A stretch of DNA of 64,000 nt from a virus (taxonomy: Duplodnaviria; Caudoviricetes): IMG/VR virus record IMGVR_UViG_3300046318_000439, positions 138,273 to 202,272 of that record; one strand, given 5' to 3'. Within the stretch, counting starts at the first letter, position 1. Each line of letters starts with the position of its first letter. A model generated the notes under the pieces. That model did no database searches. It worked only from the letters and a program-made list of their open reading frames with translations, and was not told the DNA's origin. Below are positions 1 through 64,000 of this stretch, one piece after another. Both the position numbers and the translations under genes were made by a program.

Positions 1-104
1 AACCCAGCAGAGCCAGCATTGAGGACGTGGTCTTCAGCATGCTCTAAGTGAGTTAGTTTATCTTCAGTTGTTGCCTCGGAAAGGAATTCTTTTATGTTTA
101 GCAT
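1..104 (-). CDS. 5' part of a conserved T4-like phage protein (runs off the window start)
   Basis: Manual translation from ATG at 104: MLNIKEFLSEATTEDKLTHLEHAEDHVLNAG. The HLEH.ED motif recalls a cyanophage-type conserved protein. Confidence 0.6.
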   Translation of the reverse strand, partial: MLNIKEFLSEATTEDKLTHLEHAEDHVLNAGSAG

Positions 105-120
105 GTATGTATTTATGAAC

Positions 121-1515
121 TTAGTATATCTTAATAAAAGGTCCAGCTGTTGACAACTCTTTTTTGGCTCCGTAGAACAATACTCTCAAAAAGTCCTCTA
201 ATACACCTTTATTTTTAAAAACCAACATACTGGCTGCGTAATGCATGCCTTGTAGTTTGTTGGAAAAGCTGTTTGCAAACTTAACGCTATCTTCTTCTTT
301 AAGGATAGCATCTTTTAGAAAAGCTTCAAATTGAGATGTAGTACGAATATAACTGCCCCAGTTTACCTGATCGTTGATAGTATCAAACAACTTTACATAT
401 TGCTTTATATCTTCTGGAGTCCAATTTCCAACTTTCGGTAGTTCCGATCCTTTGACGCGAGTTTGAGCATATCGTGTGAAAAAGCCATCTATCACGCCTG
501 TTGGTACTTTACCTAATCGAGCACCCCCAGTGAACTTCGTCAACTCCGTCTGTACTGTTTCTCGTTCTCCCTGACCTGGGAACCCTCTTACCTGAGCTGG
601 CACACTGCCATTCGTTTCACCTTCTATTCCAATTTTAAATGACATTTCTCTTGTGGTAAAGTCGGAACCCTGATAATCCAAATTTATAGTAATATCAGAT
701 AACAGTTTAAACTTTTCTTGTTTGGTATTCTTTGTGGTTGACGCATTTGTTTCTTCTACGTGAGCTACTGAGCGCGTGTCTCCTAACCGTTTGAGAGAAA
801 TACCAATCAAAGTCTTTGATGCTAGCTGGGTTCGCATATATGCATTAAGAGCATCTAATCCTCCCTCACCATCATGATTTTTTCTCAACTTCATTATGGC
901 TGCAGTTATTGATGATTCCTTATCTTTCTTAACAATATACACGTCTGCGGGGTTCCATGAGTCTTTACTCTTAACCCCAAACATTTTAGCGGTTGATTCA
1001 ACAACCTCCATAATGCCATCTCCACGATAGTAGTTGTAGGATTTGTTTGATCCCAAATACTTCTTAAGAGCAATGGACTGCTGTTCGAAAGTGTGTATCC
1101 ATATATCGTTTACTAAAGGGTATATTTTATACACCGATTCTGGCGATGGATACTTTCCCTTTTCAATATAGCTTTCAAAATAGAGACGAGAGCAATTTTC
1201 CTGCTTAGCTGTTTCGGCCGCATCACCTACAGTTTGTTTGGCTTCGCCTGCACTACCAGATCCAAATTTAATATCAAGTTTTGATACATCGATGTTAGAT
1301 TTCTTAAGAGTGGCAATCACTTCTTTAATTAAAATGCCACTCCGTTCCACCTCGCGTGGAATCTTTACTGTTCTGAAATTTGTAGTAGGATCGAGAATTA
1401 TACCGACTTTGTATACTTTTTGCACTACATCAAATAATAATGCTACTTGAGAAGAATACGCTTTCTTTTTGTCGACTATCTCTTTACTGGTTTTGGGAGC
1501 GAAGTTGAATGCCAT
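121..1515 (-). CDS. hypothetical protein, putative PD-(D/E)xK-like nuclease
   Basis: 464 aa. WNPADVY...LIGISLK resembles the PD...SxK variant of the restriction-endonuclease fold. Confidence 0.45.
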   Translation of the reverse strand: MAFNFAPKTSKEIVDKKKAYSSQVALLFDVVQKVYKVGIILDPTTNFRTVKIPREVERSGILIKEVIATLKKSNIDVSKLDIKFGSGSAGEAKQTVGDAAETAKQENCSRLYFESYIEKGKYPSPESVYKIYPLVNDIWIHTFEQQSIALKKYLGSNKSYNYYRGDGIMEVVESTAKMFGVKSKDSWNPADVYIVKKDKESSITAAIMKLRKNHDGEGGLDALNAYMRTQLASKTLIGISLKRLGDTRSVAHVEETNASTTKNTKQEKFKLLSDITINLDYQGSDFTTREMSFKIGIEGETNGSVPAQVRGFPGQGERETVQTELTKFTGGARLGKVPTGVIDGFFTRYAQTRVKGSELPKVGNWTPEDIKQYVKLFDTINDQVNWGSYIRTTSQFEAFLKDAILKEEDSVKFANSFSNKLQGMHYAASMLVFKNKGVLEDFLRVLFYGAKKELSTAGPFIKIY

Positions 1516-1578
1516 TATATTTCCTTTATTTTATTTATCGCCCTAAAACGATAACAAAAAAGGTCAAATGACTATAGA

Positions 1579-1797
1579 TTACAATCCAAAGATTTTAGGA
1601 CTATATTGAGTAGATCCATCGTTACGGAAATGATCTTCTAGCATCTCAAACACGAACGCTTCATCTTCCTTGCCACGACGCTCGAATTCTTCCTTAGCTG
1701 TTTTGAAGAACTGCACTAATCCCATATGGCTAATATGACCTGCACCAAGAGCTGCTGGTTTAGTATTTGCTTTTCGTTGAAACATCACTCTCTCCAT
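1579..1797 (-). CDS. hypothetical protein
   Basis: 72-aa ORF tightly packed in the minus-strand operon. Confidence 0.6.
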   Translation of the reverse strand: MERVMFQRKANTKPAALGAGHISHMGLVQFFKTAKEEFERRGKEDEAFVFEMLEDHFRNDGSTQYSPKIFGL

Positions 1798-1969
1798 ATA
1801 TTAATTCAGTTAAAAATGCATGTGCTTTGACTTCACACTCAAAGTATCGCACAATTGACGTATTAAAGTCAACATTATAAAAGATTAAACATATGGAATC
1901 GTTGTTAAAAACGCTGCCTTGTATCACCCAACCGTTCAATAATAAAGGTCTAAGCGACACCAACTTCAT
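1760..1969 (-). CDS. hypothetical protein
   Basis: 69-aa ORF filling the gap between co-oriented neighbours. Confidence 0.5.
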   Translation of the reverse strand: MKLVSLRPLLLNGWVIQGSVFNNDSICLIFYNVDFNTSIVRYFECEVKAHAFLTELIYGESDVSTKSKY

Positions 1970-1971
1970 GA

Positions 1972-2460
1972 TTAGTTGTCGCGTTCGTACTTAGTACGGT
2001 GGTACTTTATCTTGTGTTTGTGAGCAAAACGTGACCAAAGACCATATTCTCGTCCGTGCGCTTCTATTTCCCACGGAGTATCCCAGTAGTCCATAGAAGA
2101 AGGCATTCTTTTGCCTTTCCACACACTCATATTCTCGTCTAACTCACCCAAAGCATATTGTTTTAAGTGGACAAATTCATGAGCCAAGGTCATCATCATA
2201 TAACGCTTGGATTTATTTTTACGGATCTGAATAGTGAATTCACGAGGCTTTCCTCGCACATTATGACCAGTTACTTCGCAGTATCCATCCGCATCTTTAT
2301 CGAGTTTGCTCATAAAGTCGATGTCTACTGAGATGTGACGAGCGATTCTGTTGGATAAAAGCATACTAAGATAGAACTCACATGCTTTATGCACGGCGTT
2401 CTTGAACTTATTATCGGTTAATCCAGAAATGCCTACTAACATACGGTTTTTAACGAACAC
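1972..2460 (-). CDS. putative zinc metallopeptidase (HExxH, SprT/zincin-like)
   Basis: TLAHEFVHLKQY plus downstream PWEIEA. Confidence 0.7.
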   Translation of the reverse strand: MFVKNRMLVGISGLTDNKFKNAVHKACEFYLSMLLSNRIARHISVDIDFMSKLDKDADGYCEVTGHNVRGKPREFTIQIRKNKSKRYMMMTLAHEFVHLKQYALGELDENMSVWKGKRMPSSMDYWDTPWEIEAHGREYGLWSRFAHKHKIKYHRTKYERDN

Positions 2461-2648
2461 GTCGTCCCTCGTAGATTATTACTCGTCTTCTATATGTATC
2501 TGTTTTAGCTCTTTGTCAAGCTCCCACCACAGGTCCACGGGCATGTGGAAAATAGCCATAAAATACTGGAATCCCATCACCAACGTCGTAAAAACGAAGT
2601 TGATGGGGAAGAGTACTGTCCAAGCACCTAGAATTGTTATATATTCTT

Positions 2649-4037
2649 TCAACTGAAGTTCTCAAAAACGTTTTTGTCAAATTTACGTTCAGACTTCATA
2701 CGCTTTCCAGTATCGGTATTATCAAATAACGGCTTATCATCCACAACATCATCTTGCGCATGTTGTTCAACGTCGTATAGCTTCATTTTAGCTCTATCTA
2801 CACCGATAACAAACCTACGATGTACAGATGGATCTCCAAAACGATTCTTCAGCTGTTTGACCATAATTTGATTCATTTCTTGCAATTCTTCAGTAGAAAT
2901 TAATGCAAACATAAGGTCAGCTGTAGCTGGTAAACCAAACGACTCAGATGTATCCTCTAAACCAAGATCGGAACTCGTAAATCCTGAACGCGTTGTTTGT
3001 GTAGCACTCACAATTGGCACGTTAAATTCAACGGCTAATCCTCTAAGCTCTTCAGCAATGGCTTTAATGTATGTGTATGAATTAACATTAGAACCATACT
3101 TCAATCTAGAAGAAGCACAAATATTTAGATAATCAATGTAAATGATATCCGGTATAAAGTTTCGTTTTAACTTTAATTCGTTCAATAAATGTCTAAAGTG
3201 AGCTGCTCCAGCACTTGCTGTTGGATATTCTTTAATAATCAGTTTACCAGGAGATGAGGATCTGATACGTGCAACTTTCTTCTCGTAGATATCTCTTGGC
3301 AATAAAGCTAACTCATCCATCGATACGTTTAGTAGATTTGCATCAACACGTTCAGCGATTCGTTCTTCAGCCATCTCGCAAGTGATGTAAAGAACATTCT
3401 TACCTTTCGATATATTACTTGCAGCACAGTGACACATGAATAAAGACTTACCGACGTTAGTGCCTGCCAAAATAATATTCAATGTCTTGTTAGGCAAACC
3501 CCCTTTAGTAATACGATTAAAGTAATCCAAGTCAAAAGGCACGCGTGTTTCTTTACGGTGGTAGAAATCATAACGCGATTCAGCATCTTCTAAAAAGTCA
3601 TGGCCAATGTGAGTATCAAATGAAACTCCCAATGCATCAGATAATATCTTAGGAATTGCTCCCTTATCTTCTGATGCATTCTTATTGTCGAGAATACCAA
3701 TACTTTGATAGATCGCATTGTAGATTGCTTTGTCTTGACAGAACTTCTCAGTTTCATCTAGAAGCCAATTAACGTCAGCTGGTTTATCTTCTAACACATC
3801 AATAGCTTTTGTTAGCTTCTCGTGCTCATCATCAGATAGACCAGGATAGTTATCTGCTTCAACATAAAGGGCTGTCTTTGTAGGAAAGTTATTATACTTC
3901 TCAACAAACTTTGCAATCACATTAAACAATGACTGATCAACGCGACTCTGAAAATACTCCTTCTTAAGAAAAGGAATAACCTTTCTACCATACTCTTGAT
4001 TAAATACTAGGTTAGCAAAAATTGTTTGCTCGATCAT
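2649..4037 (-). CDS. gp41: replicative DNA helicase (T4 gp41-like)
   Basis: Walker A AGTNVGKS, IYIDYLNIC, SATQTTRSG, EDTSESFGLPATAD, KQLKNR. Confidence 0.96.
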   Translation of the reverse strand: MIEQTIFANLVFNQEYGRKVIPFLKKEYFQSRVDQSLFNVIAKFVEKYNNFPTKTALYVEADNYPGLSDDEHEKLTKAIDVLEDKPADVNWLLDETEKFCQDKAIYNAIYQSIGILDNKNASEDKGAIPKILSDALGVSFDTHIGHDFLEDAESRYDFYHRKETRVPFDLDYFNRITKGGLPNKTLNIILAGTNVGKSLFMCHCAASNISKGKNVLYITCEMAEERIAERVDANLLNVSMDELALLPRDIYEKKVARIRSSSPGKLIIKEYPTASAGAAHFRHLLNELKLKRNFIPDIIYIDYLNICASSRLKYGSNVNSYTYIKAIAEELRGLAVEFNVPIVSATQTTRSGFTSSDLGLEDTSESFGLPATADLMFALISTEELQEMNQIMVKQLKNRFGDPSVHRRFVIGVDRAKMKLYDVEQHAQDDVVDDKPLFDNTDTGKRMKSERKFDKNVFENFS

Positions 4038-4045
4038 ACTGTCGA

Positions 4046-5113
4046 TTACTCCTCAGTGATCATTTTAAGTTCTTCGTCAATTGATTCATCCGTAGACATA
4101 ATCGAACCAGTAGATACTTGATAAGTTTTCTTAACCCAATCTTGGAATCCTTTATTCTGAATAACAGGGGCCCAGAAATCTTTCGTATCCGTATCCTTGA
4201 TACGGAACTTCTTATCTTCTACAACTCCATCTTCATCGACACGCGAGTACCAACCATTAGAAGGTTTGATAACGTGACCTGATTCTAAAGCCATATCAAG
4301 TAAACCAGACCAAGTTGAAATACCACCATCATGTCTTACGGTAATAGGAATCTTAGACTTCTCACGCACATGACGTGATTTCTCTACGTTGATAATAAAG
4401 TTATAACCAATCAACTCAGTACCTTCTTTTTCTTGCTGACGACCTAAGATGAAGATATTATCAGCAGAGTAGTAAGAACCAGTACCGCCACCAACAACAT
4501 CTTTAGAATATAACTCCAATGTCTTGTATGTGTGATTAACAACAACCATTGGGATATCCTTTAGAGTTAGATGCGGTGTTACCATACGGAACAAACTCTT
4601 CATCTGTTTAGCACGACTCATATCTGCAGCAGACTTACCTTCCATTGCATCCTCTACTTCTTTCTTAGAAGCTAAGTTACCGATAGAATCAATAACAATG
4701 ATCACATGCTCTTCACGTTCGATGCCGTGTAGCTGTTTCATAATGTCAAACTTTAATTGCTCTACGTCAGTAATAGGAGTGTGAACAACACGACCTAAGT
4801 CAATGCCAAACGATTCGAAGTATGATTGTGGTGTGCCAAACTCTGAGTCATAAAACAACATAACAGCATCTGGATACTTGTCCAAATAAGAACGAGCCAT
4901 CAATAAGCTGAATGCAGTTTTGAAATGTTTAGATGGACCTGCCCACATAGTTAAACCAGGAGTCAACCCGCCATCGAGTCGACCACTCAAAGCAACGTTA
5001 ATAGCTGGAATAGCTGTCGGAATCATATCCTTTTTCTGAAAGAACTTAGAATCAGAAAGAATTTCAGTATCACTGATTGTACTATTCTTACGTAGTTTAT
5101 TAATCAAGCTCAT
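4046..5113 (-). CDS. uvsX: RecA-like recombinase UvsX
   Basis: GPSKHFKT P-loop, FYDSEFG, IVIDSIGNLASKKE, VVGGGTG. Confidence 0.96.
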   Translation of the reverse strand: MSLINKLRKNSTISDTEILSDSKFFQKKDMIPTAIPAINVALSGRLDGGLTPGLTMWAGPSKHFKTAFSLLMARSYLDKYPDAVMLFYDSEFGTPQSYFESFGIDLGRVVHTPITDVEQLKFDIMKQLHGIEREEHVIIVIDSIGNLASKKEVEDAMEGKSAADMSRAKQMKSLFRMVTPHLTLKDIPMVVVNHTYKTLELYSKDVVGGGTGSYYSADNIFILGRQQEKEGTELIGYNFIINVEKSRHVREKSKIPITVRHDGGISTWSGLLDMALESGHVIKPSNGWYSRVDEDGVVEDKKFRIKDTDTKDFWAPVIQNKGFQDWVKKTYQVSTGSIMSTDESIDEELKMITEE

Positions 5114-5322
5114 TTTATTTCCTTTTCAAATTGGGTAGTGCCTAATATCCTTGTTAGTTTGACTAAGAAAACGCTCTCTTGCCAAACAAGTAATCTTATA
5201 ATCACATAGGCAGCCATTGAGGCTACCGTAGAAAAGATCATTGATATAGTTGCTGCTGCTAATAATAAAATAGCAGCAACAATAACAACAATCATAGTAA
5301 AGGGGAGAAATACAATTTTCAT
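5110..5322 (-). CDS. small membrane protein
   Basis: 70 aa, long hydrophobic N-terminal segment, start overlaps the uvsX stop. Confidence 0.55.
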   Translation of the reverse strand: MKIVFLPFTMIVVIVAAILLLAAATISMIFSTVASMAAYVIIRLLVWQESVFLVKLTRILGTTQFEKEIK

Positions 5323-5331
5323 AGTGTAGTT

Positions 5332-6420
5332 TTATTTCATATTAACGATAGAGTCTTTCTTAATCTCTACTATACCATCTTTCTTTTTCTGAATCAACCC
5401 TCTTGCACGTTTATACCATTGAGGGGACCATGATTCTTTTTCTTTAGGAAAGGAGGTATCGGATGGCATGTGGTTCAGTTCCTCTTCTTCTGTTTCGAAA
5501 GGAGTATCTTTAGCATCACATCTTGGGTTAGGACAGAAGTGTCCTATTCCATCAGCATACACAACCGCTGTGTTGCATTTTACACAATTGCCATAATCTC
5601 GACTTCCCTTAGCGTGTAGGAAATCAAACCAATCATCAACAATGCCGTCACCGTCTTGATCTTTGTTCGGTTGTACTGGTTCAATAATTTCCTTTTTGGA
5701 TTGGGCGATGGAGTGATTAGCTGCCAACAATAACATAATCGCAAGAGGATCAAACACAAACACTAAAATTAAAATAACAGCTCTTACAGCTTTTCCAATA
5801 ACTCCCTCAGTTGAATCTCCGTAGACCAAGTCGGCAATGTATTTGATTGGTCCAACTTCTGCTTCAATTTTGAGGTTTTCTTTTCTGAGAGGAAGAGCTT
5901 TTGTATTGAGATCCTTAATAGCATTAGACGCAGAAGCAATCTCAGTACCCAACGCTTTACGTTCCCTTGCCTGGCCACCACGTAGCTTGACAGCGGATTC
6001 TGTATCAGACTGATCAACCAATCGATCGAGAGCAGTAAGAGATTTCTGAGCATTTTCTAGCCTTCTTTGTTCTGATTGTATTTGTTGATCTAATAATTTT
6101 AACTCAATGCTCGTGTCACCACTCACAAGTGTTTGGTCGAGGTGAGCCTTAGACAAAAAGCCAAAAATCCCCATGCTAGTAATAAACATGAGGACTACAA
6201 CAGCTAGAGTTAAATAATATTTAATGAATCTTGGGGAATTGTTCCAATTCCTATACAACCATGATGCTGCCACTACCTTACCAGCTTCAAGCGTTGATGC
6301 CATAATAATAACTGGTATCATGGCTGCTGAGAAAATAACTGCAAGACCAACAATACTATAATACGCTGCCACAAAAGACAACATCAACGCTACCGCTAAT
6401 GCAAGGTAATTAACTATCAT
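5332..6420 (-). CDS. multi-TM membrane protein with coiled coil and C-terminal Cys cluster
   Basis: Three N-terminal TM helices, coiled coil, further TM, DQDGDG loop, CxxC...CxxxxC. Confidence 0.7.
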   Translation of the reverse strand: MIVNYLALAVALMLSFVAAYYSIVGLAVIFSAAMIPVIIMASTLEAGKVVAASWLYRNWNNSPRFIKYYLTLAVVVLMFITSMGIFGFLSKAHLDQTLVSGDTSIELKLLDQQIQSEQRRLENAQKSLTALDRLVDQSDTESAVKLRGGQARERKALGTEIASASNAIKDLNTKALPLRKENLKIEAEVGPIKYIADLVYGDSTEGVIGKAVRAVILILVFVFDPLAIMLLLAANHSIAQSKKEIIEPVQPNKDQDGDGIVDDWFDFLHAKGSRDYGNCVKCNTAVVYADGIGHFCPNPRCDAKDTPFETEEEELNHMPSDTSFPKEKESWSPQWYKRARGLIQKKKDGIVEIKKDSIVNMK

Positions 6421-6703
6421 CGTTTACTACGTCCTGTACTTTTTTAATGAATGCATCCATCTTCTCTTTACGATCAGGCCAATAGATGTAGTCTTTACCT
6501 TCATCCTTCGCTAGATTCTTTAGAAGTGGCATAATCATATTATAGAGCGTGCCTAACTTTTCTTGATAGGATTGATACACTCGTTTAATCTGCTGTTCCT
6601 GATTGGCAACAGTAGCTTCCAACTCTCGCTCAATGCTTTTCAACTCTTCTTCACTAACAGCTGAAAACCCAAAGTCAAAATCGCCAAGATCCTTGATTGT
6701 CAT
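6410..6703 (-). CDS. hypothetical protein (likely start MTIKDL)
   Basis: ORF track 6410..6757; the ATG at 6703 avoids overlap with queD. Confidence 0.6.
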   Translation of the reverse strand: MTIKDLGDFDFGFSAVSEEELKSIERELEATVANQEQQIKRVYQSYQEKLGTLYNMIMPLLKNLAKDEGKDYIYWPDRKEKMDAFIKKVQDVVNDDS

Positions 6704-6704
6704 A

Positions 6705-7265
6705 TTATAAACCTTCGTAGATTGCTGAATTGCCAGCATGCTCAAACACTTCAGCACTCTTTAGCTTAACACCTGATCCTACATTATAACGTGCTTGGAA
6801 GACGCGACCATCTGGATGTGTCCATCCCTTACCTTCTTGATACGCTGTTAATATTTCATTCATTGCTGTATAAGCTAGCTTTGAAAACAATTCACAACCA
6901 ACACCATCCACTACGCGTAGATCACATAATGCGCCACGCTCATTAGGTATCTTACTTAAATGATTTTCACTCTCTACATCAACAATTTCATTCATGTGTT
7001 CAAAAAAGTCTAGCATAGGATCATCCTTAGCTACAACCAACGTATGATCAAACATATAGTCAGCCCATTCCTTAAATGCCTTCAGTCCTCCAAAGTCCAT
7101 AACCCAGTTACGGTCATCTAAAGTTTCTGATTCGAAAATAAGTTTAATGCCAATTGAGTATCCGTGTAGCAAACTACAGTGACTATGTCTGCTACGCCAT
7201 TGGCGGAAGCAGCATGATAATCCACGATCGGTACCATATGTTTTTGTTGAAAGATATTTTGCCAT
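6705..7265 (-). CDS. queD: 6-carboxy-5,6,7,8-tetrahydropterin synthase (QueD/PTPS family)
   Basis: CCFRQWRSRHSHCSLLHGYS, WVMDFGGLK, FDHTLVVA: T-fold PTPS motifs. Confidence 0.85.
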   Translation of the reverse strand: MAKYLSTKTYGTDRGLSCCFRQWRSRHSHCSLLHGYSIGIKLIFESETLDDRNWVMDFGGLKAFKEWADYMFDHTLVVAKDDPMLDFFEHMNEIVDVESENHLSKIPNERGALCDLRVVDGVGCELFSKLAYTAMNEILTAYQEGKGWTHPDGRVFQARYNVGSGVKLKSAEVFEHAGNSAIYEGL

Positions 7266-7340
7266 TTGTTTCTCCTATGTTGTACTATATCATAGGCTTG
7301 CAGAATTTATAAAGCGGGATGAATGCCACGAGGCCGCTTT
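7266..7340 (-). promoter_or_regulatory. structured leader of queD: bulged stem AAAGCGG/CCGCTTT and an SD-occluding hairpin CCTATG/CATAGG
   Basis: Inverted repeats 7311-7317/7334-7340 and 7274-7279/7291-7296; the latter covers the AGGAG SD. Confidence 0.5.
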
Positions 7341-9861
7341 AGAAGAACGCATCTAACGTGACACGTTTTTCTGTGTGCCATCCAAGCACATCCAATATTG
7401 TTTGGAGTGGATCGATGAATGACTTTGTGAATTGAGTATCATAATCAATATACTCAATTAAGTCAAGCTCTTTGGGTAGTGAGCCTGATGTTGCAATGAT
7501 GTTACTCATAGCGGGGTTAGGTAACTTGAGATGACAAAATTTAATCTTCTCACCTTCACCTATAGCTTCATATTTAGTAGTCAGCCCATGCTGCTTTAGC
7601 ATGTTGTTGTAAATCAAAGCACCACGAACATGGATTGGTGTAGACTTGCGGAATATAGTAACTGGGTCATAGTATTCCGTCAAGCCACGTACTGTACGTG
7701 GGAAAGCAATATCTTGAAATGGTAATGCTTTGAACTCTTCTCTGAAGTTGGCAATAAAATCTACTAAGTCTTCTTCTGTAGAAGTCATAATCAACTTGAG
7801 GGCCTTCTTAATGTTGTCTCTGCAAGCCGAAGGTGTTGAAGAACGAACAGCTTCAATACCAGACAACTTTAACTTTGGTTCTGAGTACTGCACACCTTCG
7901 TTGTTGTAAACGTTGAGGATGTATCGTTTCTTAGCAGTCCAAATACCCTTATCAGCAATTGCTTCACGCTTCATTTTCATCTTCTGATCATAAGCGTTCA
8001 CGTATGTTGCTAATTCTTCATACGACTTATCAATAAACGGTTCAAATACTTTCTCACAAACAGTATCCAAATACTTAACAGTTTGTTCAGTAGTCTTACC
8101 TTCACAAGTCTGCTTTACGAACTCGCCTAGATCAAGGTACATGGAGTCTGTATCGCAAGCAATAACATAGTCAACGTCAGTCGTCTTCAATACTTTATTC
8201 AAGTATGCGTTCATCTTACGTTCCATCCAGCGGATAGAAAGCTGACCAGACTTAGTAATAGATTCTGCTAGGTCTCTATCGAACCAGCGGAAGTAGATGT
8301 TTGACAAAGCGCCATAAGCGGAGTTGAGTTGGATCTTTTTAGCAAGTTGCATGTTGTGGCATCTTGCGATCTCTTTCTCATTTTCGTATGACTTGTCTGT
8401 TTCGTAGCGTTGCTTAGCAGCCAACATTTGCTTTTTAAACTTAACACGGTCATTATACATCTTCTCCATAAGAGTTGGTAGGAAACCTTGAAAGTCACGA
8501 TCAAACACACAACCAGAGGCAGCGATTGTTTGATTACGTGCTACTAAATCATTCTGAATCATATGGTTGGGTGCTGTAAGAATACCATCCAACATACCTT
8601 CAATACTAATACCTTCGATCTGGCCAGCATATGTTTCTGGTGAGATGTTGTATTGCATAATCAAGTGTGGGTACAAACTATTCAAGTCAAACGACACAAC
8701 CCAGTTATGCATACCAACTTGCGGATCCTTCACATAAGCTCCAACGATTTGAGAATCCTTAGAACCTTTATCTGTCATAGGTACAACAATACCTTTATTG
8801 AGAAGGTAGTTGTGGATAATGATATCCCACATACGCACAGACGTAAAAGCATCACTATAGTTAACGTGGCCGTCATATGCAATCGCATAGATCTGCTCTA
8901 AGAACTTTAACTTGTCTTCTAACTTATCAACAAGTTCGACGTCTCGGATGTTATAATTAATGTAGTTGCGGAAGTCGCCTTTGTAGAACTCATCTAACGT
9001 CTCAAAGCCAAGTTCTGTATAATCTAACTTACGCTCGCCCAATTCGATAAAGGCGATATGATCTAGTTTGAATGACTCTTGTTGAGCGAAAGAAAACTTC
9101 TTATATGCTTGCATGTAGTCAATAATATTAACACCGACTGGAGTAAAAATTGTATACTCTCTACCCATAATCTCAATCGTGCGTTGATCAAGAAGACTCC
9201 ATGGCGACAAACGCTTCGCAGATGCATCGCCCATGGTTCTTCTAATGCGATTAACGAGATATGGAATATCGAAGAACTCAATATTCCAACCAGTGATTAC
9301 ATCTGCGTCGAGTGCTTTCCAGGCTTGCAAGAACTTATCAAGTAAGTCATGTTCATCCTTACATAGCAAGTAGTTAACATCTTCGCTCTCTGGTGTATAT
9401 TCTTTAAGACCAAACACATATGACTTACCTCTCTTGCGCAGAGTGATAGCAGTAACCATTCTATCTGCTTGTGCAATGTCTGGGAAACCACCTTCAGAGT
9501 CAACCTCGATATCCAGAGATACTAAACTAATTAACTTAGGGTCGTAGTCGATGTCGCCTGGATAATTATCATTGATGTAGGTATAGACAAAACTATCCAT
9601 ACCATACAGTGGCTTACCAGGAATACCCTTAAACTGTTTAACATGCTCGCGCGCTTCATACACGCTGTCAAACACTTGCTTATAGACAGGTTCACCCTTT
9701 AATGTTCTAAAGGGTGTTTCGACTCCACGTTCACGATACACGCGATTAGGTTCAAAGATGTATGGTTGGTAACGTACTTCTCGCTGAAACCGTTTACCGT
9801 TTTCATACCCTCTTACAAGAATGTTTGCTTTGTGGAGATGTACATTAGTATAGAAATTCAA
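7339..9861 (-). CDS. gp43: family B DNA polymerase (gp43)
   Basis: Exonuclease DIEV, DLNSLYP, KIQLNSAYG, CDTDS, KKRY. Confidence 0.98.
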   Translation of the reverse strand: MNFYTNVHLHKANILVRGYENGKRFQREVRYQPYIFEPNRVYRERGVETPFRTLKGEPVYKQVFDSVYEAREHVKQFKGIPGKPLYGMDSFVYTYINDNYPGDIDYDPKLISLVSLDIEVDSEGGFPDIAQADRMVTAITLRKRGKSYVFGLKEYTPESEDVNYLLCKDEHDLLDKFLQAWKALDADVITGWNIEFFDIPYLVNRIRRTMGDASAKRLSPWSLLDQRTIEIMGREYTIFTPVGVNIIDYMQAYKKFSFAQQESFKLDHIAFIELGERKLDYTELGFETLDEFYKGDFRNYINYNIRDVELVDKLEDKLKFLEQIYAIAYDGHVNYSDAFTSVRMWDIIIHNYLLNKGIVVPMTDKGSKDSQIVGAYVKDPQVGMHNWVVSFDLNSLYPHLIMQYNISPETYAGQIEGISIEGMLDGILTAPNHMIQNDLVARNQTIAASGCVFDRDFQGFLPTLMEKMYNDRVKFKKQMLAAKQRYETDKSYENEKEIARCHNMQLAKKIQLNSAYGALSNIYFRWFDRDLAESITKSGQLSIRWMERKMNAYLNKVLKTTDVDYVIACDTDSMYLDLGEFVKQTCEGKTTEQTVKYLDTVCEKVFEPFIDKSYEELATYVNAYDQKMKMKREAIADKGIWTAKKRYILNVYNNEGVQYSEPKLKLSGIEAVRSSTPSACRDNIKKALKLIMTSTEEDLVDFIANFREEFKALPFQDIAFPRTVRGLTEYYDPVTIFRKSTPIHVRGALIYNNMLKQHGLTTKYEAIGEGEKIKFCHLKLPNPAMSNIIATSGSLPKELDLIEYIDYDTQFTKSFIDPLQTILDVLGWHTEKRVTLDAFF

Positions 9862-10218
9862 TTATTTTAATCCGCAGTTTAGATCGTAGCAAGTATGGTT
9901 GCCGAGTTGTTCCGACGTTAGACCGCATACTTTACATCTTTCATTCGGAAAAGACAACTCTGCTCCACCAATTGTACCAGGCATTGGCATCGTGTATGTG
10001 TATTCCTCACTGATGCAAACATCTTGGGGCATTGGTTCTTCTTTACAATCCTCATCAGAACAAAAATCCAACTCACCTCTAAAGTGATATCCTGATCCGC
10101 GGAGGAATTGTTCGAACCCCTGAAGTACTTCAGGGAGGTAGCTTGCATCAAACTCTAAAGTGTTAATCATATCCTCACCACCATCGCCGTTTATGCATGT
10201 GAATTTGAACTTACTCAT
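9862..10218 (-). CDS. hypothetical protein with C-terminal Cys/His zinc-finger-like motif
   Basis: 118 aa; CKVC...HTC...C. Confidence 0.6.
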   Translation of the reverse strand: MSKFKFTCINGDGGEDMINTLEFDASYLPEVLQGFEQFLRGSGYHFRGELDFCSDEDCKEEPMPQDVCISEEYTYTMPMPGTIGGAELSFPNERCKVCGLTSEQLGNHTCYDLNCGLK

Positions 10219-10508
10219 CTTTTTAGATCTTTCTCAAATGTAATGAATGCTTCTTGTTTGGCTTGATCGTCCCAAGTCTTACAGTAGTGATTATCTAAAT
10301 CACAAAGTGCAATTGCTTCTTCCAATGTGATTGGTCGATGTGACACAATAGTTTCTCCAAGATGTTCTTGTGAGAATTCTTTTGCTTGATCAGATACTAC
10401 AGTATCAAGAGCCCAATCTTCCTTCCCTTCAGGCACTTCTACAACATAGCGATGTCTGAACATCTGTACTGTCTCAACTAAAACAAATTTATTTCGGGCC
10501 ATTACCAA
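10215..10508 (-). CDS. hypothetical protein
   Basis: 97-aa ORF with ATGA-type overlap to the downstream gene. Confidence 0.65.
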   Translation of the reverse strand: MVMARNKFVLVETVQMFRHRYVVEVPEGKEDWALDTVVSDQAKEFSQEHLGETIVSHRPITLEEAIALCDLDNHYCKTWDDQAKQEAFITFEKDLKR

Positions 10509-10687
10509 TCTCCATTATCTAACCAAACTCTCACCGTAATACCTAGGAAGCCAAAGGCCCACATATAATCATGGACCATCGGCCACTCCTTATTCCGCTC
10601 ACGTCTGAACCATGGTAGCACTTTCCAATACAATGGATTTAAACTCAGTATAATCGATGCTCCAGAATAACGAATCCATTTTATCAT
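10502..10687 (-). CDS. small hypothetical protein
   Basis: 61 aa, Trp-rich, overlaps both neighbours. Confidence 0.55.
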   Translation of the reverse strand: MIKWIRYSGASIILSLNPLYWKVLPWFRRERNKEWPMVHDYMWAFGFLGITVRVWLDNGDW

Positions 10688-11604
10688 ACTTGTACCACCT
10701 GTGGTAAGAAACGATCTGCGATACTCTCATGTCCACTATATCCTCGTGGATTACATACTACACGAGTTGTACCAACCATATAATCAAATCGGTCGTGTGT
10801 ATGGCCGTGAGTCCATAATTTAATTTGAGGGTGGTCTAAGATCAAATCGCTCAAGTCGCTATGATAACCACCATTCATTACTTTATCATCAGCATACCGA
10901 GGATGGCAACTAGCATATGTTGGTGTGTGGTGAGTACATACAACTACCTTTTCTTTACCAGCAACAGTATCTTTGAGGAATGAAATAAACTTCTTATGTT
11001 CTTCTACTGCATCTTCTGGTGAGAATGTGCTAGGCTCTTCTTTAACCTTTTCACTTTCTTTGATGTAGTATCCATTGGAATCTAGAAGATACTGACCAGA
11101 GCCATCTGGATTCTTAGCATACAGAGGAACACGTCGTTGCAACATTTTATTACTATTCTTCACACCGCTAAAATCATTCATACGACGACGGATGAAAAAT
11201 AATGTATCTGGATCTTCTTTATTCATATCAGTCCACATCGTTCCACCTACAAATGTCACTCCATCAAGCTCGATGGCTTCATTATCTAAAAAGTGAATGT
11301 TATCATACTTACATGTAGTAGCATGAATTGTGATTGGTGTGTATTTGAAGTCGCCATGATAGTGTTCATGGTTGCCCATGATGTATATGACATGCTTATA
11401 TGATTGACTGACTCTATTGAAAAACTCGAGAGCATCTCTTCGTCGACTGAAAGTGCGAACGGCACCTTCCTGCAGGTCTGCAGCTACGAGTATGTCTCCG
11501 CCTAAGATAAGAACATCAGCTTGTTCAACATTTTTAAACAAAGCGTGCTCTGGATGGATTACATCAAATTCTAAATGCAGATCGCTGCATACTGCAATTT
11601 TCAT
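10684..11604 (-). CDS. calcineurin-like metallophosphoesterase
   Basis: SDLHLE, GGDI, MGNHEHY, HH, HGHTH motifs. Confidence 0.9.
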   Translation of the reverse strand: MKIAVCSDLHLEFDVIHPEHALFKNVEQADVLILGGDILVAADLQEGAVRTFSRRRDALEFFNRVSQSYKHVIYIMGNHEHYHGDFKYTPITIHATTCKYDNIHFLDNEAIELDGVTFVGGTMWTDMNKEDPDTLFFIRRRMNDFSGVKNSNKMLQRRVPLYAKNPDGSGQYLLDSNGYYIKESEKVKEEPSTFSPEDAVEEHKKFISFLKDTVAGKEKVVVCTHHTPTYASCHPRYADDKVMNGGYHSDLSDLILDHPQIKLWTHGHTHDRFDYMVGTTRVVCNPRGYSGHESIADRFLPQVVQV

Positions 11605-11623
11605 AACAAACGTCCTAAATGTA

Positions 11624-11836
11624 TTAGGCTTCTAGTACAAAGTCTTCTGCTATATCTTCTGCCTGCTGTGATGTATCAACATACACGTGGTTAATTTCTT
11701 TAGTATCCTTATTACAATAAACCACATACGTGTGCTCATCCATCAGATATACTTTAGCTAAACGACCATTGTTATCGCCATAATGAGTAGATAAATGCTT
11801 CATATCAATTATACTCGCTTTTGAATTCATTGTCAA
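11624..11836 (-). CDS. hypothetical protein
   Basis: 70-aa ORF in the operon. Confidence 0.55.
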   Translation of the reverse strand: MTMNSKASIIDMKHLSTHYGDNNGRLAKVYLMDEHTYVVYCNKDTKEINHVYVDTSQQAEDIAEDFVLEA

Positions 11837-12071
11837 CGTCTGTAATGAATTGATTTATAAGAGATTTTGCTTGGATAATTTCGTTGTATGGAACCCCAGC
11901 ATACGCCAGTGTAAGGTCTGCTGTGTCCATTTTAATTAATTCCTCGTAGGTCCAATCTTTACATAAGTCCAAGCTATACCAAAGACTCAGTACCTGTTCT
12001 TCTTTTGAGGGACCAGAATTGTCGCTCCAAAAAGAATACCACGGAGAAGAGGACCAACGAGAATAAGACAT
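11805..12071 (-). CDS. hypothetical protein
   Basis: 88-aa ORF, TAATG coupling to the upstream gene. Confidence 0.6.
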   Translation of the reverse strand: MSYSRWSSSPWYSFWSDNSGPSKEEQVLSLWYSLDLCKDWTYEELIKMDTADLTLAYAGVPYNEIIQAKSLINQFITDVDNEFKSEYN

Positions 12072-12364
12072 TAGATTGCCTTAGCGATTTGAATACCAGA
12101 ACCAAACATACGATTGTAATTGTTTAACATATCAACACCTGGTTCGAATTGAACCATTACAAAAGATTTATTGAATGGAAATGCTTTATCATCAGCATAT
12201 GGAAGAAAAGGCATTAATCCTAATCCTACTTGACCTTGTTGGCCACCTGGCATCATTACAATAGATGCTACATCTTTCAAATCAATCGTGGTGCTTGTTT
12301 CATTTTGAAACTTACCAACAACCTCTTCCCCAGACGTTAATTTTAAACATACAATTTTTTCCAT
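12071..12364 (-). CDS. Sm-like fold protein (conserved in T4-like phages)
   Basis: LKLTSGEEVVG N-terminus; ends YNRMFGSGIQIA. Confidence 0.7.
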   Translation of the reverse strand: MEKIVCLKLTSGEEVVGKFQNETSTTIDLKDVASIVMMPGGQQGQVGLGLMPFLPYADDKAFPFNKSFVMVQFEPGVDMLNNYNRMFGSGIQIAKAI

Positions 12365-12379
12365 AACAATTCCTTAATA

Positions 12380-12481
12380 TTAAGACCACTCATTTAATTT
12401 ATATCTACGCTTTGCCTGCATAGCACGAGTTTCCACTATTACATCAAATAAGACAACGAAAAAATTGCATATGTGTTTCAT
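12380..12481 (-). CDS. 33-aa small protein absent from the ORF track
   Basis: MKHICNFFVVLFDVIVETRAMQAKRRYKLNEWS; ATGA-coupled to the upstream ORF. Confidence 0.5.
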   Translation of the reverse strand: MKHICNFFVVLFDVIVETRAMQAKRRYKLNEWS

Positions 12482-12621
12482 ATGAACCCTCTGCGAGTTA
12501 AAATATTCATACGATATTCTAGATCCCAGCGGTCAGTTGCTTCATTGAGAAAAGCTTCAATCTCTTTTATATAGTGAGGGGCAAATGTTCGCTTTACCCA
12601 ATTTTGAAATTTTGTTTCCAT
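12478..12621 (-). CDS. DUF3563-like small protein (47 aa) absent from the ORF track
   Basis: METKFQNWVKRTFAPHYIKEIEAFLNEATDRWDLEYRMNILTRRGFI; the FL.EATD..DLEYRM motif recalls DUF3563. Confidence 0.6.
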   Translation of the reverse strand: METKFQNWVKRTFAPHYIKEIEAFLNEATDRWDLEYRMNILTRRGFI

Positions 12622-12651
12622 GTGCGTGTTTATACCCATATAAGATTTAAA

Positions 12652-12681
12652 GAAAAAGAAAGCCGAGAGTTTCCTCTCGGC
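12652..12681 (-). terminator. rho-independent terminator after hsp20
   Basis: GCCGAGAG-GAAA-CTCTCGGC followed by TTTCTTTTT on the minus strand. Confidence 0.85.
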
Positions 12682-12691
12682 CTTTATTACA

Positions 12692-13153
12692 TCAGTCTAC
12701 TAAAAGTTCTTTTTTAGCTTTCGACTTGACAGGGATCTTCTTTGGTTGTTTATGTTCCGGAACCAAACGTTCCAAAGCAATTTTTAACATACCATTAAAC
12801 ATCTCTGCATCTTTCACTTCGATCTCATCATTTAGTGCGAATGTGCGAGTAAAAGCTCTATTCGCGATGCCTTTGAAGAGGAAGTTGTCTTCTTCTCCAT
12901 CAGTAGCAATATTGCCACGTACAACTAACTTTCCGTCATTCATTTCAATGTCAATGTCTTGCTGACCAAAACCTGCAACAGCAATTTCAATAGTATAATG
13001 ATTCTCTCCTACCTTCTTAATATTGTAAGGAGGGTAGTTAGGAATGTTCTTAGTTAAGTCATCATGTAGTTTTGCAATCTGATTAAATTGCTCATCAAAC
13101 CCAATGAAAAAACGGTCGAAGTCTTTGAACTGTGGAAATGTAATGTTAGTCAT
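12692..13153 (-). CDS. hsp20: small heat-shock protein Hsp20/IbpA family
   Basis: NYPPYNI, IEIAVAGF, KGIANRAFTRTF, NGMLKI, IPV; start MTNITF after GGAGG. Confidence 0.95.
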   Translation of the reverse strand: MTNITFPQFKDFDRFFIGFDEQFNQIAKLHDDLTKNIPNYPPYNIKKVGENHYTIEIAVAGFGQQDIDIEMNDGKLVVRGNIATDGEEDNFLFKGIANRAFTRTFALNDEIEVKDAEMFNGMLKIALERLVPEHKQPKKIPVKSKAKKELLVD

Positions 13154-13166
13154 ATCGCCTCCAGAT

Positions 13167-13406
13167 TTATTTTGCAAAAGCGAAAGCTTTGCTGGCATCA
13201 AACTTAACTAATTCTTGTGTAGACAAGTTAGCTACTTCAGCTGCAGTTTTAACAACTTGCTTACTGAATTTTGTTTGTGCATCAATAAATGAATTGAGGG
13301 ATTTTGCGATATCTGCGTTCTTTACGAAAGTCTGAACGAAAGATGTTTTTGCACCTTGAACGGTGTCGATGAATTGGCTAGCTTGAGCCGTGAATTGTTC
13401 ACTCAT
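13167..13406 (-). CDS. hypothetical helical protein (possibly phasin-like)
   Basis: 79 aa, Ala/Gln/Phe amphipathic pattern, strong SD AAGGAG; the family call is tentative. Confidence 0.55.
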   Translation of the reverse strand: MSEQFTAQASQFIDTVQGAKTSFVQTFVKNADIAKSLNSFIDAQTKFSKQVVKTAAEVANLSTQELVKFDASKAFAFAK

Positions 13407-13539
13407 TTGTATCTCCTTGAATTAAGCGAGTTTAAAATAAAAACACTACCCCGAAGGCATAGTGGGTTCCAGCTTACCGACTACTGGGGTACCATATCGT
13501 TGTACCGGTATAATATATATAACGTCCCATCCCTGGGTA
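13407..13539 (-). promoter_or_regulatory. structured 5' leader of the hsp20 cassette with a cUUCGg hairpin
   Basis: CACTATGCC-TTCG-GGGTAGTG hairpin, CCAG/CTGG hairpin, and CTCGC..AAGGAG before the ATG. Confidence 0.5.
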
Positions 13540-13545
13540 TTAACC

Positions 13546-13574
13546 ATTATAGTAAAATTTTTGTAAAAAATCAA
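13546..13574 (-). promoter_or_regulatory. sigma70-type promoter
   Basis: TTGATT-17 nt-TATAAT. Confidence 0.75.
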
Positions 13575-15107
13575 CTATACTGATAATTTTTTGTGTTTGT
13601 AATGCTCTACAAATTTGATGAAGTTGTTCTCATATGGTTTTCTCGTGTAGTCGGTGAGGAATAACTTTTTATCGAGTGTAACTTGATCCCCATTATCTTC
13701 ACACATGATTGATGATAGAGCAAGAGCATCGATCACTCGCATGTTGAATTTTCCAACTTTATATAAATCATATAGTGATTTTGTCCACACATCAGCTTCA
13801 TAAATTGTCATGTGTTCATTTTCCCATTGAAGATAATGTCCTACTGTATCTTCTTCTGGTGATATGATCCGATGGTTGCCACTTCCATCTTGCTGTTGTT
13901 CTCGTACTTGCATGTATCCATGTTCTGCGTAGTTTTTTGACAAGTAAGAATTCTTGTCATTTTCTTCTGCTACGATTTCTAATACTTCACTGTGGGCATA
14001 AAGCGGATGCCATTCATCTCGTACCCATTCATAGGTAGAGTTAAGACTCTCCATCGTTTCGTGTGGGAGTCCAGCAATGAGGTTGATAGTTGGTCTATAC
14101 CGATGACCAACACGTTCAGTGAAAAAGTCACGTACTTCAATTAGGCCTGCCTTAACGCGAGCAGGACCCATACCTTTTCCAATAAATTTTGCTGATCGAG
14201 CATTGAAGCTTTCTATGCCATAGAATTGCCCAAGCATACCCATGCGCAACAACTCTTCACGATCCAATTTACGAGATATTAATAGATCGGCCCGAATAAA
14301 TCCTGTAAACCATGGTTTAAAAGATAACGTATCCACGACGTCAGCAAACTTTGTAATCTTTTCAGTTGTGTCATTGAATGTATTGTCTGTGATTACATAG
14401 TTCGATATACCAAACCTGTCATGCGCATCCATCAATTGCTCATATGCACTTTCCGAACTACGTGTAGCATCGAAGTTGGCATTCCTAATAGGGAAATTAC
14501 AAAACGCACAATCGAACTTACAACCCCTTGCAAACTCTATCGATCCCCACTCGCCAGGAATTATAAAATCTCTATTCTCATACTTGATCATAGGATTCTT
14601 CCATGGAGCTGCGGGATAGTCGTGCATTGTTTCTATTACACAAGTACCTTTTACGACCTTAGTCTTTGGAGCTACACCGTTACTAAACTTATATTTGAGA
14701 ATTGCGTCAAGAGCATTTTCTCCATACCCAGCAACAAAGTAGTCAATATAATCAAGATGGAATGGTTCGAATTGGCCGCCCCCTATTAGAACGATATCTG
14801 GATATGTTTTTTTAATATACAAACAAAATTGTTCTAAAAGAGTTTTCCTTGTTGTGAAACTGTAGATGAATGAGAAACCAATGAATTTAGTTTCAGATGT
14901 GATGCGCGAATGGAGGAGAGCAATCAACTCATCGAATGTCCAGTATTCGAAAAAATCAATAACCTCTGCATCCCACCCCTGCTCGCGCATATAGGTTGCC
15001 ATGCGATGAGAACCAGGACCTCTATAACGACTTCCATCGTTAATTGATATCATTAAACAATGCATATTAGGCAGTTTTGAACCCCACAGCTCCACCTTCT
15101 GCTTCAA
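13575..15107 (-). CDS. cobalamin-binding radical SAM protein
   Basis: N-terminal B12-binding-like Rossmann (IGFSF, LIGGG, FVAGYGE), CKFDCAFC motif, DNTF, GIESFN, GLPHET. Confidence 0.85.
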   Translation of the reverse strand: MKQKVELWGSKLPNMHCLMISINDGSRYRGPGSHRMATYMREQGWDAEVIDFFEYWTFDELIALLHSRITSETKFIGFSFIYSFTTRKTLLEQFCLYIKKTYPDIVLIGGGQFEPFHLDYIDYFVAGYGENALDAILKYKFSNGVAPKTKVVKGTCVIETMHDYPAAPWKNPMIKYENRDFIIPGEWGSIEFARGCKFDCAFCNFPIRNANFDATRSSESAYEQLMDAHDRFGISNYVITDNTFNDTTEKITKFADVVDTLSFKPWFTGFIRADLLISRKLDREELLRMGMLGQFYGIESFNARSAKFIGKGMGPARVKAGLIEVRDFFTERVGHRYRPTINLIAGLPHETMESLNSTYEWVRDEWHPLYAHSEVLEIVAEENDKNSYLSKNYAEHGYMQVREQQQDGSGNHRIISPEEDTVGHYLQWENEHMTIYEADVWTKSLYDLYKVGKFNMRVIDALALSSIMCEDNGDQVTLDKKLFLTDYTRKPYENNFIKFVEHYKHKKLSV

Positions 15108-15657
15108 TACGCTTAATTACATCCTCAAACAGTATAGGCGCAAAGTCTGGTAGTTGCTCTACGCTGACGTTATGATATCTAGTATCAATCTCATCACCAT
15201 ATAGAACCTCTCCTGTCTTTGCATCAACACCTCTTGGCTTCATAACTCTATTAGAATGTAAGTGGCCGTGAATGTTAACACCAAAGCGACCTAAGCTATC
15301 AGAGTGAATAGGAATATGGCTTAGGATCATTCCGTTCAATATGTGGTAGGCACGAAGCTCCCGGAAGTATTGTCTGTATTCATCGTCTCGGAAGATATCA
15401 TGATTACCGCGGATCAATACCTTATCACCATTGAGACGAGCTAATGTAGGCAATGCTTTACGATTAATCACAACATCCCCTAAGTGATAAACCTTGTCTG
15501 TAGGCTTAACTCTCTCGTTCCATGCTTTGATCATATCCTCATCCATCTCGGCAGGATCGTCCCATGGACGAAGTTTCGTAACGCCATCGCTACGTGTGAA
15601 GCGGCAAACGCCAGTGTGACCAAAGTGCGTATCGCTTACTAGAAATACTGACGGCAT
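15067..15657 (-). CDS. metallophosphoesterase (phage calcineurin-like)
   Basis: SDTHFGH, HLGDV, RGNHD, SHIP, HGHLH. Confidence 0.9.
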   Translation of the reverse strand: MPSVFLVSDTHFGHTGVCRFTRSDGVTKLRPWDDPAEMDEDMIKAWNERVKPTDKVYHLGDVVINRKALPTLARLNGDKVLIRGNHDIFRDDEYRQYFRELRAYHILNGMILSHIPIHSDSLGRFGVNIHGHLHSNRVMKPRGVDAKTGEVLYGDEIDTRYHNVSVEQLPDFAPILFEDVIKRIEAEGGAVGFKTA

Positions 15658-15770
15658 TTGCTACTCCTTTCAAAAAAGATAGTTTGCTTCTACTGAAGGA
15701 GATCTATCAACTCCCACTCACATTTATTTTAACAGGTCGTGAGCTTGACAGACACAAGGCCTCCTGTTTT

Positions 15771-15854
15771 TGGTGGAGCATCCTGGGATCGAACCAGGCA
15801 TGTCTAAGACGGCGGATTTACAATCCACTGCATCACCATTGATGCTTCTGCTCC
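15771..15854 (-). tRNA. tRNA-Tyr(GTA)
   Basis: Anticodon arm GTGGA-TTGTAAA-TCCGC, long variable arm, GGTTCGATCC T-loop, encoded CCA. Confidence 0.9.
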
Positions 15855-15857
15855 AAA

Positions 15858-15985
15858 TTAGTGCTGGGTATGAAATCCAGCGACACTTTCTCGGAGTGTC
15901 CGATCCTCTTGCTTCAAACGCTGGTATGCTACCACAAGCCTCCCGTCGTCTATTGTTTATACTCGCTTCCGAACCCGAGTTTTCT
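15858..15985 (-). ncRNA. candidate structured RNA between tRNA-Asn and tRNA-Tyr
   Basis: GC-rich spacer with hairpins CTCG/CGAG, GACACT/AGTGTC and GCTGG/CCAGC. Confidence 0.35.
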
Positions 15986-15997
15986 TAAACCACAATG

Positions 15998-16070
15998 CTC
16001 CGGGTCCTGGATTCGAACCAGGCTTCACGGATTAACAGTCCGCCGCCTTCACCTAGATTGCTCACCCGGA
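15998..16070 (-). tRNA. tRNA-Asn(GTT), CCA not encoded
   Basis: TCCGGGT/ACCCGGA acceptor, GCGGA-CTGTTAA-TCCGT anticodon arm, CCTGG-TTCGAAT-CCAGG T arm, discriminator G. Confidence 0.85.
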
Positions 16071-16080
16071 GCATTATGGT

Positions 16081-16503
16081 CTATCCATACATTTTTAATC
16101 CTTTTGACTTCCGTCCATTGCCCATATTCTTGGCTCCGAAAGTTTCAGATTGACTGTCGCAGTTGGGGCATATCAAACGAAAATTCGAAGGGGCATTGTT
16201 TGAAGCATCCCCATCTATATGATCTACCCACAATCGAATTGGTTTATTGTTCCACTCCGTGATACTACATACAGTACATTTATTACTGAATCGCTTCACA
16301 AGAATTTCATAAATGTCTCTTCTCGTTGTAAGCTGGCCAGCATCAAATAGCTTTGTTTTCTCTTCCATTACCAAGACATGCTTTTGTTCTGCTTGACATT
16401 TATTACTACAATACTTGTGGTTGTAGCTATGGCCTTTGAATTTAATGTCAACTCCACAACCACAACACTTATACACCTTATCTTTTACACCCTTATAATT
16501 CAT
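16081..16503 (-). mobile_element. HNH homing endonuclease in the tRNA cluster
   Basis: CxxC motifs, VDHIDGDASNN...NFRLICPNCDSQ. Confidence 0.85.
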
Positions 16504-16532
16504 AAGTAGGACCTCCTATATGGTATATAGGG

Positions 16533-16558
16533 TTTTCTACCGACTGAGCTATATGCCA
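16533..16558 (-). pseudogene. truncated tRNA 5' fragment (acceptor 5' strand and D arm)
   Basis: TGGCATA-TAGCTCAGTCGGTAGA then abrupt loss of tRNA structure just upstream of the HNH gene. Confidence 0.55.
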
Positions 16559-16579
16559 ATATTACTACAACAAATTGTT

Positions 16580-16666
16580 TGGTGCTGACCATAGGATTCG
16601 AACCTACGTTGGGATTACTCCGCCTGATTACAAGTCAGGTGCCTTCAACCGCTCAGCCAAGTCAGC
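16580..16666 (-). tRNA. tRNA-Thr(TGT) with an atypical long variable arm
   Basis: GCTGACT/GGTCAGC-A-CCA, CCTGA-CTTGTAA-TCAGG, 15-nt variable region CGGAGTAATCCCAAC. Confidence 0.8.
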
Positions 16667-16673
16667 ATTATTC

Positions 16674-16751
16674 TGGAGCGGGTGGGGAGATTCGAACTCC
16701 TCACTTCAAGTTTGGAAGACTTACGTGCTAGCCGTTAAACACTACACCCGC
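16674..16751 (-). tRNA. tRNA-Gly(TCC)
   Basis: GCGGGTG/CACCCGC-T-CCA, TAAGT-CTTCCAA-ACTTG. Confidence 0.9.
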
Positions 16752-17159
16752 TTTTGGAACTTCTAAATTATATTTGTGTATCTTCGCATGACAGTTTCTG
16801 CAAACCACAATACACTTCGAAAGTTCCTTTTTTATTTTTTCCAATGACGAATCTCTCAACAGTGAAGATATAGTATGTTCTTTTACAGAGGGATCGACGT
16901 GATGAAAATCTAAGCAAGCCTCCTCACTTTCTCCACACATACAACAACATAGAGTTGACTTCCACATACGGAAAGAATCTCGCTTTGCTGTAGCTCGAAC
17001 AACATTCTCTCTTATTACCTTCTGTCTGTGTTTTTCGTAATATCTTTTCTTTATTTCTCGATCGCACACTCGACAATAATTTTTCTTGATGCCTTTTGTT
17101 TTATTCTTCCAGTTAAATTCTTCAGCTAATTTTATTTCTTTACAAACCATACATTTCAT
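16728..17159 (-). mobile_element. HNH homing endonuclease; 3' end overlaps tRNA-Gly
   Basis: CxxC...CxxC N-terminus, CCMCG..CLDFHHVDP..K...KCIVVCRNCHAKIH. Confidence 0.85.
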
Positions 17160-17228
17160 ATACTCCTCCTTCCTCTATTTATCGAAGTTTTGCCTTCGAA
17201 ATCTAATTGAGGTTGGAATATATAAATT

Positions 17229-17257
17229 ATTATACCTATGTAGCGTTTTAACGTCAA
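17229..17257 (-). promoter_or_regulatory. sigma70-type promoter inside the tRNA cluster
   Basis: TTGACG-17 nt-TATAAT. Confidence 0.8.
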
Positions 17258-17265
17258 CACCATAT

Positions 17266-17381
17266 GGGTACTCTCTGTGGTGCTTGAACCCACGATAGCC
17301 CTACTCTTCCTTGGCATAAAGTATGACTGGTCGACTTTGCAACTCTATGTTTTATTTCCAAGTGTAGCTACTCAGAGAGTA
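17266..17381 (-). ncRNA. tRNA-like RNA (acceptor stem and T arm with one long central helix)
   Basis: TACTCTCT/AGAGAGTA stem, GTGG-GTTCAAGCA-CCAC T-like arm, 3' ACCCA; internal GTAGCT/GGCTAT, CTTGG/CCAAG and CATAGAG/CTTTATG helices. Confidence 0.55.
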
Positions 17382-17387
17382 TTCATA

Positions 17388-17462
17388 TGGTACACCGTAG
17401 GAGAATCGAACTCCTCTTACCTGCGTGAAAGGCGGGTGTCCTAACCGATAGACGAACGGTGC
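17388..17462 (-). tRNA. tRNA-Glu(TTC)
   Basis: GCACCGT/ACGGTGT-A-CCA, CCCGC-CTTTCAC-GCAGG. Confidence 0.9.
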
Positions 17463-17464
17463 AA

Positions 17465-17896
17465 CTATAAATTTTCTACAAAGATAATTTCAACCCCAGC
17501 TTCATTAAACATCTGAAGTGATTCTTCTAGATTGTTGTGTGTTCTATTTAAATCTGGACGAGTTGTGACGACTGTTGTAATTCCCTTTTGGATAATGCCT
17601 TTAGCACATTCATTACACGGAAATAGCGTGCAGTATAACGTTGCACCTTTAATATCCATGTATGCATTATCCAATGCATTGCGCTCAGCGTGTGACACAA
17701 ACTTATATTTGGTTTCTTTATCTTGATAGCGTTCTGCAATGTCTTCCACTCCTCGTGGAAAACCATTAAATCCTAAACTTAGGACTTGCTTGCTATCATT
17801 GACCACACATGCACCAACTTGCGTCGAAGGGTCCTTAGACCATTCTGACACGTGCTGAGCAAGCTGATAAAACCGTCTATGCCATTTATTAACCAT
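17465..17896 (-). CDS. cd: dCMP deaminase
   Basis: SKDPSTQVGA, GFNGFPRG, HAERNAL, PCNECAK; likely start MVNKW. Confidence 0.92.
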   Translation of the reverse strand: MVNKWHRRFYQLAQHVSEWSKDPSTQVGACVVNDSKQVLSLGFNGFPRGVEDIAERYQDKETKYKFVSHAERNALDNAYMDIKGATLYCTLFPCNECAKGIIQKGITTVVTTRPDLNRTHNNLEESLQMFNEAGVEIIFVENL

Positions 17897-17902
17897 CTTA
17901 TC

Positions 17903-17932
17903 ATTATACATATAATTCTCATGAAAGGTCAA
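17903..17932 (-). promoter_or_regulatory. sigma70-type promoter with extended -10; predicted +1 at the ATG
   Basis: TTGACC-18 nt-TATAAT preceded by ATG (TG at -14/-13). Confidence 0.65.
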
Positions 17933-17938
17933 CAGTCT

Positions 17939-18346
17939 TTATTTTTTACGGCCTATATTGTATTTGGCTACTAATTCCCACTGATCCTTTTCTTTATAAG
18001 AAAGGACCTTGATTTGGGAGAGTGGTGCTACTGGTGCAGCACTTTTGCTTGAATCAATCAACTCTACAAGTCCCCACTCCGCCATTAAATTAGCGATAGT
18101 GTTTCTGCGAGATAAATCATCTTCTGATATATCAGTTGGTTTTCCGTCTAAAGCAAATAACTCTTTAAAATGAACGATGTAGTATCTACCCTGCTTGTGC
18201 AAGATATGACATGATTGGTATATTTTTTGATCTTTTTTGGAAGCGACGCCTATCCGCGTGAGAGTCTCACGAACTTTCAGAAAATCATCTTCATTAACTA
18301 ATTTTACTTCGACTAAACTATCGAGCTGTATCATCCTCAACTCCAC
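17939..18346 (-). CDS. regA: translational repressor RegA
   Basis: DDFLKVRETLTRIGVA, QSCHILHKQGRYYIVHFKELFALDG. Confidence 0.96.
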   Translation of the reverse strand: MELRMIQLDSLVEVKLVNEDDFLKVRETLTRIGVASKKDQKIYQSCHILHKQGRYYIVHFKELFALDGKPTDISEDDLSRRNTIANLMAEWGLVELIDSSKSAAPVAPLSQIKVLSYKEKDQWELVAKYNIGRKK

Positions 18347-18719
18347 TTTGTAATGTTGTTTTTATCATGGATAGTTGTTCATATGACAGCAATGGTAAAA
18401 CTTGTTTGGCCTTGTCAATACCGTACGAAAAGTATTCCATTACAAGTTGGAGATCGCTATCTTCCCTTTTTGCCCATTTAGAGAATCTCTTGCCTGGACG
18501 AATAGTATTTAGGAGATAGTGGAATTGGAGTTTATTGTCCAAAATATTATGTATATTCACGTGGTTAGCATACATTATAGTGTCTGGAAAATACGATAAA
18601 GCTCGATTGACAACGAACGGCACATAAGCCTTTTCGGCCAGCTCGTCGTTGTCTGTACCCGTCATTAAGTCTTTCTTAGACAGGTTTATTGCATTTACAT
18701 ACTCAAATGGGTTACTCAT
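18318..18719 (-). CDS. gp62: clamp loader small subunit
   Basis: NPFEYVNAIN, YVPFVVNRALSYFPDT, KRFSKWAK. Confidence 0.93.
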   Translation of the reverse strand: MSNPFEYVNAINLSKKDLMTGTDNDELAEKAYVPFVVNRALSYFPDTIMYANHVNIHNILDNKLQFHYLLNTIRPGKRFSKWAKREDSDLQLVMEYFSYGIDKAKQVLPLLSYEQLSMIKTTLQSGVEDDTAR

Positions 18720-19015
18720 ATCATCCTAACAAGACCAATAGTGTCGATTGTAGTTAGCAAAATGTAGTTAGCCAGCATGCCAAACGATTTCCTAGTATAA
18801 GCAGCCCAAGCGTACATAGCGCAACCAATAATCCAGATAGGATACAGAATGAGCAACGGAGGGTTGGGGACAGTAAGAGCCATGGCGATCGAACAGCCAA
18901 TAGAAATAGCCCAAGCAAGCAACTCAATAATAAAACGAAACTTACCGCTATTCCAGTCATCCTTTATCCATCCAAACGTGTTTAAAAATATGTCATTCAT
19001 AATCATTAATATCAA
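18716..19015 (-). CDS. small 3-TM membrane protein (PnuC-half-like)
   Basis: Three hydrophobic segments; family call tentative. Confidence 0.6.
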   Translation of the reverse strand: MILMIMNDIFLNTFGWIKDDWNSGKFRFIIELLAWAISIGCSIAMALTVPNPPLLILYPIWIIGCAMYAWAAYTRKSFGMLANYILLTTIDTIGLVRMI

Positions 19016-19232
19016 TATTTGTGTCTAAAAATATAGGAGTGTACTCTCCAACATACGATCCGACAACGTTATAATCCATGTGCTCAATTGCTTCTTCCTC
19101 TGTCATTTCATCACGGACAATAAGAATATCCACACACTTGTTGTAATCGTATATGGCAAGCAACTTTGTATGTTGATGGCCAAAGCCAATCAACGCATCT
19201 TCAAAACCATCTGCTAATAGTGTATCAGTCAT
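18993..19232 (-). CDS. conserved phage hypothetical protein
   Basis: ADGFEDALIG...EEAIEHMDYNVVGSYVGEYTPIF. Confidence 0.7.
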   Translation of the reverse strand: MTDTLLADGFEDALIGFGHQHTKLLAIYDYNKCVDILIVRDEMTEEEAIEHMDYNVVGSYVGEYTPIFLDTNIDINDYE

Positions 19233-19521
19233 TCCAATTAAATCCCATAATTTTGTATGCTAGTTTACGATACCAAGGCATTGGTCCACCCTTGATTGTT
19301 AACCCATCACTATTGAGGGTTACTCTTGATGTTATTGCAATCGCAGGAGGGTCTGCTATGTACACAGTTCCAGTAGGAAAAGGTCCATGCCGTCCAGCGA
19401 TACCTTGCGCTCTTAACCAGTATTGGTGAGGAGAACATTGACTGAAATCTAAGTCTAAAGGTATTTGTTCAGTAAGAGGAAAAAAGAATTCAATTTCAGT
19501 TTGTTTCACTTGCGCCCCCAT
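19225..19521 (-). CDS. hypothetical protein
   Basis: 98-aa ORF in the operon. Confidence 0.55.
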   Translation of the reverse strand: MGAQVKQTEIEFFFPLTEQIPLDLDFSQCSPHQYWLRAQGIAGRHGPFPTGTVYIADPPAIAITSRVTLNSDGLTIKGGPMPWYRKLAYKIMGFNWND

Positions 19522-19751
19522 TTAACTCTGCTCCATACACGTTCATGCATCCAATAAACAAAGGGCTTAATAACCATTTCCGTTGCTCCGATAGCCAAGG
19601 AAACTATAAACTTACCAGTAATAACGTAGGAAATAATAATAGTGGTTAGAGTACCGCAACACCTATAGCTGTATGCTTTAACTAAACTACGGAGGGCAGT
19701 TTCACTGCTATTTAAATTCCACTTATCAATAAATTTAATAAACCAACTCAT
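19506..19751 (-). CDS. DUF2061-like small membrane protein
   Basis: RSLVKAYSYR, YWMHERVWSRVKWG. Confidence 0.75.
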   Translation of the reverse strand: MSWFIKFIDKWNLNSSETALRSLVKAYSYRCCGTLTTIIISYVITGKFIVSLAIGATEMVIKPFVYWMHERVWSRVKWGRK

Positions 19752-19753
19752 GA

Positions 19754-20593
19754 TTATTTCAAACCCATCTCTTTGCGAATTTTTGTAGCAGAAATGTTAT
19801 GTGTTGCTTCGTCAAATACTTCTTGCTCAATCGTATATCCTACACCACGACCATAGCCAATATGCACAATGTTAGGTACTACTTGGATTTCGTATTGTCC
19901 TTGATAGATAGGATCTAAGTCTCTACGAATGAATGCCTTAACTTTTTCTACTTCAAATGGATTACTGCCCTGCCAGCCTTGTACATCGCGTATTTGTATT
20001 ACCACTTGCCCTGTACGTTGTATTAATCGGTCAAATAAGGCTCGATGCCCATCATGCCATGGTTGCCAGCGACCTAACATCTGTACTGTTTCTTTTTTCC
20101 AATCAAATGTTGGACGACGTCGATTTTCAATAATATGGTTTCCGATAAACTCAGCCCACTTTTCTGCGTTCTGTTCCGTCACCCTGAAGTCGTATACCTC
20201 AGGCTCCACAAAGGCTGCATTGGTATCAGCATAGCGACCTTCACGAATAGTATCAACCCAGATAGTCCAATCCGCCTTAAAGTTATTACGCATTTCAACT
20301 AAGGGAGCAACAAAGTCGCAGATAACATAATCTCCGCCTGCCTCCAACGAGAATTGGAACATGCGAATGCTTTGACGGATCCGACCCTCATTACTGAAAT
20401 CCCAGTCATTAAACTTACGACGGACATCGTCAGCATTGAACCAAGTTACTTGGGCATTAAGCCCTGTAAGTGGTAGAGATTCAGCACGGTATGAACTGAT
20501 TGTTCCGTGTGCCTCCAAATACTTCTTAAGTGCGCTTGCCAACATTGTTTTACCAGCGCCAGGTAAGCCCATAATTAAAATACGTTTACTCAT
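19754..20593 (-). CDS. APS-kinase-like P-loop domain fused to an HxGH nucleotidyltransferase-like domain
   Basis: MGLPGAGKT, NADDVR, ICDFVAP; C-terminal GRWQPWHDGH. Confidence 0.75.
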   Translation of the reverse strand: MSKRILIMGLPGAGKTMLASALKKYLEAHGTISSYRAESLPLTGLNAQVTWFNADDVRRKFNDWDFSNEGRIRQSIRMFQFSLEAGGDYVICDFVAPLVEMRNNFKADWTIWVDTIREGRYADTNAAFVEPEVYDFRVTEQNAEKWAEFIGNHIIENRRRPTFDWKKETVQMLGRWQPWHDGHRALFDRLIQRTGQVVIQIRDVQGWQGSNPFEVEKVKAFIRRDLDPIYQGQYEIQVVPNIVHIGYGRGVGYTIEQEVFDEATHNISATKIRKEMGLK

Positions 20594-20605
20594 CTCTGCA
20601 TCCCT

Positions 20606-21547
20606 TTACTTAAATTCACATTCAACCATTACTTCAGTTAAAAAGGCAACCATGTTAATTTCACTATCCGCTACAAACGCTTGCTTGTATTGGTATTCTG
20701 CAATTAACAATACTAACTGTGGGATTGCAGAAGGCTTAAAATACTCAATAGACGAGTCATAAAACTTTCTAAACAACACTACTGGATCTGTATCTAAATT
20801 CTCTCCTACCCACTTACGCACGTGTGTAAAGTCTTTTGTTTTCAGATAACCAATTAAGTCTTTAATCGACGTATCCTGCACGTTAACAAGAATACCAGAA
20901 TCAATCGTACCAGTAGCACTGTAACGCTGAAGTTCATTAAGTGTACGGCGGAAATCAGGGAAATGCTTTTCTACAACAGCAGCAACTACTTTAGGCTCGA
21001 ATGTAACGCCTTCATCCGTTAAAATGGTAGTTACACGCTTATAGAAGCCTGCTGCTAGTTTTGGTTTTTCTTTTGTAGGAATCCTAAACTCTATTACACT
21101 ACAACGACTGTGTAAAGGTTCAATGATACGATTCTTAAAGTTGCATGTTAGAATGAATCCACAATTCTTACTAAACTCCTCCATGAAGTTACGTAGAGCT
21201 GGTTGTGTAGAGTTTGGATTTAAATAGTCTGCCTCATCGAGGATCACATACTTACGACCGCCTGTCAAGGAAACGCTAGAAGCAAAGTTTGAAATGTCGT
21301 TACGGAGTGTATCAATATTACCATTCATACTACCGTTGATAATAATGTAATCGCATCCTAACTCTTCGAGCATAGCTCTAGCTACAGTCGTTTTACCTGT
21401 ACCAGCTTTGCCGGATAGAAGTAAATTAGGAACTAGTTGATCGTTTATAAACTGCTGGAAAGTTTGCTTAAGTTCGGCCGGTAGAATAGTTTCTTCAATA
21501 GTCTTCGGACGATACTTCTCTACCCACAAGAAGTGGTCATTCATCAT
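20606..21547 (-). CDS. gp44: clamp loader large subunit (AAA+)
   Basis: LWVEKYRP, GKAGTGKTT, ILDEADYL, PLHSRC. Confidence 0.96.
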   Translation of the reverse strand: MMNDHFLWVEKYRPKTIEETILPAELKQTFQQFINDQLVPNLLLSGKAGTGKTTVARAMLEELGCDYIIINGSMNGNIDTLRNDISNFASSVSLTGGRKYVILDEADYLNPNSTQPALRNFMEEFSKNCGFILTCNFKNRIIEPLHSRCSVIEFRIPTKEKPKLAAGFYKRVTTILTDEGVTFEPKVVAAVVEKHFPDFRRTLNELQRYSATGTIDSGILVNVQDTSIKDLIGYLKTKDFTHVRKWVGENLDTDPVVLFRKFYDSSIEYFKPSAIPQLVLLIAEYQYKQAFVADSEINMVAFLTEVMVECEFK

Positions 21548-21566
21548 ATAAAACTCCTCAATTAGA

Positions 21567-21707
21567 CTAAGAGTTTATTTGTGCTTTTAGTCTTTCAATT
21601 TGCTGACGTAATTCATTAACAACGTCAGTATCATAATTACTACTAGATATCAACGAGGCAATCGCTTCTTCTAATTCATAGATTTCATCAATTACCTGTT
21701 GATTCAT
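21567..21707 (-). CDS. small coiled-coil hypothetical protein (likely start MNQQ)
   Basis: ORF track 21567..21752; the ATG at 21707 follows the upstream stop. Confidence 0.5.
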   Translation of the reverse strand: MNQQVIDEIYELEEAIASLISSSNYDTDVVNELRQQIERLKAQINS

Positions 21708-21711
21708 TATA

Positions 21712-21882
21712 TCACTCTTTTGATTGTTTGTCAACTTTTGCAAATCGAGCACGCTCTTCTGCTACTTCACAACTGATAGCAAAACGCTTAAACTCTGCTG
21801 CTTTAATCGGATCAGCATATCGATTGCTTGCAAGGATACGCTTTGATGATTTACTTAAATTGAATGTTGCACTTGTTTTCAT
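21712..21882 (-). CDS. 56-aa basic protein absent from the ORF track
   Basis: MKTSATFNLSKSSKRILASNRYADPIKAAEFKRFAISCEVAEERARFAKVDKQSKE; ATGA-coupled to gp45. Confidence 0.6.
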   Translation of the reverse strand: MKTSATFNLSKSSKRILASNRYADPIKAAEFKRFAISCEVAEERARFAKVDKQSKE

Positions 21883-22544
21883 TGTCTAGCCTCAAAAGTT
21901 GAATTTGCTTCAGCTACAATCCAGTAATCAACATCCTCACCCTTGAAGTGAGAAATACCTTTACTAGAAATAGCTACATCATAATCACCAGTCATAATCT
22001 TAATGTTTTCTGATCTAAAAATCATTTTAAACTTATGTACTGAAGTACCCACCTGTACAGCGAAGTTGTCGCCAGAAGGATTCTTAGAGTCGATGGCCTG
22101 TACATATACATCAGTCCCATCTCCAACTACAGCAAACTCAGGCATCTTTAAAACGCCCATTGCTTTCTGCACACGATCAAGAGTCACCTGAGTCAGTTTA
22201 AACTCAATTTCTGGATCATTTACTTGCGGTGTCTTATCAGATGCTTGTACAATCATCTTAGGATCAGCGAATGTGTAATTAACACGCTGTTGACCATCTG
22301 TGATTGTCATAAACTTCTCTTGCACAGTTAATGCTGGTTTCTCAAACAAACTCAACACGCTTAGGAACTTGCTTAGGTCATAGATTGCAAACTGACCTTC
22401 TACCTCTTCTTTTAACTTAGCATGTGCTAAGATTGTTTTATTAGGCGACATTGTTTTAAGAACGTCGCCTGGTTTAAACATAATTGAGGGATTGATTGAC
22501 GCAAAGTTCTTGAGGATAGATAACGTTCTGCCTTCAAGTTTCAT
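21879..22544 (-). CDS. gp45: sliding clamp
   Basis: LSILKNFASINPSI, FAIYDLSKFLSVLSLF, ENIKIMTGDYDV. Confidence 0.95.
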   Translation of the reverse strand: MKLEGRTLSILKNFASINPSIMFKPGDVLKTMSPNKTILAHAKLKEEVEGQFAIYDLSKFLSVLSLFEKPALTVQEKFMTITDGQQRVNYTFADPKMIVQASDKTPQVNDPEIEFKLTQVTLDRVQKAMGVLKMPEFAVVGDGTDVYVQAIDSKNPSGDNFAVQVGTSVHKFKMIFRSENIKIMTGDYDVAISSKGISHFKGEDVDYWIVAEANSTFEARQ

Positions 22545-22563
22545 AATATAGATTCTCCGTTAA

Positions 22564-23514
22564 TTACTTCTTTTTACCTAGTTTACCAACATCAGCTGTA
22601 GCAGACGCCCCGATTGAAGCAAGGTCAGCCAAACTACCACCGAATACATAACTACCTACGTGCTGCAATTGCATCCATGGGCAGAACCAAACTCTAGCGC
22701 CCATGCGTTGAACATTGTAGCAGAACATATAGTCCTCTGACAAGTAACGATGTGATGAGTGAGCTTCACCTTCAACCATTTGCTTAGCTATCTCTTGCAA
22801 CTCCGCACCTTTACCATCTGCAACATCTCGTAGCAATTGGTGTAGATTCTCATAACCATATCCACGATCAATAATACAATCGAAGTATGCCATGATCTCA
22901 CGTGTGCCATCAAAGTGCTCTGTACGAACATGATCTGGCTTATAATGCAAATGAGGATATGCCTTTTCATAATCTTCAAATGTCTTACGACGTACCATCA
23001 TAAAGCCTGTACCAATCTCCATCACCTCAACAGGAGCGCCAATTGGAATTTCTTTCTGTGAGCCTTTAGGGTTAAACACATAGTCTCCAACAAACTTCTC
23101 AAGCACGTTTGGATCTTTATCTGCAACACCTTTATCAACCGCTTGCTTAATTTTTTCCCACGAAATACATTTCTTAGGATATGGGCCACCCATAACATCA
23201 TATGGACTTTCGTCTGTCATAAGAGCCAATAATGCTAACACGTCTTGTGGATTAAATCCAATATCAGAATCGATAAACATTAGATGGGTTGCACCACTGC
23301 GCATAAACTCATCCACACAATAGTTACGAGCACGAGTGATTAACGATTCGTTGAATAGGAAGTATAACTGTAAAGGGATTTGATACTTAGCACAAACTGC
23401 AGAGAGGTCTGCAACTGATCTAGTGAACATACCAGCACACTGTCCACCATACATCGGAACTGCTACGAATAGTTTACGTTTTTGCAGTTCTGAAATTTCA
23501 ACATTAATTTCCAT
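22564..23514 (-). CDS. GT-A fold glycosyltransferase-like protein
   Basis: FVAVPMYGGQC, ESLITRARN, FIDSDI (DxD), GTGFM, YLSEDYMFC, HVG. Confidence 0.8.
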   Translation of the reverse strand: MEINVEISELQKRKLFVAVPMYGGQCAGMFTRSVADLSAVCAKYQIPLQLYFLFNESLITRARNYCVDEFMRSGATHLMFIDSDIGFNPQDVLALLALMTDESPYDVMGGPYPKKCISWEKIKQAVDKGVADKDPNVLEKFVGDYVFNPKGSQKEIPIGAPVEVMEIGTGFMMVRRKTFEDYEKAYPHLHYKPDHVRTEHFDGTREIMAYFDCIIDRGYGYENLHQLLRDVADGKGAELQEIAKQMVEGEAHSSHRYLSEDYMFCYNVQRMGARVWFCPWMQLQHVGSYVFGGSLADLASIGASATADVGKLGKKK

Positions 23515-24028
23515 TATTTTTCACTCCATATTTTTCATCATGTGATTTACCGACACCATAGTCTCCATCATATTTATGTAGTGCTTGAGCATCAAAGCTT
23601 AAATATTGACCGATGCGAGTACCTTGTTTAATCCTCGCTGGACCCACACCGACGTGTAATACACCAGCCATGACACCATGGTACCCGGAATCATAAAGAC
23701 CAGAAGTAATAAACAACCCATTACGATTGAGAGTAGAACGAGTGATGACCCAACCTGCCTCTCCCTCACCGACATTAATAATATTCTCCATGACAACCTC
23801 ATAATCCCCAGGCTGTAATGTATAGTATCCCTCAGCATCCGGCTCAAGTGCGGCTTCGGTGCCTCTATGCTTCTTATGATCGTTAGAAATTTCGAATACA
23901 TCATTCTTAATCGGAAATATCTTACCTAAACGCAAATCCACAGCATTAGGTTGTACGTCCCCCTCCTGTACGTTTGTTAGTGATGATTTTGAGCCTTCGC
24001 CCATAATATGCTTCATAGCCAATTCCAC
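23504..24028 (-). CDS. dUTPase/dCTP deaminase family protein
   Basis: QPNAVDLRL, RSTLNRNG, GLYDSGYHG, RIGQ. Confidence 0.85.
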   Translation of the reverse strand: MELAMKHIMGEGSKSSLTNVQEGDVQPNAVDLRLGKIFPIKNDVFEISNDHKKHRGTEAALEPDAEGYYTLQPGDYEVVMENIINVGEGEAGWVITRSTLNRNGLFITSGLYDSGYHGVMAGVLHVGVGPARIKQGTRIGQYLSFDAQALHKYDGDYGVGKSHDEKYGVKNNGN

Positions 24029-24570
24029 TCCTGTAGTTTTTTATCAAATGCTTTTAATACTTCGTCTGTAAATTCTCGTAGCGTAGACTTATTCTCTAGC
24101 ACTAGATTACAAACGGAGTTATCAAAACCACGTTCCGTAATATGAGTATCGATAATTCCAAGAGGTCTATCAATCTTCACAATTTTTGCTCCTAGGTTCT
24201 GAAGATGAATCAATTCATTATCGAAACGAAGGTCTGTAATCACCCACACTGCATCTTCCGATGCAATTCTTTCATCCACATACTCTACAAACTGATTTAC
24301 ATCATATTTTCGCATCAACATACCGATTTCACGAACAACACGACGTCCATCTACTGATGTACTGTTGGACACTAGTATAGACCGTTTAAATGCGTCATAC
24401 TCAGCAATCGTTTTTAGTCCAAATATATGCATAATCTCACGTTTAATTGGATCAGCAAATGCAATGCGTCTAAAGGGACGATCAGTTGTAGAATAAGCAT
24501 CTAGAAGGATATCAGCTACAGTATCCTTCCCACAACCTTTAGCTCCTGTTAATGCAATTATCTTCGACAT
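24013..24570 (-). CDS. deoxynucleoside monophosphate kinase (T4 gp1-like)
   Basis: GAKGCGKDT, AFADPIK, ITDLRFDNE, H.TE. Confidence 0.88.
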   Translation of the reverse strand: MSKIIALTGAKGCGKDTVADILLDAYSTTDRPFRRIAFADPIKREIMHIFGLKTIAEYDAFKRSILVSNSTSVDGRRVVREIGMLMRKYDVNQFVEYVDERIASEDAVWVITDLRFDNELIHLQNLGAKIVKIDRPLGIIDTHITERGFDNSVCNLVLENKSTLREFTDEVLKAFDKKLQEWNWL

Positions 24571-25445
24571 AGACGATCAATCACTCCAATATTAAATTTT
24601 ACAACATCATCGTGCGCTTTCACTTCATGATTGTAGCTGAAATTAACTTCAGACTCAACTTTGCCGTGTTCAAGGCCAGACGGGGAGCGATCGAAGGGTA
24701 CCCCATTAATACCAGCCCACACAGCTGCTGATGAGTCCCATGAATAGATATATGGTTGATATTCTCGTAATAACTCAATCTCGTTTGGACCATCTGTCAT
24801 ACCCAAGCAGTGAAACTTCTTAATAGCTCTTGCTGGTTGCAATAGTCCACGGTCATCTAATGACTTAAACATCATCCATCGTGATAAGAAACGTTGCAGT
24901 TTGTATGCGTCATTGCGTTTACCATCACCGTGCTTAGACTCATTTACTTCAAATGCAATAGGACATGCTAGAATAGATACACCAATCAAATCCACTTCTG
25001 GATTCTCAATAGCCCATTCATATGAATTCATAATACCTTCCACATCACCCAATTCACTTTGAGGAACATAGAATGTACCGAACCCAGCATCCTTCAATTG
25101 AGGAATCTGTTTGATTGCTGTGTTCATTGTTTTCGACCATTCTTCTTTTGGATAGTCAGACATAACAATAACATCAGCCTTACAACGCTTACCCATCTCA
25201 ATTAACTTGTTCGGATCATACATTGGACGACCTTGCTTAAACATCTCGAAAGCTGAGTTGTCCATAATCTTTACTTTACCATCATCTAGATTAGCATAGT
25301 AGTCAGCATATGCTGGATCTTGTTCCACAAGATGAGCAAGCAATAAGTGAGCTCCATTAGTTTTTGTATATCTGTCTAGGAAGTGGGTGGGAGCAATGTG
25401 ACAGAATTTAATTCCATCATTAATATTTTTATTTAAGGGTGTCAT
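24558..25445 (-). CDS. dpdA: TGT-fold (DpdA-like) guanine transglycosylase candidate
   Basis: TIM-barrel pattern with IMDNSAFE (cf. DSG), FHCLG (cf. HxxG), SWDSS (cf. SxDS); neighbours folE and queE. Confidence 0.6.
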   Translation of the reverse strand: MTPLNKNINDGIKFCHIAPTHFLDRYTKTNGAHLLLAHLVEQDPAYADYYANLDDGKVKIMDNSAFEMFKQGRPMYDPNKLIEMGKRCKADVIVMSDYPKEEWSKTMNTAIKQIPQLKDAGFGTFYVPQSELGDVEGIMNSYEWAIENPEVDLIGVSILACPIAFEVNESKHGDGKRNDAYKLQRFLSRWMMFKSLDDRGLLQPARAIKKFHCLGMTDGPNEIELLREYQPYIYSWDSSAAVWAGINGVPFDRSPSGLEHGKVESEVNFSYNHEVKAHDDVVKFNIGVIDRLCRR

Positions 25446-25476
25446 TTAATTTTAGCCTTGTTGTTAGATTGTTGCA

Positions 25477-25920
25477 TTATCTCTCAAAGTAGATACGGCA
25501 ACCATTTTCATTATCTTCTGATACTTCAATGCGGATCTCACGAGAAGGCCACGTCACTGCAATCTTGTCGTATAAATCTTTTGCAGTCATTTCACATGAT
25601 TTGTAATCTACTGATAATGTCTTCTCACTATACCAGCTTTCTAGTATTCTTTTCAACTGGATAAACTCTACATCTCGGTTGTCGTGGAATACTTCCATCT
25701 CTACTCTAAAGTGAAAGATATGGCGGTGAGGCGATGCCAAGAAACTAACATCAAGCCAATCGCCTGTTGCTAGTTTCGGATCGGTCGCTGCTGCTGGATA
25801 TCTGTGAATGCCTTCTTTTTGAAATGTGACCCAGATAAAAGACCTAGGCAACTTACCAATAGTAAAGTTATCCTCAACTCCATCTGGTAGTGTGTATGTT
25901 ATTTCAGTAGGTGTGCTCAT
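25477..25920 (-). CDS. dpdL: QueD-like T-fold protein, DpdL-type CDG decarboxylase candidate
   Basis: LASPHRHIF matches the LxxxHRHxF motif I recall for DpdL; VEFIQLK, SCEM, EVSEDNENG. Confidence 0.65.
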   Translation of the reverse strand: MSTPTEITYTLPDGVEDNFTIGKLPRSFIWVTFQKEGIHRYPAAATDPKLATGDWLDVSFLASPHRHIFHFRVEMEVFHDNRDVEFIQLKRILESWYSEKTLSVDYKSCEMTAKDLYDKIAVTWPSREIRIEVSEDNENGCRIYFER

Positions 25921-26420
25921 ATTTTTAACTTCTTCATGTTAATAAAACTTGGTATATTATCGCAATAGAGTAATATCGTTCTGTTACCCCATTGATCGGT
26001 GTATACGCGATATTCACTAGCATTATTGGTAACAAACTGTTGCATATCCTTACGTTTATATAATACAGCATCATGCGTATTAATGTCAATATGGATAATA
26101 AACTCACTAATCTTTTTAGGGTTGAATAACCAACCACGTGGTCCTACCTCAACGTAAAACCGTTTGTTGTTGAGATTGCCTTTGACATCAACAGTAAACA
26201 ATTTGTCACCCTTTTGCACAATAAAATCAATTCCTGATACCTGATCGTGATAATCGCTTTCACGGTCGTGAGCAATCATTCCTTGATTTGCAACGTGTTG
26301 TGCGTATAGCAATTCAGCTGCTCGTCCTTTTGCTCCGTTAGCCCCATATGCTCCCTCAAGCGTCGGTGTCCATTCTGGTGTCAATCTAGACATAAAACTC
26401 CATAATAAAAAAGCCCACAC
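25917..26420 (-). CDS. PD-(D/E)xK-like nuclease-fold protein
   Basis: E(LLY)...GIDFIV...TVDVK. Confidence 0.5.
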   Translation of the reverse strand: MWAFLLWSFMSRLTPEWTPTLEGAYGANGAKGRAAELLYAQHVANQGMIAHDRESDYHDQVSGIDFIVQKGDKLFTVDVKGNLNNKRFYVEVGPRGWLFNPKKISEFIIHIDINTHDAVLYKRKDMQQFVTNNASEYRVYTDQWGNRTILLYCDNIPSFINMKKLKI

Positions 26421-26439
26421 CCAATTAAGAGTGTAGGCT
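26407..26439 (-). terminator. rho-independent terminator
   Basis: AGCCTACACTC-TTAATT-GGGTGTGGGCT followed by a T run. Confidence 0.8.
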
Positions 26440-26456
26440 CATATCACTTGTTTATA

Positions 26457-26720
26457 TTAAACGCGTGAGAACAATGCATCTGCGCCTAACAAAGCAACAG
26501 CTGCTGCAACCATACGACGGCTTGGTGTGCCCAAGCGATACTTCAAAGTCTCGCGACCTTTAGTATCTGTATGTTTGTTCAAGTAGATCGCATGACCTTC
26601 TTGACGTAGCAAAGACACTACTTTGCGTGGTGATGCAATGTTAAACTGCGCACCAATTTGCTTAGCTGTCAATTGACGGCCTTCTTGTAACACATTCAAT
26701 ACTTTCTGCTTTTGATTCAT
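26457..26720 (-). CDS. winged helix-turn-helix protein
   Basis: QKQKVLNVLQEGRQLTAKQI...VVSLLRQEGHAIY...KYRLG. Confidence 0.75.
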   Translation of the reverse strand: MNQKQKVLNVLQEGRQLTAKQIGAQFNIASPRKVVSLLRQEGHAIYLNKHTDTKGRETLKYRLGTPSRRMVAAAVALLGADALFSRV

Positions 26721-26770
26721 ATAGTACTCCTACAAAGTTAATAACATAATCTGGAAACCAGAATGTTCAT

Positions 26771-26798
26771 TCTATAGCATAATTAAAAAAGAAGTCAA
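26771..26798 (-). promoter_or_regulatory. sigma70-type promoter
   Basis: TTGACT-16 nt-TATAGA with TG extension. Confidence 0.6.
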
Positions 26799-26801
26799 CT
26801 G

Positions 26802-27494
26802 TTATTTGTTACTACCAATACGGGCAATGTTCAAAAACTCACGACGCACTTCTGAATCGGGAGCTGAGAACAGACCACGGGTTGATAATGTAACAGTTGA
26901 TGAGCCTGTGTCTTGAATGCCACGGCTCTTGACGCAGTAGTGGGCAGCGTCAATGTATACAGCGACGTGTTCTGTCTCTGTAATAAATGCAATTGCTTCA
27001 CAGATCTGCTCTGTTAGACGTTCTTGCACTTGTGGGCGCTTTGCAAAGAATTCTACAATACGGTTTAGCTTAGATAAGCCAAGAACCTTCTTGGTTGGAA
27101 TATATGCAACAGTCGCCAACCCATCAATAACTACAAAGTGGTGTTCGCAGTTAGATTGGACGTTAACATTACGCTCAAGAACAAATGAATGGTTGTAATC
27201 CATTTTGTTTTCGATCGTAGTGCATTTTGGGAACTTTGTGTAATCAAGACCCCAGAAGATTTCGTTGACATACATTTTCGCTACACGGTTAGGGGTATCT
27301 TCCAAAGAGTCATCATTTAAGTCAAGACCAAGAGTATCCATAATCTGTTTGAATAATGGAGCAATCTCTGCAATCTTATCTTCTGATGGACGGAGAACTT
27401 TATTAGTGATAGGCGTTTCCAAGCCTTTTGATAATAAATGTTGGTGAACGCGCAAACCAAGTTCTGCATTCGCTTTATGCACTGGATGTGACAT
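26802..27494 (-). CDS. folE: GTP cyclohydrolase I
   Basis: DTPNRVAKMY, SNCEHH, GLSKLNRIV, RPQVQERLT, HYCVKSRG. Confidence 0.97.
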   Translation of the reverse strand: MSHPVHKANAELGLRVHQHLLSKGLETPITNKVLRPSEDKIAEIAPLFKQIMDTLGLDLNDDSLEDTPNRVAKMYVNEIFWGLDYTKFPKCTTIENKMDYNHSFVLERNVNVQSNCEHHFVVIDGLATVAYIPTKKVLGLSKLNRIVEFFAKRPQVQERLTEQICEAIAFITETEHVAVYIDAAHYCVKSRGIQDTGSSTVTLSTRGLFSAPDSEVRREFLNIARIGSNK

Positions 27495-27592
27495 AGATTG
27501 TATTTCCTTTCAGGTTGTCGGTGGAAAGGTCAAGGACCACCAGAATGATTTCTGGTATACTACTTATAAAAAAATAGCACCACTTGGATGCC

Positions 27593-27621
27593 ATTTTATA
27601 TCTTTAAATGTCTAAAGTCAA
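27593..27621 (-). promoter_or_regulatory. sigma70-type promoter upstream of folE
   Basis: TTGACT-17 nt-TAAAAT. Confidence 0.7.
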
Positions 27622-27637
27622 CTATCAGTTGTAATGA

Positions 27638-27961
27638 TTATGCACATTGTTTTTCCATTTCAGCATACCATGCTTCTTGCTCACGTTTACGCTCATCATC
27701 AAGCCACTTAGCGCGCTGAGCAAGCTCAGGATCAGTCTCCTCTATTACCCAACCCTGCTCTCGTAAATGCTCACGACCTTGGAAGGTCTGCTTGAGTTCG
27801 TCCATTTCATTATGGATTCGTTGAATCTGACCCTCAAGAAACTCTTGATCGTTCCATTGCTCATTACTCACCCAACGAGGACGGAATCCATAAAAGTCTT
27901 TATGGAAATCGCTAAATTCACATTGGAGCTTTTCTACTACTGTAAAATCATCCCAAGACAT
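27638..27961 (-). CDS. hypothetical protein (likely start MSWDDF)
   Basis: SD GAGAGG upstream; SDFHKDFYGFRPR motif. Confidence 0.7.
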   Translation of the reverse strand: MSWDDFTVVEKLQCEFSDFHKDFYGFRPRWVSNEQWNDQEFLEGQIQRIHNEMDELKQTFQGREHLREQGWVIEETDPELAQRAKWLDDERKREQEAWYAEMEKQCA

Positions 27962-27991
27962 TTCAAAACCTCTCTCAATTAACATATAACC

Positions 27992-28020
27992 ATTATCCGG
28001 TTTTATTAATAAAAGGTCAA
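27992..28020 (-). promoter_or_regulatory. sigma70-type promoter
   Basis: TTGACC-17 nt-GATAAT. Confidence 0.65.
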
Positions 28021-28055
28021 CAGCTAAAATAACGTGTAAATATTGGGTAGGATAC

Positions 28056-28081
28056 AAAAACAGCCCACATAAAATGGGCTG
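28056..28081 (-). terminator. rho-independent terminator after the PRTase gene
   Basis: CAGCCCA...TGGGCTG followed by TTTTT. Confidence 0.75.
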
Positions 28082-28104
28082 TATAATGTTATTTTAAATC
28101 TAAT

Positions 28105-28578
28105 TTAGGTCGGAGTTGAGGGGGTTGAGGTTGAACCTGGATCAGATTCCCACCAAAAATGTACCCATTCTTTATATGACTCACGACTAATAGTGGTACC
28201 ACAATAATCTGGCTTGATGCTTTGGTCTTTGTTATAAATCATAACAGCAATACCAACCTTATCTCGGCCGCAGCCCCAATCTTCTAACAACTCTTTCATT
28301 GTACGGCCAGAATCTAAAATATCATCTACTAACAACACATTCTTGCCTTCAGCAATATCTTCCGCGATATCTAATGCCGATTCCCTCATTTGATCGCTAT
28401 GAAAAGTTGACCACGACACTGTACGCATTGGAATACCTAAACGATGCGATAGATACACAGCAGGAATTGCACCGCCTCTCACAATACCGACAACGTAGTC
28501 GTAAAACTTACCAGAACCAGTAATTTGATGTACCAATGAGTCTGCATCTTGTTTGAATTGATTATATGAATAATACAT
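28105..28578 (-). CDS. type I phosphoribosyltransferase (Gpt/xanthine-guanine PRT-like)
   Basis: GIVRGG, VLLVDDILDSGRTM PRPP loop, WVHFWWE. Confidence 0.88.
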   Translation of the reverse strand: MYYSYNQFKQDADSLVHQITGSGKFYDYVVGIVRGGAIPAVYLSHRLGIPMRTVSWSTFHSDQMRESALDIAEDIAEGKNVLLVDDILDSGRTMKELLEDWGCGRDKVGIAVMIYNKDQSIKPDYCGTTISRESYKEWVHFWWESDPGSTSTPSTPT

Positions 28579-28579
28579 T

Positions 28580-29461
28580 TTATTTTCCTATCACGTTACC
28601 GAACACGTAACAATGATTACGTGTAGCTACATTAAATCCTCGTTTCATTGCTTCAATACTAATCTTAGCAACTTGTTCATCTTCTTGTTGATCTTTCGTA
28701 GCACCAACTGGCATCACCCAGAAGTCTACTGGAAGTGAAGAAGCAGCGTAGATATCTTTTACAGCTTGATCTACTTCAGCCCAGCATGCATCTGTTCCAT
28801 TAACCACAAACTTAACCACATGCGTGTAGCCAGCCTTAATATAAGAAGCAATCACTTCAGGCTTCACAGCATCTTTCTCACCAGACACCGTAAACAGTTT
28901 AGGCGACATTGCGAAGTGGAAATCAATTCCAGAATAATGAATCATCTCTTCCATCGCTGGAGTAATCTCTTTAGTGGCATTGGTCTCAATTGTAATCAGC
29001 TTAGGCATGTTATCACGCTTCTTAAGCTCTTCTACGACAGCAATCATAGCCTTCTGCCACATCATTGGCTCGCCACCAGTAAAACACAATTGTGTGTCAA
29101 TTCCTGTAATAGGATGAACCCATTTACCTTCTGGATTAGTTTCATGCTTAAGCATGTCAATCAACTTATTGCCAACTTCTTCTTCATTATTGTCTTGTAC
29201 TAAATGCTTATACTTGGCTGACCAGGAGTAAGAAGAGTCACATCCATGCTTCCATACTGGCAAGTCTTCAATACGATTAACAGTACTGATATCAAACGTT
29301 GCATATGGTAAGATGTATGTTTCTGGATTGGTAGGATCCGATTGTCCGAATCCATTACATTCTAGGTTACATCCAAAGAATCGAATCCAAGCACTAGGCT
29401 TGCCAGCATATAATGCCTCACCTTGGAAACTATAAAACATTTCTGATATTCTAATTTTCAT
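28580..29461 (-). CDS. queE: 7-carboxy-7-deazaguanine synthase (QueE-like radical SAM)
   Basis: ISEMFYSFQGEA, WIRFFGCNLECNGFG...CDS, FTGGEP, ETN, SPK. Confidence 0.85.
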   Translation of the reverse strand: MKIRISEMFYSFQGEALYAGKPSAWIRFFGCNLECNGFGQSDPTNPETYILPYATFDISTVNRIEDLPVWKHGCDSSYSWSAKYKHLVQDNNEEEVGNKLIDMLKHETNPEGKWVHPITGIDTQLCFTGGEPMMWQKAMIAVVEELKKRDNMPKLITIETNATKEITPAMEEMIHYSGIDFHFAMSPKLFTVSGEKDAVKPEVIASYIKAGYTHVVKFVVNGTDACWAEVDQAVKDIYAASSLPVDFWVMPVGATKDQQEDEQVAKISIEAMKRGFNVATRNHCYVFGNVIGK

Positions 29462-29727
29462 TTAATAAACCACCTAAAGATGCCGATCATGTCGACAATA
29501 ATAAAAAATGCATTCTGTAAGAGCATAGGATAGTCTTTTAGCTTGCTAAAGACAACGACTAAAAGTATATGAGCAAAAAGGAATGATACAAACCCCCACC
29601 GCGATATCTCTATATTAAGAGCTAACACGCCTCCAGAAAATATGAAGAGAGTTGTTGCTATCCATTTAAATAGTACCGTCCAGTTTAACTGGAGGTAGGT
29701 CTGAAGGCTTGTAATATACTTCACCAC
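29458..29727 (-). CDS. small 3-TM membrane protein
   Basis: Three hydrophobic segments; start overlaps the def stop, and its stop overlaps the queE start. Confidence 0.6.
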   Translation of the reverse strand: MVKYITSLQTYLQLNWTVLFKWIATTLFIFSGGVLALNIEISRWGFVSFLFAHILLVVVFSKLKDYPMLLQNAFFIIVDMIGIFRWFIK

Positions 29728-30223
29728 GTTTCGTTTGCCTGTCTAATTGTTTCTTTTGGTTCCATGCTCGATTGAGGTGCGGAACTGATGCACGCTTAGT
29801 AAAGATGATACCATCCAAATGATCCATCTCATGTAAGAACCCTCTAGCTGTCATGCCAATAAACTTTTCCGTATGAGTATCACCATAACAATCCTCATAA
29901 CGAACTTTAATTACCTTAGGGCGCTTTATTTTAATGAATAAATTTGGAAAAGTCAAGCAACCTTCATCCAATAAAACCATTTCAGATGTTTGGTCAATGA
30001 TACGAGGATTAAAACACACCAACGGTTCTGCTGACCATAAAGCAAATACACGGTATGGAAGACCGCATTGGTTGGCAGACAGTCCTAGACCTTTGTTGTC
30101 CTTCATCGTTTCGATTAGATCGTTGGCCAGTTGTATAGGATCAGTAGGAGGATTAGAAAAGTCAAAATCTTCCATCTCTTGATACAGCAGCTTGTCTGTA
30201 GTTGGTTTAATTTGTAATATCAT
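29666..30223 (-). CDS. def: peptide deformylase
   Basis: GLGLSANQ, EGCL, HEMDHL. Confidence 0.95.
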   Translation of the reverse strand: MILQIKPTTDKLLYQEMEDFDFSNPPTDPIQLANDLIETMKDNKGLGLSANQCGLPYRVFALWSAEPLVCFNPRIIDQTSEMVLLDEGCLTFPNLFIKIKRPKVIKVRYEDCYGDTHTEKFIGMTARGFLHEMDHLDGIIFTKRASVPHLNRAWNQKKQLDRQTKRGEVYYKPSDLPPVKLDGTI

Positions 30224-30280
30224 TATGCAATCCGACTAAAGTTGTTTTTAATATATATGTTCATAAAGGAGACCTTTTAT

Positions 30281-30925
30281 ATGATAATGGATAAAATAAT
30301 TAAATTCAACAAGCACTCGTCTAATAAAAAACAGATGGATGATCTAGGCATTGAAGATAAAAATGGTATTTACGAGCTGCCAGTATCTATTTTTTTAGAT
30401 AAATTTCCTTGTTCAAACATAGTTAAGTTGAATTGTATATGCATGTCATGCAACACCACATACAGTCTCGCTGTCAGTGACTACACGAGAAAAAAACACA
30501 AAAACTACTGTTCCATATGTCTAAAGACAAAGATTCTTACTGGACCAGCCGCTTCTCAATATGGTAAACATCATAATGCTGGAAAACAAAAAACAGAAGA
30601 ACATAAGATGAAAATGAAAGGCCCTCGCGACAACATGAAGGGACATTTAAATCCAAACTGGAATCCTAATACTCCAGCGTTTAAGAGATATAAGAATAGA
30701 GTTCACCAACTTTCAAACCGAACATACTACCGTCACCAACTAATTATCAACCCCTGCAACCATCCTCGAACTCTAGCAGGTGTGGAAGGAGGATGGCAGC
30801 TTGATCACATAATCTCAGTGAAAGAATGTTATAAGCTAGGATTGAGTGAAGAACAAGCATCGGCTCTAGAAAATTTACAGATGTTACCATGGAAAACCAA
30901 TTTATTGAAATCAACTACCCGTTGA
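30281..30925 (+). mobile_element. HNH homing endonuclease, inverted orientation
   Basis: CxxC motifs, NUMOD-like basic repeat, LDHIIS...NLQMLPWKTNLLKS; SD AAGGAG before the ATG at 30281. Confidence 0.75.
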
Positions 30926-32635
30926 AGCAATACGGCTAAAGTTTTTATGTTTTTCAAACTTTATGGTATGCTCAAACTTGTCCGCTAGCTGATCGCCTTT
31001 ATGACTTATGATGAATGTATTAGTGTCGCTTGTTAAACCATTTAATATTTTTAAGAATTCATCTGTGCCAGACGAGTCTAATGAACTATCGAATACTTCG
31101 TCCATAATGAGAAGATTAGTAGAAGCACTATTACGAAGCTTAGCAACAGCTCTCCAAGCAAATAGGAGGGCCAAGTCAATGCGCATCTTTTCACCTTCTG
31201 AAAAACTATCGTAAGTAAATTCATCTCTAAACCTCGATTTAATTGTCTCTTCAAAATTCTCGTTTAGCTCAAAGCTAACGAAGAAGTCCATTGCTGCAAG
31301 ATACTTGTTAATTAATTTATTAATAATTGGAACATACTGTTTAATAATTTTAGTCTTAATACCAGAATCTTTCAACAGCACAGCGGCAATATCAAATACT
31401 TGTTTATCTTTTGACAGTGTTTCTTTATCTGCAATTGCTGTCTTTAAATCTTCTTTAAGCTGTTTGATCTCTTCGTTATTAGCATCAATGTGTTTAGTAT
31501 TTGCTCCAATATCTTCTATTTCTTTGTTGATCTGAGTCACAAATGTAGACCAAGTTCTAATCTGTACTAGAAGATCAGACACTTCACGGTTGCGTGCAGT
31601 AATAGTAGATGATATCTTAGCAATCTCAGACAAACGCTCATTGATGCCAGTTAACTCTTCAGCTATCTGCTGCTTACCTCGTTCAATCTCAGCTACTTGA
31701 TTATTATTAGTCTCAAGGATTGATGTTTTGTGAGTGTGTTCAATGCCCTGGCGGCATGTAGGACAATCGTCGTGCGATTCGAAGAATGTAATATCTTTTT
31801 TAATCTTATCTAAACGATTATCTACTTTTCTAGCAAGGTCTTGTACAGTATCTAACTTCTTACGTACCTTGTCTTGATCGACGACCGTCTCGGATAACTT
31901 TTCAATCTCAGAACTAATCTCAGCCACTTTACCATTAGCAGCTGTAATGTCATCGTTTACTTTTTGTAATTGTTCATTCTTTTGTTTGATTAATTCATCA
32001 TTATTCTGCTTCAATGATTCGATATGCTTCTTATGCATTTCGATCTTTTCCGCACTACCTTTGATCTTGTAGTCAACGTCAGTGGCTTTAATCCTATTGT
32101 ATGCAATCTTATCCTTTAGGATAGAATTCATTGTAGAGAATATTTGGATATCGAGCAGATCTTCTACAATTTCTCTACGATGAGATGTAGGCAGCTGCAT
32201 AAAAGGAACAAAGGAAGCTGAACCGAGAATAACAATCTGCGCAAAAGACTTTTGGTTTAGCTTGAGAATTTGACTCTCAAGCATCTCTTGATATTCTTTA
32301 GCATCAGCGTTTTGATCTAATAGATTGCCTTCGCTGTAGATTTCAAATACATTAGGTTTGATGCCACGAACTACTTTGTAATTCTTTTTACCAATGGAAA
32401 ACTCTAACTCTACGACAGTACCTTTACCGTTGATTGTGTTGATTAGTTGATTCTTATTTACTTTTCTAAATGGCTTGCCATACAAACCAAAAGACAAGGC
32501 ATCTAATATGGTAGACTTACCAGCTCCATTCTCACCAACAATCAATACAGTCTTATAACTATCGAATACAATCTCAGTGAATGTATTTCCAGTACTTAAC
32601 AAGTTCTTCCAACGGATACTTTTAAAGTATATCAC
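30911..32635 (-). CDS. gp46: recombination endonuclease ATPase subunit (Rad50/SbcC-like)
   Basis: GENGAGKS, CPTC hook, FSEGEK signature, LIMDEVFDSSLD, ISH. Confidence 0.96.
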   Translation of the reverse strand: MIYFKSIRWKNLLSTGNTFTEIVFDSYKTVLIVGENGAGKSTILDALSFGLYGKPFRKVNKNQLINTINGKGTVVELEFSIGKKNYKVVRGIKPNVFEIYSEGNLLDQNADAKEYQEMLESQILKLNQKSFAQIVILGSASFVPFMQLPTSHRREIVEDLLDIQIFSTMNSILKDKIAYNRIKATDVDYKIKGSAEKIEMHKKHIESLKQNNDELIKQKNEQLQKVNDDITAANGKVAEISSEIEKLSETVVDQDKVRKKLDTVQDLARKVDNRLDKIKKDITFFESHDDCPTCRQGIEHTHKTSILETNNNQVAEIERGKQQIAEELTGINERLSEIAKISSTITARNREVSDLLVQIRTWSTFVTQINKEIEDIGANTKHIDANNEEIKQLKEDLKTAIADKETLSKDKQVFDIAAVLLKDSGIKTKIIKQYVPIINKLINKYLAAMDFFVSFELNENFEETIKSRFRDEFTYDSFSEGEKMRIDLALLFAWRAVAKLRNSASTNLLIMDEVFDSSLDSSGTDEFLKILNGLTSDTNTFIISHKGDQLADKFEHTIKFEKHKNFSRIASTGS

Positions 32636-32638
32636 TAA

Positions 32639-33700
32639 TTACTCCACGCTTAATGCTTCATGATAAAGAGTTCTAATTAAATTATCAAGCCTTTGACGAT
32701 CACCTTGAATTTGCATTTGATCGACATACTTGTTAAGAATAGTAAGCGTATCCTCTGCTTCATTCACAATATCATCATCGGCTTCTAAATCGAGGTGGAA
32801 GTGATCCTCCACAACCTGCATATCAAGAACGCCAGCCTTTTCGAGTTTATCCACATACATATCAAACCAATGCGGATTTGTTTTATTACGAACGATGATC
32901 TTTACAATTGTGCCTCTGTACTGCTCAAAGTTTACATTCAATACATCGTCCATACTCCCTACGGCATCATCGTAGTGGACCTTATGGAACATTACGTTAG
33001 GATTAGGAACAAACGTCAATTGTTTTGTATCTGTATCGAATATATGGAACCCTTTAAGGTCATTGAAATCAGACCATGTTATCTCATATGGTGTTCCGAG
33101 ATACTGAATATTCTTGTGCGATGATTTGTGGTGGAAGTGACCAGACAATACCATAGGATGTTTTGCAAATGCGTCCATTGGCATACCTTCATCACAAACA
33201 GCGCCACGATACATTTCGAAACCAGCAATCTCAAAATGTCCAATTATAACATCAGCGCTTGTTGACGCAATAGCATCTAAGCATTGCTTCTCGTTAGCTT
33301 GACAAATCCATGGAACCATTAAGAATTTACAATCTTCAAATTGTATTTCCGTTGGGTCCTCATATACACTAACGTTACTATACTCTTTCAGTAGTAACGT
33401 CAATGAGTTAACTTCGTTTGTATTTTTGTAGTAGGTGTCATGGTTGCCAATAATAACACGACATGTGATGTTCTGCTTAACCATTGGATCGAAGAAATAA
33501 TCTCGACACGACTTCAGTGTCTGAAAGTTAATATATTTTCTTCGGTCGAATACATCTCCCATTTGTATTACATTTGTAATACCGTGTTCTTTTAAGTATG
33601 GAAAGAATATATCGTTATAAAACTTCTCGAAAAATGCATGGAAATGAGGGCTATCATTCCTCGCACCAAAGTGCGTATCTCCTAATACAGCAACTAACAT
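32639..33700 (-). CDS. gp47: recombination endonuclease nuclease subunit (Mre11/SbcD-like)
   Basis: GDTHFG, MGDVFD, GNHD, GHFE, SGHFH. Confidence 0.96.
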   Translation of the reverse strand: MLVAVLGDTHFGARNDSPHFHAFFEKFYNDIFFPYLKEHGITNVIQMGDVFDRRKYINFQTLKSCRDYFFDPMVKQNITCRVIIGNHDTYYKNTNEVNSLTLLLKEYSNVSVYEDPTEIQFEDCKFLMVPWICQANEKQCLDAIASTSADVIIGHFEIAGFEMYRGAVCDEGMPMDAFAKHPMVLSGHFHHKSSHKNIQYLGTPYEITWSDFNDLKGFHIFDTDTKQLTFVPNPNVMFHKVHYDDAVGSMDDVLNVNFEQYRGTIVKIIVRNKTNPHWFDMYVDKLEKAGVLDMQVVEDHFHLDLEADDDIVNEAEDTLTILNKYVDQMQIQGDRQRLDNLIRTLYHEALSVE

Positions 33701-33703
33701 TAA

Positions 33704-34309
33704 TTATTCCTCAGGATCAAGTTTGGGTACGTCTAGCTCTATATCTTCTATGTCTTCTACGTTTGCCCCTTCATCCTCTAGGAAATTTTCAATTCCTTTT
33801 TTTCTTTTCTTTTTCTTTGTTATTAGATTATCTTCGAAGTTTTTAATAAAATCGAACATATTCTCATTACCTAAATCTACATAAGCTGGTGTAATATCCT
33901 TCTCATCAAACTCACTCTGTTCAATCAATTCGTTGAGAATCATACTATTTTCTAAACTCTTATGCTTAATGTATAATTGTTTCTTCTCTTTTAGAATACG
34001 ACGTAAAAAAGCATAGTAGATAATCTGCGTAAAGTATGCAAAAGGATTAGTCGATTTAAGAGGATCAAAATTATCAATGTAGCAGATACAGTTCTCTACT
34101 CCATCCGAAATCATTTCTTCTCTGTAAGAGTAGTTGACGAAGTTTGGTTTTGTAGATAGTCTATTTGCAATCATAAGAATGCATGCTCCTACATAATTAG
34201 GAATCTGAGGACGCGGCGCACCCTTTTCCCTAGCTTCTAAAACCTTCTGTCTGTATTCAACTATGCAAGCATATAACTGCTTGTTGTCAACATAGTGCGT
34301 AACCATCAA
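33704..34309 (-). CDS. gp55: late sigma factor
   Basis: HYVDNK, PNFVNYSYREEMISDG, NPFAYFTQIIYYAFLRRI. Confidence 0.96.
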   Translation of the reverse strand: MMVTHYVDNKQLYACIVEYRQKVLEAREKGAPRPQIPNYVGACILMIANRLSTKPNFVNYSYREEMISDGVENCICYIDNFDPLKSTNPFAYFTQIIYYAFLRRILKEKKQLYIKHKSLENSMILNELIEQSEFDEKDITPAYVDLGNENMFDFIKNFEDNLITKKKKRKKGIENFLEDEGANVEDIEDIELDVPKLDPEE

Positions 34310-34332
34310 TACTCCTTAACATAAACGACTTA

Positions 34333-34361
34333 ATAATATAACATTATAGTAGAAAAGTCAA
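34333..34361 (-). promoter_or_regulatory. sigma70-type promoter for gp55
   Basis: TTGACT-17 nt-TATTAT. Confidence 0.7.
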
Positions 34362-34766
34362 CTAATTTAGTGGACCCTTAAAATTCATTCTCTCTAATAG
34401 AGCTCGATACGCGTCGGTAATTTCGTCTCCATCATCTAGATCTTTATCCATTCCCACTGCTTGCATTAGCTCTTGCTCAACGTTCTCGTCGATTACTTCT
34501 TTATAATTATACAAAGCGTGCTGATAATATTCAGCCATGGCTGGTCTTGGTTCGGCGATGTGCAACAAATCTTTCTTATTAAACGTGAAGATTTGTTCAG
34601 CAGAAAAAGGCATGTAACGACTGACACTTACTGTTGGCATTGGTTGTGTAGCTACCAATCTATAGTTTATCTGTAAAGGGTCTTCTAGTGTAATCATCGT
34701 CTTTAAGTCTTCTTTAACATTGCCAATCACTTCTTGTCCATTTTGTAATTTTATTAGTGCTAGCAT
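34362..34766 (-). CDS. Sm-like fold protein downstream of uvsW
   Basis: IKLQNGQEVIG; conserved position in T4-like phages. Confidence 0.65.
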   Translation of the reverse strand: MLALIKLQNGQEVIGNVKEDLKTMITLEDPLQINYRLVATQPMPTVSVSRYMPFSAEQIFTFNKKDLLHIAEPRPAMAEYYQHALYNYKEVIDENVEQELMQAVGMDKDLDDGDEITDAYRALLERMNFKGPLN

Positions 34767-34767
34767 G

Positions 34768-36228
34768 CTATCCTTTCAGCTTAACGGTGTAGATTTTATA
34801 TTCAAATTGTTCCTCACCATATATCTTAATACGTTCAGCAAAATGCGTCAGTGTATGATTCTTGTGTGTCTTCCATGATAGGTCATCGGCAATATCATAC
34901 AACGATGCTGCTGTCTTGGTATCACTTTTGCGAAGTCCTCTACCAATCGATTGTAGATTTCTAATCCTCGATTTAGAAGGGCTAGCAAATATAATATTAT
35001 GTAGGTTTTTAATATTGACGCCTGTAGAGAATGTGCCATATGATGCAATGATGATCATATCGTTATTCTTTTCTGCTACTTGTCTAACTTCTTCTCTGAC
35101 TAAAGAATCCACTTCTCCGTGCACCAATACTACATTTCTTCCAGTTGTAGAAAACATATCATTTAATACCTTGCCATGTTTCTCTACGAACTGATACAGT
35201 ATCAACGTATTACCTTTCAAAGACAACGCTAAATTCTTGATAAATCTGTTTCTTCCTTCGTGTCTTACAATCCAATCAATCTCGTCTTGATAAGTTGCTT
35301 TCTTTAAGGCTTCTCTTTCTTGATCTGAATATTTAAGCACTATACACTTAATATCGAAGTTAGCAAGATGTTTCTGTTCGATTAGCTCTGCTGTAGTTGT
35401 AACACGTTTTACGACGCCAAATAACCCTTCTAATACGAGCTTGTGGGTTTGGGTTCCATCTAATGTTCCCGTGAATCCAAATCTATAATCACAATCGAGC
35501 ATTTTATTTAATATACCCGTAAGACTAGTTGCTTTGAATAAGTGAGCCTCATCTCCTACCACGCATGAGAATTGTTCAAACCATTTCTTTGGCATCTTGT
35601 ATATTGACTGCCACGTAGATACAATAACGCGTTTATCAGTATCAATATCATAACCATACATGATCTTATGAGCCATGTTTTTTAAATAATCGCTGTTTGT
35701 ATAAGAGGCGAAATCGGAGACCATTTGATGGACAAGAGATGTTGTTGGAACTACAATTAATGCTTTACCTTTTGTCTGCATCATAGCATAACAAATTAGC
35801 AAAAATATAGTAAAGGATTTACCAGATGCGGTAGGGGATAATAAGAGGGCTCTCTTGTTCCTTACAGCGTGAACAAAAGCTTCTATTTGATAGTCTCTAG
35901 GCTCCATGGTCAATTCTAATTTAGACATGAATTGACGAGCCTCTTCTATGGAAAACTCTTCTGCAGAAAAGTCAGTTAAATAACCAACTTCATAATTGCG
36001 TTCTTTAGCAAATGCCTCAATGTAATGATTGAGGCCACCATATATTAGATGCGTTCCAGTATTGAAAAGTCTAACTTTACCGTCCCACCTTCTTGCCTTT
36101 ACGGCAGGAATAAATCTAGCGCCTGGAACTTGGAAGGTAAAATACTCTCCTAACTCATATCCTATAGAAGTGTCGCAATGTATTTTGTTGTATACTGAAT
36201 TATACTTCTCGATTGTTATGTCAGCCAT
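34768..36228 (-). CDS. uvsW: SF2 DNA helicase UvsW
   Basis: PRDYQ, SPTASGKS, GDEAH, GFTGT, QSIGRGLR. Confidence 0.96.
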   Translation of the reverse strand: MADITIEKYNSVYNKIHCDTSIGYELGEYFTFQVPGARFIPAVKARRWDGKVRLFNTGTHLIYGGLNHYIEAFAKERNYEVGYLTDFSAEEFSIEEARQFMSKLELTMEPRDYQIEAFVHAVRNKRALLLSPTASGKSFTIFLLICYAMMQTKGKALIVVPTTSLVHQMVSDFASYTNSDYLKNMAHKIMYGYDIDTDKRVIVSTWQSIYKMPKKWFEQFSCVVGDEAHLFKATSLTGILNKMLDCDYRFGFTGTLDGTQTHKLVLEGLFGVVKRVTTTAELIEQKHLANFDIKCIVLKYSDQEREALKKATYQDEIDWIVRHEGRNRFIKNLALSLKGNTLILYQFVEKHGKVLNDMFSTTGRNVVLVHGEVDSLVREEVRQVAEKNNDMIIIASYGTFSTGVNIKNLHNIIFASPSKSRIRNLQSIGRGLRKSDTKTAASLYDIADDLSWKTHKNHTLTHFAERIKIYGEEQFEYKIYTVKLKG

Positions 36229-36662
36229 TAGCCACCCATTTTAAACTTCTCCCAGTCGATTGCCCCTTTAATTTGATAACCTCGGGTGACTAAGCTTTTG
36301 ATAATAGCTTCTACGAAATCGACTTTCTCTTTTTGCATCTCGATTCGTAGGGCATAACTTTGAACAACAGGATCCGCTTCAATATACATTGGGATATCCG
36401 TTCTGAGAATTTTGAGGGGGTTTGGTTCCCACTCACGCGTCTTTAATGTTTCTTCTGAAATGTTACCATTATACCACTCATACTTATCGCGGTAAAGTTG
36501 TTTATATTCTGCTTCTAGTTTACGAAGCGTTATACGCTCTTGTGAAAATACCTTAAAGTATTTAGAGTGTAGTAGAGGAATGCGAAGAGACTCTTCCCCT
36601 AGTTCAGTTCGGTCAATCTGAGCATCACGCTCCCACATCAATTGTATTTCATCAAGTTTCAT
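36228..36662 (-). CDS. uvsY: recombination mediator UvsY
   Basis: IPLLHSKY, size and position before uvsW. Confidence 0.9.
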   Translation of the reverse strand: MKLDEIQLMWERDAQIDRTELGEESLRIPLLHSKYFKVFSQERITLRKLEAEYKQLYRDKYEWYNGNISEETLKTREWEPNPLKILRTDIPMYIEADPVVQSYALRIEMQKEKVDFVEAIIKSLVTRGYQIKGAIDWEKFKMGG

Positions 36663-36718
36663 AAAAAAAGTTTCTTTAGATAAAGGTTATAACCAATTAT
36701 CTTACATTTTAATTCTTA

Positions 36719-37246
36719 TTACAACGGGGTAATCTGGAAAGTTCTGAATTTGAACGTTGCGGTTGCTTCTACATATTCAACATCAACATTACGAGAATCA
36801 AAGTTAAAATCTGTCAATGCTATTGGAAAAGCGTCTAGGAATATAATCTGATTAACAGGATTCATGGCACTAGACAATAGAGTGAGAGTAGCATCTGAGT
36901 ATATACCGTCCCCTGAAAAGGAAGGAACAAATTTAGGATCAACTGCTTTATGTTGATCAAAATTGTCTGGGAATCCAATTGCCTTGATCCAGTTAAACAA
37001 TTCAAGGTAGTTGTTCATGTTTTCATCAACCTTAAACGTTATAGCAAGATCTCCATACTCAATATGATCACCGGCAATAGGAATACGTCTAAAAGGAGTA
37101 GGAAAACTAGTCTCTCCTAAATTGACGTTGGGTAAGTTCACTGCTTGAACGAAATAATTAACGTTCGGAGTCTTTTTAATTGTGAATTTAAACCCTAGTG
37201 GGGATAAGAAATTCTTATTTGTGGGTTCTGTATTAGTAATGGCCAT
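36719..37246 (-). CDS. gp3: tail completion/tube terminator (gp3-like)
   Basis: NFLSPLGFKF, YGDLAITFKVDENMNNY, DAFP, ATATFKF. Confidence 0.85.
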   Translation of the reverse strand: MAITNTEPTNKNFLSPLGFKFTIKKTPNVNYFVQAVNLPNVNLGETSFPTPFRRIPIAGDHIEYGDLAITFKVDENMNNYLELFNWIKAIGFPDNFDQHKAVDPKFVPSFSGDGIYSDATLTLLSSAMNPVNQIIFLDAFPIALTDFNFDSRNVDVEYVEATATFKFRTFQITPL

Positions 37247-37274
37247 ATATGTCTCCTTTACTATTTATCCAGAT

Positions 37275-37300
37275 AAAAAAAGAGCCCCCGAAGGAGCTCT
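37275..37300 (-). terminator. UUCG-capped terminator
   Basis: AGAGCTCC-TTCG-GGGGCTCT followed by TTTTTT. Confidence 0.85.
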
Positions 37301-37337
37301 TTTGAAATGTCCCTCTTCGGGGATTTCTTCATTATAT

Positions 37338-37934
37338 TTATTTAGCTAAACGGTATCCTTTAGAAGATGATGTGCGAAGATTGGGCTCTCTTAATCCATG
37401 TTGCTTAGCAAATTGATTCAAATTGTGTACTTCGTGTATGCTTCCGTCTGGAAACTGTACTTTGTATGTTTTAGCACGGGCTTTCCTGGTCGCTTCTTTT
37501 TGCTTATCGGAGGGAGGGTGGCCTTTTAGAGCTGCACTTATCTTTGCTCCATGCTCTGGGGTAGATCTCCATGTAGAATTCTTTTTTGACTGGCGCATCT
37601 TGGTTTTATATTCCTCGGAGCGTTTCACACCGGTGGCGCCACATTCACCCCCAGTAGAAACATTATATCCTTTTTCTGGATTGGTAGTGTTGAATTTATC
37701 AATACTTTCCATTTCCGTTTTCAGAGATTCATTATAATCCATTGTCTCGAGCAAGACTTCTTGTGTCCATTGCTCTAATGGATATTTGCGTAAGGCCTTT
37801 TGAATTGGGCGTTGATACCCTCTACGCACCTCACTCATATGATCTTGAAGTCGTTTCTTAAGCTTTCTACTAGTCCATCCTACGTAAATCTTACCACTAG
37901 GCGAGGTTAGTTTGTATACGGTATATGTTTTCAT
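37338..37934 (-). mobile_element. GIY-YIG homing endonuclease with NUMOD3-like repeats
   Basis: TVYKL...KIYVGWT...R..H, YN...GG, basic repeats. Confidence 0.85.
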
Positions 37935-37961
37935 CGTGTCAACATCCTCTAGATATTAGGC

Positions 37962-37989
37962 AGGAAAAGGGATCCGAAGACCCCTTCCT
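37962..37989 (-). terminator. UUCG-capped terminator after the major capsid gene
   Basis: AAGGGGTC-TTCG-GATCCCTTTT. Confidence 0.85.
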
Positions 37990-38020
37990 TTATGATTATC
38001 TTTGATAAATCAAAGAGTTA

Positions 38021-39349
38021 TCACAAAATATTATCCACTAACACACGTCTGTAGTAAACGTTGCTGTCCTTTGTCAATGCGCCTAAACCAGCTGTAGCAC
38101 CTTGAGCAAATGGGTTTGCAACCATACCGTAACGAGTCTTGAAGCCAATCTTAGGCTGGAAAGAACCTGTGTCAACTGCGCGAACCATTTGCAATGGAAC
38201 GTATGGGCAGTAGAACAAACCAGCGTCGAATGCTGAAGCACCCTTATAACCAACAACCATGTAGTTGCCTGTTGCATATGGATCGATATACACCTTGATA
38301 CGACCATTCAACACACCAGCGAATGTAGCACCAGTGTCATCAACTTGCAAGTTGTTGCTGTTTAATGCAGGAGCGTAGTCAAGTACACCAGCCATTTGTA
38401 ATGCAGACGCTACGTCTGAAGAACAGATGATGATGTTACCTTTACCGCGACGAGTTGCCTTGGCAATCGCGTTAGCTTCACGCTCAACTTGGAACATCAA
38501 GCCCTTGAACTTCTCAACTGACCAACGACCGTTAGCATCAACGTCTAAGTCAAAACGACCAGCAGTTGTTGTACCTGAAGCAGCACCTTGTGTAGCTGTA
38601 ACAGCAATTGTACGAACTACTTCACGGTTGATTTCAGCCAAAATTTCTGTTGTCAAAATGTTTGACAATTCTGTTTCAGCGTCCAAACCATGGATAGCTT
38701 TCAAGTCTTGTGCCAATTCCATTGTGTACTCAGCTTTAAGAGCACGTGTCTTAGCAGTAACTGATACTTTCTCAATGCTGAAAGCCATTTCTGGGAATGC
38801 TGTGTTACCAGATGTTCCCAATGCTTCTGCTTGAGCTGTAGACATACCAGAACCGTAGTTATAGATGCCTGTTTCAGCCAAGTTAGCTGTACCAGTAGTT
38901 GTGTTACCTGGATAGCCGCCAACGTTCTTGTCGCCAAGAGTATTAGCACCACCAACAACAGTACCGTATGCTGTGTTAACTTCGTTGTAGAATGTTTCAG
39001 CACCATCTTGTGCGCCATAACGTGCACGCATTGCGAAGATCAAGCCTGTTGGGCCAGTCATCGGCTGAACGCCTGCGATGTCATAAGCGATCAAGTTAGG
39101 CATCGCACGACGAACCAAGCTAATTAAAACTGGATCGAATGTGTCGATTTCTGAACCTGTTGCATTTGCTGGTGCAGCTTCTGTCAAATATTGACCACCT
39201 GCACGTGAACCTGATTCACGCAAAGCACGCTCTGTGTTTTCTAATAGAACAGCAGTAACGCCACGCTTATGAGCATTTTCGATCTTTGGTAGATCGGCGT
39301 GCTCAATGACTGGCGCCCATTTGTTTTGGATATCTTCTGATAGATACAT
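38021..39349 (-). CDS. gp23: major capsid protein
   Basis: DPVLISLVRRAMPNLIAYDIAGVQPMTGPTGLIFAMR, YCPYVPLQM, FQPKIGFKTRYG. Confidence 0.98.
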   Translation of the reverse strand: MYLSEDIQNKWAPVIEHADLPKIENAHKRGVTAVLLENTERALRESGSRAGGQYLTEAAPANATGSEIDTFDPVLISLVRRAMPNLIAYDIAGVQPMTGPTGLIFAMRARYGAQDGAETFYNEVNTAYGTVVGGANTLGDKNVGGYPGNTTTGTANLAETGIYNYGSGMSTAQAEALGTSGNTAFPEMAFSIEKVSVTAKTRALKAEYTMELAQDLKAIHGLDAETELSNILTTEILAEINREVVRTIAVTATQGAASGTTTAGRFDLDVDANGRWSVEKFKGLMFQVEREANAIAKATRRGKGNIIICSSDVASALQMAGVLDYAPALNSNNLQVDDTGATFAGVLNGRIKVYIDPYATGNYMVVGYKGASAFDAGLFYCPYVPLQMVRAVDTGSFQPKIGFKTRYGMVANPFAQGATAGLGALTKDSNVYYRRVLVDNIL

Positions 39350-39388
39350 TTTGGTTTCCCTTCGTTGTTAAAAAAATGAACTTCTTAC

Positions 39389-39396
39389 TATTTATA
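39389..39396 (-). promoter_or_regulatory. T4-type late promoter
   Basis: TATAAATA upstream of gp23. Confidence 0.8.
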
Positions 39397-39402
39397 AAAC
39401 TT

Positions 39403-40398
39403 TTACTTTTTGATTGTTCTTGAAATTGCAGAAACGTAATTAGCAACTGGACCAGCAACTTTAGCTTGCGGTGCAACTACTTCTTCGTCTAACTCAACAA
39501 TCTCCTGCTCTTCGATAGTCTTAGTAGCAACTTTCTTTTCTGTAAAGTATTGCTCTTTAACAATCTCAAGCTTTCTGCGATATGTTTCAGCTGTGTCATA
39601 ATCAACACCTTCTGCAAGAGTGCGGAACTTCTCAGCTTGTGTCAATGCTAAACCTTCAGAAACTTCGTCAAAAATTTCTGCTGCAGTTTTGCTCTCAACA
39701 ACTGAGCGGAGTTCGATGTTCTCTGCAACTACACCGTTAAGTTGAGCTTCTAACTCTTCAACTTTAGCTGCTAGTTCTTCAACAACATCAACCTTTTCTG
39801 CTGGAACGTGGATGTATGACTCTTCAAACAATGCCTTCAACTTAGTCATGAACTCTTCAGCGATCTGAGTGTTCAATGAAGATTCGATAGCAACTTGATT
39901 CTCGTCCATCCATTGTTCTACAACATAGTCTAAGTAATCGCTAACTTGGTTAGACAATTCTTCAACTAATTCTGTTTTTGCCTGTTCAAAAGACTCTTCA
40001 AGTTCAACTTTCTTAGCAGCAAACTCTTCTTCTAAACCTGCACGCTCTTCAGCCAAACGGCCAGCGATAGCAGCTTCAAAAAGTGTTGTTGCCTTTTCCT
40101 TGAATTCTTCTGAAAGATCATCTCCAAACAAACCGTTGATTTCTTCTTTCATTGATGAAGAAGCAGCGCTTGGTTTAGTAGCGATCGTTTTCTTGTTAGC
40201 TTCTGCCGAATCGTTTCCACCCATTGTAGGTGTATCCTTTTCCGCGTCGCCTTGTCCTTTAGCAGTCTTCTCGCCGTTGCCTAGGTTTGATGCTGGTAAT
40301 GTCGCTTGGTTGCCGACTGGGTCAGCAGACTTAGAGACACTAGTAGCACCACCGCCAACTGGATCGGATGCTTTTTCTAGTAGTTCTTTTTCAGCCAT
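39403..40398 (-). CDS. gp22: prohead core scaffold
   Basis: LSEEFKEKATTLFEAA, YLDYVVEQWM, acidic coiled coil. Confidence 0.93.
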   Translation of the reverse strand: MAEKELLEKASDPVGGGATSVSKSADPVGNQATLPASNLGNGEKTAKGQGDAEKDTPTMGGNDSAEANKKTIATKPSAASSSMKEEINGLFGDDLSEEFKEKATTLFEAAIAGRLAEERAGLEEEFAAKKVELEESFEQAKTELVEELSNQVSDYLDYVVEQWMDENQVAIESSLNTQIAEEFMTKLKALFEESYIHVPAEKVDVVEELAAKVEELEAQLNGVVAENIELRSVVESKTAAEIFDEVSEGLALTQAEKFRTLAEGVDYDTAETYRRKLEIVKEQYFTEKKVATKTIEEQEIVELDEEVVAPQAKVAGPVANYVSAISRTIKK

Positions 40399-40436
40399 GT
40401 TTTTCTCCTAAATTGAGATTATTAATATTTATATGT

Positions 40437-41090
40437 TTATTTATTCGAAAGCGAATTTAAGAAGTGTTCGAATACTGAAAGCTTAGTAGCCTCTAGTTCA
40501 CGAGCGCTCGCTTTTTGAACAGTCTTCTTGTATGTTTCAACTTGGTTAGCTTTGAGAATACCGTTATCCCAAACCCATTCCACGTTTTCCATAATACCCT
40601 GTACAAACGCATCAGGCGCTGAAGGATCAGCTACAATGTCAGCAGCAGTTGCAAGATAAAAGTCGTCTTGAACCTGCATTACGCCATCGATCTCTTTAAG
40701 AGAACCCATACCACGTGTAGATACACCTAATTGAACACCGCTTTCTAATAAATTTTTAGCAATGTTACCCATTGGCGTTTCTAAAATCTTTGCCTTACCA
40801 ATGAAGTTGTTTCCATCTTGTTTCAATTCAACAATCTTGTGAGAAACGCGATCTAAATTGATCGAAGGACCATTTGGATGACCAAGCTCCCCTAGAGCTC
40901 TATTTGACTTGACATACTCATCGTTATAACGCTTCACTTCGCGTTCTAAAATATCCAGCTTGTAGATACGACCATTACGGTTCTTTTGTTCAGCTTGCAT
41001 GAAAGGACCTGTGATAAACAAGTCCTTTTTGCCATTCTTTTCTTCGACGATGTATTGTACGTCTTCTACTAATTCTGTGAATAGTTTCAT
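40437..41090 (-). CDS. gp21: prohead protease
   Basis: KNRNGRIY, ALGELGHP, GVSTRGMGS, ADPSAPDAFV. Confidence 0.97.
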   Translation of the reverse strand: MKLFTELVEDVQYIVEEKNGKKDLFITGPFMQAEQKNRNGRIYKLDILEREVKRYNDEYVKSNRALGELGHPNGPSINLDRVSHKIVELKQDGNNFIGKAKILETPMGNIAKNLLESGVQLGVSTRGMGSLKEIDGVMQVQDDFYLATAADIVADPSAPDAFVQGIMENVEWVWDNGILKANQVETYKKTVQKASARELEATKLSVFEHFLNSLSNK

Positions 41091-41098
41091 TTTAATTC

Positions 41099-41371
41099 CT
41101 ATCTGTATGCTATTGATGTGGCTTTTACGCTCGTAGCACCAGTTGATTCTAATGTGTCTGTTGGTGATTTAACGATACATTCGTTTGAAAAATCAGTACC
41201 AGAAGAACCGAGAGTGAAAGTTCCAAGAGTGCCACCAGCACCTGTTTTAATTGTAACAGTAGCAGCATTTGTTGGATCGACGTTGACTAAACGTACCAAA
41301 GAAGCTAATCCTACAGTGTTAGCCGTTGTTAGTGTAATTTCAGTACCAATTACTTTTAATGGTTCTGCCAT
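41099..41371 (-). CDS. hypothetical virion-region protein
   Basis: 90-aa beta-rich ORF within the head operon. Confidence 0.7.
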   Translation of the reverse strand: MAEPLKVIGTEITLTTANTVGLASLVRLVNVDPTNAATVTIKTGAGGTLGTFTLGSSGTDFSNECIVKSPTDTLESTGATSVKATSIAYR

Positions 41372-41372
41372 T

Positions 41373-42059
41373 TTATTCCTCCATACCTTCTACGATGAAT
41401 CCTTCAACAACTTCTACTAAATCATCAAATGCATCTTCAGAATCTAACATCTCAGCAAAGTGCTGCTTTTCTTCTTCTGTTTCCAATCCTTCATAGATGG
41501 ATTCTAGAATTGTGGCATATGCCTCTACTAACTCTTGTTCTTCAATCTGTTGTTTGTGTGCTTGTACAGCGTCAATAATAGAATCAAACATCTGTGGTGT
41601 TTCAGCTTCTGTTTCTTCTTTCATGGCATTCTTCGTTGCTGTAGCATACATTACTGATTCTGCATCTTTACCGTAACGGGCTTTGAATGAAGAAAGATTC
41701 TTTTTCATCCCTTTAACGATGTCTTCGCGCTTTGCCATTTCGGCTTTTGACATCTCGTTAACTTCTTCACTTTCTTTAGCAGAATAACCGTGCTTTTCTT
41801 TTTTACGATCAATCGGCTTTACCTTCGAACCTTTAAAAACCTCATCACCATTACCATTACGGTCTGGTACCATCTCAATTTCATGGTCGTCGATGAACTC
41901 TTGAGCGCCTAATGTTGGAGCTGGTAAGTTGCCTTTTAAAGATACTGGCGTATTATCGTTAAACTTTTTTTCTGGAGCAGTAACGCCAGGCTTTCTTACG
42001 CCTTGTTCGTGTTTTGCAACAGTTCTAAATGTCTCAACTAGTGACTTTAGCGTCTTCAT
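41373..42059 (-). CDS. head-region hypothetical protein (gp68 position)
   Basis: Start MKTLKSL after GAGGA; contains KARYGKDAESVMYATATKNAM. Confidence 0.65.
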   Translation of the reverse strand: MKTLKSLVETFRTVAKHEQGVRKPGVTAPEKKFNDNTPVSLKGNLPAPTLGAQEFIDDHEIEMVPDRNGNGDEVFKGSKVKPIDRKKEKHGYSAKESEEVNEMSKAEMAKREDIVKGMKKNLSSFKARYGKDAESVMYATATKNAMKEETEAETPQMFDSIIDAVQAHKQQIEEQELVEAYATILESIYEGLETEEEKQHFAEMLDSEDAFDDLVEVVEGFIVEGMEE

Positions 42060-42354
42060 CGGATTCCTCGGTTTCTTGTTCTGCGGTTTGTTCAGTATCA
42101 CTATCGACAGCAACTTCATCAGCCACTGCTTCGGTATCTTCCTGATCTTCAGCTGATGATTCTTGTTCTTCCTCATCAGACTGCTGATTAAACATTCTAT
42201 TAGCTACTTCAATCTTCTGAGCTTGGATTGCATCTACAACGCGCTGACCAACTAGTTGGTCAAACGCAGCTGAAAGATTTACTGAATCCTTTGCTATAGC
42301 AAAATTTACAATGTCAGTTGGGGTAAAGGTTGGTGTAGTCATATTATTCTCCAC
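42034..42354 (-). CDS. gp67: prohead core protein (gp67-like)
   Basis: Small acidic protein immediately downstream of the portal gene. Confidence 0.7.
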   Translation of the reverse strand: MENNMTTPTFTPTDIVNFAIAKDSVNLSAAFDQLVGQRVVDAIQAQKIEVANRMFNQQSDEEEQESSAEDQEDTEAVADEVAVDSDTEQTAEQETEESDEDAKVTS

Positions 42355-42362
42355 TATTTATA
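42355..42362 (-). promoter_or_regulatory. T4-type late promoter
   Basis: TATAAATA. Confidence 0.7.
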
Positions 42363-42368
42363 CATTTT

Positions 42369-43940
42369 CTAAGTTTGTTGGTCAGAACCACCTTGTTGAG
42401 GTTGTCCTCCCGCGCCTTCTTCCGGAACTGGAGGATTATAGATTGGATTTTGCATCTCCTCTTTAATCTCTTTATCCATCTGTTTCATGAAGTCACCATC
42501 CTGCATGAAGATGTGTGAACGCACCCATTTATTTGAATAATACTTACCAACTGCTCCAGCATTCACCAGTTGTTGATAAGCATTAATCTTATCATTCATA
42601 ATCTCAATTTCTTTTAATTCTGAGAAATAGTTGTCTTTCGCGTAAATAAACTTAATCTCTGATGAAATATCTTTCCATTCATCTTGAGTGATTACTTGCT
42701 TAAGTACTAATTGTTTTTCTAGCGCTTTTAAAAATACATGATTAAAACGCACACGCAAACGATCAATAAACTTTGAGAACTTTACTTCGTCCCTTGATAT
42801 CTCTGTAGCACGACCCATATTGAAAGAGTAATCTGGTTCAATACGAGATACAGGAACATTCAATGACTTATACATTACCTTTTGGAAGTATTCTACATCA
42901 GTCATCTCACCAAGATTTTGGCCACCTGGCAATGTTTCGATCTGCGTGCCACGATTACCTTCGCGGCGTGGTAACCAGAAGTCTTCAAGCATTGTCATAA
43001 ATTTACGATCATCACGGATTTCTCCAGAAGATGCATCATAAACAACTTTATTCTTATGACGGGTCATCATATCGCGTAGATACTGTTCTGCCTTCATTTT
43101 AGGCAGATTGCCGACGTCGATGTAGAATATACGGCGCTCAGGTGCTCTTGATATACGGTAAATGATTGTAGCGTCTTCTAGTGCTCTTAACTGATTAAGA
43201 GGTTTGATCGCTTTGTGTAGGTATGATATAACTAGTGAATTGGTTTTATCTAATAAACCAGATGTGCAGTAGATAATACTATCTTTAGCAATCTTTAGTC
43301 CTGTCGTGGCTGATGCTGTTGAAGGACCAGACGTTGGCTTACCACCAAACCCTTTTTCGTTATAAACGAAGTATTCTTTTTCACCAACCGCAACATCTGT
43401 TGATGCTTGGTTGTTTTGAATACGCTTCTTTTTTACTTCTTTAATTTTTTTGATTTTGCGTGGATCGATATATCTTAATTCTTGAATACCGTCCTTCGTA
43501 TTATTCTTATCAATAATAGCATGGAAGTATAATCGTCCATCAACATACCAACGCTTGAATACATCATAGCCTTGGTGATTGAAATCTAACAATCTAAGAA
43601 CTGCTTTGAATTCTTGATCGATTGCCTTCTTAACTGTATCGTTAATGTTAGGCACATTCTCTAAACTAATTGTAACTGTATCTTCTGCATCTGTCACAAT
43701 CGCTTCATTCACGATATCGTCTACTGCAGCCTCAACTTCAGCATGCATAACCATCTCACGATATTTTGTTACTAGTTCAGCTTCGTTCTTAGCTGCGCCC
43801 TCTAAGTCGACGACGGTACCATAGGAACCACCTGCAGCAACTACAAGTGAACCATCATCGTTCTGTTTAGGGATAAACTCGTCGAGGTCTTGCTTTTCGG
43901 CAGGGCCTCTTCGACGGAACTCGAATCCTAGGAACTCCAT
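42369..43940 (-). CDS. gp20: portal vertex protein
   Basis: WYVDGR, YIDPRKI, IYRISRAPERRIFYIDVGNLPK, EDFWLPRREG. Confidence 0.98.
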   Translation of the reverse strand: MEFLGFEFRRRGPAEKQDLDEFIPKQNDDGSLVVAAGGSYGTVVDLEGAAKNEAELVTKYREMVMHAEVEAAVDDIVNEAIVTDAEDTVTISLENVPNINDTVKKAIDQEFKAVLRLLDFNHQGYDVFKRWYVDGRLYFHAIIDKNNTKDGIQELRYIDPRKIKKIKEVKKKRIQNNQASTDVAVGEKEYFVYNEKGFGGKPTSGPSTASATTGLKIAKDSIIYCTSGLLDKTNSLVISYLHKAIKPLNQLRALEDATIIYRISRAPERRIFYIDVGNLPKMKAEQYLRDMMTRHKNKVVYDASSGEIRDDRKFMTMLEDFWLPRREGNRGTQIETLPGGQNLGEMTDVEYFQKVMYKSLNVPVSRIEPDYSFNMGRATEISRDEVKFSKFIDRLRVRFNHVFLKALEKQLVLKQVITQDEWKDISSEIKFIYAKDNYFSELKEIEIMNDKINAYQQLVNAGAVGKYYSNKWVRSHIFMQDGDFMKQMDKEIKEEMQNPIYNPPVPEEGAGGQPQQGGSDQQT

Positions 43941-43988
43941 ATTAACTCCAATTATTGAGGCTGACCAAAGCCAGCCTCCATCCTAATA

Positions 43989-44540
43989 TTAGGCGCCACC
44001 AGCGTTGCCGGTAGTACCACCACTAACTTCCCACCAATCATATACAAATGAAACTGTAAACTCTTCAATTGTATCGGTAGCGTTCCAGTCAAGCTCAATT
44101 GGCGCAACTTCTACTGGGAAAATACCATTAAATGTGTATGTTCTCAGCGCTTCGCCAGTTCTTGAAAACTGTGTTACTTGAGCGTTTGCTTTATATTGCA
44201 ACGGGCTTGATGATGCAAAATCACGCACGTTTGTTTGGAATGTATTGATCCTGTTAGACCACTCTTCCATCGCGTTACGGATTAAGAAATCCTCATCGTT
44301 CATAACAGTAACTGTCCACTCTGCAAATGTACGATCGCCTGCCATTCTAACTTTACGGCCAAAATACGGAACTTCAATTACTCCAAGTGTTGCAGCAGGA
44401 ATCTGAGCTGCACGTACCAAGAATGGTACTTTAATATCCGCAACCCCGTTGGCGGGGTTTTGGATTGTTACTTGGAATAGAGAGTTACGAGCACCACCGA
44501 AGTTTAGCTGACTTCTAATTTCATTTACGTTAAATGCCAT
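43989..44540 (-). CDS. gp19: tail tube protein
   Basis: GGARNSLF, AGDRTFAEWTVTVMNDEDF, EEFTVSF.YDWW. Confidence 0.96.
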   Translation of the reverse strand: MAFNVNEIRSQLNFGGARNSLFQVTIQNPANGVADIKVPFLVRAAQIPAATLGVIEVPYFGRKVRMAGDRTFAEWTVTVMNDEDFLIRNAMEEWSNRINTFQTNVRDFASSSPLQYKANAQVTQFSRTGEALRTYTFNGIFPVEVAPIELDWNATDTIEEFTVSFVYDWWEVSGGTTGNAGGA

Positions 44541-44570
44541 GTCTGTTCTCCTTATTCTTATTTATTAGGG

Positions 44571-46649
44571 TTAAAACTGCCCTACGATTTCAGAGAACTC
44601 AACACCTGATCTAACAGCCACGAAGTTCAACTGGATAAAGTTGATTGAACGGGCTGGTTTGATATAGATGTCACCGACAAACTCATTGCGGTCAATTACT
44701 TCTCCTGTGTTGTTGCTTGAATCGCAAACAACCTTGAAGTCGTAAATACCACGACGACCTTGTACATCGCGTAAGAATGGCTCAACTAAGTTCTTGAACT
44801 GAGCACGTGTAAATTCATCATTGAATTCAAACAATGTAAATTTAGCTGCAGTTGCAATTGCCTTCTCTAATACTATGAACAAACGACGTACGTTGATACG
44901 ATCGAATGCGCTTGGTTTAGCTAATAACGTCTTATCTCCAAATAATACTGTACCTTGACCTGGGAATGTTACGACAGGGTTGATACCAGACTTATAGAGA
45001 ATGTCGCGATCTGCTTTACGTGGATTGTATGCTAATTTAACAATATTTTTAACTTGGCCACGATTGAAGCCGCCAGGTGACCACCATGGATCACGAGTCT
45101 CGTCTGTACGGACACATAAGCCAGCAATATCGCCGTTCAAAGGAACATATCTGTATAAGTCGTTGTACTTATCATACTGATATTTGTATCCAGAGTCAAG
45201 CACTGCATATGATGTTGAGCTCATTGAGTTACGGAAAGCAATAATGTCTGTAGCCTCGTCACCTGTATTGCTAATCACATCTGCTCGGTCTGGAGATACA
45301 AATACTACACAATCCTTACGTGCTTCAGCAATATTATCAATCAAGTAGTTGGCCAACTGTTCTCCATTTGTGCCGCCACGAGCTTTACCTGTTAATATCA
45401 ATGATACATCAATATCTTCAGCAGATTTAAAGTAATCATAAGCTGTAGCCAATGAACCAACTGCAATATCTGCCTCACCATCACCATCTTGACCAGACGT
45501 AAACACAGTTGTAGTTGGTTTGGTGTTGGTTGAGGTCAATACGTTAACTGCTGTATTTGACGCTGCACCAGCTAAGTCATTAGCATACCAAACGTAGTTA
45601 GAGTTCTGATTGATGACTTCTTTATAGAAGTTTGTGGCACCATCATTTGTCTTAGAATCGCTTGCGCGGGATACGTTAGAATATACTTCTAAAATAGTTC
45701 CTGGAGTACCAGTCACAATACCGTCGTTGTCTACTACAACAGCGTGCAATTCATCTTTGGCAGCTGTGTTACCAAAGCTGGCCTGATGTTCAGATTGATC
45801 TGGTGCTGCATCAACGCTATTAAAGAATTCCCAATAACGTGTTACGCTAGTGCCAGAGAATGCTGTAGATAAACTATACTTGTTATCAAACGATAAAGTA
45901 AAGAATGCGTGAGTGGCGTTAACTGTTGGAACTGCATCATAAGACAAAAGCTTAAGATACTGCTTACCAATTGTTGAATTGCCAACTTCTACATAGTCGC
46001 CGATTGTTAGTTTATCAATAAGAGATGTTGCTGCTGTATTTGCATCTACCAATGTACCAACACTCGAGTTAGCTAATTTAACTAAAGCTGTGTTAGAACC
46101 AATTGACATAGTAATGTTAGTTAATGCTGTGTTGCTGTTAATTGTAGAATCAACAACCGCATTAAGAACGCTGCTATAAGCAGTATTGCTATCGCAAACA
46201 GAAATCTTTAATGAATTTCCAAGAGCACCAGGATATTTTGCAATAAACTTAATGTCTGTATCTGCAGCAAAAGCACCACTTGACAATTTTTCATTGTAAT
46301 GATCTTCGTTTTTTACTACGAAAGTGGCAACGTTTGAAATAGAACCGGTGTTAGCTAAGGCGTTAAAAGCGCCGTTAGCAAGACTTGTTGTGTTTGCAGC
46401 ACGTACAACAAATAACTTATTACCATAAGATAAGAAGTTTGCTGCTGTAAAAAACGTTTCTGCGTTGAAATTTGTAGGCTTACCAAATCTAGCTACTAGA
46501 TTTGACTCTGAATCAACTAACACTCGCTGCTCTACTGGACCCCAACGGAAAACGCCAGCTAAGGCACCTTCTGTTGTAGATACGGCAGGGACAACGGTTG
46601 TCAGATCAATTTCAGATACATTTACGCCCGGACTGACTTGAAATGGCAT
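44571..46649 (-). CDS. gp18: tail sheath protein
   Basis: SPGVNVSEIDLT, WWSPGGFNRG, FDRINVRRLF, KPARSINFI. Confidence 0.98.
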   Translation of the reverse strand: MPFQVSPGVNVSEIDLTTVVPAVSTTEGALAGVFRWGPVEQRVLVDSESNLVARFGKPTNFNAETFFTAANFLSYGNKLFVVRAANTTSLANGAFNALANTGSISNVATFVVKNEDHYNEKLSSGAFAADTDIKFIAKYPGALGNSLKISVCDSNTAYSSVLNAVVDSTINSNTALTNITMSIGSNTALVKLANSSVGTLVDANTAATSLIDKLTIGDYVEVGNSTIGKQYLKLLSYDAVPTVNATHAFFTLSFDNKYSLSTAFSGTSVTRYWEFFNSVDAAPDQSEHQASFGNTAAKDELHAVVVDNDGIVTGTPGTILEVYSNVSRASDSKTNDGATNFYKEVINQNSNYVWYANDLAGAASNTAVNVLTSTNTKPTTTVFTSGQDGDGEADIAVGSLATAYDYFKSAEDIDVSLILTGKARGGTNGEQLANYLIDNIAEARKDCVVFVSPDRADVISNTGDEATDIIAFRNSMSSTSYAVLDSGYKYQYDKYNDLYRYVPLNGDIAGLCVRTDETRDPWWSPGGFNRGQVKNIVKLAYNPRKADRDILYKSGINPVVTFPGQGTVLFGDKTLLAKPSAFDRINVRRLFIVLEKAIATAAKFTLFEFNDEFTRAQFKNLVEPFLRDVQGRRGIYDFKVVCDSSNNTGEVIDRNEFVGDIYIKPARSINFIQLNFVAVRSGVEFSEIVGQF

Positions 46650-46673
46650 GGTTATCTCCCCAAAAATAGGTTA

Positions 46674-46699
46674 TATTTATAGACTTCTTGGTATTTATA
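46674..46699 (-). promoter_or_regulatory. tandem T4-type late promoters upstream of gp18
   Basis: TATAAATA at 46674-46681 and 46692-46699. Confidence 0.75.
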
Positions 46700-46705
46700 A
46701 TTTCG

Positions 46706-48316
46706 TTAATTTAATAGCCAATTATCGTTATTGGCTGGAACAGCTATCAAAGGTTTTTCCTCAAACACATCCTGACCATCATCATATATTCCAAATGGTG
46801 TTAAGGAATCCTCTAGCATACTTTCTTGATCTGCATATAAGTTCTGTCTTAAATCAGTGCTTGTTAGTTCTTTTACATATGGCTGTTCCATTAACCATGA
46901 GAATAAAACACAACACATTACTAAGTCATCATGTCCTTCTTCTGCCTCATAAGAATCACCTTTAGCAGAAAAACGGAACAATTCGTTTATCAAATCTTGA
47001 TCTTCTAAAAATATTTTATCATTTTCGACCATAGATTTAAAGTTTGAACATCCAATCTTCTTTACGGTCCTTGATGTTTTGACACCAATATTAGAAGTAC
47101 CACCAAACCCTCCAGTGATTCTTTGACCTGACTTTTGGTCTGAAGTGGTATAGAATACATGTTCATACTCTAACTCGTAATATAATATGTCAGCAACTTG
47201 TTTACCGATATCATTTGATTCCACTAAGCAATATGCATTATTATAGTGTTTAGCTAACTGATACACCATTGATGGGTATATTAAAGATGATATCTGGTTG
47301 TTTCTATACACAGCAGCCACCTTGTACGGTATTTCCGTAATATCGAAAATAACAAATGCTGAATAGTCTGAACCTATGCCCCTTGACGTATCCACAACAG
47401 CTGTATATAATCGGCCTTGTGCCGGTTCTGAATATATCTTTAGGTGTTCAGTATGCTTTAGGGGATTCGAGTAAGTAAGCATCCTCAATTTAGTTGGACT
47501 AATTAAGGTATTAGATGACCCTAAAAACTCACAATCGTATTCTTGCCTGAATTGTTCTTCAGAAGTATTTCGAACAATCTGCTCTTTCCAAGCCTCATCG
47601 CGACCAGGTACTTGTGACCAATGCACATCAACGCGTTTGTAATCATTACGGCCTTCTTCACTATCCTTCCATAGCTTGTAAAACATATTCAAGCCATTAG
47701 GTGTAGATGTAATAATTACTTTAGAACTATTACCAGAAGAAATTGTAGGATATACAGACATGAAGAATTCTTCTTGCATGTTGTTTGGAACGAACGCGAA
47801 CTCATCAAGGTAGATTAAGTTCTGAGACGTACCACGAATTGCTGAAGACGATGTAGCCGATGCAAGAATCTTCGAACCGTTGGCTAACTCAATAAAACCT
47901 TTATTCCATTCCACAACACCTTGCTGTAACCATTTTGGTAAATGTTCAAAAGCCATTTGAATACGACCTAGAATTTCACGAGCCTGAGATAGTTTGTTAG
48001 CTAAGATTGCAACTGAGTAGTTTTCGTTAAACAAAACATAGTGCAAAAGGATTGCTGCTACTGTAGTTGTTTTACCGACCTGTCGAGGCATCTTACAAAT
48101 AACAAAACGCTCTTGATCAGATAACTCAACAATTTCTTCTTGGAATGGCCAAAGTTCAAAAGGCACTAAACCTTTATCGACGTTCACAATCTGAACATAT
48201 TTTTTTATAAAATATAATTTATCTGTAGCACAACGAGTATACTCTAATAGCTGTTCTCTTGAGAATTCTATCTTGTCATGTATACTTGATAAATTTTGAT
48301 TGCCGTTGTATGACAT
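46706..48316 (-). CDS. gp17: terminase large subunit
   Basis: PRQVGKTT, IYLDEFAF, ITSTPNG, VDTSRG, HDDLVM. Confidence 0.97.
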   Translation of the reverse strand: MSYNGNQNLSSIHDKIEFSREQLLEYTRCATDKLYFIKKYVQIVNVDKGLVPFELWPFQEEIVELSDQERFVICKMPRQVGKTTTVAAILLHYVLFNENYSVAILANKLSQAREILGRIQMAFEHLPKWLQQGVVEWNKGFIELANGSKILASATSSSAIRGTSQNLIYLDEFAFVPNNMQEEFFMSVYPTISSGNSSKVIITSTPNGLNMFYKLWKDSEEGRNDYKRVDVHWSQVPGRDEAWKEQIVRNTSEEQFRQEYDCEFLGSSNTLISPTKLRMLTYSNPLKHTEHLKIYSEPAQGRLYTAVVDTSRGIGSDYSAFVIFDITEIPYKVAAVYRNNQISSLIYPSMVYQLAKHYNNAYCLVESNDIGKQVADILYYELEYEHVFYTTSDQKSGQRITGGFGGTSNIGVKTSRTVKKIGCSNFKSMVENDKIFLEDQDLINELFRFSAKGDSYEAEEGHDDLVMCCVLFSWLMEQPYVKELTSTDLRQNLYADQESMLEDSLTPFGIYDDGQDVFEEKPLIAVPANNDNWLLN

Positions 48317-48759
48317 TATTGTTCAACATCTTTAATATTGTTATTCTTTAATGCCTTGAGAAGTTCAGCTGTACTACCAACAAAGAGATTATTATTGACT
48401 GTTTGAGCGGATCCCTTACCATCAATCTTGTCTAATTCTTTTTTCTGTTTAGCAAGATTCATTAAGTCTTTATTCGCATCCACCATTGTTTTCACTAGAT
48501 TGGCTGCTACTTCAAATGCTCTTGGATGTTGACCCATACCAGCAACATCTAAAATGCCATCTAGCGCCTCTCGTCCCTTTTCGATGGTCGCAATGATGTT
48601 ACCACGAGCATATTCGTAATCATCCTCTATCTGATTAGGATCAGTGGTCTGAATAGGAGTAGGAGGTGGCATAGTGGTCATAGGAGTAAGACCTAGGGCC
48701 TCTCCTATGCTATCCGAGCTTGACGATAAATCCGTATTGGCTGTTTGCTGTGATTTCAT
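48316..48759 (-). CDS. gp16: terminase small subunit
   Basis: DDYEYARGN, HPRAFEV, NNLFVGSTAEL. Confidence 0.92.
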   Translation of the reverse strand: MKSQQTANTDLSSSSDSIGEALGLTPMTTMPPPTPIQTTDPNQIEDDYEYARGNIIATIEKGREALDGILDVAGMGQHPRAFEVAANLVKTMVDANKDLMNLAKQKKELDKIDGKGSAQTVNNNLFVGSTAELLKALKNNNIKDVEQ

Positions 48760-49528
48760 TTCTACCTACACTCACTGAAGCGTTGGATGTTGGCGACCCG
48801 TTAGCTAACTGGCCTGGCTCGACGGTTACTTTGTCGACGCTCTCTGCAACACCTACTGCATCATCTATGTTATCAAAATTCGAAGCATCAAAGAAGTTTG
48901 TATTAGCTAAAGTAATTACTCCAGAGCTGCGTACTGGACCGTAGAAGTATCCCTTCATGATAAAATCTAATGTCCAAGTAATTACTCTTCGCTCTTCAAA
49001 ACTGCCCTCATATGTGTCTTGAGGGGTGACGTTTAATAAAACTAACGGAATATCCTGTACAATATTCAATTCAGGAATTAAATTAATTGTGGTAGTCCAT
49101 TCTGGCGTAAAGTATGGAAGAATTTGTTCAAGTAGTTGTGTACCATCTTCTTGATTCTTAACCATAATATACAACGAGAAAGATATATCGTATGGCACTG
49201 GACTATACGAATAACTAAATTCATTCGCTGTATTACTAACCTTCCTATTCTTATTTATCGTTGGTAATTTACGAGTAGGAGCATATGACATAGTCGTTAT
49301 TTCAAACGACATGCGTGGTAGGACCATGGCTACTGGCTTGGATAATTCAGGATTAGACTCTAGTCGAGCTAGTACCTTCTCACGTGGTGCATACTGTAAA
49401 GGTACCTTAATAGTATTAACTACATTATGAACGCTATATGTTCTGTTGATATAGAGATCGTTAAACAGTGTACCAAATAAGGTTACATATTTTTTAAGAG
49501 TGCCGTGATAAAACGTTTTTCCTAGCAT
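48710..49528 (-). CDS. gp15: tail sheath stabilizer/completion protein
   Basis: FGTLFNDL, VPLQYAPREK, LPRMSFE, QLLEQILPYFTP. Confidence 0.95.
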   Translation of the reverse strand: MLGKTFYHGTLKKYVTLFGTLFNDLYINRTYSVHNVVNTIKVPLQYAPREKVLARLESNPELSKPVAMVLPRMSFEITTMSYAPTRKLPTINKNRKVSNTANEFSYSYSPVPYDISFSLYIMVKNQEDGTQLLEQILPYFTPEWTTTINLIPELNIVQDIPLVLLNVTPQDTYEGSFEERRVITWTLDFIMKGYFYGPVRSSGVITLANTNFFDASNFDNIDDAVGVAESVDKVTVEPGQLANGSPTSNASVSVGRNEITANSQYGFIVKLG

Positions 49529-50250
49529 CAGTAAGTTCCTTCACTGAAAGGATCGCGTTCACTGAAGTTGATAAAGTTATCAGCTTCTTCTTGGATTTCA
49601 TCGTTTTGTGCAGTAGGATCTATAACGTCAATATCATAGGATTCTTGCAATAAGGAGAATCCATCTTCTAATCTAAGCTCAAGACGTGACTCTGTAGATA
49701 TTGCAAAGTTGTTAAGCTCAATGTTGTAGTTTTTCTCAATAGCGTCAATTTCACGAACGCCTGTATTAAGCACCTCTCCGCTGTACTCAAACATCTCACA
49801 CTTGATATCGTATGATGGTAAAGAACCAAGAGGCATCATTACTGGGAATTTTTCCACATATGTTATCTTTAGTAAGCGTTTGGCTACTGGCAAGTAAATT
49901 AAATCACCTTCACGAGGCCTCAATATGCCTACTGGTTGTGTGATTTCATCTTGAAAGGTTCTCTGCGATATTGAGAATGTTACTGAATCTCTTATTTCTA
50001 AGTTAAACTTCTGAAGGAATGAACCTTCCCCTTCAAATTGATCAAATGACTTTAAATATACATCTAGCAGTAAAGCTCGCTGATATTCATTTAAAGCATC
50101 TTCTGTGTAGATTTCATCTTTATCTACTGTTTCTCTTGGAAGATAAAAAACATCAATTCCGTGAATTTTTATTGATTCAGCAACTAGCTCCGCCAGGAGA
50201 TCTTGCTCCATAGCGTTTTGATGTTGATCAAAATAAAAGTTGGTAGCCAA
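49528..50250 (-). CDS. gp14: neck protein (TTG start)
   Basis: ESIKIHGIDVFYLPRE, RPREGDLIY, CEMFEYSGE, FSERDPFSE. Confidence 0.93.
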   Translation of the reverse strand: MATNFYFDQHQNAMEQDLLAELVAESIKIHGIDVFYLPRETVDKDEIYTEDALNEYQRALLLDVYLKSFDQFEGEGSFLQKFNLEIRDSVTFSISQRTFQDEITQPVGILRPREGDLIYLPVAKRLLKITYVEKFPVMMPLGSLPSYDIKCEMFEYSGEVLNTGVREIDAIEKNYNIELNNFAISTESRLELRLEDGFSLLQESYDIDVIDPTAQNDEIQEEADNFINFSERDPFSEGTY

Positions 50251-50251
50251 A

Positions 50252-50995
50252 TTAGCCCACCATATCCATTACTGGTAGAGAATAGTTCATAATCATCTCT
50301 TGTTCCATCTTCTTGATATCAGCATCTGCTTCGTCGTAGATCTGCTGCCCATTGAAGGTAATTCCTCCAGGCATCTGCATTCCGTTGAATTTCTTAAGAT
50401 TGGTACCCCACTGTCTTTTAATAAGAGCAGTAGCATAGGTAGCCAACCAGCGGTCTCCCCAAACATCTGTATATACTGTTGGATCGATTACTTCATATGC
50501 TTCTACAAGTAGATATTCACCTTCATTAAGAGTATTCCAGTCCATATCCACGTGAAGTTTGTCTCTATGTCTTGTATAACGAATTGGCTGCTTACCTACC
50601 AACAATTCTTGAATAACCGCCAAATGCTGCATTACCATGTAATATGGTACCAACGATACAGAGGTTAGTGTGTAAAGATCATTGAGGGCGATTTGATAGC
50701 GAATATTAAACAAATCATCTGAGCGGACAGATGGATCGCCAATAGAGAAAATACTTACTGCGCCAATGATGTTTTCTGGCAAAGTAATGTATTTGTTAGC
50801 TTTATCGGTAGATGTTACTTGGTGTTTGTAGTATGTTTTCTCAGTAGCATCAAAGTGATAATCCCCATAATACTTTAACGCTTCATCGATACGATCTTCT
50901 ACTTGATCATCTTCTACGTTAATTGATAGTACTGGTTTACCGAGAGCTCTTAAGCAATATTCTTTGAATGACGCTCTATCAGCTGGTACGGCCAT
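50252..50995 (-). CDS. gp13: neck protein
   Basis: YCLRALGKPV, YHFDA, IKRQWGTNLKKF, LPVMDMVG. Confidence 0.95.
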   Translation of the reverse strand: MAVPADRASFKEYCLRALGKPVLSINVEDDQVEDRIDEALKYYGDYHFDATEKTYYKHQVTSTDKANKYITLPENIIGAVSIFSIGDPSVRSDDLFNIRYQIALNDLYTLTSVSLVPYYMVMQHLAVIQELLVGKQPIRYTRHRDKLHVDMDWNTLNEGEYLLVEAYEVIDPTVYTDVWGDRWLATYATALIKRQWGTNLKKFNGMQMPGGITFNGQQIYDEADADIKKMEQEMIMNYSLPVMDMVG

Positions 50996-51542
50996 AGCGC
51001 AACTCCTTATTTATTTTTCTTGTTTTTAACATCTTTTCAATATTTTCTATATTCTTCATGGGATTATTTAGAACCATTGCGCTGGATCTAGTTGCTGTGT
51101 GTTTCTTAGCAGCTTCCTTCATGCGATGTTTGGATTCCTCTTTGTGAGTTTTTCCAATCCAACTAGCAATGGCTTTGTCGTGATTGCAGTTATAAGTACC
51201 GCGTCTCTTCCAACTAGTACTCATTTTTTTACGAGTTTCTTCGCTATGACCATCACAAAAAAACGTACCATTATTGTTGTGCTGATTGTAATAATGAGGA
51301 TTGTTAGCAGCGTTTACTGATTGAAGAATTGCTGATTCCAAAGCACGCATATTGGAAAGCGTGCCAGTTGCTATGATTTGACGAGTAAATTGTTGAGGAG
51401 ATTGCTTGTATTCTTTTAGTAATACTTTACTAGAACACACATAACCATCATTCGGGGTACCCTTGTGTACCCCGACGTAAATCCTATTGTTTTGTGTATT
51501 CGTCCAACAGTATACAAAAGCCTCAGGTGTAGGAACGGCCAT
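50979..51542 (-). mobile_element. GIY-YIG (Seg-like) homing endonuclease
   Basis: FVYCWTN...IYVGVHKG...GY..SS, YYN, NUMOD3-like GHSEETRKKMS. Confidence 0.8.
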
Positions 51543-51562
51543 ATTTTTCTCCTAATATGGCG

Positions 51563-51570
51563 TATTTATA
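51563..51570 (-). promoter_or_regulatory. T4-type late promoter
   Basis: TATAAATA upstream of the endonuclease/gp13 unit. Confidence 0.75.
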
Positions 51571-51616
51571 TACATCCAAAATACTAGGTTTATTTATCGT
51601 GAATTTGAGTAATATA

Positions 51617-52183
51617 TCAAACTCTCGGTATCAGCCTGTAATATTGAACAACTCCATGTTCAAAAGAATGGAAAACCCATGGTCTGAAGAATACACCTTG
51701 GTTTGCTTCCATCCTTACATTTGTCGTAACATCCCACTCAAATAAATTTCTATAGTTAAACTGATATCCATCTAAAACTGTTTTGGCGTCTACTTGATTG
51801 TAATCATTGAAGCGAACATCTTTTACATGATGGTAAGTGTTGAATGTTGTATCTTGCAGGGCGATGACAAAGCACCATTCATTTAAATTATCAAAGTGTT
51901 CGAAGTGAATGAAGTTGTTGAATGGTTTTCTGATGATCCCTGAACGACGATGATCTACTACAACATCCTCCCCCAACATTTTAGAAAAAACTCCATCCAT
52001 TCCTGGAAACACTAGATTAAAATCTGGCACTTCAAGTCCGTAGGGCCTTTCTACGTATTGGAGTCCATCTACAACACTGCATAAGTCCTCAGCTTCTTTC
52101 TTAGGAAAGAAACCATCAGCATGAATTAGTTTTATAGCGGCTTTATTAACCTGCACATCATCCTTTTTATTCTGCTCGCTCAT
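51617..52183 (-). CDS. 2OG-Fe(II) oxygenase-like protein (DUF6445-like)
   Basis: IHADGFF, IHFE (HxD/E), NQGVFFRPWVFHS. Confidence 0.6.
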   Translation of the reverse strand: MSEQNKKDDVQVNKAAIKLIHADGFFPKKEAEDLCSVVDGLQYVERPYGLEVPDFNLVFPGMDGVFSKMLGEDVVVDHRRSGIIRKPFNNFIHFEHFDNLNEWCFVIALQDTTFNTYHHVKDVRFNDYNQVDAKTVLDGYQFNYRNLFEWDVTTNVRMEANQGVFFRPWVFHSFEHGVVQYYRLIPRV

Positions 52184-53609
52184 TAATAATAACTCCTAAA
52201 TCCTTTAAATTATTATAGCTGTCTCTTACCCAAAACGGATAGTGATTTTTATACCTTAAACTTTCACTCAAAGCATGAAAGGCAAAATCCTTTGCATTTT
52301 CCAAATCATTTTGCTGTTTAAAATACTTACTTAGTAATATAAAAGTTCTAGGTCTAAACCAGTTAGTTTGAGACTCAGTCAAATTCAAATATCGAATACC
52401 ATAGTTATATACATTGTTCCAATCTTTTTCTTCAAAACTGTAATCTAATAAAAAGCGGATATAGTATGGATCATACTCATTCTTTTCAAACTCTTTCAGA
52501 CACAGTTCTTTATAGAAAGATGTTTTGTGAGCTGTTGTTGGAGAATACTTAAAGAAATTTAAACCACTTTTGGAGGATATATTACCCCAAGAGGACGTAC
52601 GAGAAATTTCCTCATGTACAGGTCGTACCCAACTAAATCCATTTCTTCGGTGTACTTTGATCTTACTTTCTACTTCAATGTATTTTTGCTCGTCAAAGTT
52701 ATATAAGAAACATTTGGTTAAATACGCTGAGTTGAGGTAACTATATCTTATATCATCTATTGCAGAAGGTGGCATATCCATTCTCTCATTAAAATCTAAT
52801 GATATGCACCAATCAACATCAGTAGGAATTAAATCTAAACAGTCGTTTCTTGCTTGGGCAAAATCAAAAGAAGGATACTGCTTTTCTGTAACCTTAACGT
52901 TGTGTTGTTTTAATAGCTCTACAGTCTTATCCGTAGAACCAGTATCTAACACATACACATCATCAAAATTGCTAACGTTTTGTATGAACTTTTCAATGTT
53001 ATGCTCTTCATTTTTACAAATAGCATAACCAACAACTTTTGGTACTGCATGTGCAGGCTTTCCTACTACCCAACACCCTTCCATAATATCAAACCGAGCA
53101 AACGACTCACGCACTGCTTGTATCACGCCTGGCCAGCTAAGACAGAAATCATCGCCTGCTAAGATCCCACCTGGTTTTAGTTTGGGCCACCATGCTTGGA
53201 TATCAGCTAATACATCCTGGTACTCGTGTGAAGCATCGATGAATATGAAATCTAAACTCTCATCGGGAAATCGAGTTACAGCTTCAAGCGAGGGTGCACG
53301 CATTGGAGTATAATAATTCTCCAATGGTTTCATATTAGTTGTAAATGTATCGTAAAGGCTAGAAAGTTCTTCTTTATTTATTTCTTGATGTTCTACAGAC
53401 CCCATCCATGTATCGACACAAGTGAAAGATATGGATTTATTAGAGTTAGCTATTTCTACTGCCATGAAAGCAGATGATTTGCCTTTCCATGAACCTACCT
53501 CAACAAACTTACTACCGGACGGAAACTTACTTACAACGTCCGCATAAAGTTTAGCATACGAAAACCAGTTTTCCCCAAACTCTGGCTGTTGATAAATGTG
53601 ATCGATCAT
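52167..53609 (-). CDS. SAM methyltransferase (Methyltransf_24-like) fused to GT2 glycosyltransferase and helical repeats
   Basis: VEVGSWKGKS, FIDASHEY, LKPGG; YAICKNEE, DTGSTD, FAQARN. Confidence 0.82.
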   Translation of the reverse strand: MIDHIYQQPEFGENWFSYAKLYADVVSKFPSGSKFVEVGSWKGKSSAFMAVEIANSNKSISFTCVDTWMGSVEHQEINKEELSSLYDTFTTNMKPLENYYTPMRAPSLEAVTRFPDESLDFIFIDASHEYQDVLADIQAWWPKLKPGGILAGDDFCLSWPGVIQAVRESFARFDIMEGCWVVGKPAHAVPKVVGYAICKNEEHNIEKFIQNVSNFDDVYVLDTGSTDKTVELLKQHNVKVTEKQYPSFDFAQARNDCLDLIPTDVDWCISLDFNERMDMPPSAIDDIRYSYLNSAYLTKCFLYNFDEQKYIEVESKIKVHRRNGFSWVRPVHEEISRTSSWGNISSKSGLNFFKYSPTTAHKTSFYKELCLKEFEKNEYDPYYIRFLLDYSFEEKDWNNVYNYGIRYLNLTESQTNWFRPRTFILLSKYFKQQNDLENAKDFAFHALSESLRYKNHYPFWVRDSYNNLKDLGVIINERAE

Positions 53610-54613
53610 TCTGCAAAAATATCGTGGTTAATCACATTGCAGAATTCTTTCAACTCTTCTTTTGAGAAATTCATAATACCGTCATTGAGGCGATCTGTAA
53701 ACTCTGTTTCCACCCCACCAAAACGAATTGGGCTATACATTGGAGCGTGATCTTTTTTACGGAAAATTCTAAAATGATCTGCGTATGTCACATTCTTCTC
53801 GAATGTACTTCCCATAAAGACAGAACCAGGTTTATTAAATGAACGAGCCATATGCTGACCAACACTATCACAACCAATATAATAGTCACATTCACTAATT
53901 AGAGCCATGTACATTCTTAAATCTGGATTAAAGTTTGTAAGGTCAGGTGTAAGGGTATCCCCAGGATGACGCAATTCTTTTTGACCGAAAAAGAATACTA
54001 AGCAATCTTTATCTAAATTTTCTAACATAAAAAGATAGTCATCCACATCTAAACTTCTAAATGTATTATCAAATGGACGCCCGTTCATTAGAGCCATGCA
54101 ACTTCCATATGGTTGAAACACAACAACTTTATTTTTCTTATGTATTTCCTTAAACTCACCAATAATTCTTTTAATTGAATTACGTTCGTATGTGCTTAAA
54201 TATAGCTTAGGAATGCCTAGATCAGAATGATCGGTAGTGTTGTTGATTTGTCTATCGAATGCTTCTGCAAGAGATATTTGTTGATTGTAATAATCATGAA
54301 TATAATATGGCTCTGGACAAACAGCGTCATAATCTTTTAGGTAGCAATCGAATAAATCTTTCTGATGTACACCTACAGTGCGTTTCTGTAGTATCGGATG
54401 ACTCCAATATAAACTATCCCACCCATGCACAATCACTCTAAAGTCATTGTCTGGATTCAATCTGTGAAACTTCTCCAGTGCTGGAATTGCTGTTATAACT
54501 CTTCCAGCTCCACCATTAATAATAAACGTTTTATTCATTTCCATAATCATTCCACCATTGTTTCCAATTAATAAACGGGTCTTGTTGTTGCTCAAACTGC
54601 ATGTGTAGGGCAA
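53606..54613 (-). CDS. GT-B fold (GT9/heptosyltransferase-like) protein
   Basis: INGGAGRVI, FQPYG, YIGCDSVGQHMARSFNKP; true start likely near 54550. Confidence 0.7.
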   Translation of the reverse strand: MPYTCSLSNNKTRLLIGNNGGMIMEMNKTFIINGGAGRVITAIPALEKFHRLNPDNDFRVIVHGWDSLYWSHPILQKRTVGVHQKDLFDCYLKDYDAVCPEPYYIHDYYNQQISLAEAFDRQINNTTDHSDLGIPKLYLSTYERNSIKRIIGEFKEIHKKNKVVVFQPYGSCMALMNGRPFDNTFRSLDVDDYLFMLENLDKDCLVFFFGQKELRHPGDTLTPDLTNFNPDLRMYMALISECDYYIGCDSVGQHMARSFNKPGSVFMGSTFEKNVTYADHFRIFRKKDHAPMYSPIRFGGVETEFTDRLNDGIMNFSKEELKEFCNVINHDIFAE

Positions 54614-55334
54614 GGCTTGGTATTGGATTAAATCTTATAGCCTTGTTTTCGTAAAATATTTTCCAAATAGTATTCGATTCTTCATAGTGTTCTGTTCTTG
54701 GGTTTAAGTAATCCCCATTATACTTTAATGCCAACGTTTCAAACAACTCCCAATTATCCTTGAACACTTGTGGCTTTGTCAACATCACATTAGTTGTAAA
54801 TATTCCAGTTCTCCAATGTCTGCGGGAACCATGTACTACAAAATCAGTACGGTTAGGAGGATTGTATTCTGACGGCTCATCGAAAGGATATAATACTATC
54901 TCCTCTCTTTTTAATCTGCTGACAAACAATTGATACGATTCTACCATTTCTTCTATCGCAGTCGGGCAATGCAGAAAATCATCCTCAATAGAATATACTA
55001 AATCTGCTTTACTATCTCTGCATTTGAGAAACTGATGATATGCTGAGTTGTTGTAGCCTTTTTCTTGAAGCTGAATGATCTCGGTTGTAAAAGGTAATTG
55101 ATTGCACTTTGTTCTAAGGAATGTTAGAAGGTCCTCGCTAGACGAATCGTCTAATATAATTAAATTAATATTAATGCTTGCTGATGCGTTGATTAATGTT
55201 CTAGTGAGAGAGTTAAAACATCCTTTAATAAGTTCATTTTTTTGTAGGTTACAGTACCTCACTCTCCAGTCTACATGAACATTACCTCGATCGCACGTTC
55301 TTAAAATAACTTCTAAACGCACTACGATCTCCAA
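54531..55334 (-). CDS. GT-A fold glycosyltransferase-like protein
   Basis: ILDDSS, GYNNSA, YSIEDDFLH, LALHMQ. Confidence 0.65.
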   Translation of the reverse strand: MEIVVRLEVILRTCDRGNVHVDWRVRYCNLQKNELIKGCFNSLTRTLINASASININLIILDDSSSEDLLTFLRTKCNQLPFTTEIIQLQEKGYNNSAYHQFLKCRDSKADLVYSIEDDFLHCPTAIEEMVESYQLFVSRLKREEIVLYPFDEPSEYNPPNRTDFVVHGSRRHWRTGIFTTNVMLTKPQVFKDNWELFETLALKYNGDYLNPRTEHYEESNTIWKIFYENKAIRFNPIPSLALHMQFEQQQDPFINWKQWWNDYGNE

Positions 55335-56095
55335 ACTTCCATATTTTTAAACCGTGATGTTATATCTGGAGGAAGGATGGAGTTGCGAGGCTTATATTCT
55401 ACCTTTTTCTTTACATCGTGTAGTTTAATTCCGATCTCTTTATCATACTCGTCCCAACTAGCTTCGACGTTGTTAAAATCATGTTCATAATATGGCTCGC
55501 CAATAAAATTGTACAACGCCATCATAATCTCTTTTGGATTTTTACAAAGCTGATCGTATTCTAAAATAAACAACATTGATGTGTCGGGTCCAGTTATTGC
55601 TTGCTTAATCCCCACATAAGGAAACCCAATAATGCCCTTTGTGTCCATTAACTTCTCAGCTCGCTCATACACTGATTCTCCAACCCCTCCAGTTACGGTA
55701 TTAGTTGAAAAGGGATTACGTCTGTGTGCCACTTCAAAGCTATCAATCACCCAATTCAAATCACGTACACATACAATCATTTTGGAGTTAGGATAAATGT
55801 CTTTCGTGACATTGGTTAAGTATGTCCATGCTCGATTAGTATTAAAAATAACTTCTTTGTTGTTGTCCTCGTAATAACCTTCAAATAAATGCTTGACAAG
55901 ATTGCGCCGACGTTCGAGTGGCACTTCTGCTTTCATGCCAGGACTACTTTGACATTCTTCAATAACCCCTTTCACAAGATTTGCGAGCGGGTCTGTTATC
56001 GAGGAGTGAAATCTAGGATTTTGTTTTAGTATAGAGGTAAGTAGAGTCGATCCTGAACGGGGCAGACCTGTAATAAAATGATATGTTTTATCCAT
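55322..56095 (-). CDS. sulfotransferase family protein
   Basis: GLPRSGSTLL (5'-PSB loop), CVRD..W...S, LEYDQL. Confidence 0.85.
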   Translation of the reverse strand: MDKTYHFITGLPRSGSTLLTSILKQNPRFHSSITDPLANLVKGVIEECQSSPGMKAEVPLERRRNLVKHLFEGYYEDNNKEVIFNTNRAWTYLTNVTKDIYPNSKMIVCVRDLNWVIDSFEVAHRRNPFSTNTVTGGVGESVYERAEKLMDTKGIIGFPYVGIKQAITGPDTSMLFILEYDQLCKNPKEIMMALYNFIGEPYYEHDFNNVEASWDEYDKEIGIKLHDVKKKVEYKPRNSILPPDITSRFKNMEVWRS

Positions 56096-57440
56096 TATTT
56101 AATTCCATTAATTTAATCAATTCTTTCTGTACATTTTCTAAAGGTTCAATCCAACTGCGCACTTTTGTTTGTTTGTGCACTTGAAAATTATCACCATACC
56201 AAGGGGACGATGTATCTTTCCTTGTAGTAGACCAAATGTAATATTCAGCAATAGGAACAATAACAAAGGTGGGTTTTCCTATTGCTCCTGCAGCATGTAC
56301 AAGGCTAGTACATGAGCTGACTATACAATCCATCTGATCTATAAAATCTAATGTATCTTCCCAACTATTTATTCTGTCGCCAAGATCGATTGTTCCAGGA
56401 TGTCCTACTTCTTTATCAATATAGTATATACTACAGTTTTCTGGTAAATATTTCAACATTAACTCCAGTGGAATTTTTCTATACTCGTCCTGAGAAAAAT
56501 AAGGATTGCCACTACACTTAATGCCAATTTTAAATTTATTATCGTCTAGTTTGTTTTTCGGATTACGCAAAGGAGTCATGTAGGGTCCATACCACAACTT
56601 ATCTTCTGTAATATTGAGTAATCCAGGCAAGCTCATCAGTGGCGCCCAAAGCTGAGTGGTGTCAATAGAATACATTTCTGTTATAACATCAAACCCATGT
56701 CTTCTAAACAATTTTACAGTATCTTCTCGATACTTACACCAAGTAGAATAAAGGATAGGCTTCATTCCTAAATCCTTTAAATACTTAAAGAAACGAATGT
56801 TTATTAGTTCGTCTCCTATGCCACCTTCCCCATCGATGTAAATTGTTTTACCTGGTTGTACTATACCATTCCAGCGTTTCATTTTAAGGACATCGTCAAA
56901 CTTACCATTTTTTGGTTTGAATGTATCGATGAAAGACACAATGCCTTCAGCTGTTTTACCATCCCTTAACAATTTTCCAGAAAGTGCGCTTTTCATATCC
57001 TTAGCCCGTTCTGGATATTTGTCACACAAAGCTAGCAATATATCTTCAGATGTTTTTCTATCCCCTGTCAAAGCTATATTAAACGCCTTCTGTGTTTGGG
57101 TTTCAAAATCATCTGGCATCAACTCTAAATTTATATTGATATAAAATAAGGCTTTTTCAGGATAGTTTAATGCGTTGTATGCTTTATATAAATTTGACCT
57201 AGCAATAAACAGCTGCTCTGGCGTTTCTGCTTTTGTATAAGCAGCCTCAGCGCATTTTAGATACATTTGACGGTGTTCAGCCTTAAGTGCAAGATAACCT
57301 AAAGTATCAAAATCGCTAATTGTTGTAGCCTTTGGAAAATAAAGTTCTAATATTTCAAAAACTATTTTTCTTTTTTCTTGGATTAATAAATCCATGATCA
57401 CGGGCTTGAGATCTTGGATTGTAAAAATATGTTCACTCAT
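56088..57440 (-). CDS. TPR-containing GT9-like glycosyltransferase
   Basis: Helical repeats then EGGIGDEL, IGIKCSGNP, TSLVHAAGAIGKP. Confidence 0.75.
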   Translation of the reverse strand: MSEHIFTIQDLKPVIMDLLIQEKRKIVFEILELYFPKATTISDFDTLGYLALKAEHRQMYLKCAEAAYTKAETPEQLFIARSNLYKAYNALNYPEKALFYININLELMPDDFETQTQKAFNIALTGDRKTSEDILLALCDKYPERAKDMKSALSGKLLRDGKTAEGIVSFIDTFKPKNGKFDDVLKMKRWNGIVQPGKTIYIDGEGGIGDELINIRFFKYLKDLGMKPILYSTWCKYREDTVKLFRRHGFDVITEMYSIDTTQLWAPLMSLPGLLNITEDKLWYGPYMTPLRNPKNKLDDNKFKIGIKCSGNPYFSQDEYRKIPLELMLKYLPENCSIYYIDKEVGHPGTIDLGDRINSWEDTLDFIDQMDCIVSSCTSLVHAAGAIGKPTFVIVPIAEYYIWSTTRKDTSSPWYGDNFQVHKQTKVRSWIEPLENVQKELIKLMELNNG

Positions 57441-57988
57441 TATTTAATAACGACTAGTTTAATCCACAATTCTTCGATAATGTTATTATGCTCTCTTAAA
57501 TATTTCTCAACAACATCTCTAGACTCTCCAACAAATTCTTTTTTGTACAATTGAGAAGGGGTATAATCCCACGAAACAATTTCAAAGTCTACGTTGAAAT
57601 AATCTCCCAATCGACTCGATGCTGCTCCTTGTTCTTTACAGAGGGCATTATGTTTTTTACTAAAAAGAAGAAGACCTCCTACGGTGATGGGTCTTCGATG
57701 AGTGGGGTCATCATAAAAGTAATCATGTCTATGGTGTGGTACACGGATATCAATAGTAGCTCCATGTTTACACACTCGATATAATTCTTTTAAGCAGTGA
57801 AAATACCCTTCCCCTAGATGCTCGAGCACGTGGTGTGCTACGACTACCTCCACTGAGTTGTCCTCAAAGGGGAATACATCTTTTTCAAGATTTATGATAT
57901 AATCTGGATTTGCTAGCGGATCATAATCGCATGTGACGAATCCTTCAATCTTTGTACCACCTGAACCAATATTAATTTTCATACTCAC
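57440..57988 (-). CDS. class I SAM-dependent methyltransferase
   Basis: INIGSG, HHVLEHL, DDPTHRR. Confidence 0.85.
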   Translation of the reverse strand: MSMKINIGSGGTKIEGFVTCDYDPLANPDYIINLEKDVFPFEDNSVEVVVAHHVLEHLGEGYFHCLKELYRVCKHGATIDIRVPHHRHDYFYDDPTHRRPITVGGLLLFSKKHNALCKEQGAASSRLGDYFNVDFEIVSWDYTPSQLYKKEFVGESRDVVEKYLREHNNIIEELWIKLVVIK

Positions 57989-58018
57989 TCCATATTATAA
58001 CATAATATACTAATGTAT

Positions 58019-58026
58019 TATTTATA
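58019..58026 (-). promoter_or_regulatory. T4-type late promoter heading the transferase cluster
   Basis: TATAAATA 31 nt upstream of the methyltransferase start. Confidence 0.7.
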
Positions 58027-58048
58027 CAACTCTATAATCACTTCAAAG

Positions 58049-59395
58049 TTAGGTTGTTAGATGTATACCTGCTACGCCTCGATATTGCGCTGATATCTGA
58101 TTCCATGCCCCAAACCCACAAGCAGCAGATACTGGTGATAACTGAGATGTTCCGAAACCAAATATTGAGCCCCAATTTAACCCCCATCCCCATACATCAC
58201 CGTTCGTTTTAATCGCCATGCTAAATTGACTGCCGGTATCTACATAACACCAATCCGTGAATCCTCCAATAACTGATACTGGCGAAGATTTATCTACTGT
58301 TGTGCCATCGCCTAGATCACCGTCAAAATTTCTACCCCACGTCCATAACGTACCATTAGTTCGTATTGCTGCACTATGAGCAGACCCAGCGCTTGCTTGA
58401 CACCAATCGGTGAATCCCCCAACAACTGAAACTGGTGATAATCTACTAGTAGTAGTACCATCTCCTAATCGACCATTCACATTCCGACCCCATGCCCACA
58501 ACGTCCCATTAGTTCTTACTGCCAAATTATGACTGCCTCCAGCGCTTACTTGACACCAGTCAGTAAACCCACCAACAACTGATACTGGAGACGATCTAGT
58601 AAAAAGTGTATTATCTCCTAACCTACCATCTAGTCCATTGTATCCCCAAGACCACAACGTACCATTGGTTCTTACTGCCAAATTATGACAGTATCCAGCA
58701 CTTGCCTGACACCAATCAGTAAATCCGCCAACCACGGACACTGGTGATGATCTAGTAGAAGGTGTATTATCTCCTAACTGACCGTGAGAATTCGATCCCC
58801 ATGCCCATAATGTACCATTACAGCGCATTCCTAAACCATGGGTTGCTCCAGCGCTTACTTGACACCAGTCAGTAAACCCACCAACAACTGATACTGGAGA
58901 CGATCTATTTGTTGTGGTACCATCTCCTAATTGTCCAAAATTGTTTCTATCCCATGCCCATAAAGTACCGTTAGATCTTACCGCCAATCTGGCGTAAGTT
59001 CCAAGGCTTACTTGGCACCAATCGTCGAACGGAGAAATAAGCAGTGTAGGACAGCTGCAAAAAGAAGAGTCAACTCCATTGGTGTTTGGCGTCAACCCCC
59101 ATTGGTAGATATAACCTTGTATTTCATCAGTTCTTACGACACGACCGTCCAAAGTAACCCATCTTTTTTCACTTGATACGACAGGTATACCATACTCTCT
59201 GACAAAGTAAACATTACCTGCGCCTATATTATTATATACATAATTGTTAAGTAGAGATGGCAGGTCTTCAACTGTATCTACTACGATTGACCGGTCGCTA
59301 GTCGTATAACTGACTTGAGCAGCTACCATAGCTATATCTTCAGCTGGTGTGCCTTGTTGTAAGTTGTATATACAATTTTGTAGTTTATCTGACAT
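58049..59395 (-). CDS. RCC1/BLIP-II-like beta-propeller protein
   Basis: About seven 51-aa repeats SPVSVVGGFTDWCQVSAG..H....NGTLWAWG.N..G.LGD. Confidence 0.9.
   Translation of the reverse strand: MSDKLQNCIYNLQQGTPAEDIAMVAAQVSYTTSDRSIVVDTVEDLPSLLNNYVYNNIGAGNVYFVREYGIPVVSSEKRWVTLDGRVVRTDEIQGYIYQWGLTPNTNGVDSSFCSCPTLLISPFDDWCQVSLGTYARLAVRSNGTLWAWDRNNFGQLGDGTTTNRSSPVSVVGGFTDWCQVSAGATHGLGMRCNGTLWAWGSNSHGQLGDNTPSTRSSPVSVVGGFTDWCQASAGYCHNLAVRTNGTLWSWGYNGLDGRLGDNTLFTRSSPVSVVGGFTDWCQVSAGGSHNLAVRTNGTLWAWGRNVNGRLGDGTTTSRLSPVSVVGGFTDWCQASAGSAHSAAIRTNGTLWTWGRNFDGDLGDGTTVDKSSPVSVIGGFTDWCYVDTGSQFSMAIKTNGDVWGWGLNWGSIFGFGTSQLSPVSAACGFGAWNQISAQYRGVAGIHLTT
58334..58475. repeat. 142-bp exact repeat, copy 1 (identical to 63859-64000)
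   Basis: Base-by-base comparison shows no mismatch. Confidence 0.9.
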
Positions 59396-59396
59396 A

Positions 59397-60770
59397 TTAA
59401 GTCCAATACCTTAACCCGACCCCGAAATATTTGGGTGAGCTTACAGAGGTCCATCCACCCCCAGTACCAATTGAGATGGGAGAACAGCGACTAGTACCAC
59501 ATTGACCTAATACTAAAAAATTATTACTGCCCCATGCCCACAACGTACCGTCTGTTCTTAGACCTGTACTATGACCAAATCCAGCACTCACTTGGCACCA
59601 ATCCGTAAATCCTCCAATAACCGATACTGGAGACGATTTATTTGCAAATATAGTATTATCACCCAACTGGCCGAAATGATTTCGACCCCAAGCCCATAAA
59701 GTACCATTAGTTCGTATGGCTAAACTATGGTATGTACCAGCGCTTGCTTGGCACCAATCCGTAAATCCTCCAACGACTGATACTGGAGATAATTTATTAT
59801 TAGTATTACTTCCATCACCCAATCTACCATATGCACCGTATCCCCACGCCCATAATGTACCATTACTTCTTAATCCTAAACTATGTTGACCTCCAGCGCT
59901 TGCTTGGCACCAATCAGTGAACCCACCAAGGACTGATACTGGGGATGATCTATCATTGACTGTACCATCTCCTAAACGACCACATCCATTTTGTCCCCAT
60001 GCCCATAACGTACCATTAGTTCGTATTGCTAAACTGTGCTCATCACCAGCGCTTACTTGACACCAGTCATTTATGTCTCCAATTACCCTAATTGGGGACG
60101 ATTTAGTAGTAGTAGTACCATCTCCTAAACGACCAAATCCACCAGCCCCCCATGTCCACATAGATCCATCTTTTCGAATGCCCACACTATGTTTTGTTCC
60201 ACCAGCGCTTACTTGACACCAGTCAGTAAACCCGCCAACAACTGATACTGGAGATGATCTATCAATACCAGTATTATCTCCTAACTGACCACAGTCATTG
60301 AAGCCCCATGCCCAAAGTGTACTGTCCCGATCTATGCCCAACACACCGCCAGATCCTGCACTCAGCACACTCCAGTTTTTTATAGATGTAGTTGACGGTA
60401 ATGTCGTTGGCAGAAGTTCGCAGAATGCACAGTAACCTAACTGAACAAGCCCAGATCCCCAACCCCACACTTGTTGTAATGTTGTAGGAGTTACTACTGG
60501 TTCTCCATCTAATGTAACCCAACATCCATTAACTGCCATAACATGAACATCATTTTGTGTGATGTACACTACTGTTCCGTTAGGATACGTAGAAGAGGCG
60601 TTCAGTTGTAGGGGCAAAGAATCTACATCACTTACAGCAACGCAGTTGATAGCATCGATGTTTTTAACTGCGATGGATATTGCCAGCGCTTCCTCTGGAG
60701 TGTACACGCACGCGACATTGTTGGCGGCTGCATAAACTTTTTGATTGAGATTTGAAGTAAAACACAACAT
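59397..60770 (-). CDS. RCC1/BLIP-II-like beta-propeller protein
   Basis: Same 51-aa repeat; N-terminal domain of about 100 aa. Confidence 0.9.
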   Translation of the reverse strand: MLCFTSNLNQKVYAAANNVACVYTPEEALAISIAVKNIDAINCVAVSDVDSLPLQLNASSTYPNGTVVYITQNDVHVMAVNGCWVTLDGEPVVTPTTLQQVWGWGSGLVQLGYCAFCELLPTTLPSTTSIKNWSVLSAGSGGVLGIDRDSTLWAWGFNDCGQLGDNTGIDRSSPVSVVGGFTDWCQVSAGGTKHSVGIRKDGSMWTWGAGGFGRLGDGTTTTKSSPIRVIGDINDWCQVSAGDEHSLAIRTNGTLWAWGQNGCGRLGDGTVNDRSSPVSVLGGFTDWCQASAGGQHSLGLRSNGTLWAWGYGAYGRLGDGSNTNNKLSPVSVVGGFTDWCQASAGTYHSLAIRTNGTLWAWGRNHFGQLGDNTIFANKSSPVSVIGGFTDWCQVSAGFGHSTGLRTDGTLWAWGSNNFLVLGQCGTSRCSPISIGTGGGWTSVSSPKYFGVGLRYWT

Positions 60771-60771
60771 A

Positions 60772-61413
60772 TTATATGTTAGTTAATGCTTCTTCTTTTA
60801 TCTGGATACTAAGTATTTCGTCTACTGTTGATGCAGCATCGATTGAGGTACTAATACCAGCCTCCCAATCGAAGCTATCTTGAACGTGTTTCTGAATAGC
60901 TGCTATTATTGTTTGGATATCAGATTTAGTTAAATTAATCCATGCAATACCAAATTTCCAATTAATAGTATCGCTATCCTTCATAATTGTATATTGCTGA
61001 GTGAAAATGTTTCTTGCCTCACGTGTTGTGTCGAGAGAAACTTCTATGCCGTTTAACACTAAACGAATACCAGATACCTCTTTTTTCCATCTCTCTTCAG
61101 CTGCAAGCTGCTTGTAATTTACTCTTACACTCTCGATAGGATTAGGAACTATATCATAGGAAGCAATTGCTACGCCATTTTCAACAGACCACAACGGACC
61201 ATAATGGTAATGCGTTAGACGGTTGATAGCTGGTCTACTTTCTTGTACCAAGCATATTGTGGTATTATCATCGATTATAAGTGGCAATTCTTCTGGAGCT
61301 CTTCTTGGAAGAACTGCATCAACCCCCTCTTTACGTAATGATCCCTCGAATATACCTCGATTCCACTCCATTGGTCCAACTATTACTCGACCTTTAAATA
61401 CTACTGCATACAT
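60772..61413 (-). CDS. DUF4376-like tail fibre assembly-type protein
   Basis: C-terminal AEERWKKEVSG...DTTRE...WKFG..W..L...I...VQDSFDWE. Confidence 0.6.
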   Translation of the reverse strand: MYAVVFKGRVIVGPMEWNRGIFEGSLRKEGVDAVLPRRAPEELPLIIDDNTTICLVQESRPAINRLTHYHYGPLWSVENGVAIASYDIVPNPIESVRVNYKQLAAEERWKKEVSGIRLVLNGIEVSLDTTREARNIFTQQYTIMKDSDTINWKFGIAWINLTKSDIQTIIAAIQKHVQDSFDWEAGISTSIDAASTVDEILSIQIKEEALTNI

Positions 61414-61452
61414 TATACTCTCCTAAAATGCGCTATTGTGCTATTTATGTGG

Positions 61453-62775
61453 TCAATTTTTCCTGATTGCCAGCACATGTCCATTTCCGCCAACATCTAG
61501 GCTACACCATTTCGTTAAGCCACCCACGATCGATACTGGAGAAGATCTATTCACCGTAAATCCATCTCCAATCTGGCCAAAACATGAAGGACCCCAGGTC
61601 CATAAACTACCATCTGTTTTTATTGCAGATGTATGTTCATACGCGGCTACTAAACACCAGTTTGTAAATCCACCAACGACTGATACCGGAGATGATTTGT
61701 TTACTAAAGTGCTATCTCCAATCTGACCGCAGTTATTACCTCCCCATGCCCATATTGTGCCATTTGTTCGCAATCCAGCATTATGATATTTTCCAGCTGA
61801 AATTTGACACCAGTCAGTAAACCCGCCAACAACTGATACTGGAGATGATGTGTTGTTTGTTGAAGCATCACCTAACTGCCCACAATTGTTATATCCCCAT
61901 GCCCAAAGAGTTCCATTTTGTTTCAATGCAACAGTGTGTTTATGACCAGCCCCAACTTGACGCCAATCCGTAAATCCTCCAGCAACAGATACTGGCGAAC
62001 AACGATCAGTAGTGTCTACCACTCCTAGCTGTCCTTTACCATTATATCCCCACATCCACAAGCTTCCATCACAGCGTATGCCACCGCTATGGAATCCACC
62101 AGCACTTGCCTGACACCAGTCTGTGAATCCGCCAACTACTGATACTGGGGATATTGCGCCAGTAATAGTACCATCGCCTAATCTACCGTCGCCCGGAAAC
62201 CCCCATGCCCACATAGTACCATTGGTTCTTACTGCCAAACTATGATTGGAACCAGCACTTACTTGGCACCAATCTGTAAATCCTCCAACAACTGATACTG
62301 GTGATGATGTACTGGTGGTAGTATCATCTCCTAACAAGCCGTTGCTATTGCATCCCCACGCCCATAAAGTACCATTGGTTCTTACTGCCAAACTATGATT
62401 GGAACCAGCACTTACTTGGCACCAATCTGTAAATCCTCCAACTACAGATACTGGAGAAGATTTATCAACGGTGGTGTTATCTCCCAATTGACCATTGCCG
62501 TTGTTGCCCCAGCTATAAAGAGAAACATTATCGGAAGTTGTCCAATATATGGCTTGCCATCTAACTCCATTGCTCCAATAGATGGTTTTATCGTTTTCAA
62601 TGTAGTACAACTTACCTTCATTAATAGCTGGATCTGGAAGCACATCATTCGTGTCCCCAAATATTACACCAACGTTTAGCTGCTCTAATGTTTTTGAAAG
62701 AGTAAGATGATCTAGCCCCGTACAGCTACTCTGCATTGCTTGTTCTAACGGTTTTATAAAATTTATTAGATTCAT
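61453..62775 (-). CDS. RCC1/BLIP-II-like beta-propeller protein
   Basis: Same 51-aa repeat; 75-bp exact internal repeat 62215-62289/62368-62442. Confidence 0.9.
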   Translation of the reverse strand: MNLINFIKPLEQAMQSSCTGLDHLTLSKTLEQLNVGVIFGDTNDVLPDPAINEGKLYYIENDKTIYWSNGVRWQAIYWTTSDNVSLYSWGNNGNGQLGDNTTVDKSSPVSVVGGFTDWCQVSAGSNHSLAVRTNGTLWAWGCNSNGLLGDDTTTSTSSPVSVVGGFTDWCQVSAGSNHSLAVRTNGTMWAWGFPGDGRLGDGTITGAISPVSVVGGFTDWCQASAGGFHSGGIRCDGSLWMWGYNGKGQLGVVDTTDRCSPVSVAGGFTDWRQVGAGHKHTVALKQNGTLWAWGYNNCGQLGDASTNNTSSPVSVVGGFTDWCQISAGKYHNAGLRTNGTIWAWGGNNCGQIGDSTLVNKSSPVSVVGGFTNWCLVAAYEHTSAIKTDGSLWTWGPSCFGQIGDGFTVNRSSPVSIVGGLTKWCSLDVGGNGHVLAIRKN

Positions 62776-62787
62776 TTATTTGTTTAA

Positions 62788-64000
62788 CTACCTTCTAACA
62801 ATTCCTACTCCCCATCGGCAACCTAAGGAGACTGATGACCACCCACAGATAGATGTAACTTGAGTTGGAGAGCTACGCTCTATTGTTGAACCGTTACCTA
62901 ATTGACCTTGTGAGTTGCATGCACCCCATGTCCACAACGTTCCATCCGTTTTGATAGCAGCAACAAGCTCTGGGAAGCTTTCTACTCCAGAAGCTACTTG
63001 ACACCAATTTGTAAATCCGCCTAGAACATACACTGGTGAACGAGCACTACTTATAACACCAGCTCCAAGGGCATTACCACCATTACGTCCCCATCCCCAC
63101 AGCGTTCCGTCATTTTTGATTGCAAAAACTTGGGAGGATCCACTACCCACATCACACCACGTGAATCCCCCAACAACAGATACTGGTGATGAATGCGAAG
63201 TAAACGAACCACCATCTCCTATTTCTCCTACACTACCGGTACCCCACGCCCATAATGTACCGTTGCATCTTAATGCGTGCACATGAGTATCTGTTGTTAC
63301 ACCACAACACCAATCCGTAAACCCGCCAACGACTGATACTGGAGATGAACTTGCACCGCCGGTGGAATTGTTTCCTAAACGCCCATATTGATTTAATCCC
63401 CATGTCCACAGTGTACCATTACATCTTATTCCTAGACTGTGAGTTGAGCCCGCACTTGCTTGGCACCAATCTGTAAACCCGCCAACAACTGACACTGGAG
63501 ATGAGAAGTTAAATATCGGCTCAATACCAGCTGCATGCAATTGGTATTGATTGCGTCCCCATACCCATATCCTTCCATCACAGCCCAATGCAGTTGTAAC
63601 AGATGATCTTATATTAGGGCACTGCCACAACAATCCACCAACGACTGATACTGGAGACGATCTATTTGTTATTGTGCCATCTCCTAACTGGCCGTTGCCA
63701 TTTGTGCCCCATGCCCACAGAGTACCATTGGTTCTTAATGCTAACGTGCTTTGAAATCCAGTACTTACCCGACACCAATCGGTAAATCCTCCAACCACAG
63801 ATACTGGCGATGACCTAGCAACAGTAGTATTGTTTCCTAATATACCATTGTAAGCAGCACCCCACGTCCATAACGTACCATTAGTTCGTATTGCTGCACT
63901 ATGAGCAGACCCAGCGCTTGCTTGACACCAATCGGTGAATCCCCCAACAACTGAAACTGGTGATAATCTACTAGTAGTAGTACCATCTCCTAATCGACCA
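62788..64000 (-). CDS. RCC1/BLIP-II-like beta-propeller protein, 5'-truncated by the window end
   Basis: Frame stays open from 63798 to the window end (GRLGDGTTTSRLSPVSVVGGFTDWCQASAG...). Confidence 0.88.
   Translation of the reverse strand, partial: GRLGDGTTTSRLSPVSVVGGFTDWCQASAGSAHSAAIRTNGTLWTWGAAYNGILGNNTTVARSSPVSVVGGFTDWCRVSTGFQSTLALRTNGTLWAWGTNGNGQLGDGTITNRSSPVSVVGGLLWQCPNIRSSVTTALGCDGRIWVWGRNQYQLHAAGIEPIFNFSSPVSVVGGFTDWCQASAGSTHSLGIRCNGTLWTWGLNQYGRLGNNSTGGASSSPVSVVGGFTDWCCGVTTDTHVHALRCNGTLWAWGTGSVGEIGDGGSFTSHSSPVSVVGGFTWCDVGSGSSQVFAIKNDGTLWGWGRNGGNALGAGVISSARSPVYVLGGFTNWCQVASGVESFPELVAAIKTDGTLWTWGACNSQGQLGNGSTIERSSPTQVTSICGWSSVSLGCRWGVGIVRR
63859..64000. repeat. 142-bp exact repeat, copy 2 (may extend beyond the window)
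   Basis: Identical to 58334-58475. Confidence 0.9.

Follow-up and report, generated by a model that had tools for sequence, protein, structure and literature searches.

A structured element behind a phage tRNA-Glu gene

What kind of RNA lies directly behind a phage tRNA gene when it resembles part of a tRNA and has no anticodon arm? The question is raised by a ~115-nt element on the minus strand, located between tRNA-Glu(TTC) (17462-17388, minus strand; reported by ARAGORN and Rfam RF00005) and a sigma-70-type promoter-like site (17257-17229, minus strand; 11 of 12 consensus matches). This site is 3′ of the element, outside the RNA, faces the next genes and occupies the same position in relatives L001, L002, L003 and L005. 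The window analyzed here is a stretch of 64,000 nucleotides that forms the final 64 kb of the source record, which is complete at 202,272 bases and carries terminal repeats. Gene content around the element is T4-like, with a clamp loader, RegA, dCMP deaminase and two HNH endonucleases, and the closest cultured phages by clamp loader (~65% identical) are Stenotrophomonas phage DLP-6 and Methylophilales phage Melnitz. The phage also encodes a permuted tmRNA whose tag ends in ...RFALAA, and the permuted form together with this tag suggests a host that we take to be betaproteobacterial. That tmRNA gene is outside the window, at 80858-81245 (minus strand) of the full genome, and its spacer is a different stem-closed sequence of ~55 nt; a second tRNA-Glu (85143-85219) and a tRNA-Met (114083-114159) are likewise found in the full genome outside the window.

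The first-pass annotation had described a tRNA mimic in which an acceptor stem and T arm surround one long irregular helix. Each motif that it listed can be located on the minus strand, and the fold predicted from the sequence agrees with its description. With its optional outer stem, the whole element (17260-17390), which would be the precursor form, scores 115 bits against our covariance model R1, which finds one copy in the genome. The core RNA (17265-17381, ~115 nt) is the probable mature form, with predicted ends. The outer stem P0 (17384-17390 pairing with 17266-17260) starts with the CCA of tRNA-Glu (17390-17388), is variable and is missing in some members. Inside it, the acceptor-like stem P1 pairs 17373-17381 with 17277-17269, and the long arm comprises helix P2 (17367-17371 with 17299-17295), helix P3 (17358-17362 with 17314-17310) and an apical helix (17343-17349 with 17321-17315) whose loop contains the palindromic hexamer GTCGAC (17330-17335). 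The 3′ side holds a purine-rich internal-loop strand (17300-17309) consisting of GAAGA, 0-4 variable bases and GG, then a short T-like arm (17278-17293) with two firm pairs, a weak third, a purine-purine pair and the loop TTCAAGY, and finally the sequence ACCCA (17269-17265). All of these features are on the minus strand. The T-like arm and main stem of the earlier description are both present, and it is their extent that required correction: the main stem has 9 bp, its ninth pair joining G17373 to C17277 and changing from G-C to U-A in relatives, and because of this pair the T arm is reduced to 2-3 firm pairs.

The element belongs to an uncatalogued RNA family

The element is one member of an RNA family that is real, uncatalogued and carried by freshwater T4-like phages. 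Five initial relatives were retrieved through the neighboring dCMP deaminase and RegA genes; an exact 18-base pattern gave no match in viral contigs. Patterns drawn from the five relatives returned 113 and 30 viral stretches, the first set including chance matches in coding DNA, and the same patterns returned at least 120 stretches from metagenomes. A stricter filter left at least 144 distinct cores in at least 221 places, with 150 distinct contexts among the matches listed. The patterns required the words GCTACA, GAAG, GGGCY and TTCAAG, such that invariance at these positions is partly built in and distant members are missed.

An Rfam scan, which the first-pass annotation had proposed, was run on the window and the homologues and places the element in no family. 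Rfam 15 gave no match over the element at the gathering threshold or at E up to 10, reporting only tRNAs, and no match over the five homologues at E up to 5. A blastn comparison with cultured phages and plasmids yielded only tRNA-Glu matches or noise, with the element itself unmatched in cultured phages. Four matches were found among 185,579 bacterial and archaeal genomes, all on MAG contigs and three of them with 9-20 tRNA genes, and these are probably mis-binned phage DNA. Each of the four large records examined (235-383 kb) carries one copy of the element together with a T4-type gp23 capsid gene. The element is absent from G001, a complete close relative of this phage, and is therefore accessory. 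Searches of the literature, mostly of papers open without subscription and of text as opposed to model collections, gave no description of the family; the searched text of Fremin et al. 2023, a study with 10,006 models of candidate viral RNAs, makes no mention of kissing loops.

Covariation supports a three-way junction

The fold of this single sequence beats chance by a modest margin (z of -3.0 when the outer stem is included, -1.1 for the core). The comparative evidence settles the reality of the fold. Across 50 members aligned with MAFFT, 89% of cells are paired and both partners have changed in 30 of 33 pairs; the covariation score of 0.44 compares with 0.19 when shuffled and 0.05-0.12 for slid registers. 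RNAalifold recovered the same helices from a second, mostly independent set of 60 model hits, an alignment fitted to the model in which six weak hits are non-members. Covariation is seen in all five helices. Every pair of P1 changes on both sides, P2 is paired in 100% of cells (3 of 5 pairs compensated), P3 in 99% (3 of 4 pairs compensated), and both firm pairs of the T-like arm, 100% paired, switch between G-C and A-U; the apical helix is supported by the predicted fold and by covariation. On these points the first-pass annotation is supported: the module is conserved and covaries, and an acceptor-like stem is stacked on a T-like loop. This RNA is almost certainly a real structured RNA.

The consensus is a three-way junction in which the closing stem is followed by a linker of 1-2 nt, the long arm, a single C and the short arm with its TTCAAGY loop. 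The closing stem measures 8-11 bp in 128 of 150 members, and an outer extension is common and optional, giving a closing helix of at least 16 pairs in 117 of 150. The long arm consists of stacked helices and purine-rich internal loops, with conserved unpaired purine runs flanking P2 and P3. The purine-rich strand, the conservation of which is partly built in by the search patterns, is a possible partner of the T-like loop. Three further assignments were rejected. A pseudoknot between the T-like loop and the 5′ strand of P3 fits this sequence but fails in relatives, where P3 changes and the loop is constant. The purine strand was considered as a 5S rRNA loop E, for which the opposite strand is a misfit. 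A TATAAA-like word in the outer stem was considered as a late promoter, which would place the start inside a covarying stem, and the word is not conserved.

The weak z of the core, at -1.1, and a 53-codon frame that overlaps the element (17317-17156) could be taken to indicate a chance fold, a decayed tRNA gene, a site acting at the DNA level or a small protein gene. Compensated pairs occur throughout, however, and core lengths range over 86-95 nt in all three frames. Covariation refutes these explanations, and as a group they are very improbable.

A switching palindrome predicts a kissing-loop homodimer

The strongest feature of the family, and the best clue to its mode of action, was overlooked in the first-pass annotation. 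Inspection of the apical loop reveals a perfect 6-nt palindrome in each of the first 66 members (66/66). The figure for distinct arms is 108 of 112, whereas shuffles reach 25% and the adjoining stretch 2 of 112. When loops are defined by the enclosing stem alone, 53 of 57 distinct loops contain one, versus 9.1 ± 2.8 (maximum 18) across 2000 shuffles, and the apical loop was absent from every search pattern. Three of the four exceptions retain pairing through G-U. The hexamer of this phage, GTCGAC, is also that of most members, and the others include CTGCAG, TCTAGA, CCGCGG, ACCGGT, ACTAGT, CTCGAG, TCCGGA, GCCGGC, TCGCGA, GCGCGC and TGCGCA, as well as the weak types TTATAA and AACGTT. At least 13 types occur, differing from each other by 2-6 bases. 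A tree count gives 30 palindrome changes versus ~54 when shuffled, a count that rests on short sequences and for which 12 switches is the safe floor.

The central two bases of the hexamer covary, appearing as CG, GC or TA. Since adjacent bases are unable to pair within one strand, the partner must be a second molecule. A second copy of the hexamer has no recurring position nearby, such that the simplest partner is another copy of the same RNA, and a cis partner RNA bearing the same hexamer was rejected for the same reason. A DNA-level site is unlikely, given that no single protein would be expected to read all of these words, 13 different palindromes being incompatible with the site of one protein, and that this genome shows no genome-wide bias for them. 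The hexamer is predicted to be unpaired at 0.79-0.98 in this phage. Formation of a kissing-loop homodimer is, on this pattern of switching, very probable. The same argument was made by Kretsch et al. for OLE and GOLLD bridges seen by cryo-EM, where palindrome switching in OLE L9.3 and GOLLD L21a provides comparative evidence (PMC12286853).

Resemblance to tRNA is partial

The element's tRNA mimicry is partial and amounts to a rough top half of a tRNA. A cloverleaf with an anticodon arm is absent; there is a single long arm, and neither ARAGORN nor RF00005 calls the element. The canonical T arm implied by the first-pass annotation does not hold for the family, which has a T stem of 2-4 bp with a purine-purine pair beneath the loop in place of a 5-bp stem with G53-C61: the 53:61 identities are A-G in 116, A-A in 16, G-A in 11 and Watson-Crick in 7 of 150 members, for a total of 143 purine-purine pairs. 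The ACCCA end is likewise present locally and is not a family feature, as CCA is encoded in 17 of 150 members. Overlap of the outer stem with the upstream CCA is similarly a local trait, an upstream CCA being matched by TGG in 44 of the 87 cases with CCA just upstream of the element. A tie to tRNA-Glu is likewise not supported for the family, with at least 16 different tRNA types found upstream, plus another uncatalogued RNA. In sequence, the 5′ strand of P2 resembles tRNA positions 7-12 and the start of the long arm positions 8-12, and an internal loop of this arm, with AG, a variable spacer and GG, is D-loop-like. On resemblance only, the long arm could represent a D arm that gained a large insertion, with the anticodon arm lost.

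These features were weighed against the possibility of a true tRNA mimic, the strongest form of the first-pass reading and one that is cut by RNase P, CCA-tailed and aminoacylated, with an 8-bp acceptor and a four-step T arm forming a 12-bp ruler. If the stem is taken as 8 pairs measured from the junction, it opens with G-C (+1) in 66 of 150 members, is preceded by U (-1) in 64 and has CC following the discriminator in 70; CC is found at either register in 92. Host CCA-adding enzymes are able to complete a partial CCA end. Against this, CCA is rarely encoded, ~40% of members are without CC, and the stem often extends over the would-be tail. The discriminator (A in 63, U in 51, C in 33) and the stem sequence both vary freely, which indicates that no synthetase identity is kept, and the purine-purine 53:61 pair is a further point against a true mimic. 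Genes for Ro60, CCA-adding enzyme, RtcB, RNase III and SmpB were not found in this phage genome, and the absence of CCA-adding enzyme and SmpB counts further against a true mimic, which we consider unlikely.

Array context and release of the RNA

The element is a non-decoding structured RNA gene set among same-strand tRNA genes. A tRNA is found within 500 nt in 129 of 150 contexts, and nearby tRNAs are on the same strand in 525 cases versus 6 on the opposite strand. The element is within a few bases of tRNAs in L220 and L390. In eight contexts, it occupies the stretch of a permuted tmRNA gene that separates the CCA from the 5′ end, and the permuted tmRNA calls made by ARAGORN span the element in L175, L203, L301 and L349. 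The spacer of a permuted tmRNA is removed by tRNA-processing enzymes and is absent from the mature tmRNA (PMC11915505), so that the element would be cut out whole in those contexts. The element is thus probably a discrete module released by tRNA processing, and its existence as a free processed RNA seems likely from its placement.

The closing stem could instead act in cis, as a processing signal (e.g. for RNase III) that frees or protects the neighboring tRNA and leaves the RNA without a job after release. Such a spacer would account for the closing helix of at least 16 pairs, which often includes the upstream CCA, and for unrelated RNAs in the same slot that share this type of closing stem. 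It leaves unexplained the conserved interior and the switching palindrome; moreover, the outer stem is absent in many members, the neighbors vary, and arrays function without the element. A purely cis-acting spacer is accordingly improbable.

Several other RNAs occupy these arrays. The slot after tRNA-Glu is filled elsewhere by three other unrelated RNAs, each with a long stem that includes the tRNA CCA: one at L007 10680-10810, L081 9635-9765 and L082 10225-10350, a second at L004 7860-7950 and L016 8905-8995, and a third at L006 4465-4605. None of the three matches model R1. Similar closing stems with different interiors also occur in the same arrays at L291 3345-3460, L305 2995-3122, L307 4278-4366, L311 9804-9880 and L409 5495-5567, and such stems may be a processing signal that several cargo RNAs have in common. 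Another RNA of ~200 nt with a conserved 3′ part directly precedes the element in 36 of 150 contexts (e.g. L163 11040-11265, L173 3275-3500, L190 2645-2860, and in L259, L262 and L273); the copy in L190 has no significant Rfam match.

A proposed mechanism

We propose the following sequence of events. From its strand and position, the element would be co-transcribed with the tRNA array, and host tRNA-processing nucleases would then free the RNA, with the closing stem shielding its ends, a step for which the permuted tmRNA spacer is the main support. The RNA would fold into the three-way junction established by covariation, and two copies would then dimerize through the 6-nt palindrome in the apical loop of the long arm, as the sequence switching strongly suggests. 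That all of these steps hold jointly, yielding a small, stable, homodimeric RNA encoded by the phage, is moderately probable. More speculatively, the dimer would hide its sole large single-stranded loop, display two tRNA-like top halves and, without being decoded, bind and occupy a host protein that recognizes the shape of tRNA, for example a defense enzyme directed against tRNAs.

A function as decoy for host proteins that read tRNA shape, an idea already raised in the first-pass annotation, is a tentative proposal. Its most specific form is more doubtful still, namely a two-armed decoy against tRNA-attacking host defenses in which a minimal natural homodimer presents two tRNA-like top halves, buries its sole cleavable loop and, with a palindrome that switches among phages, pairs only like with like in co-infections. 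Phage tRNAs counter tRNA-cleaving defenses, and the known escape from PARIS involves a resistant working tRNA and not a decoy (PMC11455837); this escape demonstrates selective pressure and not a decoy mechanism. Patchy presence in close relatives fits an accessory, conflict-related role and argues against packaging. Speaking against the dimer or decoy are the broken palindromes of a few members (L295, L412), the weak hexamer types, a mean predicted accessibility of 0.67 and the rough tRNA likeness.

The same dimeric RNA could alternatively use its T-loop as a folding motif only and serve as a scaffold for a protein or ligand, as a catalytic RNA or as a miniature GOLLD/ROOL-like assembly. This alternative shares every step through dimerization with our preferred explanation and differs only in the final one. 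T-loops are found in many non-tRNA folds, and the conserved unpaired purine runs beside P2 and P3 would fit such a role. A tRNA-array context and kissing loops are also seen in GOLLD and ROOL (PMC12286853, PMC12990946). On the other side, the arrangement is in the order of a tRNA: the T-like arm immediately precedes the 3′ strand of a terminal stem, the 5′ strand leads into a 1-2 nt linker, and a CC tail is frequent. Rfam gives no match to a ribozyme or riboswitch family. A cage or ring is disfavored because a single symmetric loop yields only a dimer, and packaging is unlikely given a complete relative without the element. We regard a dimer with a role unrelated to tRNA as a serious possibility, if short of probable. 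Ribozymes of the twister, twister-sister, pistol and HDV-like (theta) classes were rejected: Rfam gives no match, the element departs from their motif order, and its 5′ end is paired to its 3′ end.

Comparison with known RNAs

The recognition of small non-decoding RNAs in phage tRNA arrays goes back to RNA C and RNA D of T4, and no function is known to have been assigned to them. These two RNAs (rnaC and rnaD; species 1 and 2) are stable, 139 and 119 nt in length and located in the T4-type tRNA array, and both are expressed (PMC9697503). The element is closest to them in context and closest to GOLLD, ROOL and OLE in its kissing loop. T4 RNA C carries a 3′-proximal T-loop and the palindrome AACGTT; it differs from the element in its canonical 5-bp T arm and in having an additional arm. 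AACGTT is unchanged between T4 rnaC at L287 600-755 (minus strand) and two relatives that are 81-85% identical, so the palindrome is constant across three copies without switching, whereas that of the element switches. By analogy, T4 RNA C might dimerize too. A search of the T4 tRNA region with model R1 gave no match (E up to 5).

The phage RNAs GOLLD and ROOL occur near tRNA islands, and both of them, as well as OLE, form homo-oligomers with symmetric kissing loops (PMC12286853). They differ from the element in being 550-830 nt long with many contacts, as compared to ~115 nt, one apparent six-pair contact and many more palindrome types. The bacterial Y RNA YrlA (RF02553) is of similar size, has paired ends and a T-like loop, and is present in some phages (PMC4201824). 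YrlA carries T, acceptor-like and D stem-loops within a terminal helix (PMC4201824); in contrast, the element has another order and number of arms, its T arm precedes the 3′ strand of the terminal stem, and it has no closed acceptor stem-loop between T and D arms. The YrlA model does not match the element, and TROVE/Ro60 (PF05731) is absent from this phage and from five related phage genomes (G001-G005), a result that bears on a phage-encoded Ro60 and not on one supplied by the host. The tRNA-like domain of tmRNA, including the tag-less form of phage DS6A, shares an acceptor-like stem and T arm around a long irregular helix. Unlike tmRNA, the element lacks a D-loop analogue after the acceptor, a conserved G3-U70 or CCA and a tag frame, and RF00023 and RF04321 do not match it. 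The first-pass annotation's statement that tmRNA and Y RNA signatures are missing is therefore borne out; elsewhere, the element is a passenger inside some tmRNA genes. Finally, the dimer initiation site of HIV-1 is a purine-flanked six-base palindrome in a hairpin loop, exchangeable between palindromes as in the element. The two are unrelated in sequence and biology, and the loop of the element measures 8-22 nt.

Among phage tRNA-array RNAs, this family provides unusually clear evidence for homodimer formation. It is a compact and well-sampled case with a sharp prediction that is cheap to test, namely dimerization through six loop bases, and its natural variants are built-in controls, as different palindromes are predicted not to cross-pair. 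One contig, L290, carries two copies with differing palindromes (1689-1828 and 2170-2303, minus strand) that should not cross-pair. The RNA would rank among the smallest natural RNA-only homodimers with such extensive support from sequence switching. It would also make a good target for cryo-EM or crystallography and could supply orthogonal kissing loops. Should it in addition block tRNA-attacking defenses, it would represent a new type of RNA counter-defense.

Other features of the tRNA array

Further observations concern the minus strand downstream of the element. Ahead of the HNH gene at 17159-16728, the interval 17200-17160 contains a hairpin and a TAAATA late-promoter-like word beside the ribosome-binding site, an arrangement likened to the control of T4 homing endonucleases. 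A tRNA called as Thr(TGT) at 16666-16580 has a long variable arm and a D arm of the Ser/Leu/Tyr kind, both atypical for threonine. A 5′ tRNA fragment at 16557-16536, comprising an acceptor strand and D arm, ends just before a second HNH gene (16503-16081), which is followed by an intact tRNA-Asn (16070-15997). This arrangement looks like an endonuclease insertion replacing the gene, and L205 has a similar tRNA start ahead of its tRNA-Asn. Two more structured-looking spacers without an Rfam match, at 15996-15855 and 15773-15670, flank tRNA-Tyr (15854-15774), which Rfam finds and ARAGORN misses at its default setting.

Follow-up and report, generated by a model that had tools for sequence, protein, structure and literature searches.

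The window analysed here, 64,000 nucleotides long, comes from the genome of a freshwater T4-like phage, which is complete at 202,272 bp and has terminal repeats. A module is inserted between the gp46/47-like genes (30911-33700) and the gene for the gp45 sliding clamp (21879..22544, minus strand, PF09116), a marker of the T4 backbone that lies downstream of it, with gp44 at 20606-21547. The module encodes QueE and FolE, a purine phosphoribosyltransferase (PRTase) of Gpt type, a T-fold protein of DpdL type, a dNMP kinase of T4-gp1 type and two further proteins, one of 295 aa with a TGT fold and the other with a dUTPase/Dcd fold. The first-pass annotation had placed these genes in one co-oriented block, and all are present on the minus strand, recognised by profile matches or motifs.

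The QueE-like radical-SAM enzyme, assigned as the 7-carboxy-7-deazaguanine (CDG) synthase (28580..29461), matches phrog_2076 (5.6e-47) and PF13353; the NCBIfam QueE models match the N-terminus only, far below their cut-offs. It lies within the flank in 41 of the 80 closest related loci, over which the gene-context counts were taken. FolE, GTP cyclohydrolase I (26802..27494), scores 302 bits against NF006824 (cut-off 202) and 2e-56 against PF01227. The QueD-like CPH4 synthase (6705..7265; PF01242 45 bits, phrog_2389 1.5e-32), also on the minus strand, directly adjoins the gp43-type family-B DNA polymerase (7339..9861, minus strand; PF00136, PF03104). Its motif, HCSLLHGY, is of a CxxxHGY variant kept in the clade in place of CxxxHGH.

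The QueD paralogue of DpdL type (25477..25920; phrog_17812 5e-30) carries LASPHRHIF, which fits LxxxHRHxF, and LxxPHRH[IM]F is present in every DpdL motif variant tallied among relatives. A tblastn search relates it to DpdL of Acidovorax phage ACP17 (7e-33) and to CGPG_00067 of phiST (1e-6). The gene stands directly upstream of DpdA3 in 76/76 testable loci. The 295-aa protein (24558..25445), for which a TGT fold had been suggested, is assigned to the DpdA3 family of transglycosylases by fold and by profile and consists of a minimal TGT barrel without the Cys/His zinc cluster.

Three further, poorly conserved minus-strand ORFs lie in the block and were missing from the initial list. One of 139 aa (27638..28057; 1/80 related loci) has no assigned function and no match in Pfam, PHROG or NCBIfam; the accessory 87-aa product is a winged helix-turn-helix protein (26457..26720; PF14090 5e-5, phrog_4973; 12/80), and the accessory 167-aa product has weak similarity to YraN, a nuclease-fold protein (25917..26420; NF009154 4e-4, far below cut-off; 18/80). 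Just downstream of the module, on the same strand, is a weakly GT-A-like 316-aa protein (22564..23514; phrog_1574 8e-60), with weak matches to PF13506 and PF00535 below cut-off, present in 52/80 loci.

QueC and QueF had been reported absent from the window. This holds for the complete 202-kb genome, in which QueC was not found and the only QueF signal was sub-threshold and within FolE; that genome also has neither a Pfam TGT nor a tRNA-type TGT. The gene content supports assignment as a QueC-less FolE/QueD/QueE, DpdL and DpdA3 system, for which dDG is therefore the expected product. The module type is already known, being the same kind of system as that of Cellulophaga phage phiST. The dDG product named in the first-pass annotation is what would be expected, given that phiST has the gene set of the present locus and that its DNA is 100% dDG (Cui, Hutinet et al., NAR 2023, PMC10516641).

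What then of the two genes that follow DpdA3? The dNMP kinase (24013..24570, minus strand; PF21448 73.5 bits, phrog_139 7e-39) is encoded by the single DNMK locus in the genome. In 44 of the 80 related loci the slot that follows DpdA3 is occupied by a gp1-type DNMK, in 34 by an ORF of the T7-gp1.7 type, DUF3310, and in none (0/80) by both; it is empty in only two, both at a contig end. DUF3310 is the sole Pfam domain of T7 gp1.7, a RefSeq-annotated nucleotide kinase, and the slot ORF also matches PHROGs named nucleotide kinase. Rhizobium phage RHph_I1_18 and five metagenomic representatives encode DpdA3 fused to DUF3310. The contig of one 84%-complete relative is without a gp1-type DNMK; its locus (L079) has the DUF3310 ORF in the slot. 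In some sublineages the dUTPase-fold gene comes immediately after DpdA3 with no intervening kinase.

The dUTPase/Dcd-fold gene (23504..24028, minus strand; PF22769 55 bits) follows DpdA3 in 77/77 testable loci. Its product resembles a dNTP pyrophosphatase, not a deaminase, the position of the Dcd catalytic Glu being Gly in the alignment. In PDB and NCBIfam it is matched best by dUTPases, although the score for NF002598 dUTPase (86 bits) is below the cut-off of 130. It is the sole dUTPase-fold gene, and no MazG was found in the genome. Close homologues in the phage collection are confined to four phages, exactly those with a close DpdA3. Elsewhere the arrangement recurs with other folds: MazG - DpdL - AAA_18 kinase - DpdA3 in phiST, MazG/PRA-PH - DpdA3 - DpdN - AAA_28 kinase in immuto 2-6A, an HD and P-loop fusion - DpdA3 - AAA_28 kinase in CP220, and DpdA3 - PolA - dUTPase_2 in 45-kb contigs. 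MA9V-3, Bakedbeans and loci L098, L099 and L102 likewise have kinase- or hydrolase-type neighbours of DpdA3. No such kinase or hydrolase lies in the cluster of six DpdA1/DpdA2 loci (9g, KVP40, Rosebush, MS1, VpKK5 and PaMx25).

We propose, with a probability of roughly one in two, that DpdA3 swaps the base on free deoxynucleotides before replication and not on finished DNA. FolE, QueD and QueE, enzymes of families established to convert GTP to CDG, would provide the precursor. DpdL would decarboxylate CDG to 7-deazaguanine (DG), an activity that is so far a literature proposal only (PMC10516641), and DpdA3 would exchange guanine for DG; virion DNA should therefore carry dDG for most or all dG. 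In such a scheme the dUTPase-fold enzyme would hydrolyse dGTP to dGMP, thereby emptying the dGTP pool, and DpdA3 would act on the free deoxynucleotide to release guanine and give dDGMP. The dNMP kinase would then produce dDGDP, host NDP kinase dDGTP, and the gp43 polymerase would incorporate it into DNA. The PRTase is most likely an accessory, which would recycle the guanine set free in the exchange, by way of GMP, to the GTP on which FolE acts.

Gene context lends real comparative support to placing the kinase and the TGT-fold enzyme at the nucleotide level, as in the scheme of the first-pass annotation; the use of the PRTase to make a nucleotide from the modified base is not supported. The reading is favoured by the alternation of DNMK and DUF3310 in one slot, the fusions, the invariant dUTPase-fold gene, the restriction of its close homologues to phages with a close DpdA3, the repetition of kinase and hydrolase neighbours with different folds in unrelated lineages and their absence from the six DpdA1/DpdA2 loci. 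It also gains from published observations: complete replacement is reported only for DpdA3 phages, free ADG nucleoside occurs in cells infected by CP220, and DpdA3 with DpdL failed to modify DNA in E. coli (PMC10516641). The substrate specificity of the enzymes of the module cannot, though, be read from their sequences.

It is quite possible that the exchange is instead post-replicative. DpdA3 would then flip out and exchange guanine in replicated phage DNA, to completion, with the PRTase salvaging guanine and the two following genes belonging to ordinary T4-like nucleotide metabolism: the kinase would re-phosphorylate dNMPs from degraded host DNA, the dUTPase-fold enzyme would remove dUTP, and both would owe their position solely to insertion of the module into a region of replication and nucleotide genes. 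All characterised relatives (TGT, ArcTGT, bacterial DpdA and DpdA1) share the fold and act on polynucleotides, and we know of no TGT-superfamily enzyme that acts on a free nucleotide, which weakens our proposal. So does the published model, in which post-replicative exchange is argued for all DpdA subfamilies (PMC10516641). The kinase and the dUTPase-fold gene are single copies and could be housekeeping genes placed here by chance, the latter with dUTPases as its best matches; the sublineages that have no kinase between DpdA3 and the dUTPase-fold gene and the relative lacking a gp1-type DNMK in its contig also count against exchange on free nucleotides. Across 51 DpdA3 clusters, scanned with HMMs of low sensitivity, a kinase-type neighbour was seen in 19, a hydrolase in 19 and both in 12, about half having neither within 4 kb. 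DpdA3 moreover often adjoins a DNA polymerase gene, as does DpdA1 in 9g and VpKK5. The post-replicative model leaves unexplained, however, why exactly the same slot is filled by one or the other of two unrelated kinase types, why DpdA3 is fused to a gp1.7-type domain, why four hydrolase families (dUTPase/Dcd, MazG/PRA-PH, dUTPase_2 and HD) stand beside DpdA3 in unrelated phages and not beside DpdA1/2, and why replacement reaches 100% in DpdA3 phages only.

A route through the PRTase (28105..28578, minus strand; PF00156 67.8 bits) is improbable. Here 7-deazaguanine and PRPP would give 7-deaza-GMP, to be phosphorylated, reduced by ribonucleotide reductase (RNR) and incorporated as dDGTP, DpdA3 having a minor or different role. 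The gene does sit within the Que cluster, where it adjoins QueE in this phage as in BUCT-ZZ01, immuto and L096; in phiST it adjoins a DNMK-like kinase and RNR, Brevundimonas phage MaInes has the order RNR - dNMP kinase - FolE - PRTase, and 11 of the 14 phage-collection records with a homologue carry DpdA3. Yet six complete DpdA3 phage genomes have no PRTase, among them CP220 with its 100% replacement, and the universal component is DpdA3. A homologous domain is fused to FolE in the DpdA1-type Queuovirinae VpKK5 and PaMx25, which modify G partially. Of the NCBIfam models, XPRT and HGPRT come nearest to the PRTase, each with a score under its cut-off, and the top PDB matches are the purine PRTase 1vdm (3e-12) and E. 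coli XGPRT. Canonical 6-oxopurine PRTase motifs are retained and the motif VLLVDDILDSGRT is conserved; in such enzymes the Asp of the PRPP motif, kept here in LDSG, engages N7, an atom that 7-deazaguanine lacks. Nor would the product, a ribonucleotide, be served by a dNMP kinase.

That the module leaves phage DNA unmodified, being inactive or serving as a source of 7-deazaguanine for tRNA or for some other small molecule, is more improbable still: the phage is uncultured, DpdL activity is a proposal and QueD has CxxxHGY, but the string from DpdL through DpdA3 and the kinase slot to the dUTPase-fold gene is kept with motifs intact across hundreds of contigs, the DNA of all three DpdA3 phages examined by LC-MS is fully modified (PMC10516641) and the genome has no tRNA-type TGT.

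The logic of base exchange on free nucleotides resembles that of T4 hydroxymethyl-cytosine, made by the gp56 dCTPase, gp42 dCMP hydroxymethylase and gp1 dNMP kinase, and of Z-genome phages, with PurZ and DatZ/MazZ: a dNTP hydrolase, a base change on the monophosphate, a dNMP kinase and full replacement before replication. The kinase here is of the T4 gp1 family. The difference is that the base changer would be a TGT-fold transglycosylase, for which there is no known precedent on free nucleotides.

The preQ0-type systems of DpdA1/DpdA2 phages (9g, VpKK5, PaMx25, Rosebush, MS1 and KVP40) have the FolE/QueD/QueE core in common with the present one, as well as a transglycosylase of the TGT superfamily, which often has replication genes as neighbours, and VpKK5 and PaMx25 also have the PRTase domain, as the FolE fusion. 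They differ in possessing QueC, in having a cluster that contains neither kinase nor NTP hydrolase and in replacing G only partially (PMC10516641). Five of the six records, the exception being KVP40, name the DpdA a queuine tRNA-ribosyltransferase, and the DpdA3 profile matches none of the six.

In immuto and CP220 the neighbours of DpdA3 include a P-loop kinase and an NTP hydrolase, as they do here; immuto shares the order QueE - PRTase - FolE. Both carry QueC and have other end products, immuto has QueF and DpdN in addition, and CP220, which has no PRTase, combines an HD-domain hydrolase with a P-loop domain in one protein. A further close counterpart is phiST. Its backbone is that of a 79-kb Cbastvirus as opposed to a 202-kb T4-like myovirus, its pyrophosphatase is MazG and not of dUTPase/Dcd fold, its kinase is AAA_18 and not of T4-gp1 type, and the two DpdA3 proteins are similar by profile only (2.5e-43 with A1), not by tblastn; QueD is displaced by about 17 kb here, unlike in phiST. 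Both have FolE, QueD, QueE, DpdL with LxxxHRHxF and DpdA3 without QueC; each genome also encodes a PRTase and a dNTP pyrophosphatase, and a small P-loop kinase is the neighbour of DpdA3 in both.

IMGVR_UViG_3300046318_000439 is the complete genome of an uncultured phage, 202,272 bp long with direct terminal repeats, and the window is its final 64 kb. A T4-like backbone is represented by the family-B polymerase (7339-9861), the gp44 clamp loader (20606-21547), the gp45 clamp (21879-22544) and gp47/gp46-like genes (30911-33700). The modification module lies between gp46 and gp45 with all genes on the minus strand. At its upstream edge is a peptide deformylase (29666-30223), followed by QueE (28580-29461), a purine PRTase (28105-28578), a 139-aa orphan ORF, FolE (26802-27494), a small wHTH protein, a 167-aa ORF, a 147-aa T-fold protein (25477-25920), a 295-aa protein without a Pfam match (24558-25445), a T4 gp1-type dNMP kinase (24013-24570) and a dUTPase/Dcd-fold protein (23504-24028). 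A QueD-like protein (6705-7265, minus strand) is encoded immediately after the polymerase, about 17 kb from the other pathway genes. Across the whole 202,272-bp genome neither QueC nor a Pfam TGT domain was found, and the search for QueF gave a single signal, sub-threshold and within FolE. The domain matches and the whole-genome search bear out the first-pass annotation with respect to this gene block and the absence of QueC and QueF. No match to the block was obtained by megablast among 50,697 phage records. Contigs from 20 public metagenome runs of freshwater or aquatic origin, in 15 studies, contain near-identical DNA, one of them possibly the source, and the lineage has a wide freshwater distribution.

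Three features at or near the module edges are noted. In Rhizobium phage RHph_I1_18 a deformylase likewise adjoins QueD. A 316-aa protein (22564-23514, minus strand) matches phrog_1574, function unassigned, and displays sub-threshold GT-A/GT2 matches and a DSD motif; in 52 of the 80 related loci its gene comes after the one for the dUTPase-fold protein, and it may be part of the module. Just past the clamp loader is the gene of a 279-aa protein (19754-20593, minus strand), possibly an enzyme resembling polynucleotide kinase, the N-terminal domain of which is of the P-loop kinase-like type (APS_kinase/AAA_18/KTI12).

The 295-aa protein is a DpdA3. Fold comparison reveals the TGT-type (beta/alpha)8 barrel that had been proposed for it at first pass, and was the one informative approach, as sequence and profile searches against PDB sequences returned nothing meaningful. 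The assignment follows from profile A1, built from 78 homologues of the protein, which finds the literature-named DpdA3 proteins of immuto 2-6A (1.5e-48), MA9V-3 (1.5e-45), phiST (CGPG_00065, 2.5e-43) and CP220 (CPT_0056, 2.5e-36) and nothing in six DpdA1/2 loci. The protein itself matches immuto DpdA (tblastn, 1e-6) and phrog_20335, the phiST family (6e-5), and has 1804 homologues in metagenomes. The barrel is minimal and, from the sequence, the C-terminal part is without the Cys/His zinc cluster. Conservation is at least 90% for two aspartates, D62 within DNSAFE and D237 within WDSS, which from their motif positions may correspond to TGT Asp102 and Asp280. The isoelectric point was considered as a proxy for DNA binding and rejected; DpdA3 is acidic (median pI 5.7) and the DNA-acting DpdA of 9g and KVP40 are likewise acidic.

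DpdL has been defined as a QueD-like T-fold paralogue, LxxxHRHxF replacing CxxxHGH, that occurs with FolE, QueD, QueE and DpdA and without QueC (PMC10516641). The 147-aa protein fits this definition, and the earlier suggestion of a T-fold protein with that motif is upheld. It carries LASPHRHIF, the motif being retained in all variants tallied among relatives, and tblastn matches it to the DpdL of Acidovorax phage ACP17 (7e-33) and phiST (1e-6). It is a predicted CDG (7-carboxy-7-deazaguanine) decarboxylase, an activity proposed for the family by authors whose own heterologous test failed (PMC10516641). The protein encoded next to the polymerase belongs to the PTPS/QueD fold family (PF01242, 45 bits; phrog_2389, 1.5e-32). 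It has CSLLHGY in place of the CxxxHGH signature and is therefore described as QueD-like; the final zinc-ligand histidine is tyrosine in nearly all relatives (CxxxHGY). According to established family chemistry GTP would be converted to H2NTP by FolE, to CPH4 by the QueD-like protein and to CDG by QueE, with DpdL, as proposed in the literature, the putative source of 7-deazaguanine. An identical set of FolE, QueD, QueE, DpdL and DpdA3 without QueC occurs in phiST, the DNA of which is 100% dDG, the deoxynucleoside of that base (PMC10516641). The locus itself is an ordinary system of the phiST kind, a type already known.

A different arrangement was observed in Synechococcus phage BUCT-ZZ01 (ON615601.1, locus L091), with the order QueE, PRTase, QueD, FolE, two glycosyltransferase-like genes and DpdL. 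The glycosyltransferases flank DpdL and may be compared with the weakly GT-A-like 316-aa protein. The DpdA3 profile has no match anywhere in the 156 kb, so that this phage has DpdL but no DpdA that can be recognised.

We now consider the genes that follow DpdA3. The dNMP kinase is of the T4 gp1 type, with matches to PF21448 (73.5 bits, cut-off 27.1) and phrog_139 (7e-39) and an N-terminal P-loop, GAKGCGKD, in which G9, G12, G14 and K15 are invariant. The next protein has the dUTPase/Dcd fold (PF22769, 55 bits, cut-off 27) and scores below the dUTPase equivalog NF002598 (86 bits, cut-off 130). The catalytic glutamate of dCTP deaminases aligns to glycine, so it is not a deaminase. It keeps the motif III aromatic residue (GLYDSGYHG), which in dUTPases excludes ribonucleotides. 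We regard it as a putative dNTP pyrophosphatase. This genome has no second gene of either kind, kinase or dUTPase-fold, and both may have a housekeeping role. A complex prediction for DpdA3 with the kinase, run without controls, scored 0.06, which weighs neither for nor against association.

The 80 closest IMG/VR loci, with DpdA3 identities of 50-74%, were obtained in a locus search using 20 closer sequences. DpdL lies directly before DpdA3 in all 76 testable loci, the remaining four being cut by contig ends, and the dUTPase-fold gene lies downstream in 77 of 77 that could be tested. The slot between DpdA3 and the dUTPase-fold gene holds a gp1-type kinase in 44 loci and an ORF of about 100 aa with DUF3310 in 34, never both; the two loci with neither are at contig ends. 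T4 gp1 and T7 gp1.7 both phosphorylate dGMP and dTMP. T7 gp1.7, a nucleotide kinase by RefSeq annotation, has DUF3310 as its sole Pfam domain (4.5e-23), and the DUF3310 ORF of the slot also matches PHROGs labelled nucleotide kinase. In RHph_I1_18 and five metagenomic representatives DUF3310 is fused to the C-terminus of DpdA3, and in the former the dUTPase-fold gene immediately follows the fusion. Among 50,697 phage records, close homologues of the dUTPase-fold protein are confined to four, and these coincide with the records that contain a close DpdA3. There are also close sublineages in which a Dcd-fold gene directly follows DpdA3 with no kinase between.

Unrelated lineages place comparable genes beside DpdA3. 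The order is MazG, DpdL, AAA_18 kinase, DpdA3 in phiST, the kinase of which (CGPG_00066) was set aside by Cui et al. as having no homologues elsewhere (PMC10516641), and AAA_18 kinase, DpdA3 in MA9V-3. In immuto 2-6A a MazG/PRA-PH gene and a small ORF precede DpdA3, with a small ORF, DpdN and an AAA_28 kinase after it. Bakedbeans has an AAA_28 kinase, DpdA3 and a DNMK-like kinase, with a Dcd-fold gene 6 kb farther. In CP220 (locus L094, CPT_0055-0057) DpdA3 stands between a fusion of an HD phosphohydrolase with an AAA_33 P-loop domain and an AAA_28 kinase-like gene; a triphosphohydrolase of the HD type would yield a nucleoside, a possible origin of the free ADG nucleoside reported from CP220-infected cells (PMC10516641). 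Among metagenomic contigs, L098 has a MazG-like ORF after DpdA3, L099 the order PRTase, Dcd-fold gene, kinase-like gene, DpdA3, PolB, and L102 an AAA_28 gene before DpdA3, while L100 and L101 carry Dcd-fold genes. The order DpdA3, PolA, dUTPase_2 marks a group of contigs of roughly 45 kb; this trio was noted in IMG/VR contigs of about 10-60 kb (L155, L157, L161, L182 and L183), none of which has Que genes near DpdA3; the family-A polymerase was demonstrated in L155, with an N-terminal UDG-superfamily domain, and the dimeric dUTPase_2-type pyrophosphatase in the other four. Contig L160 (3453-4001, 5539-6081) encodes, directly upstream of a DpdA3, a protein with DUF1599 ('nucleotide modification associated domain 1'), with QueC and a PLD-family nuclease downstream.

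In contrast, annotation and custom HMMs gave no such kinase or hydrolase in the DpdA1/DpdA2 clusters of 9g, KVP40, Rosebush, MS1, VpKK5 and PaMx25. The pattern is nevertheless not universal beside DpdA3. When 326 DpdA3 loci were grouped into 51 clusters at 45% identity and neighbours within 4 kb scored by custom HMMs, 19 clusters had a kinase-type neighbour, 19 a hydrolase, 26 either and 12 both, all lower bounds because the HMMs are insensitive and dUTPase_2 genes were missed until revealed by Pfam.

From gene context we favour, at a probability of about 0.5, a model in which the exchange is made on the free deoxynucleotide. The fuller proposal is that DpdA3 is a nucleotide-level transglycosylase, not a DNA-modifying enzyme, and that hydrolase, kinase and polymerase together lead to fully G-free DNA; we hold it tentatively, at a little under an even chance. 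The hydrolase would make dGMP and drain dGTP, DpdA3 would swap guanine for 7-deazaguanine on the dGMP (or dG or dGTP) from the adjacent dNTP hydrolase, the adjacent gp1- or gp1.7-type kinase would re-phosphorylate the exchanged nucleotide, and host NDP kinase and then the gp43 polymerase would complete the route into DNA. This would account for the kinase slot, the DpdA3 fusions, the recurrence of hydrolases of different folds and the free ADG nucleoside. It would also account for complete replacement being restricted to DpdA3 phages and for the failure of DpdA3 and DpdL alone in E. coli (PMC10516641). Each of these observations is left as coincidence by the published model of post-replicative exchange on DNA. 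That model, which we judge a serious possibility though short of even, is favoured by all superfamily members characterised so far and by the interpretation in print.

What then is the role of the PRTase? It matches PF00156 (67.8 bits), falls below the Gpt equivalog NF006613 (51 bits, cut-off 138) and has 1vdm and E. coli XGPRT as best PDB matches, both of which align with its PRPP motif VLLVDDILDSGRT and its C-terminal WVHFWWE. By resemblance it would be a Gpt-like type I 6-oxopurine PRTase. No more than 14 phage records have a homologue, and 11 of these, from the phiST group, immuto and two Brevundimonas phages, also have DpdA3; in several lineages the PRTase gene adjoins QueE or FolE. No PRTase domain was found in six complete DpdA3 phage genomes (D479, Ahp1, RHph_I1_18, Bakedbeans, MA9V-3 and CP220), the last with 100% of G replaced (PMC10516641). 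A homologous domain precedes FolE as an N-terminal fusion in the DpdA1-type Queuovirinae VpKK5 (orf32, locus L339) and PaMx25 (gp38/folE region, locus L340), as one open frame (FVDDIIDSGATM ... WVVFPWE) that the PaMx25 annotation divides into two genes. The idea of a DpdA3-specific PRTase was dropped once these fusions were seen. The absences and fusions link the PRTase to FolE, the GTP-consuming first enzyme, and not to DpdA3.

Each exchanged base frees one guanine and each new 7-deazaguanine costs one GTP, so the simplest reading under either insertion model is that the PRTase likely recycles guanine to GMP, and on to GTP, to feed FolE. The first-pass annotation suggested that the PRTase could make the modified nucleotide for the kinase, a route we consider very improbable given the six DpdA3 genomes that lack it, its fusion to FolE in DpdA1 phages and a product that is a ribonucleotide and therefore would not feed a dNMP kinase. 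Of the nucleotide-level replacement proposed there, exchange by DpdA3 in company with a kinase is the part that gene context favours and the PRTase step the part that falls.

We found no paper linking a kinase, dNTP hydrolase or PRTase to DpdA3, and PMC10516641 mentions neither a kinase nor a phosphoribosyltransferase. As far as can be told, the strict alternation of DNMK and DUF3310 within a single slot, the recognition of DUF3310 as the T7 gp1.7 domain in a DpdA3 context and the absence of the PRTase from six DpdA3 genomes are new. The PRTase, undiscussed in the literature on these clusters, gains a likely role in feeding FolE. T4-like phages of fresh and marine waters commonly carry the phiST-type dDG pathway, and the comparative pattern, a kinase slot with two unrelated types, fusions of DpdA3 to a kinase domain and dNTP hydrolases of several Pfam families, makes it testable how DpdA3 phages achieve 100% replacement of G. 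The main interest is this testable challenge to the post-replicative model. If the nucleotide route is true, DpdA3 would be the first enzyme of the TGT fold for which a mononucleotide substrate is known and would offer an enzymatic route to 7-deaza-dGTP analogues. The proposed succession of hydrolase, DpdA3 and kinase follows the same logic as gp56, gp42 and gp1 of T4, and would bring to four the bases known to be replaced in full before replication, the others being hmC, hmU/U and Z.
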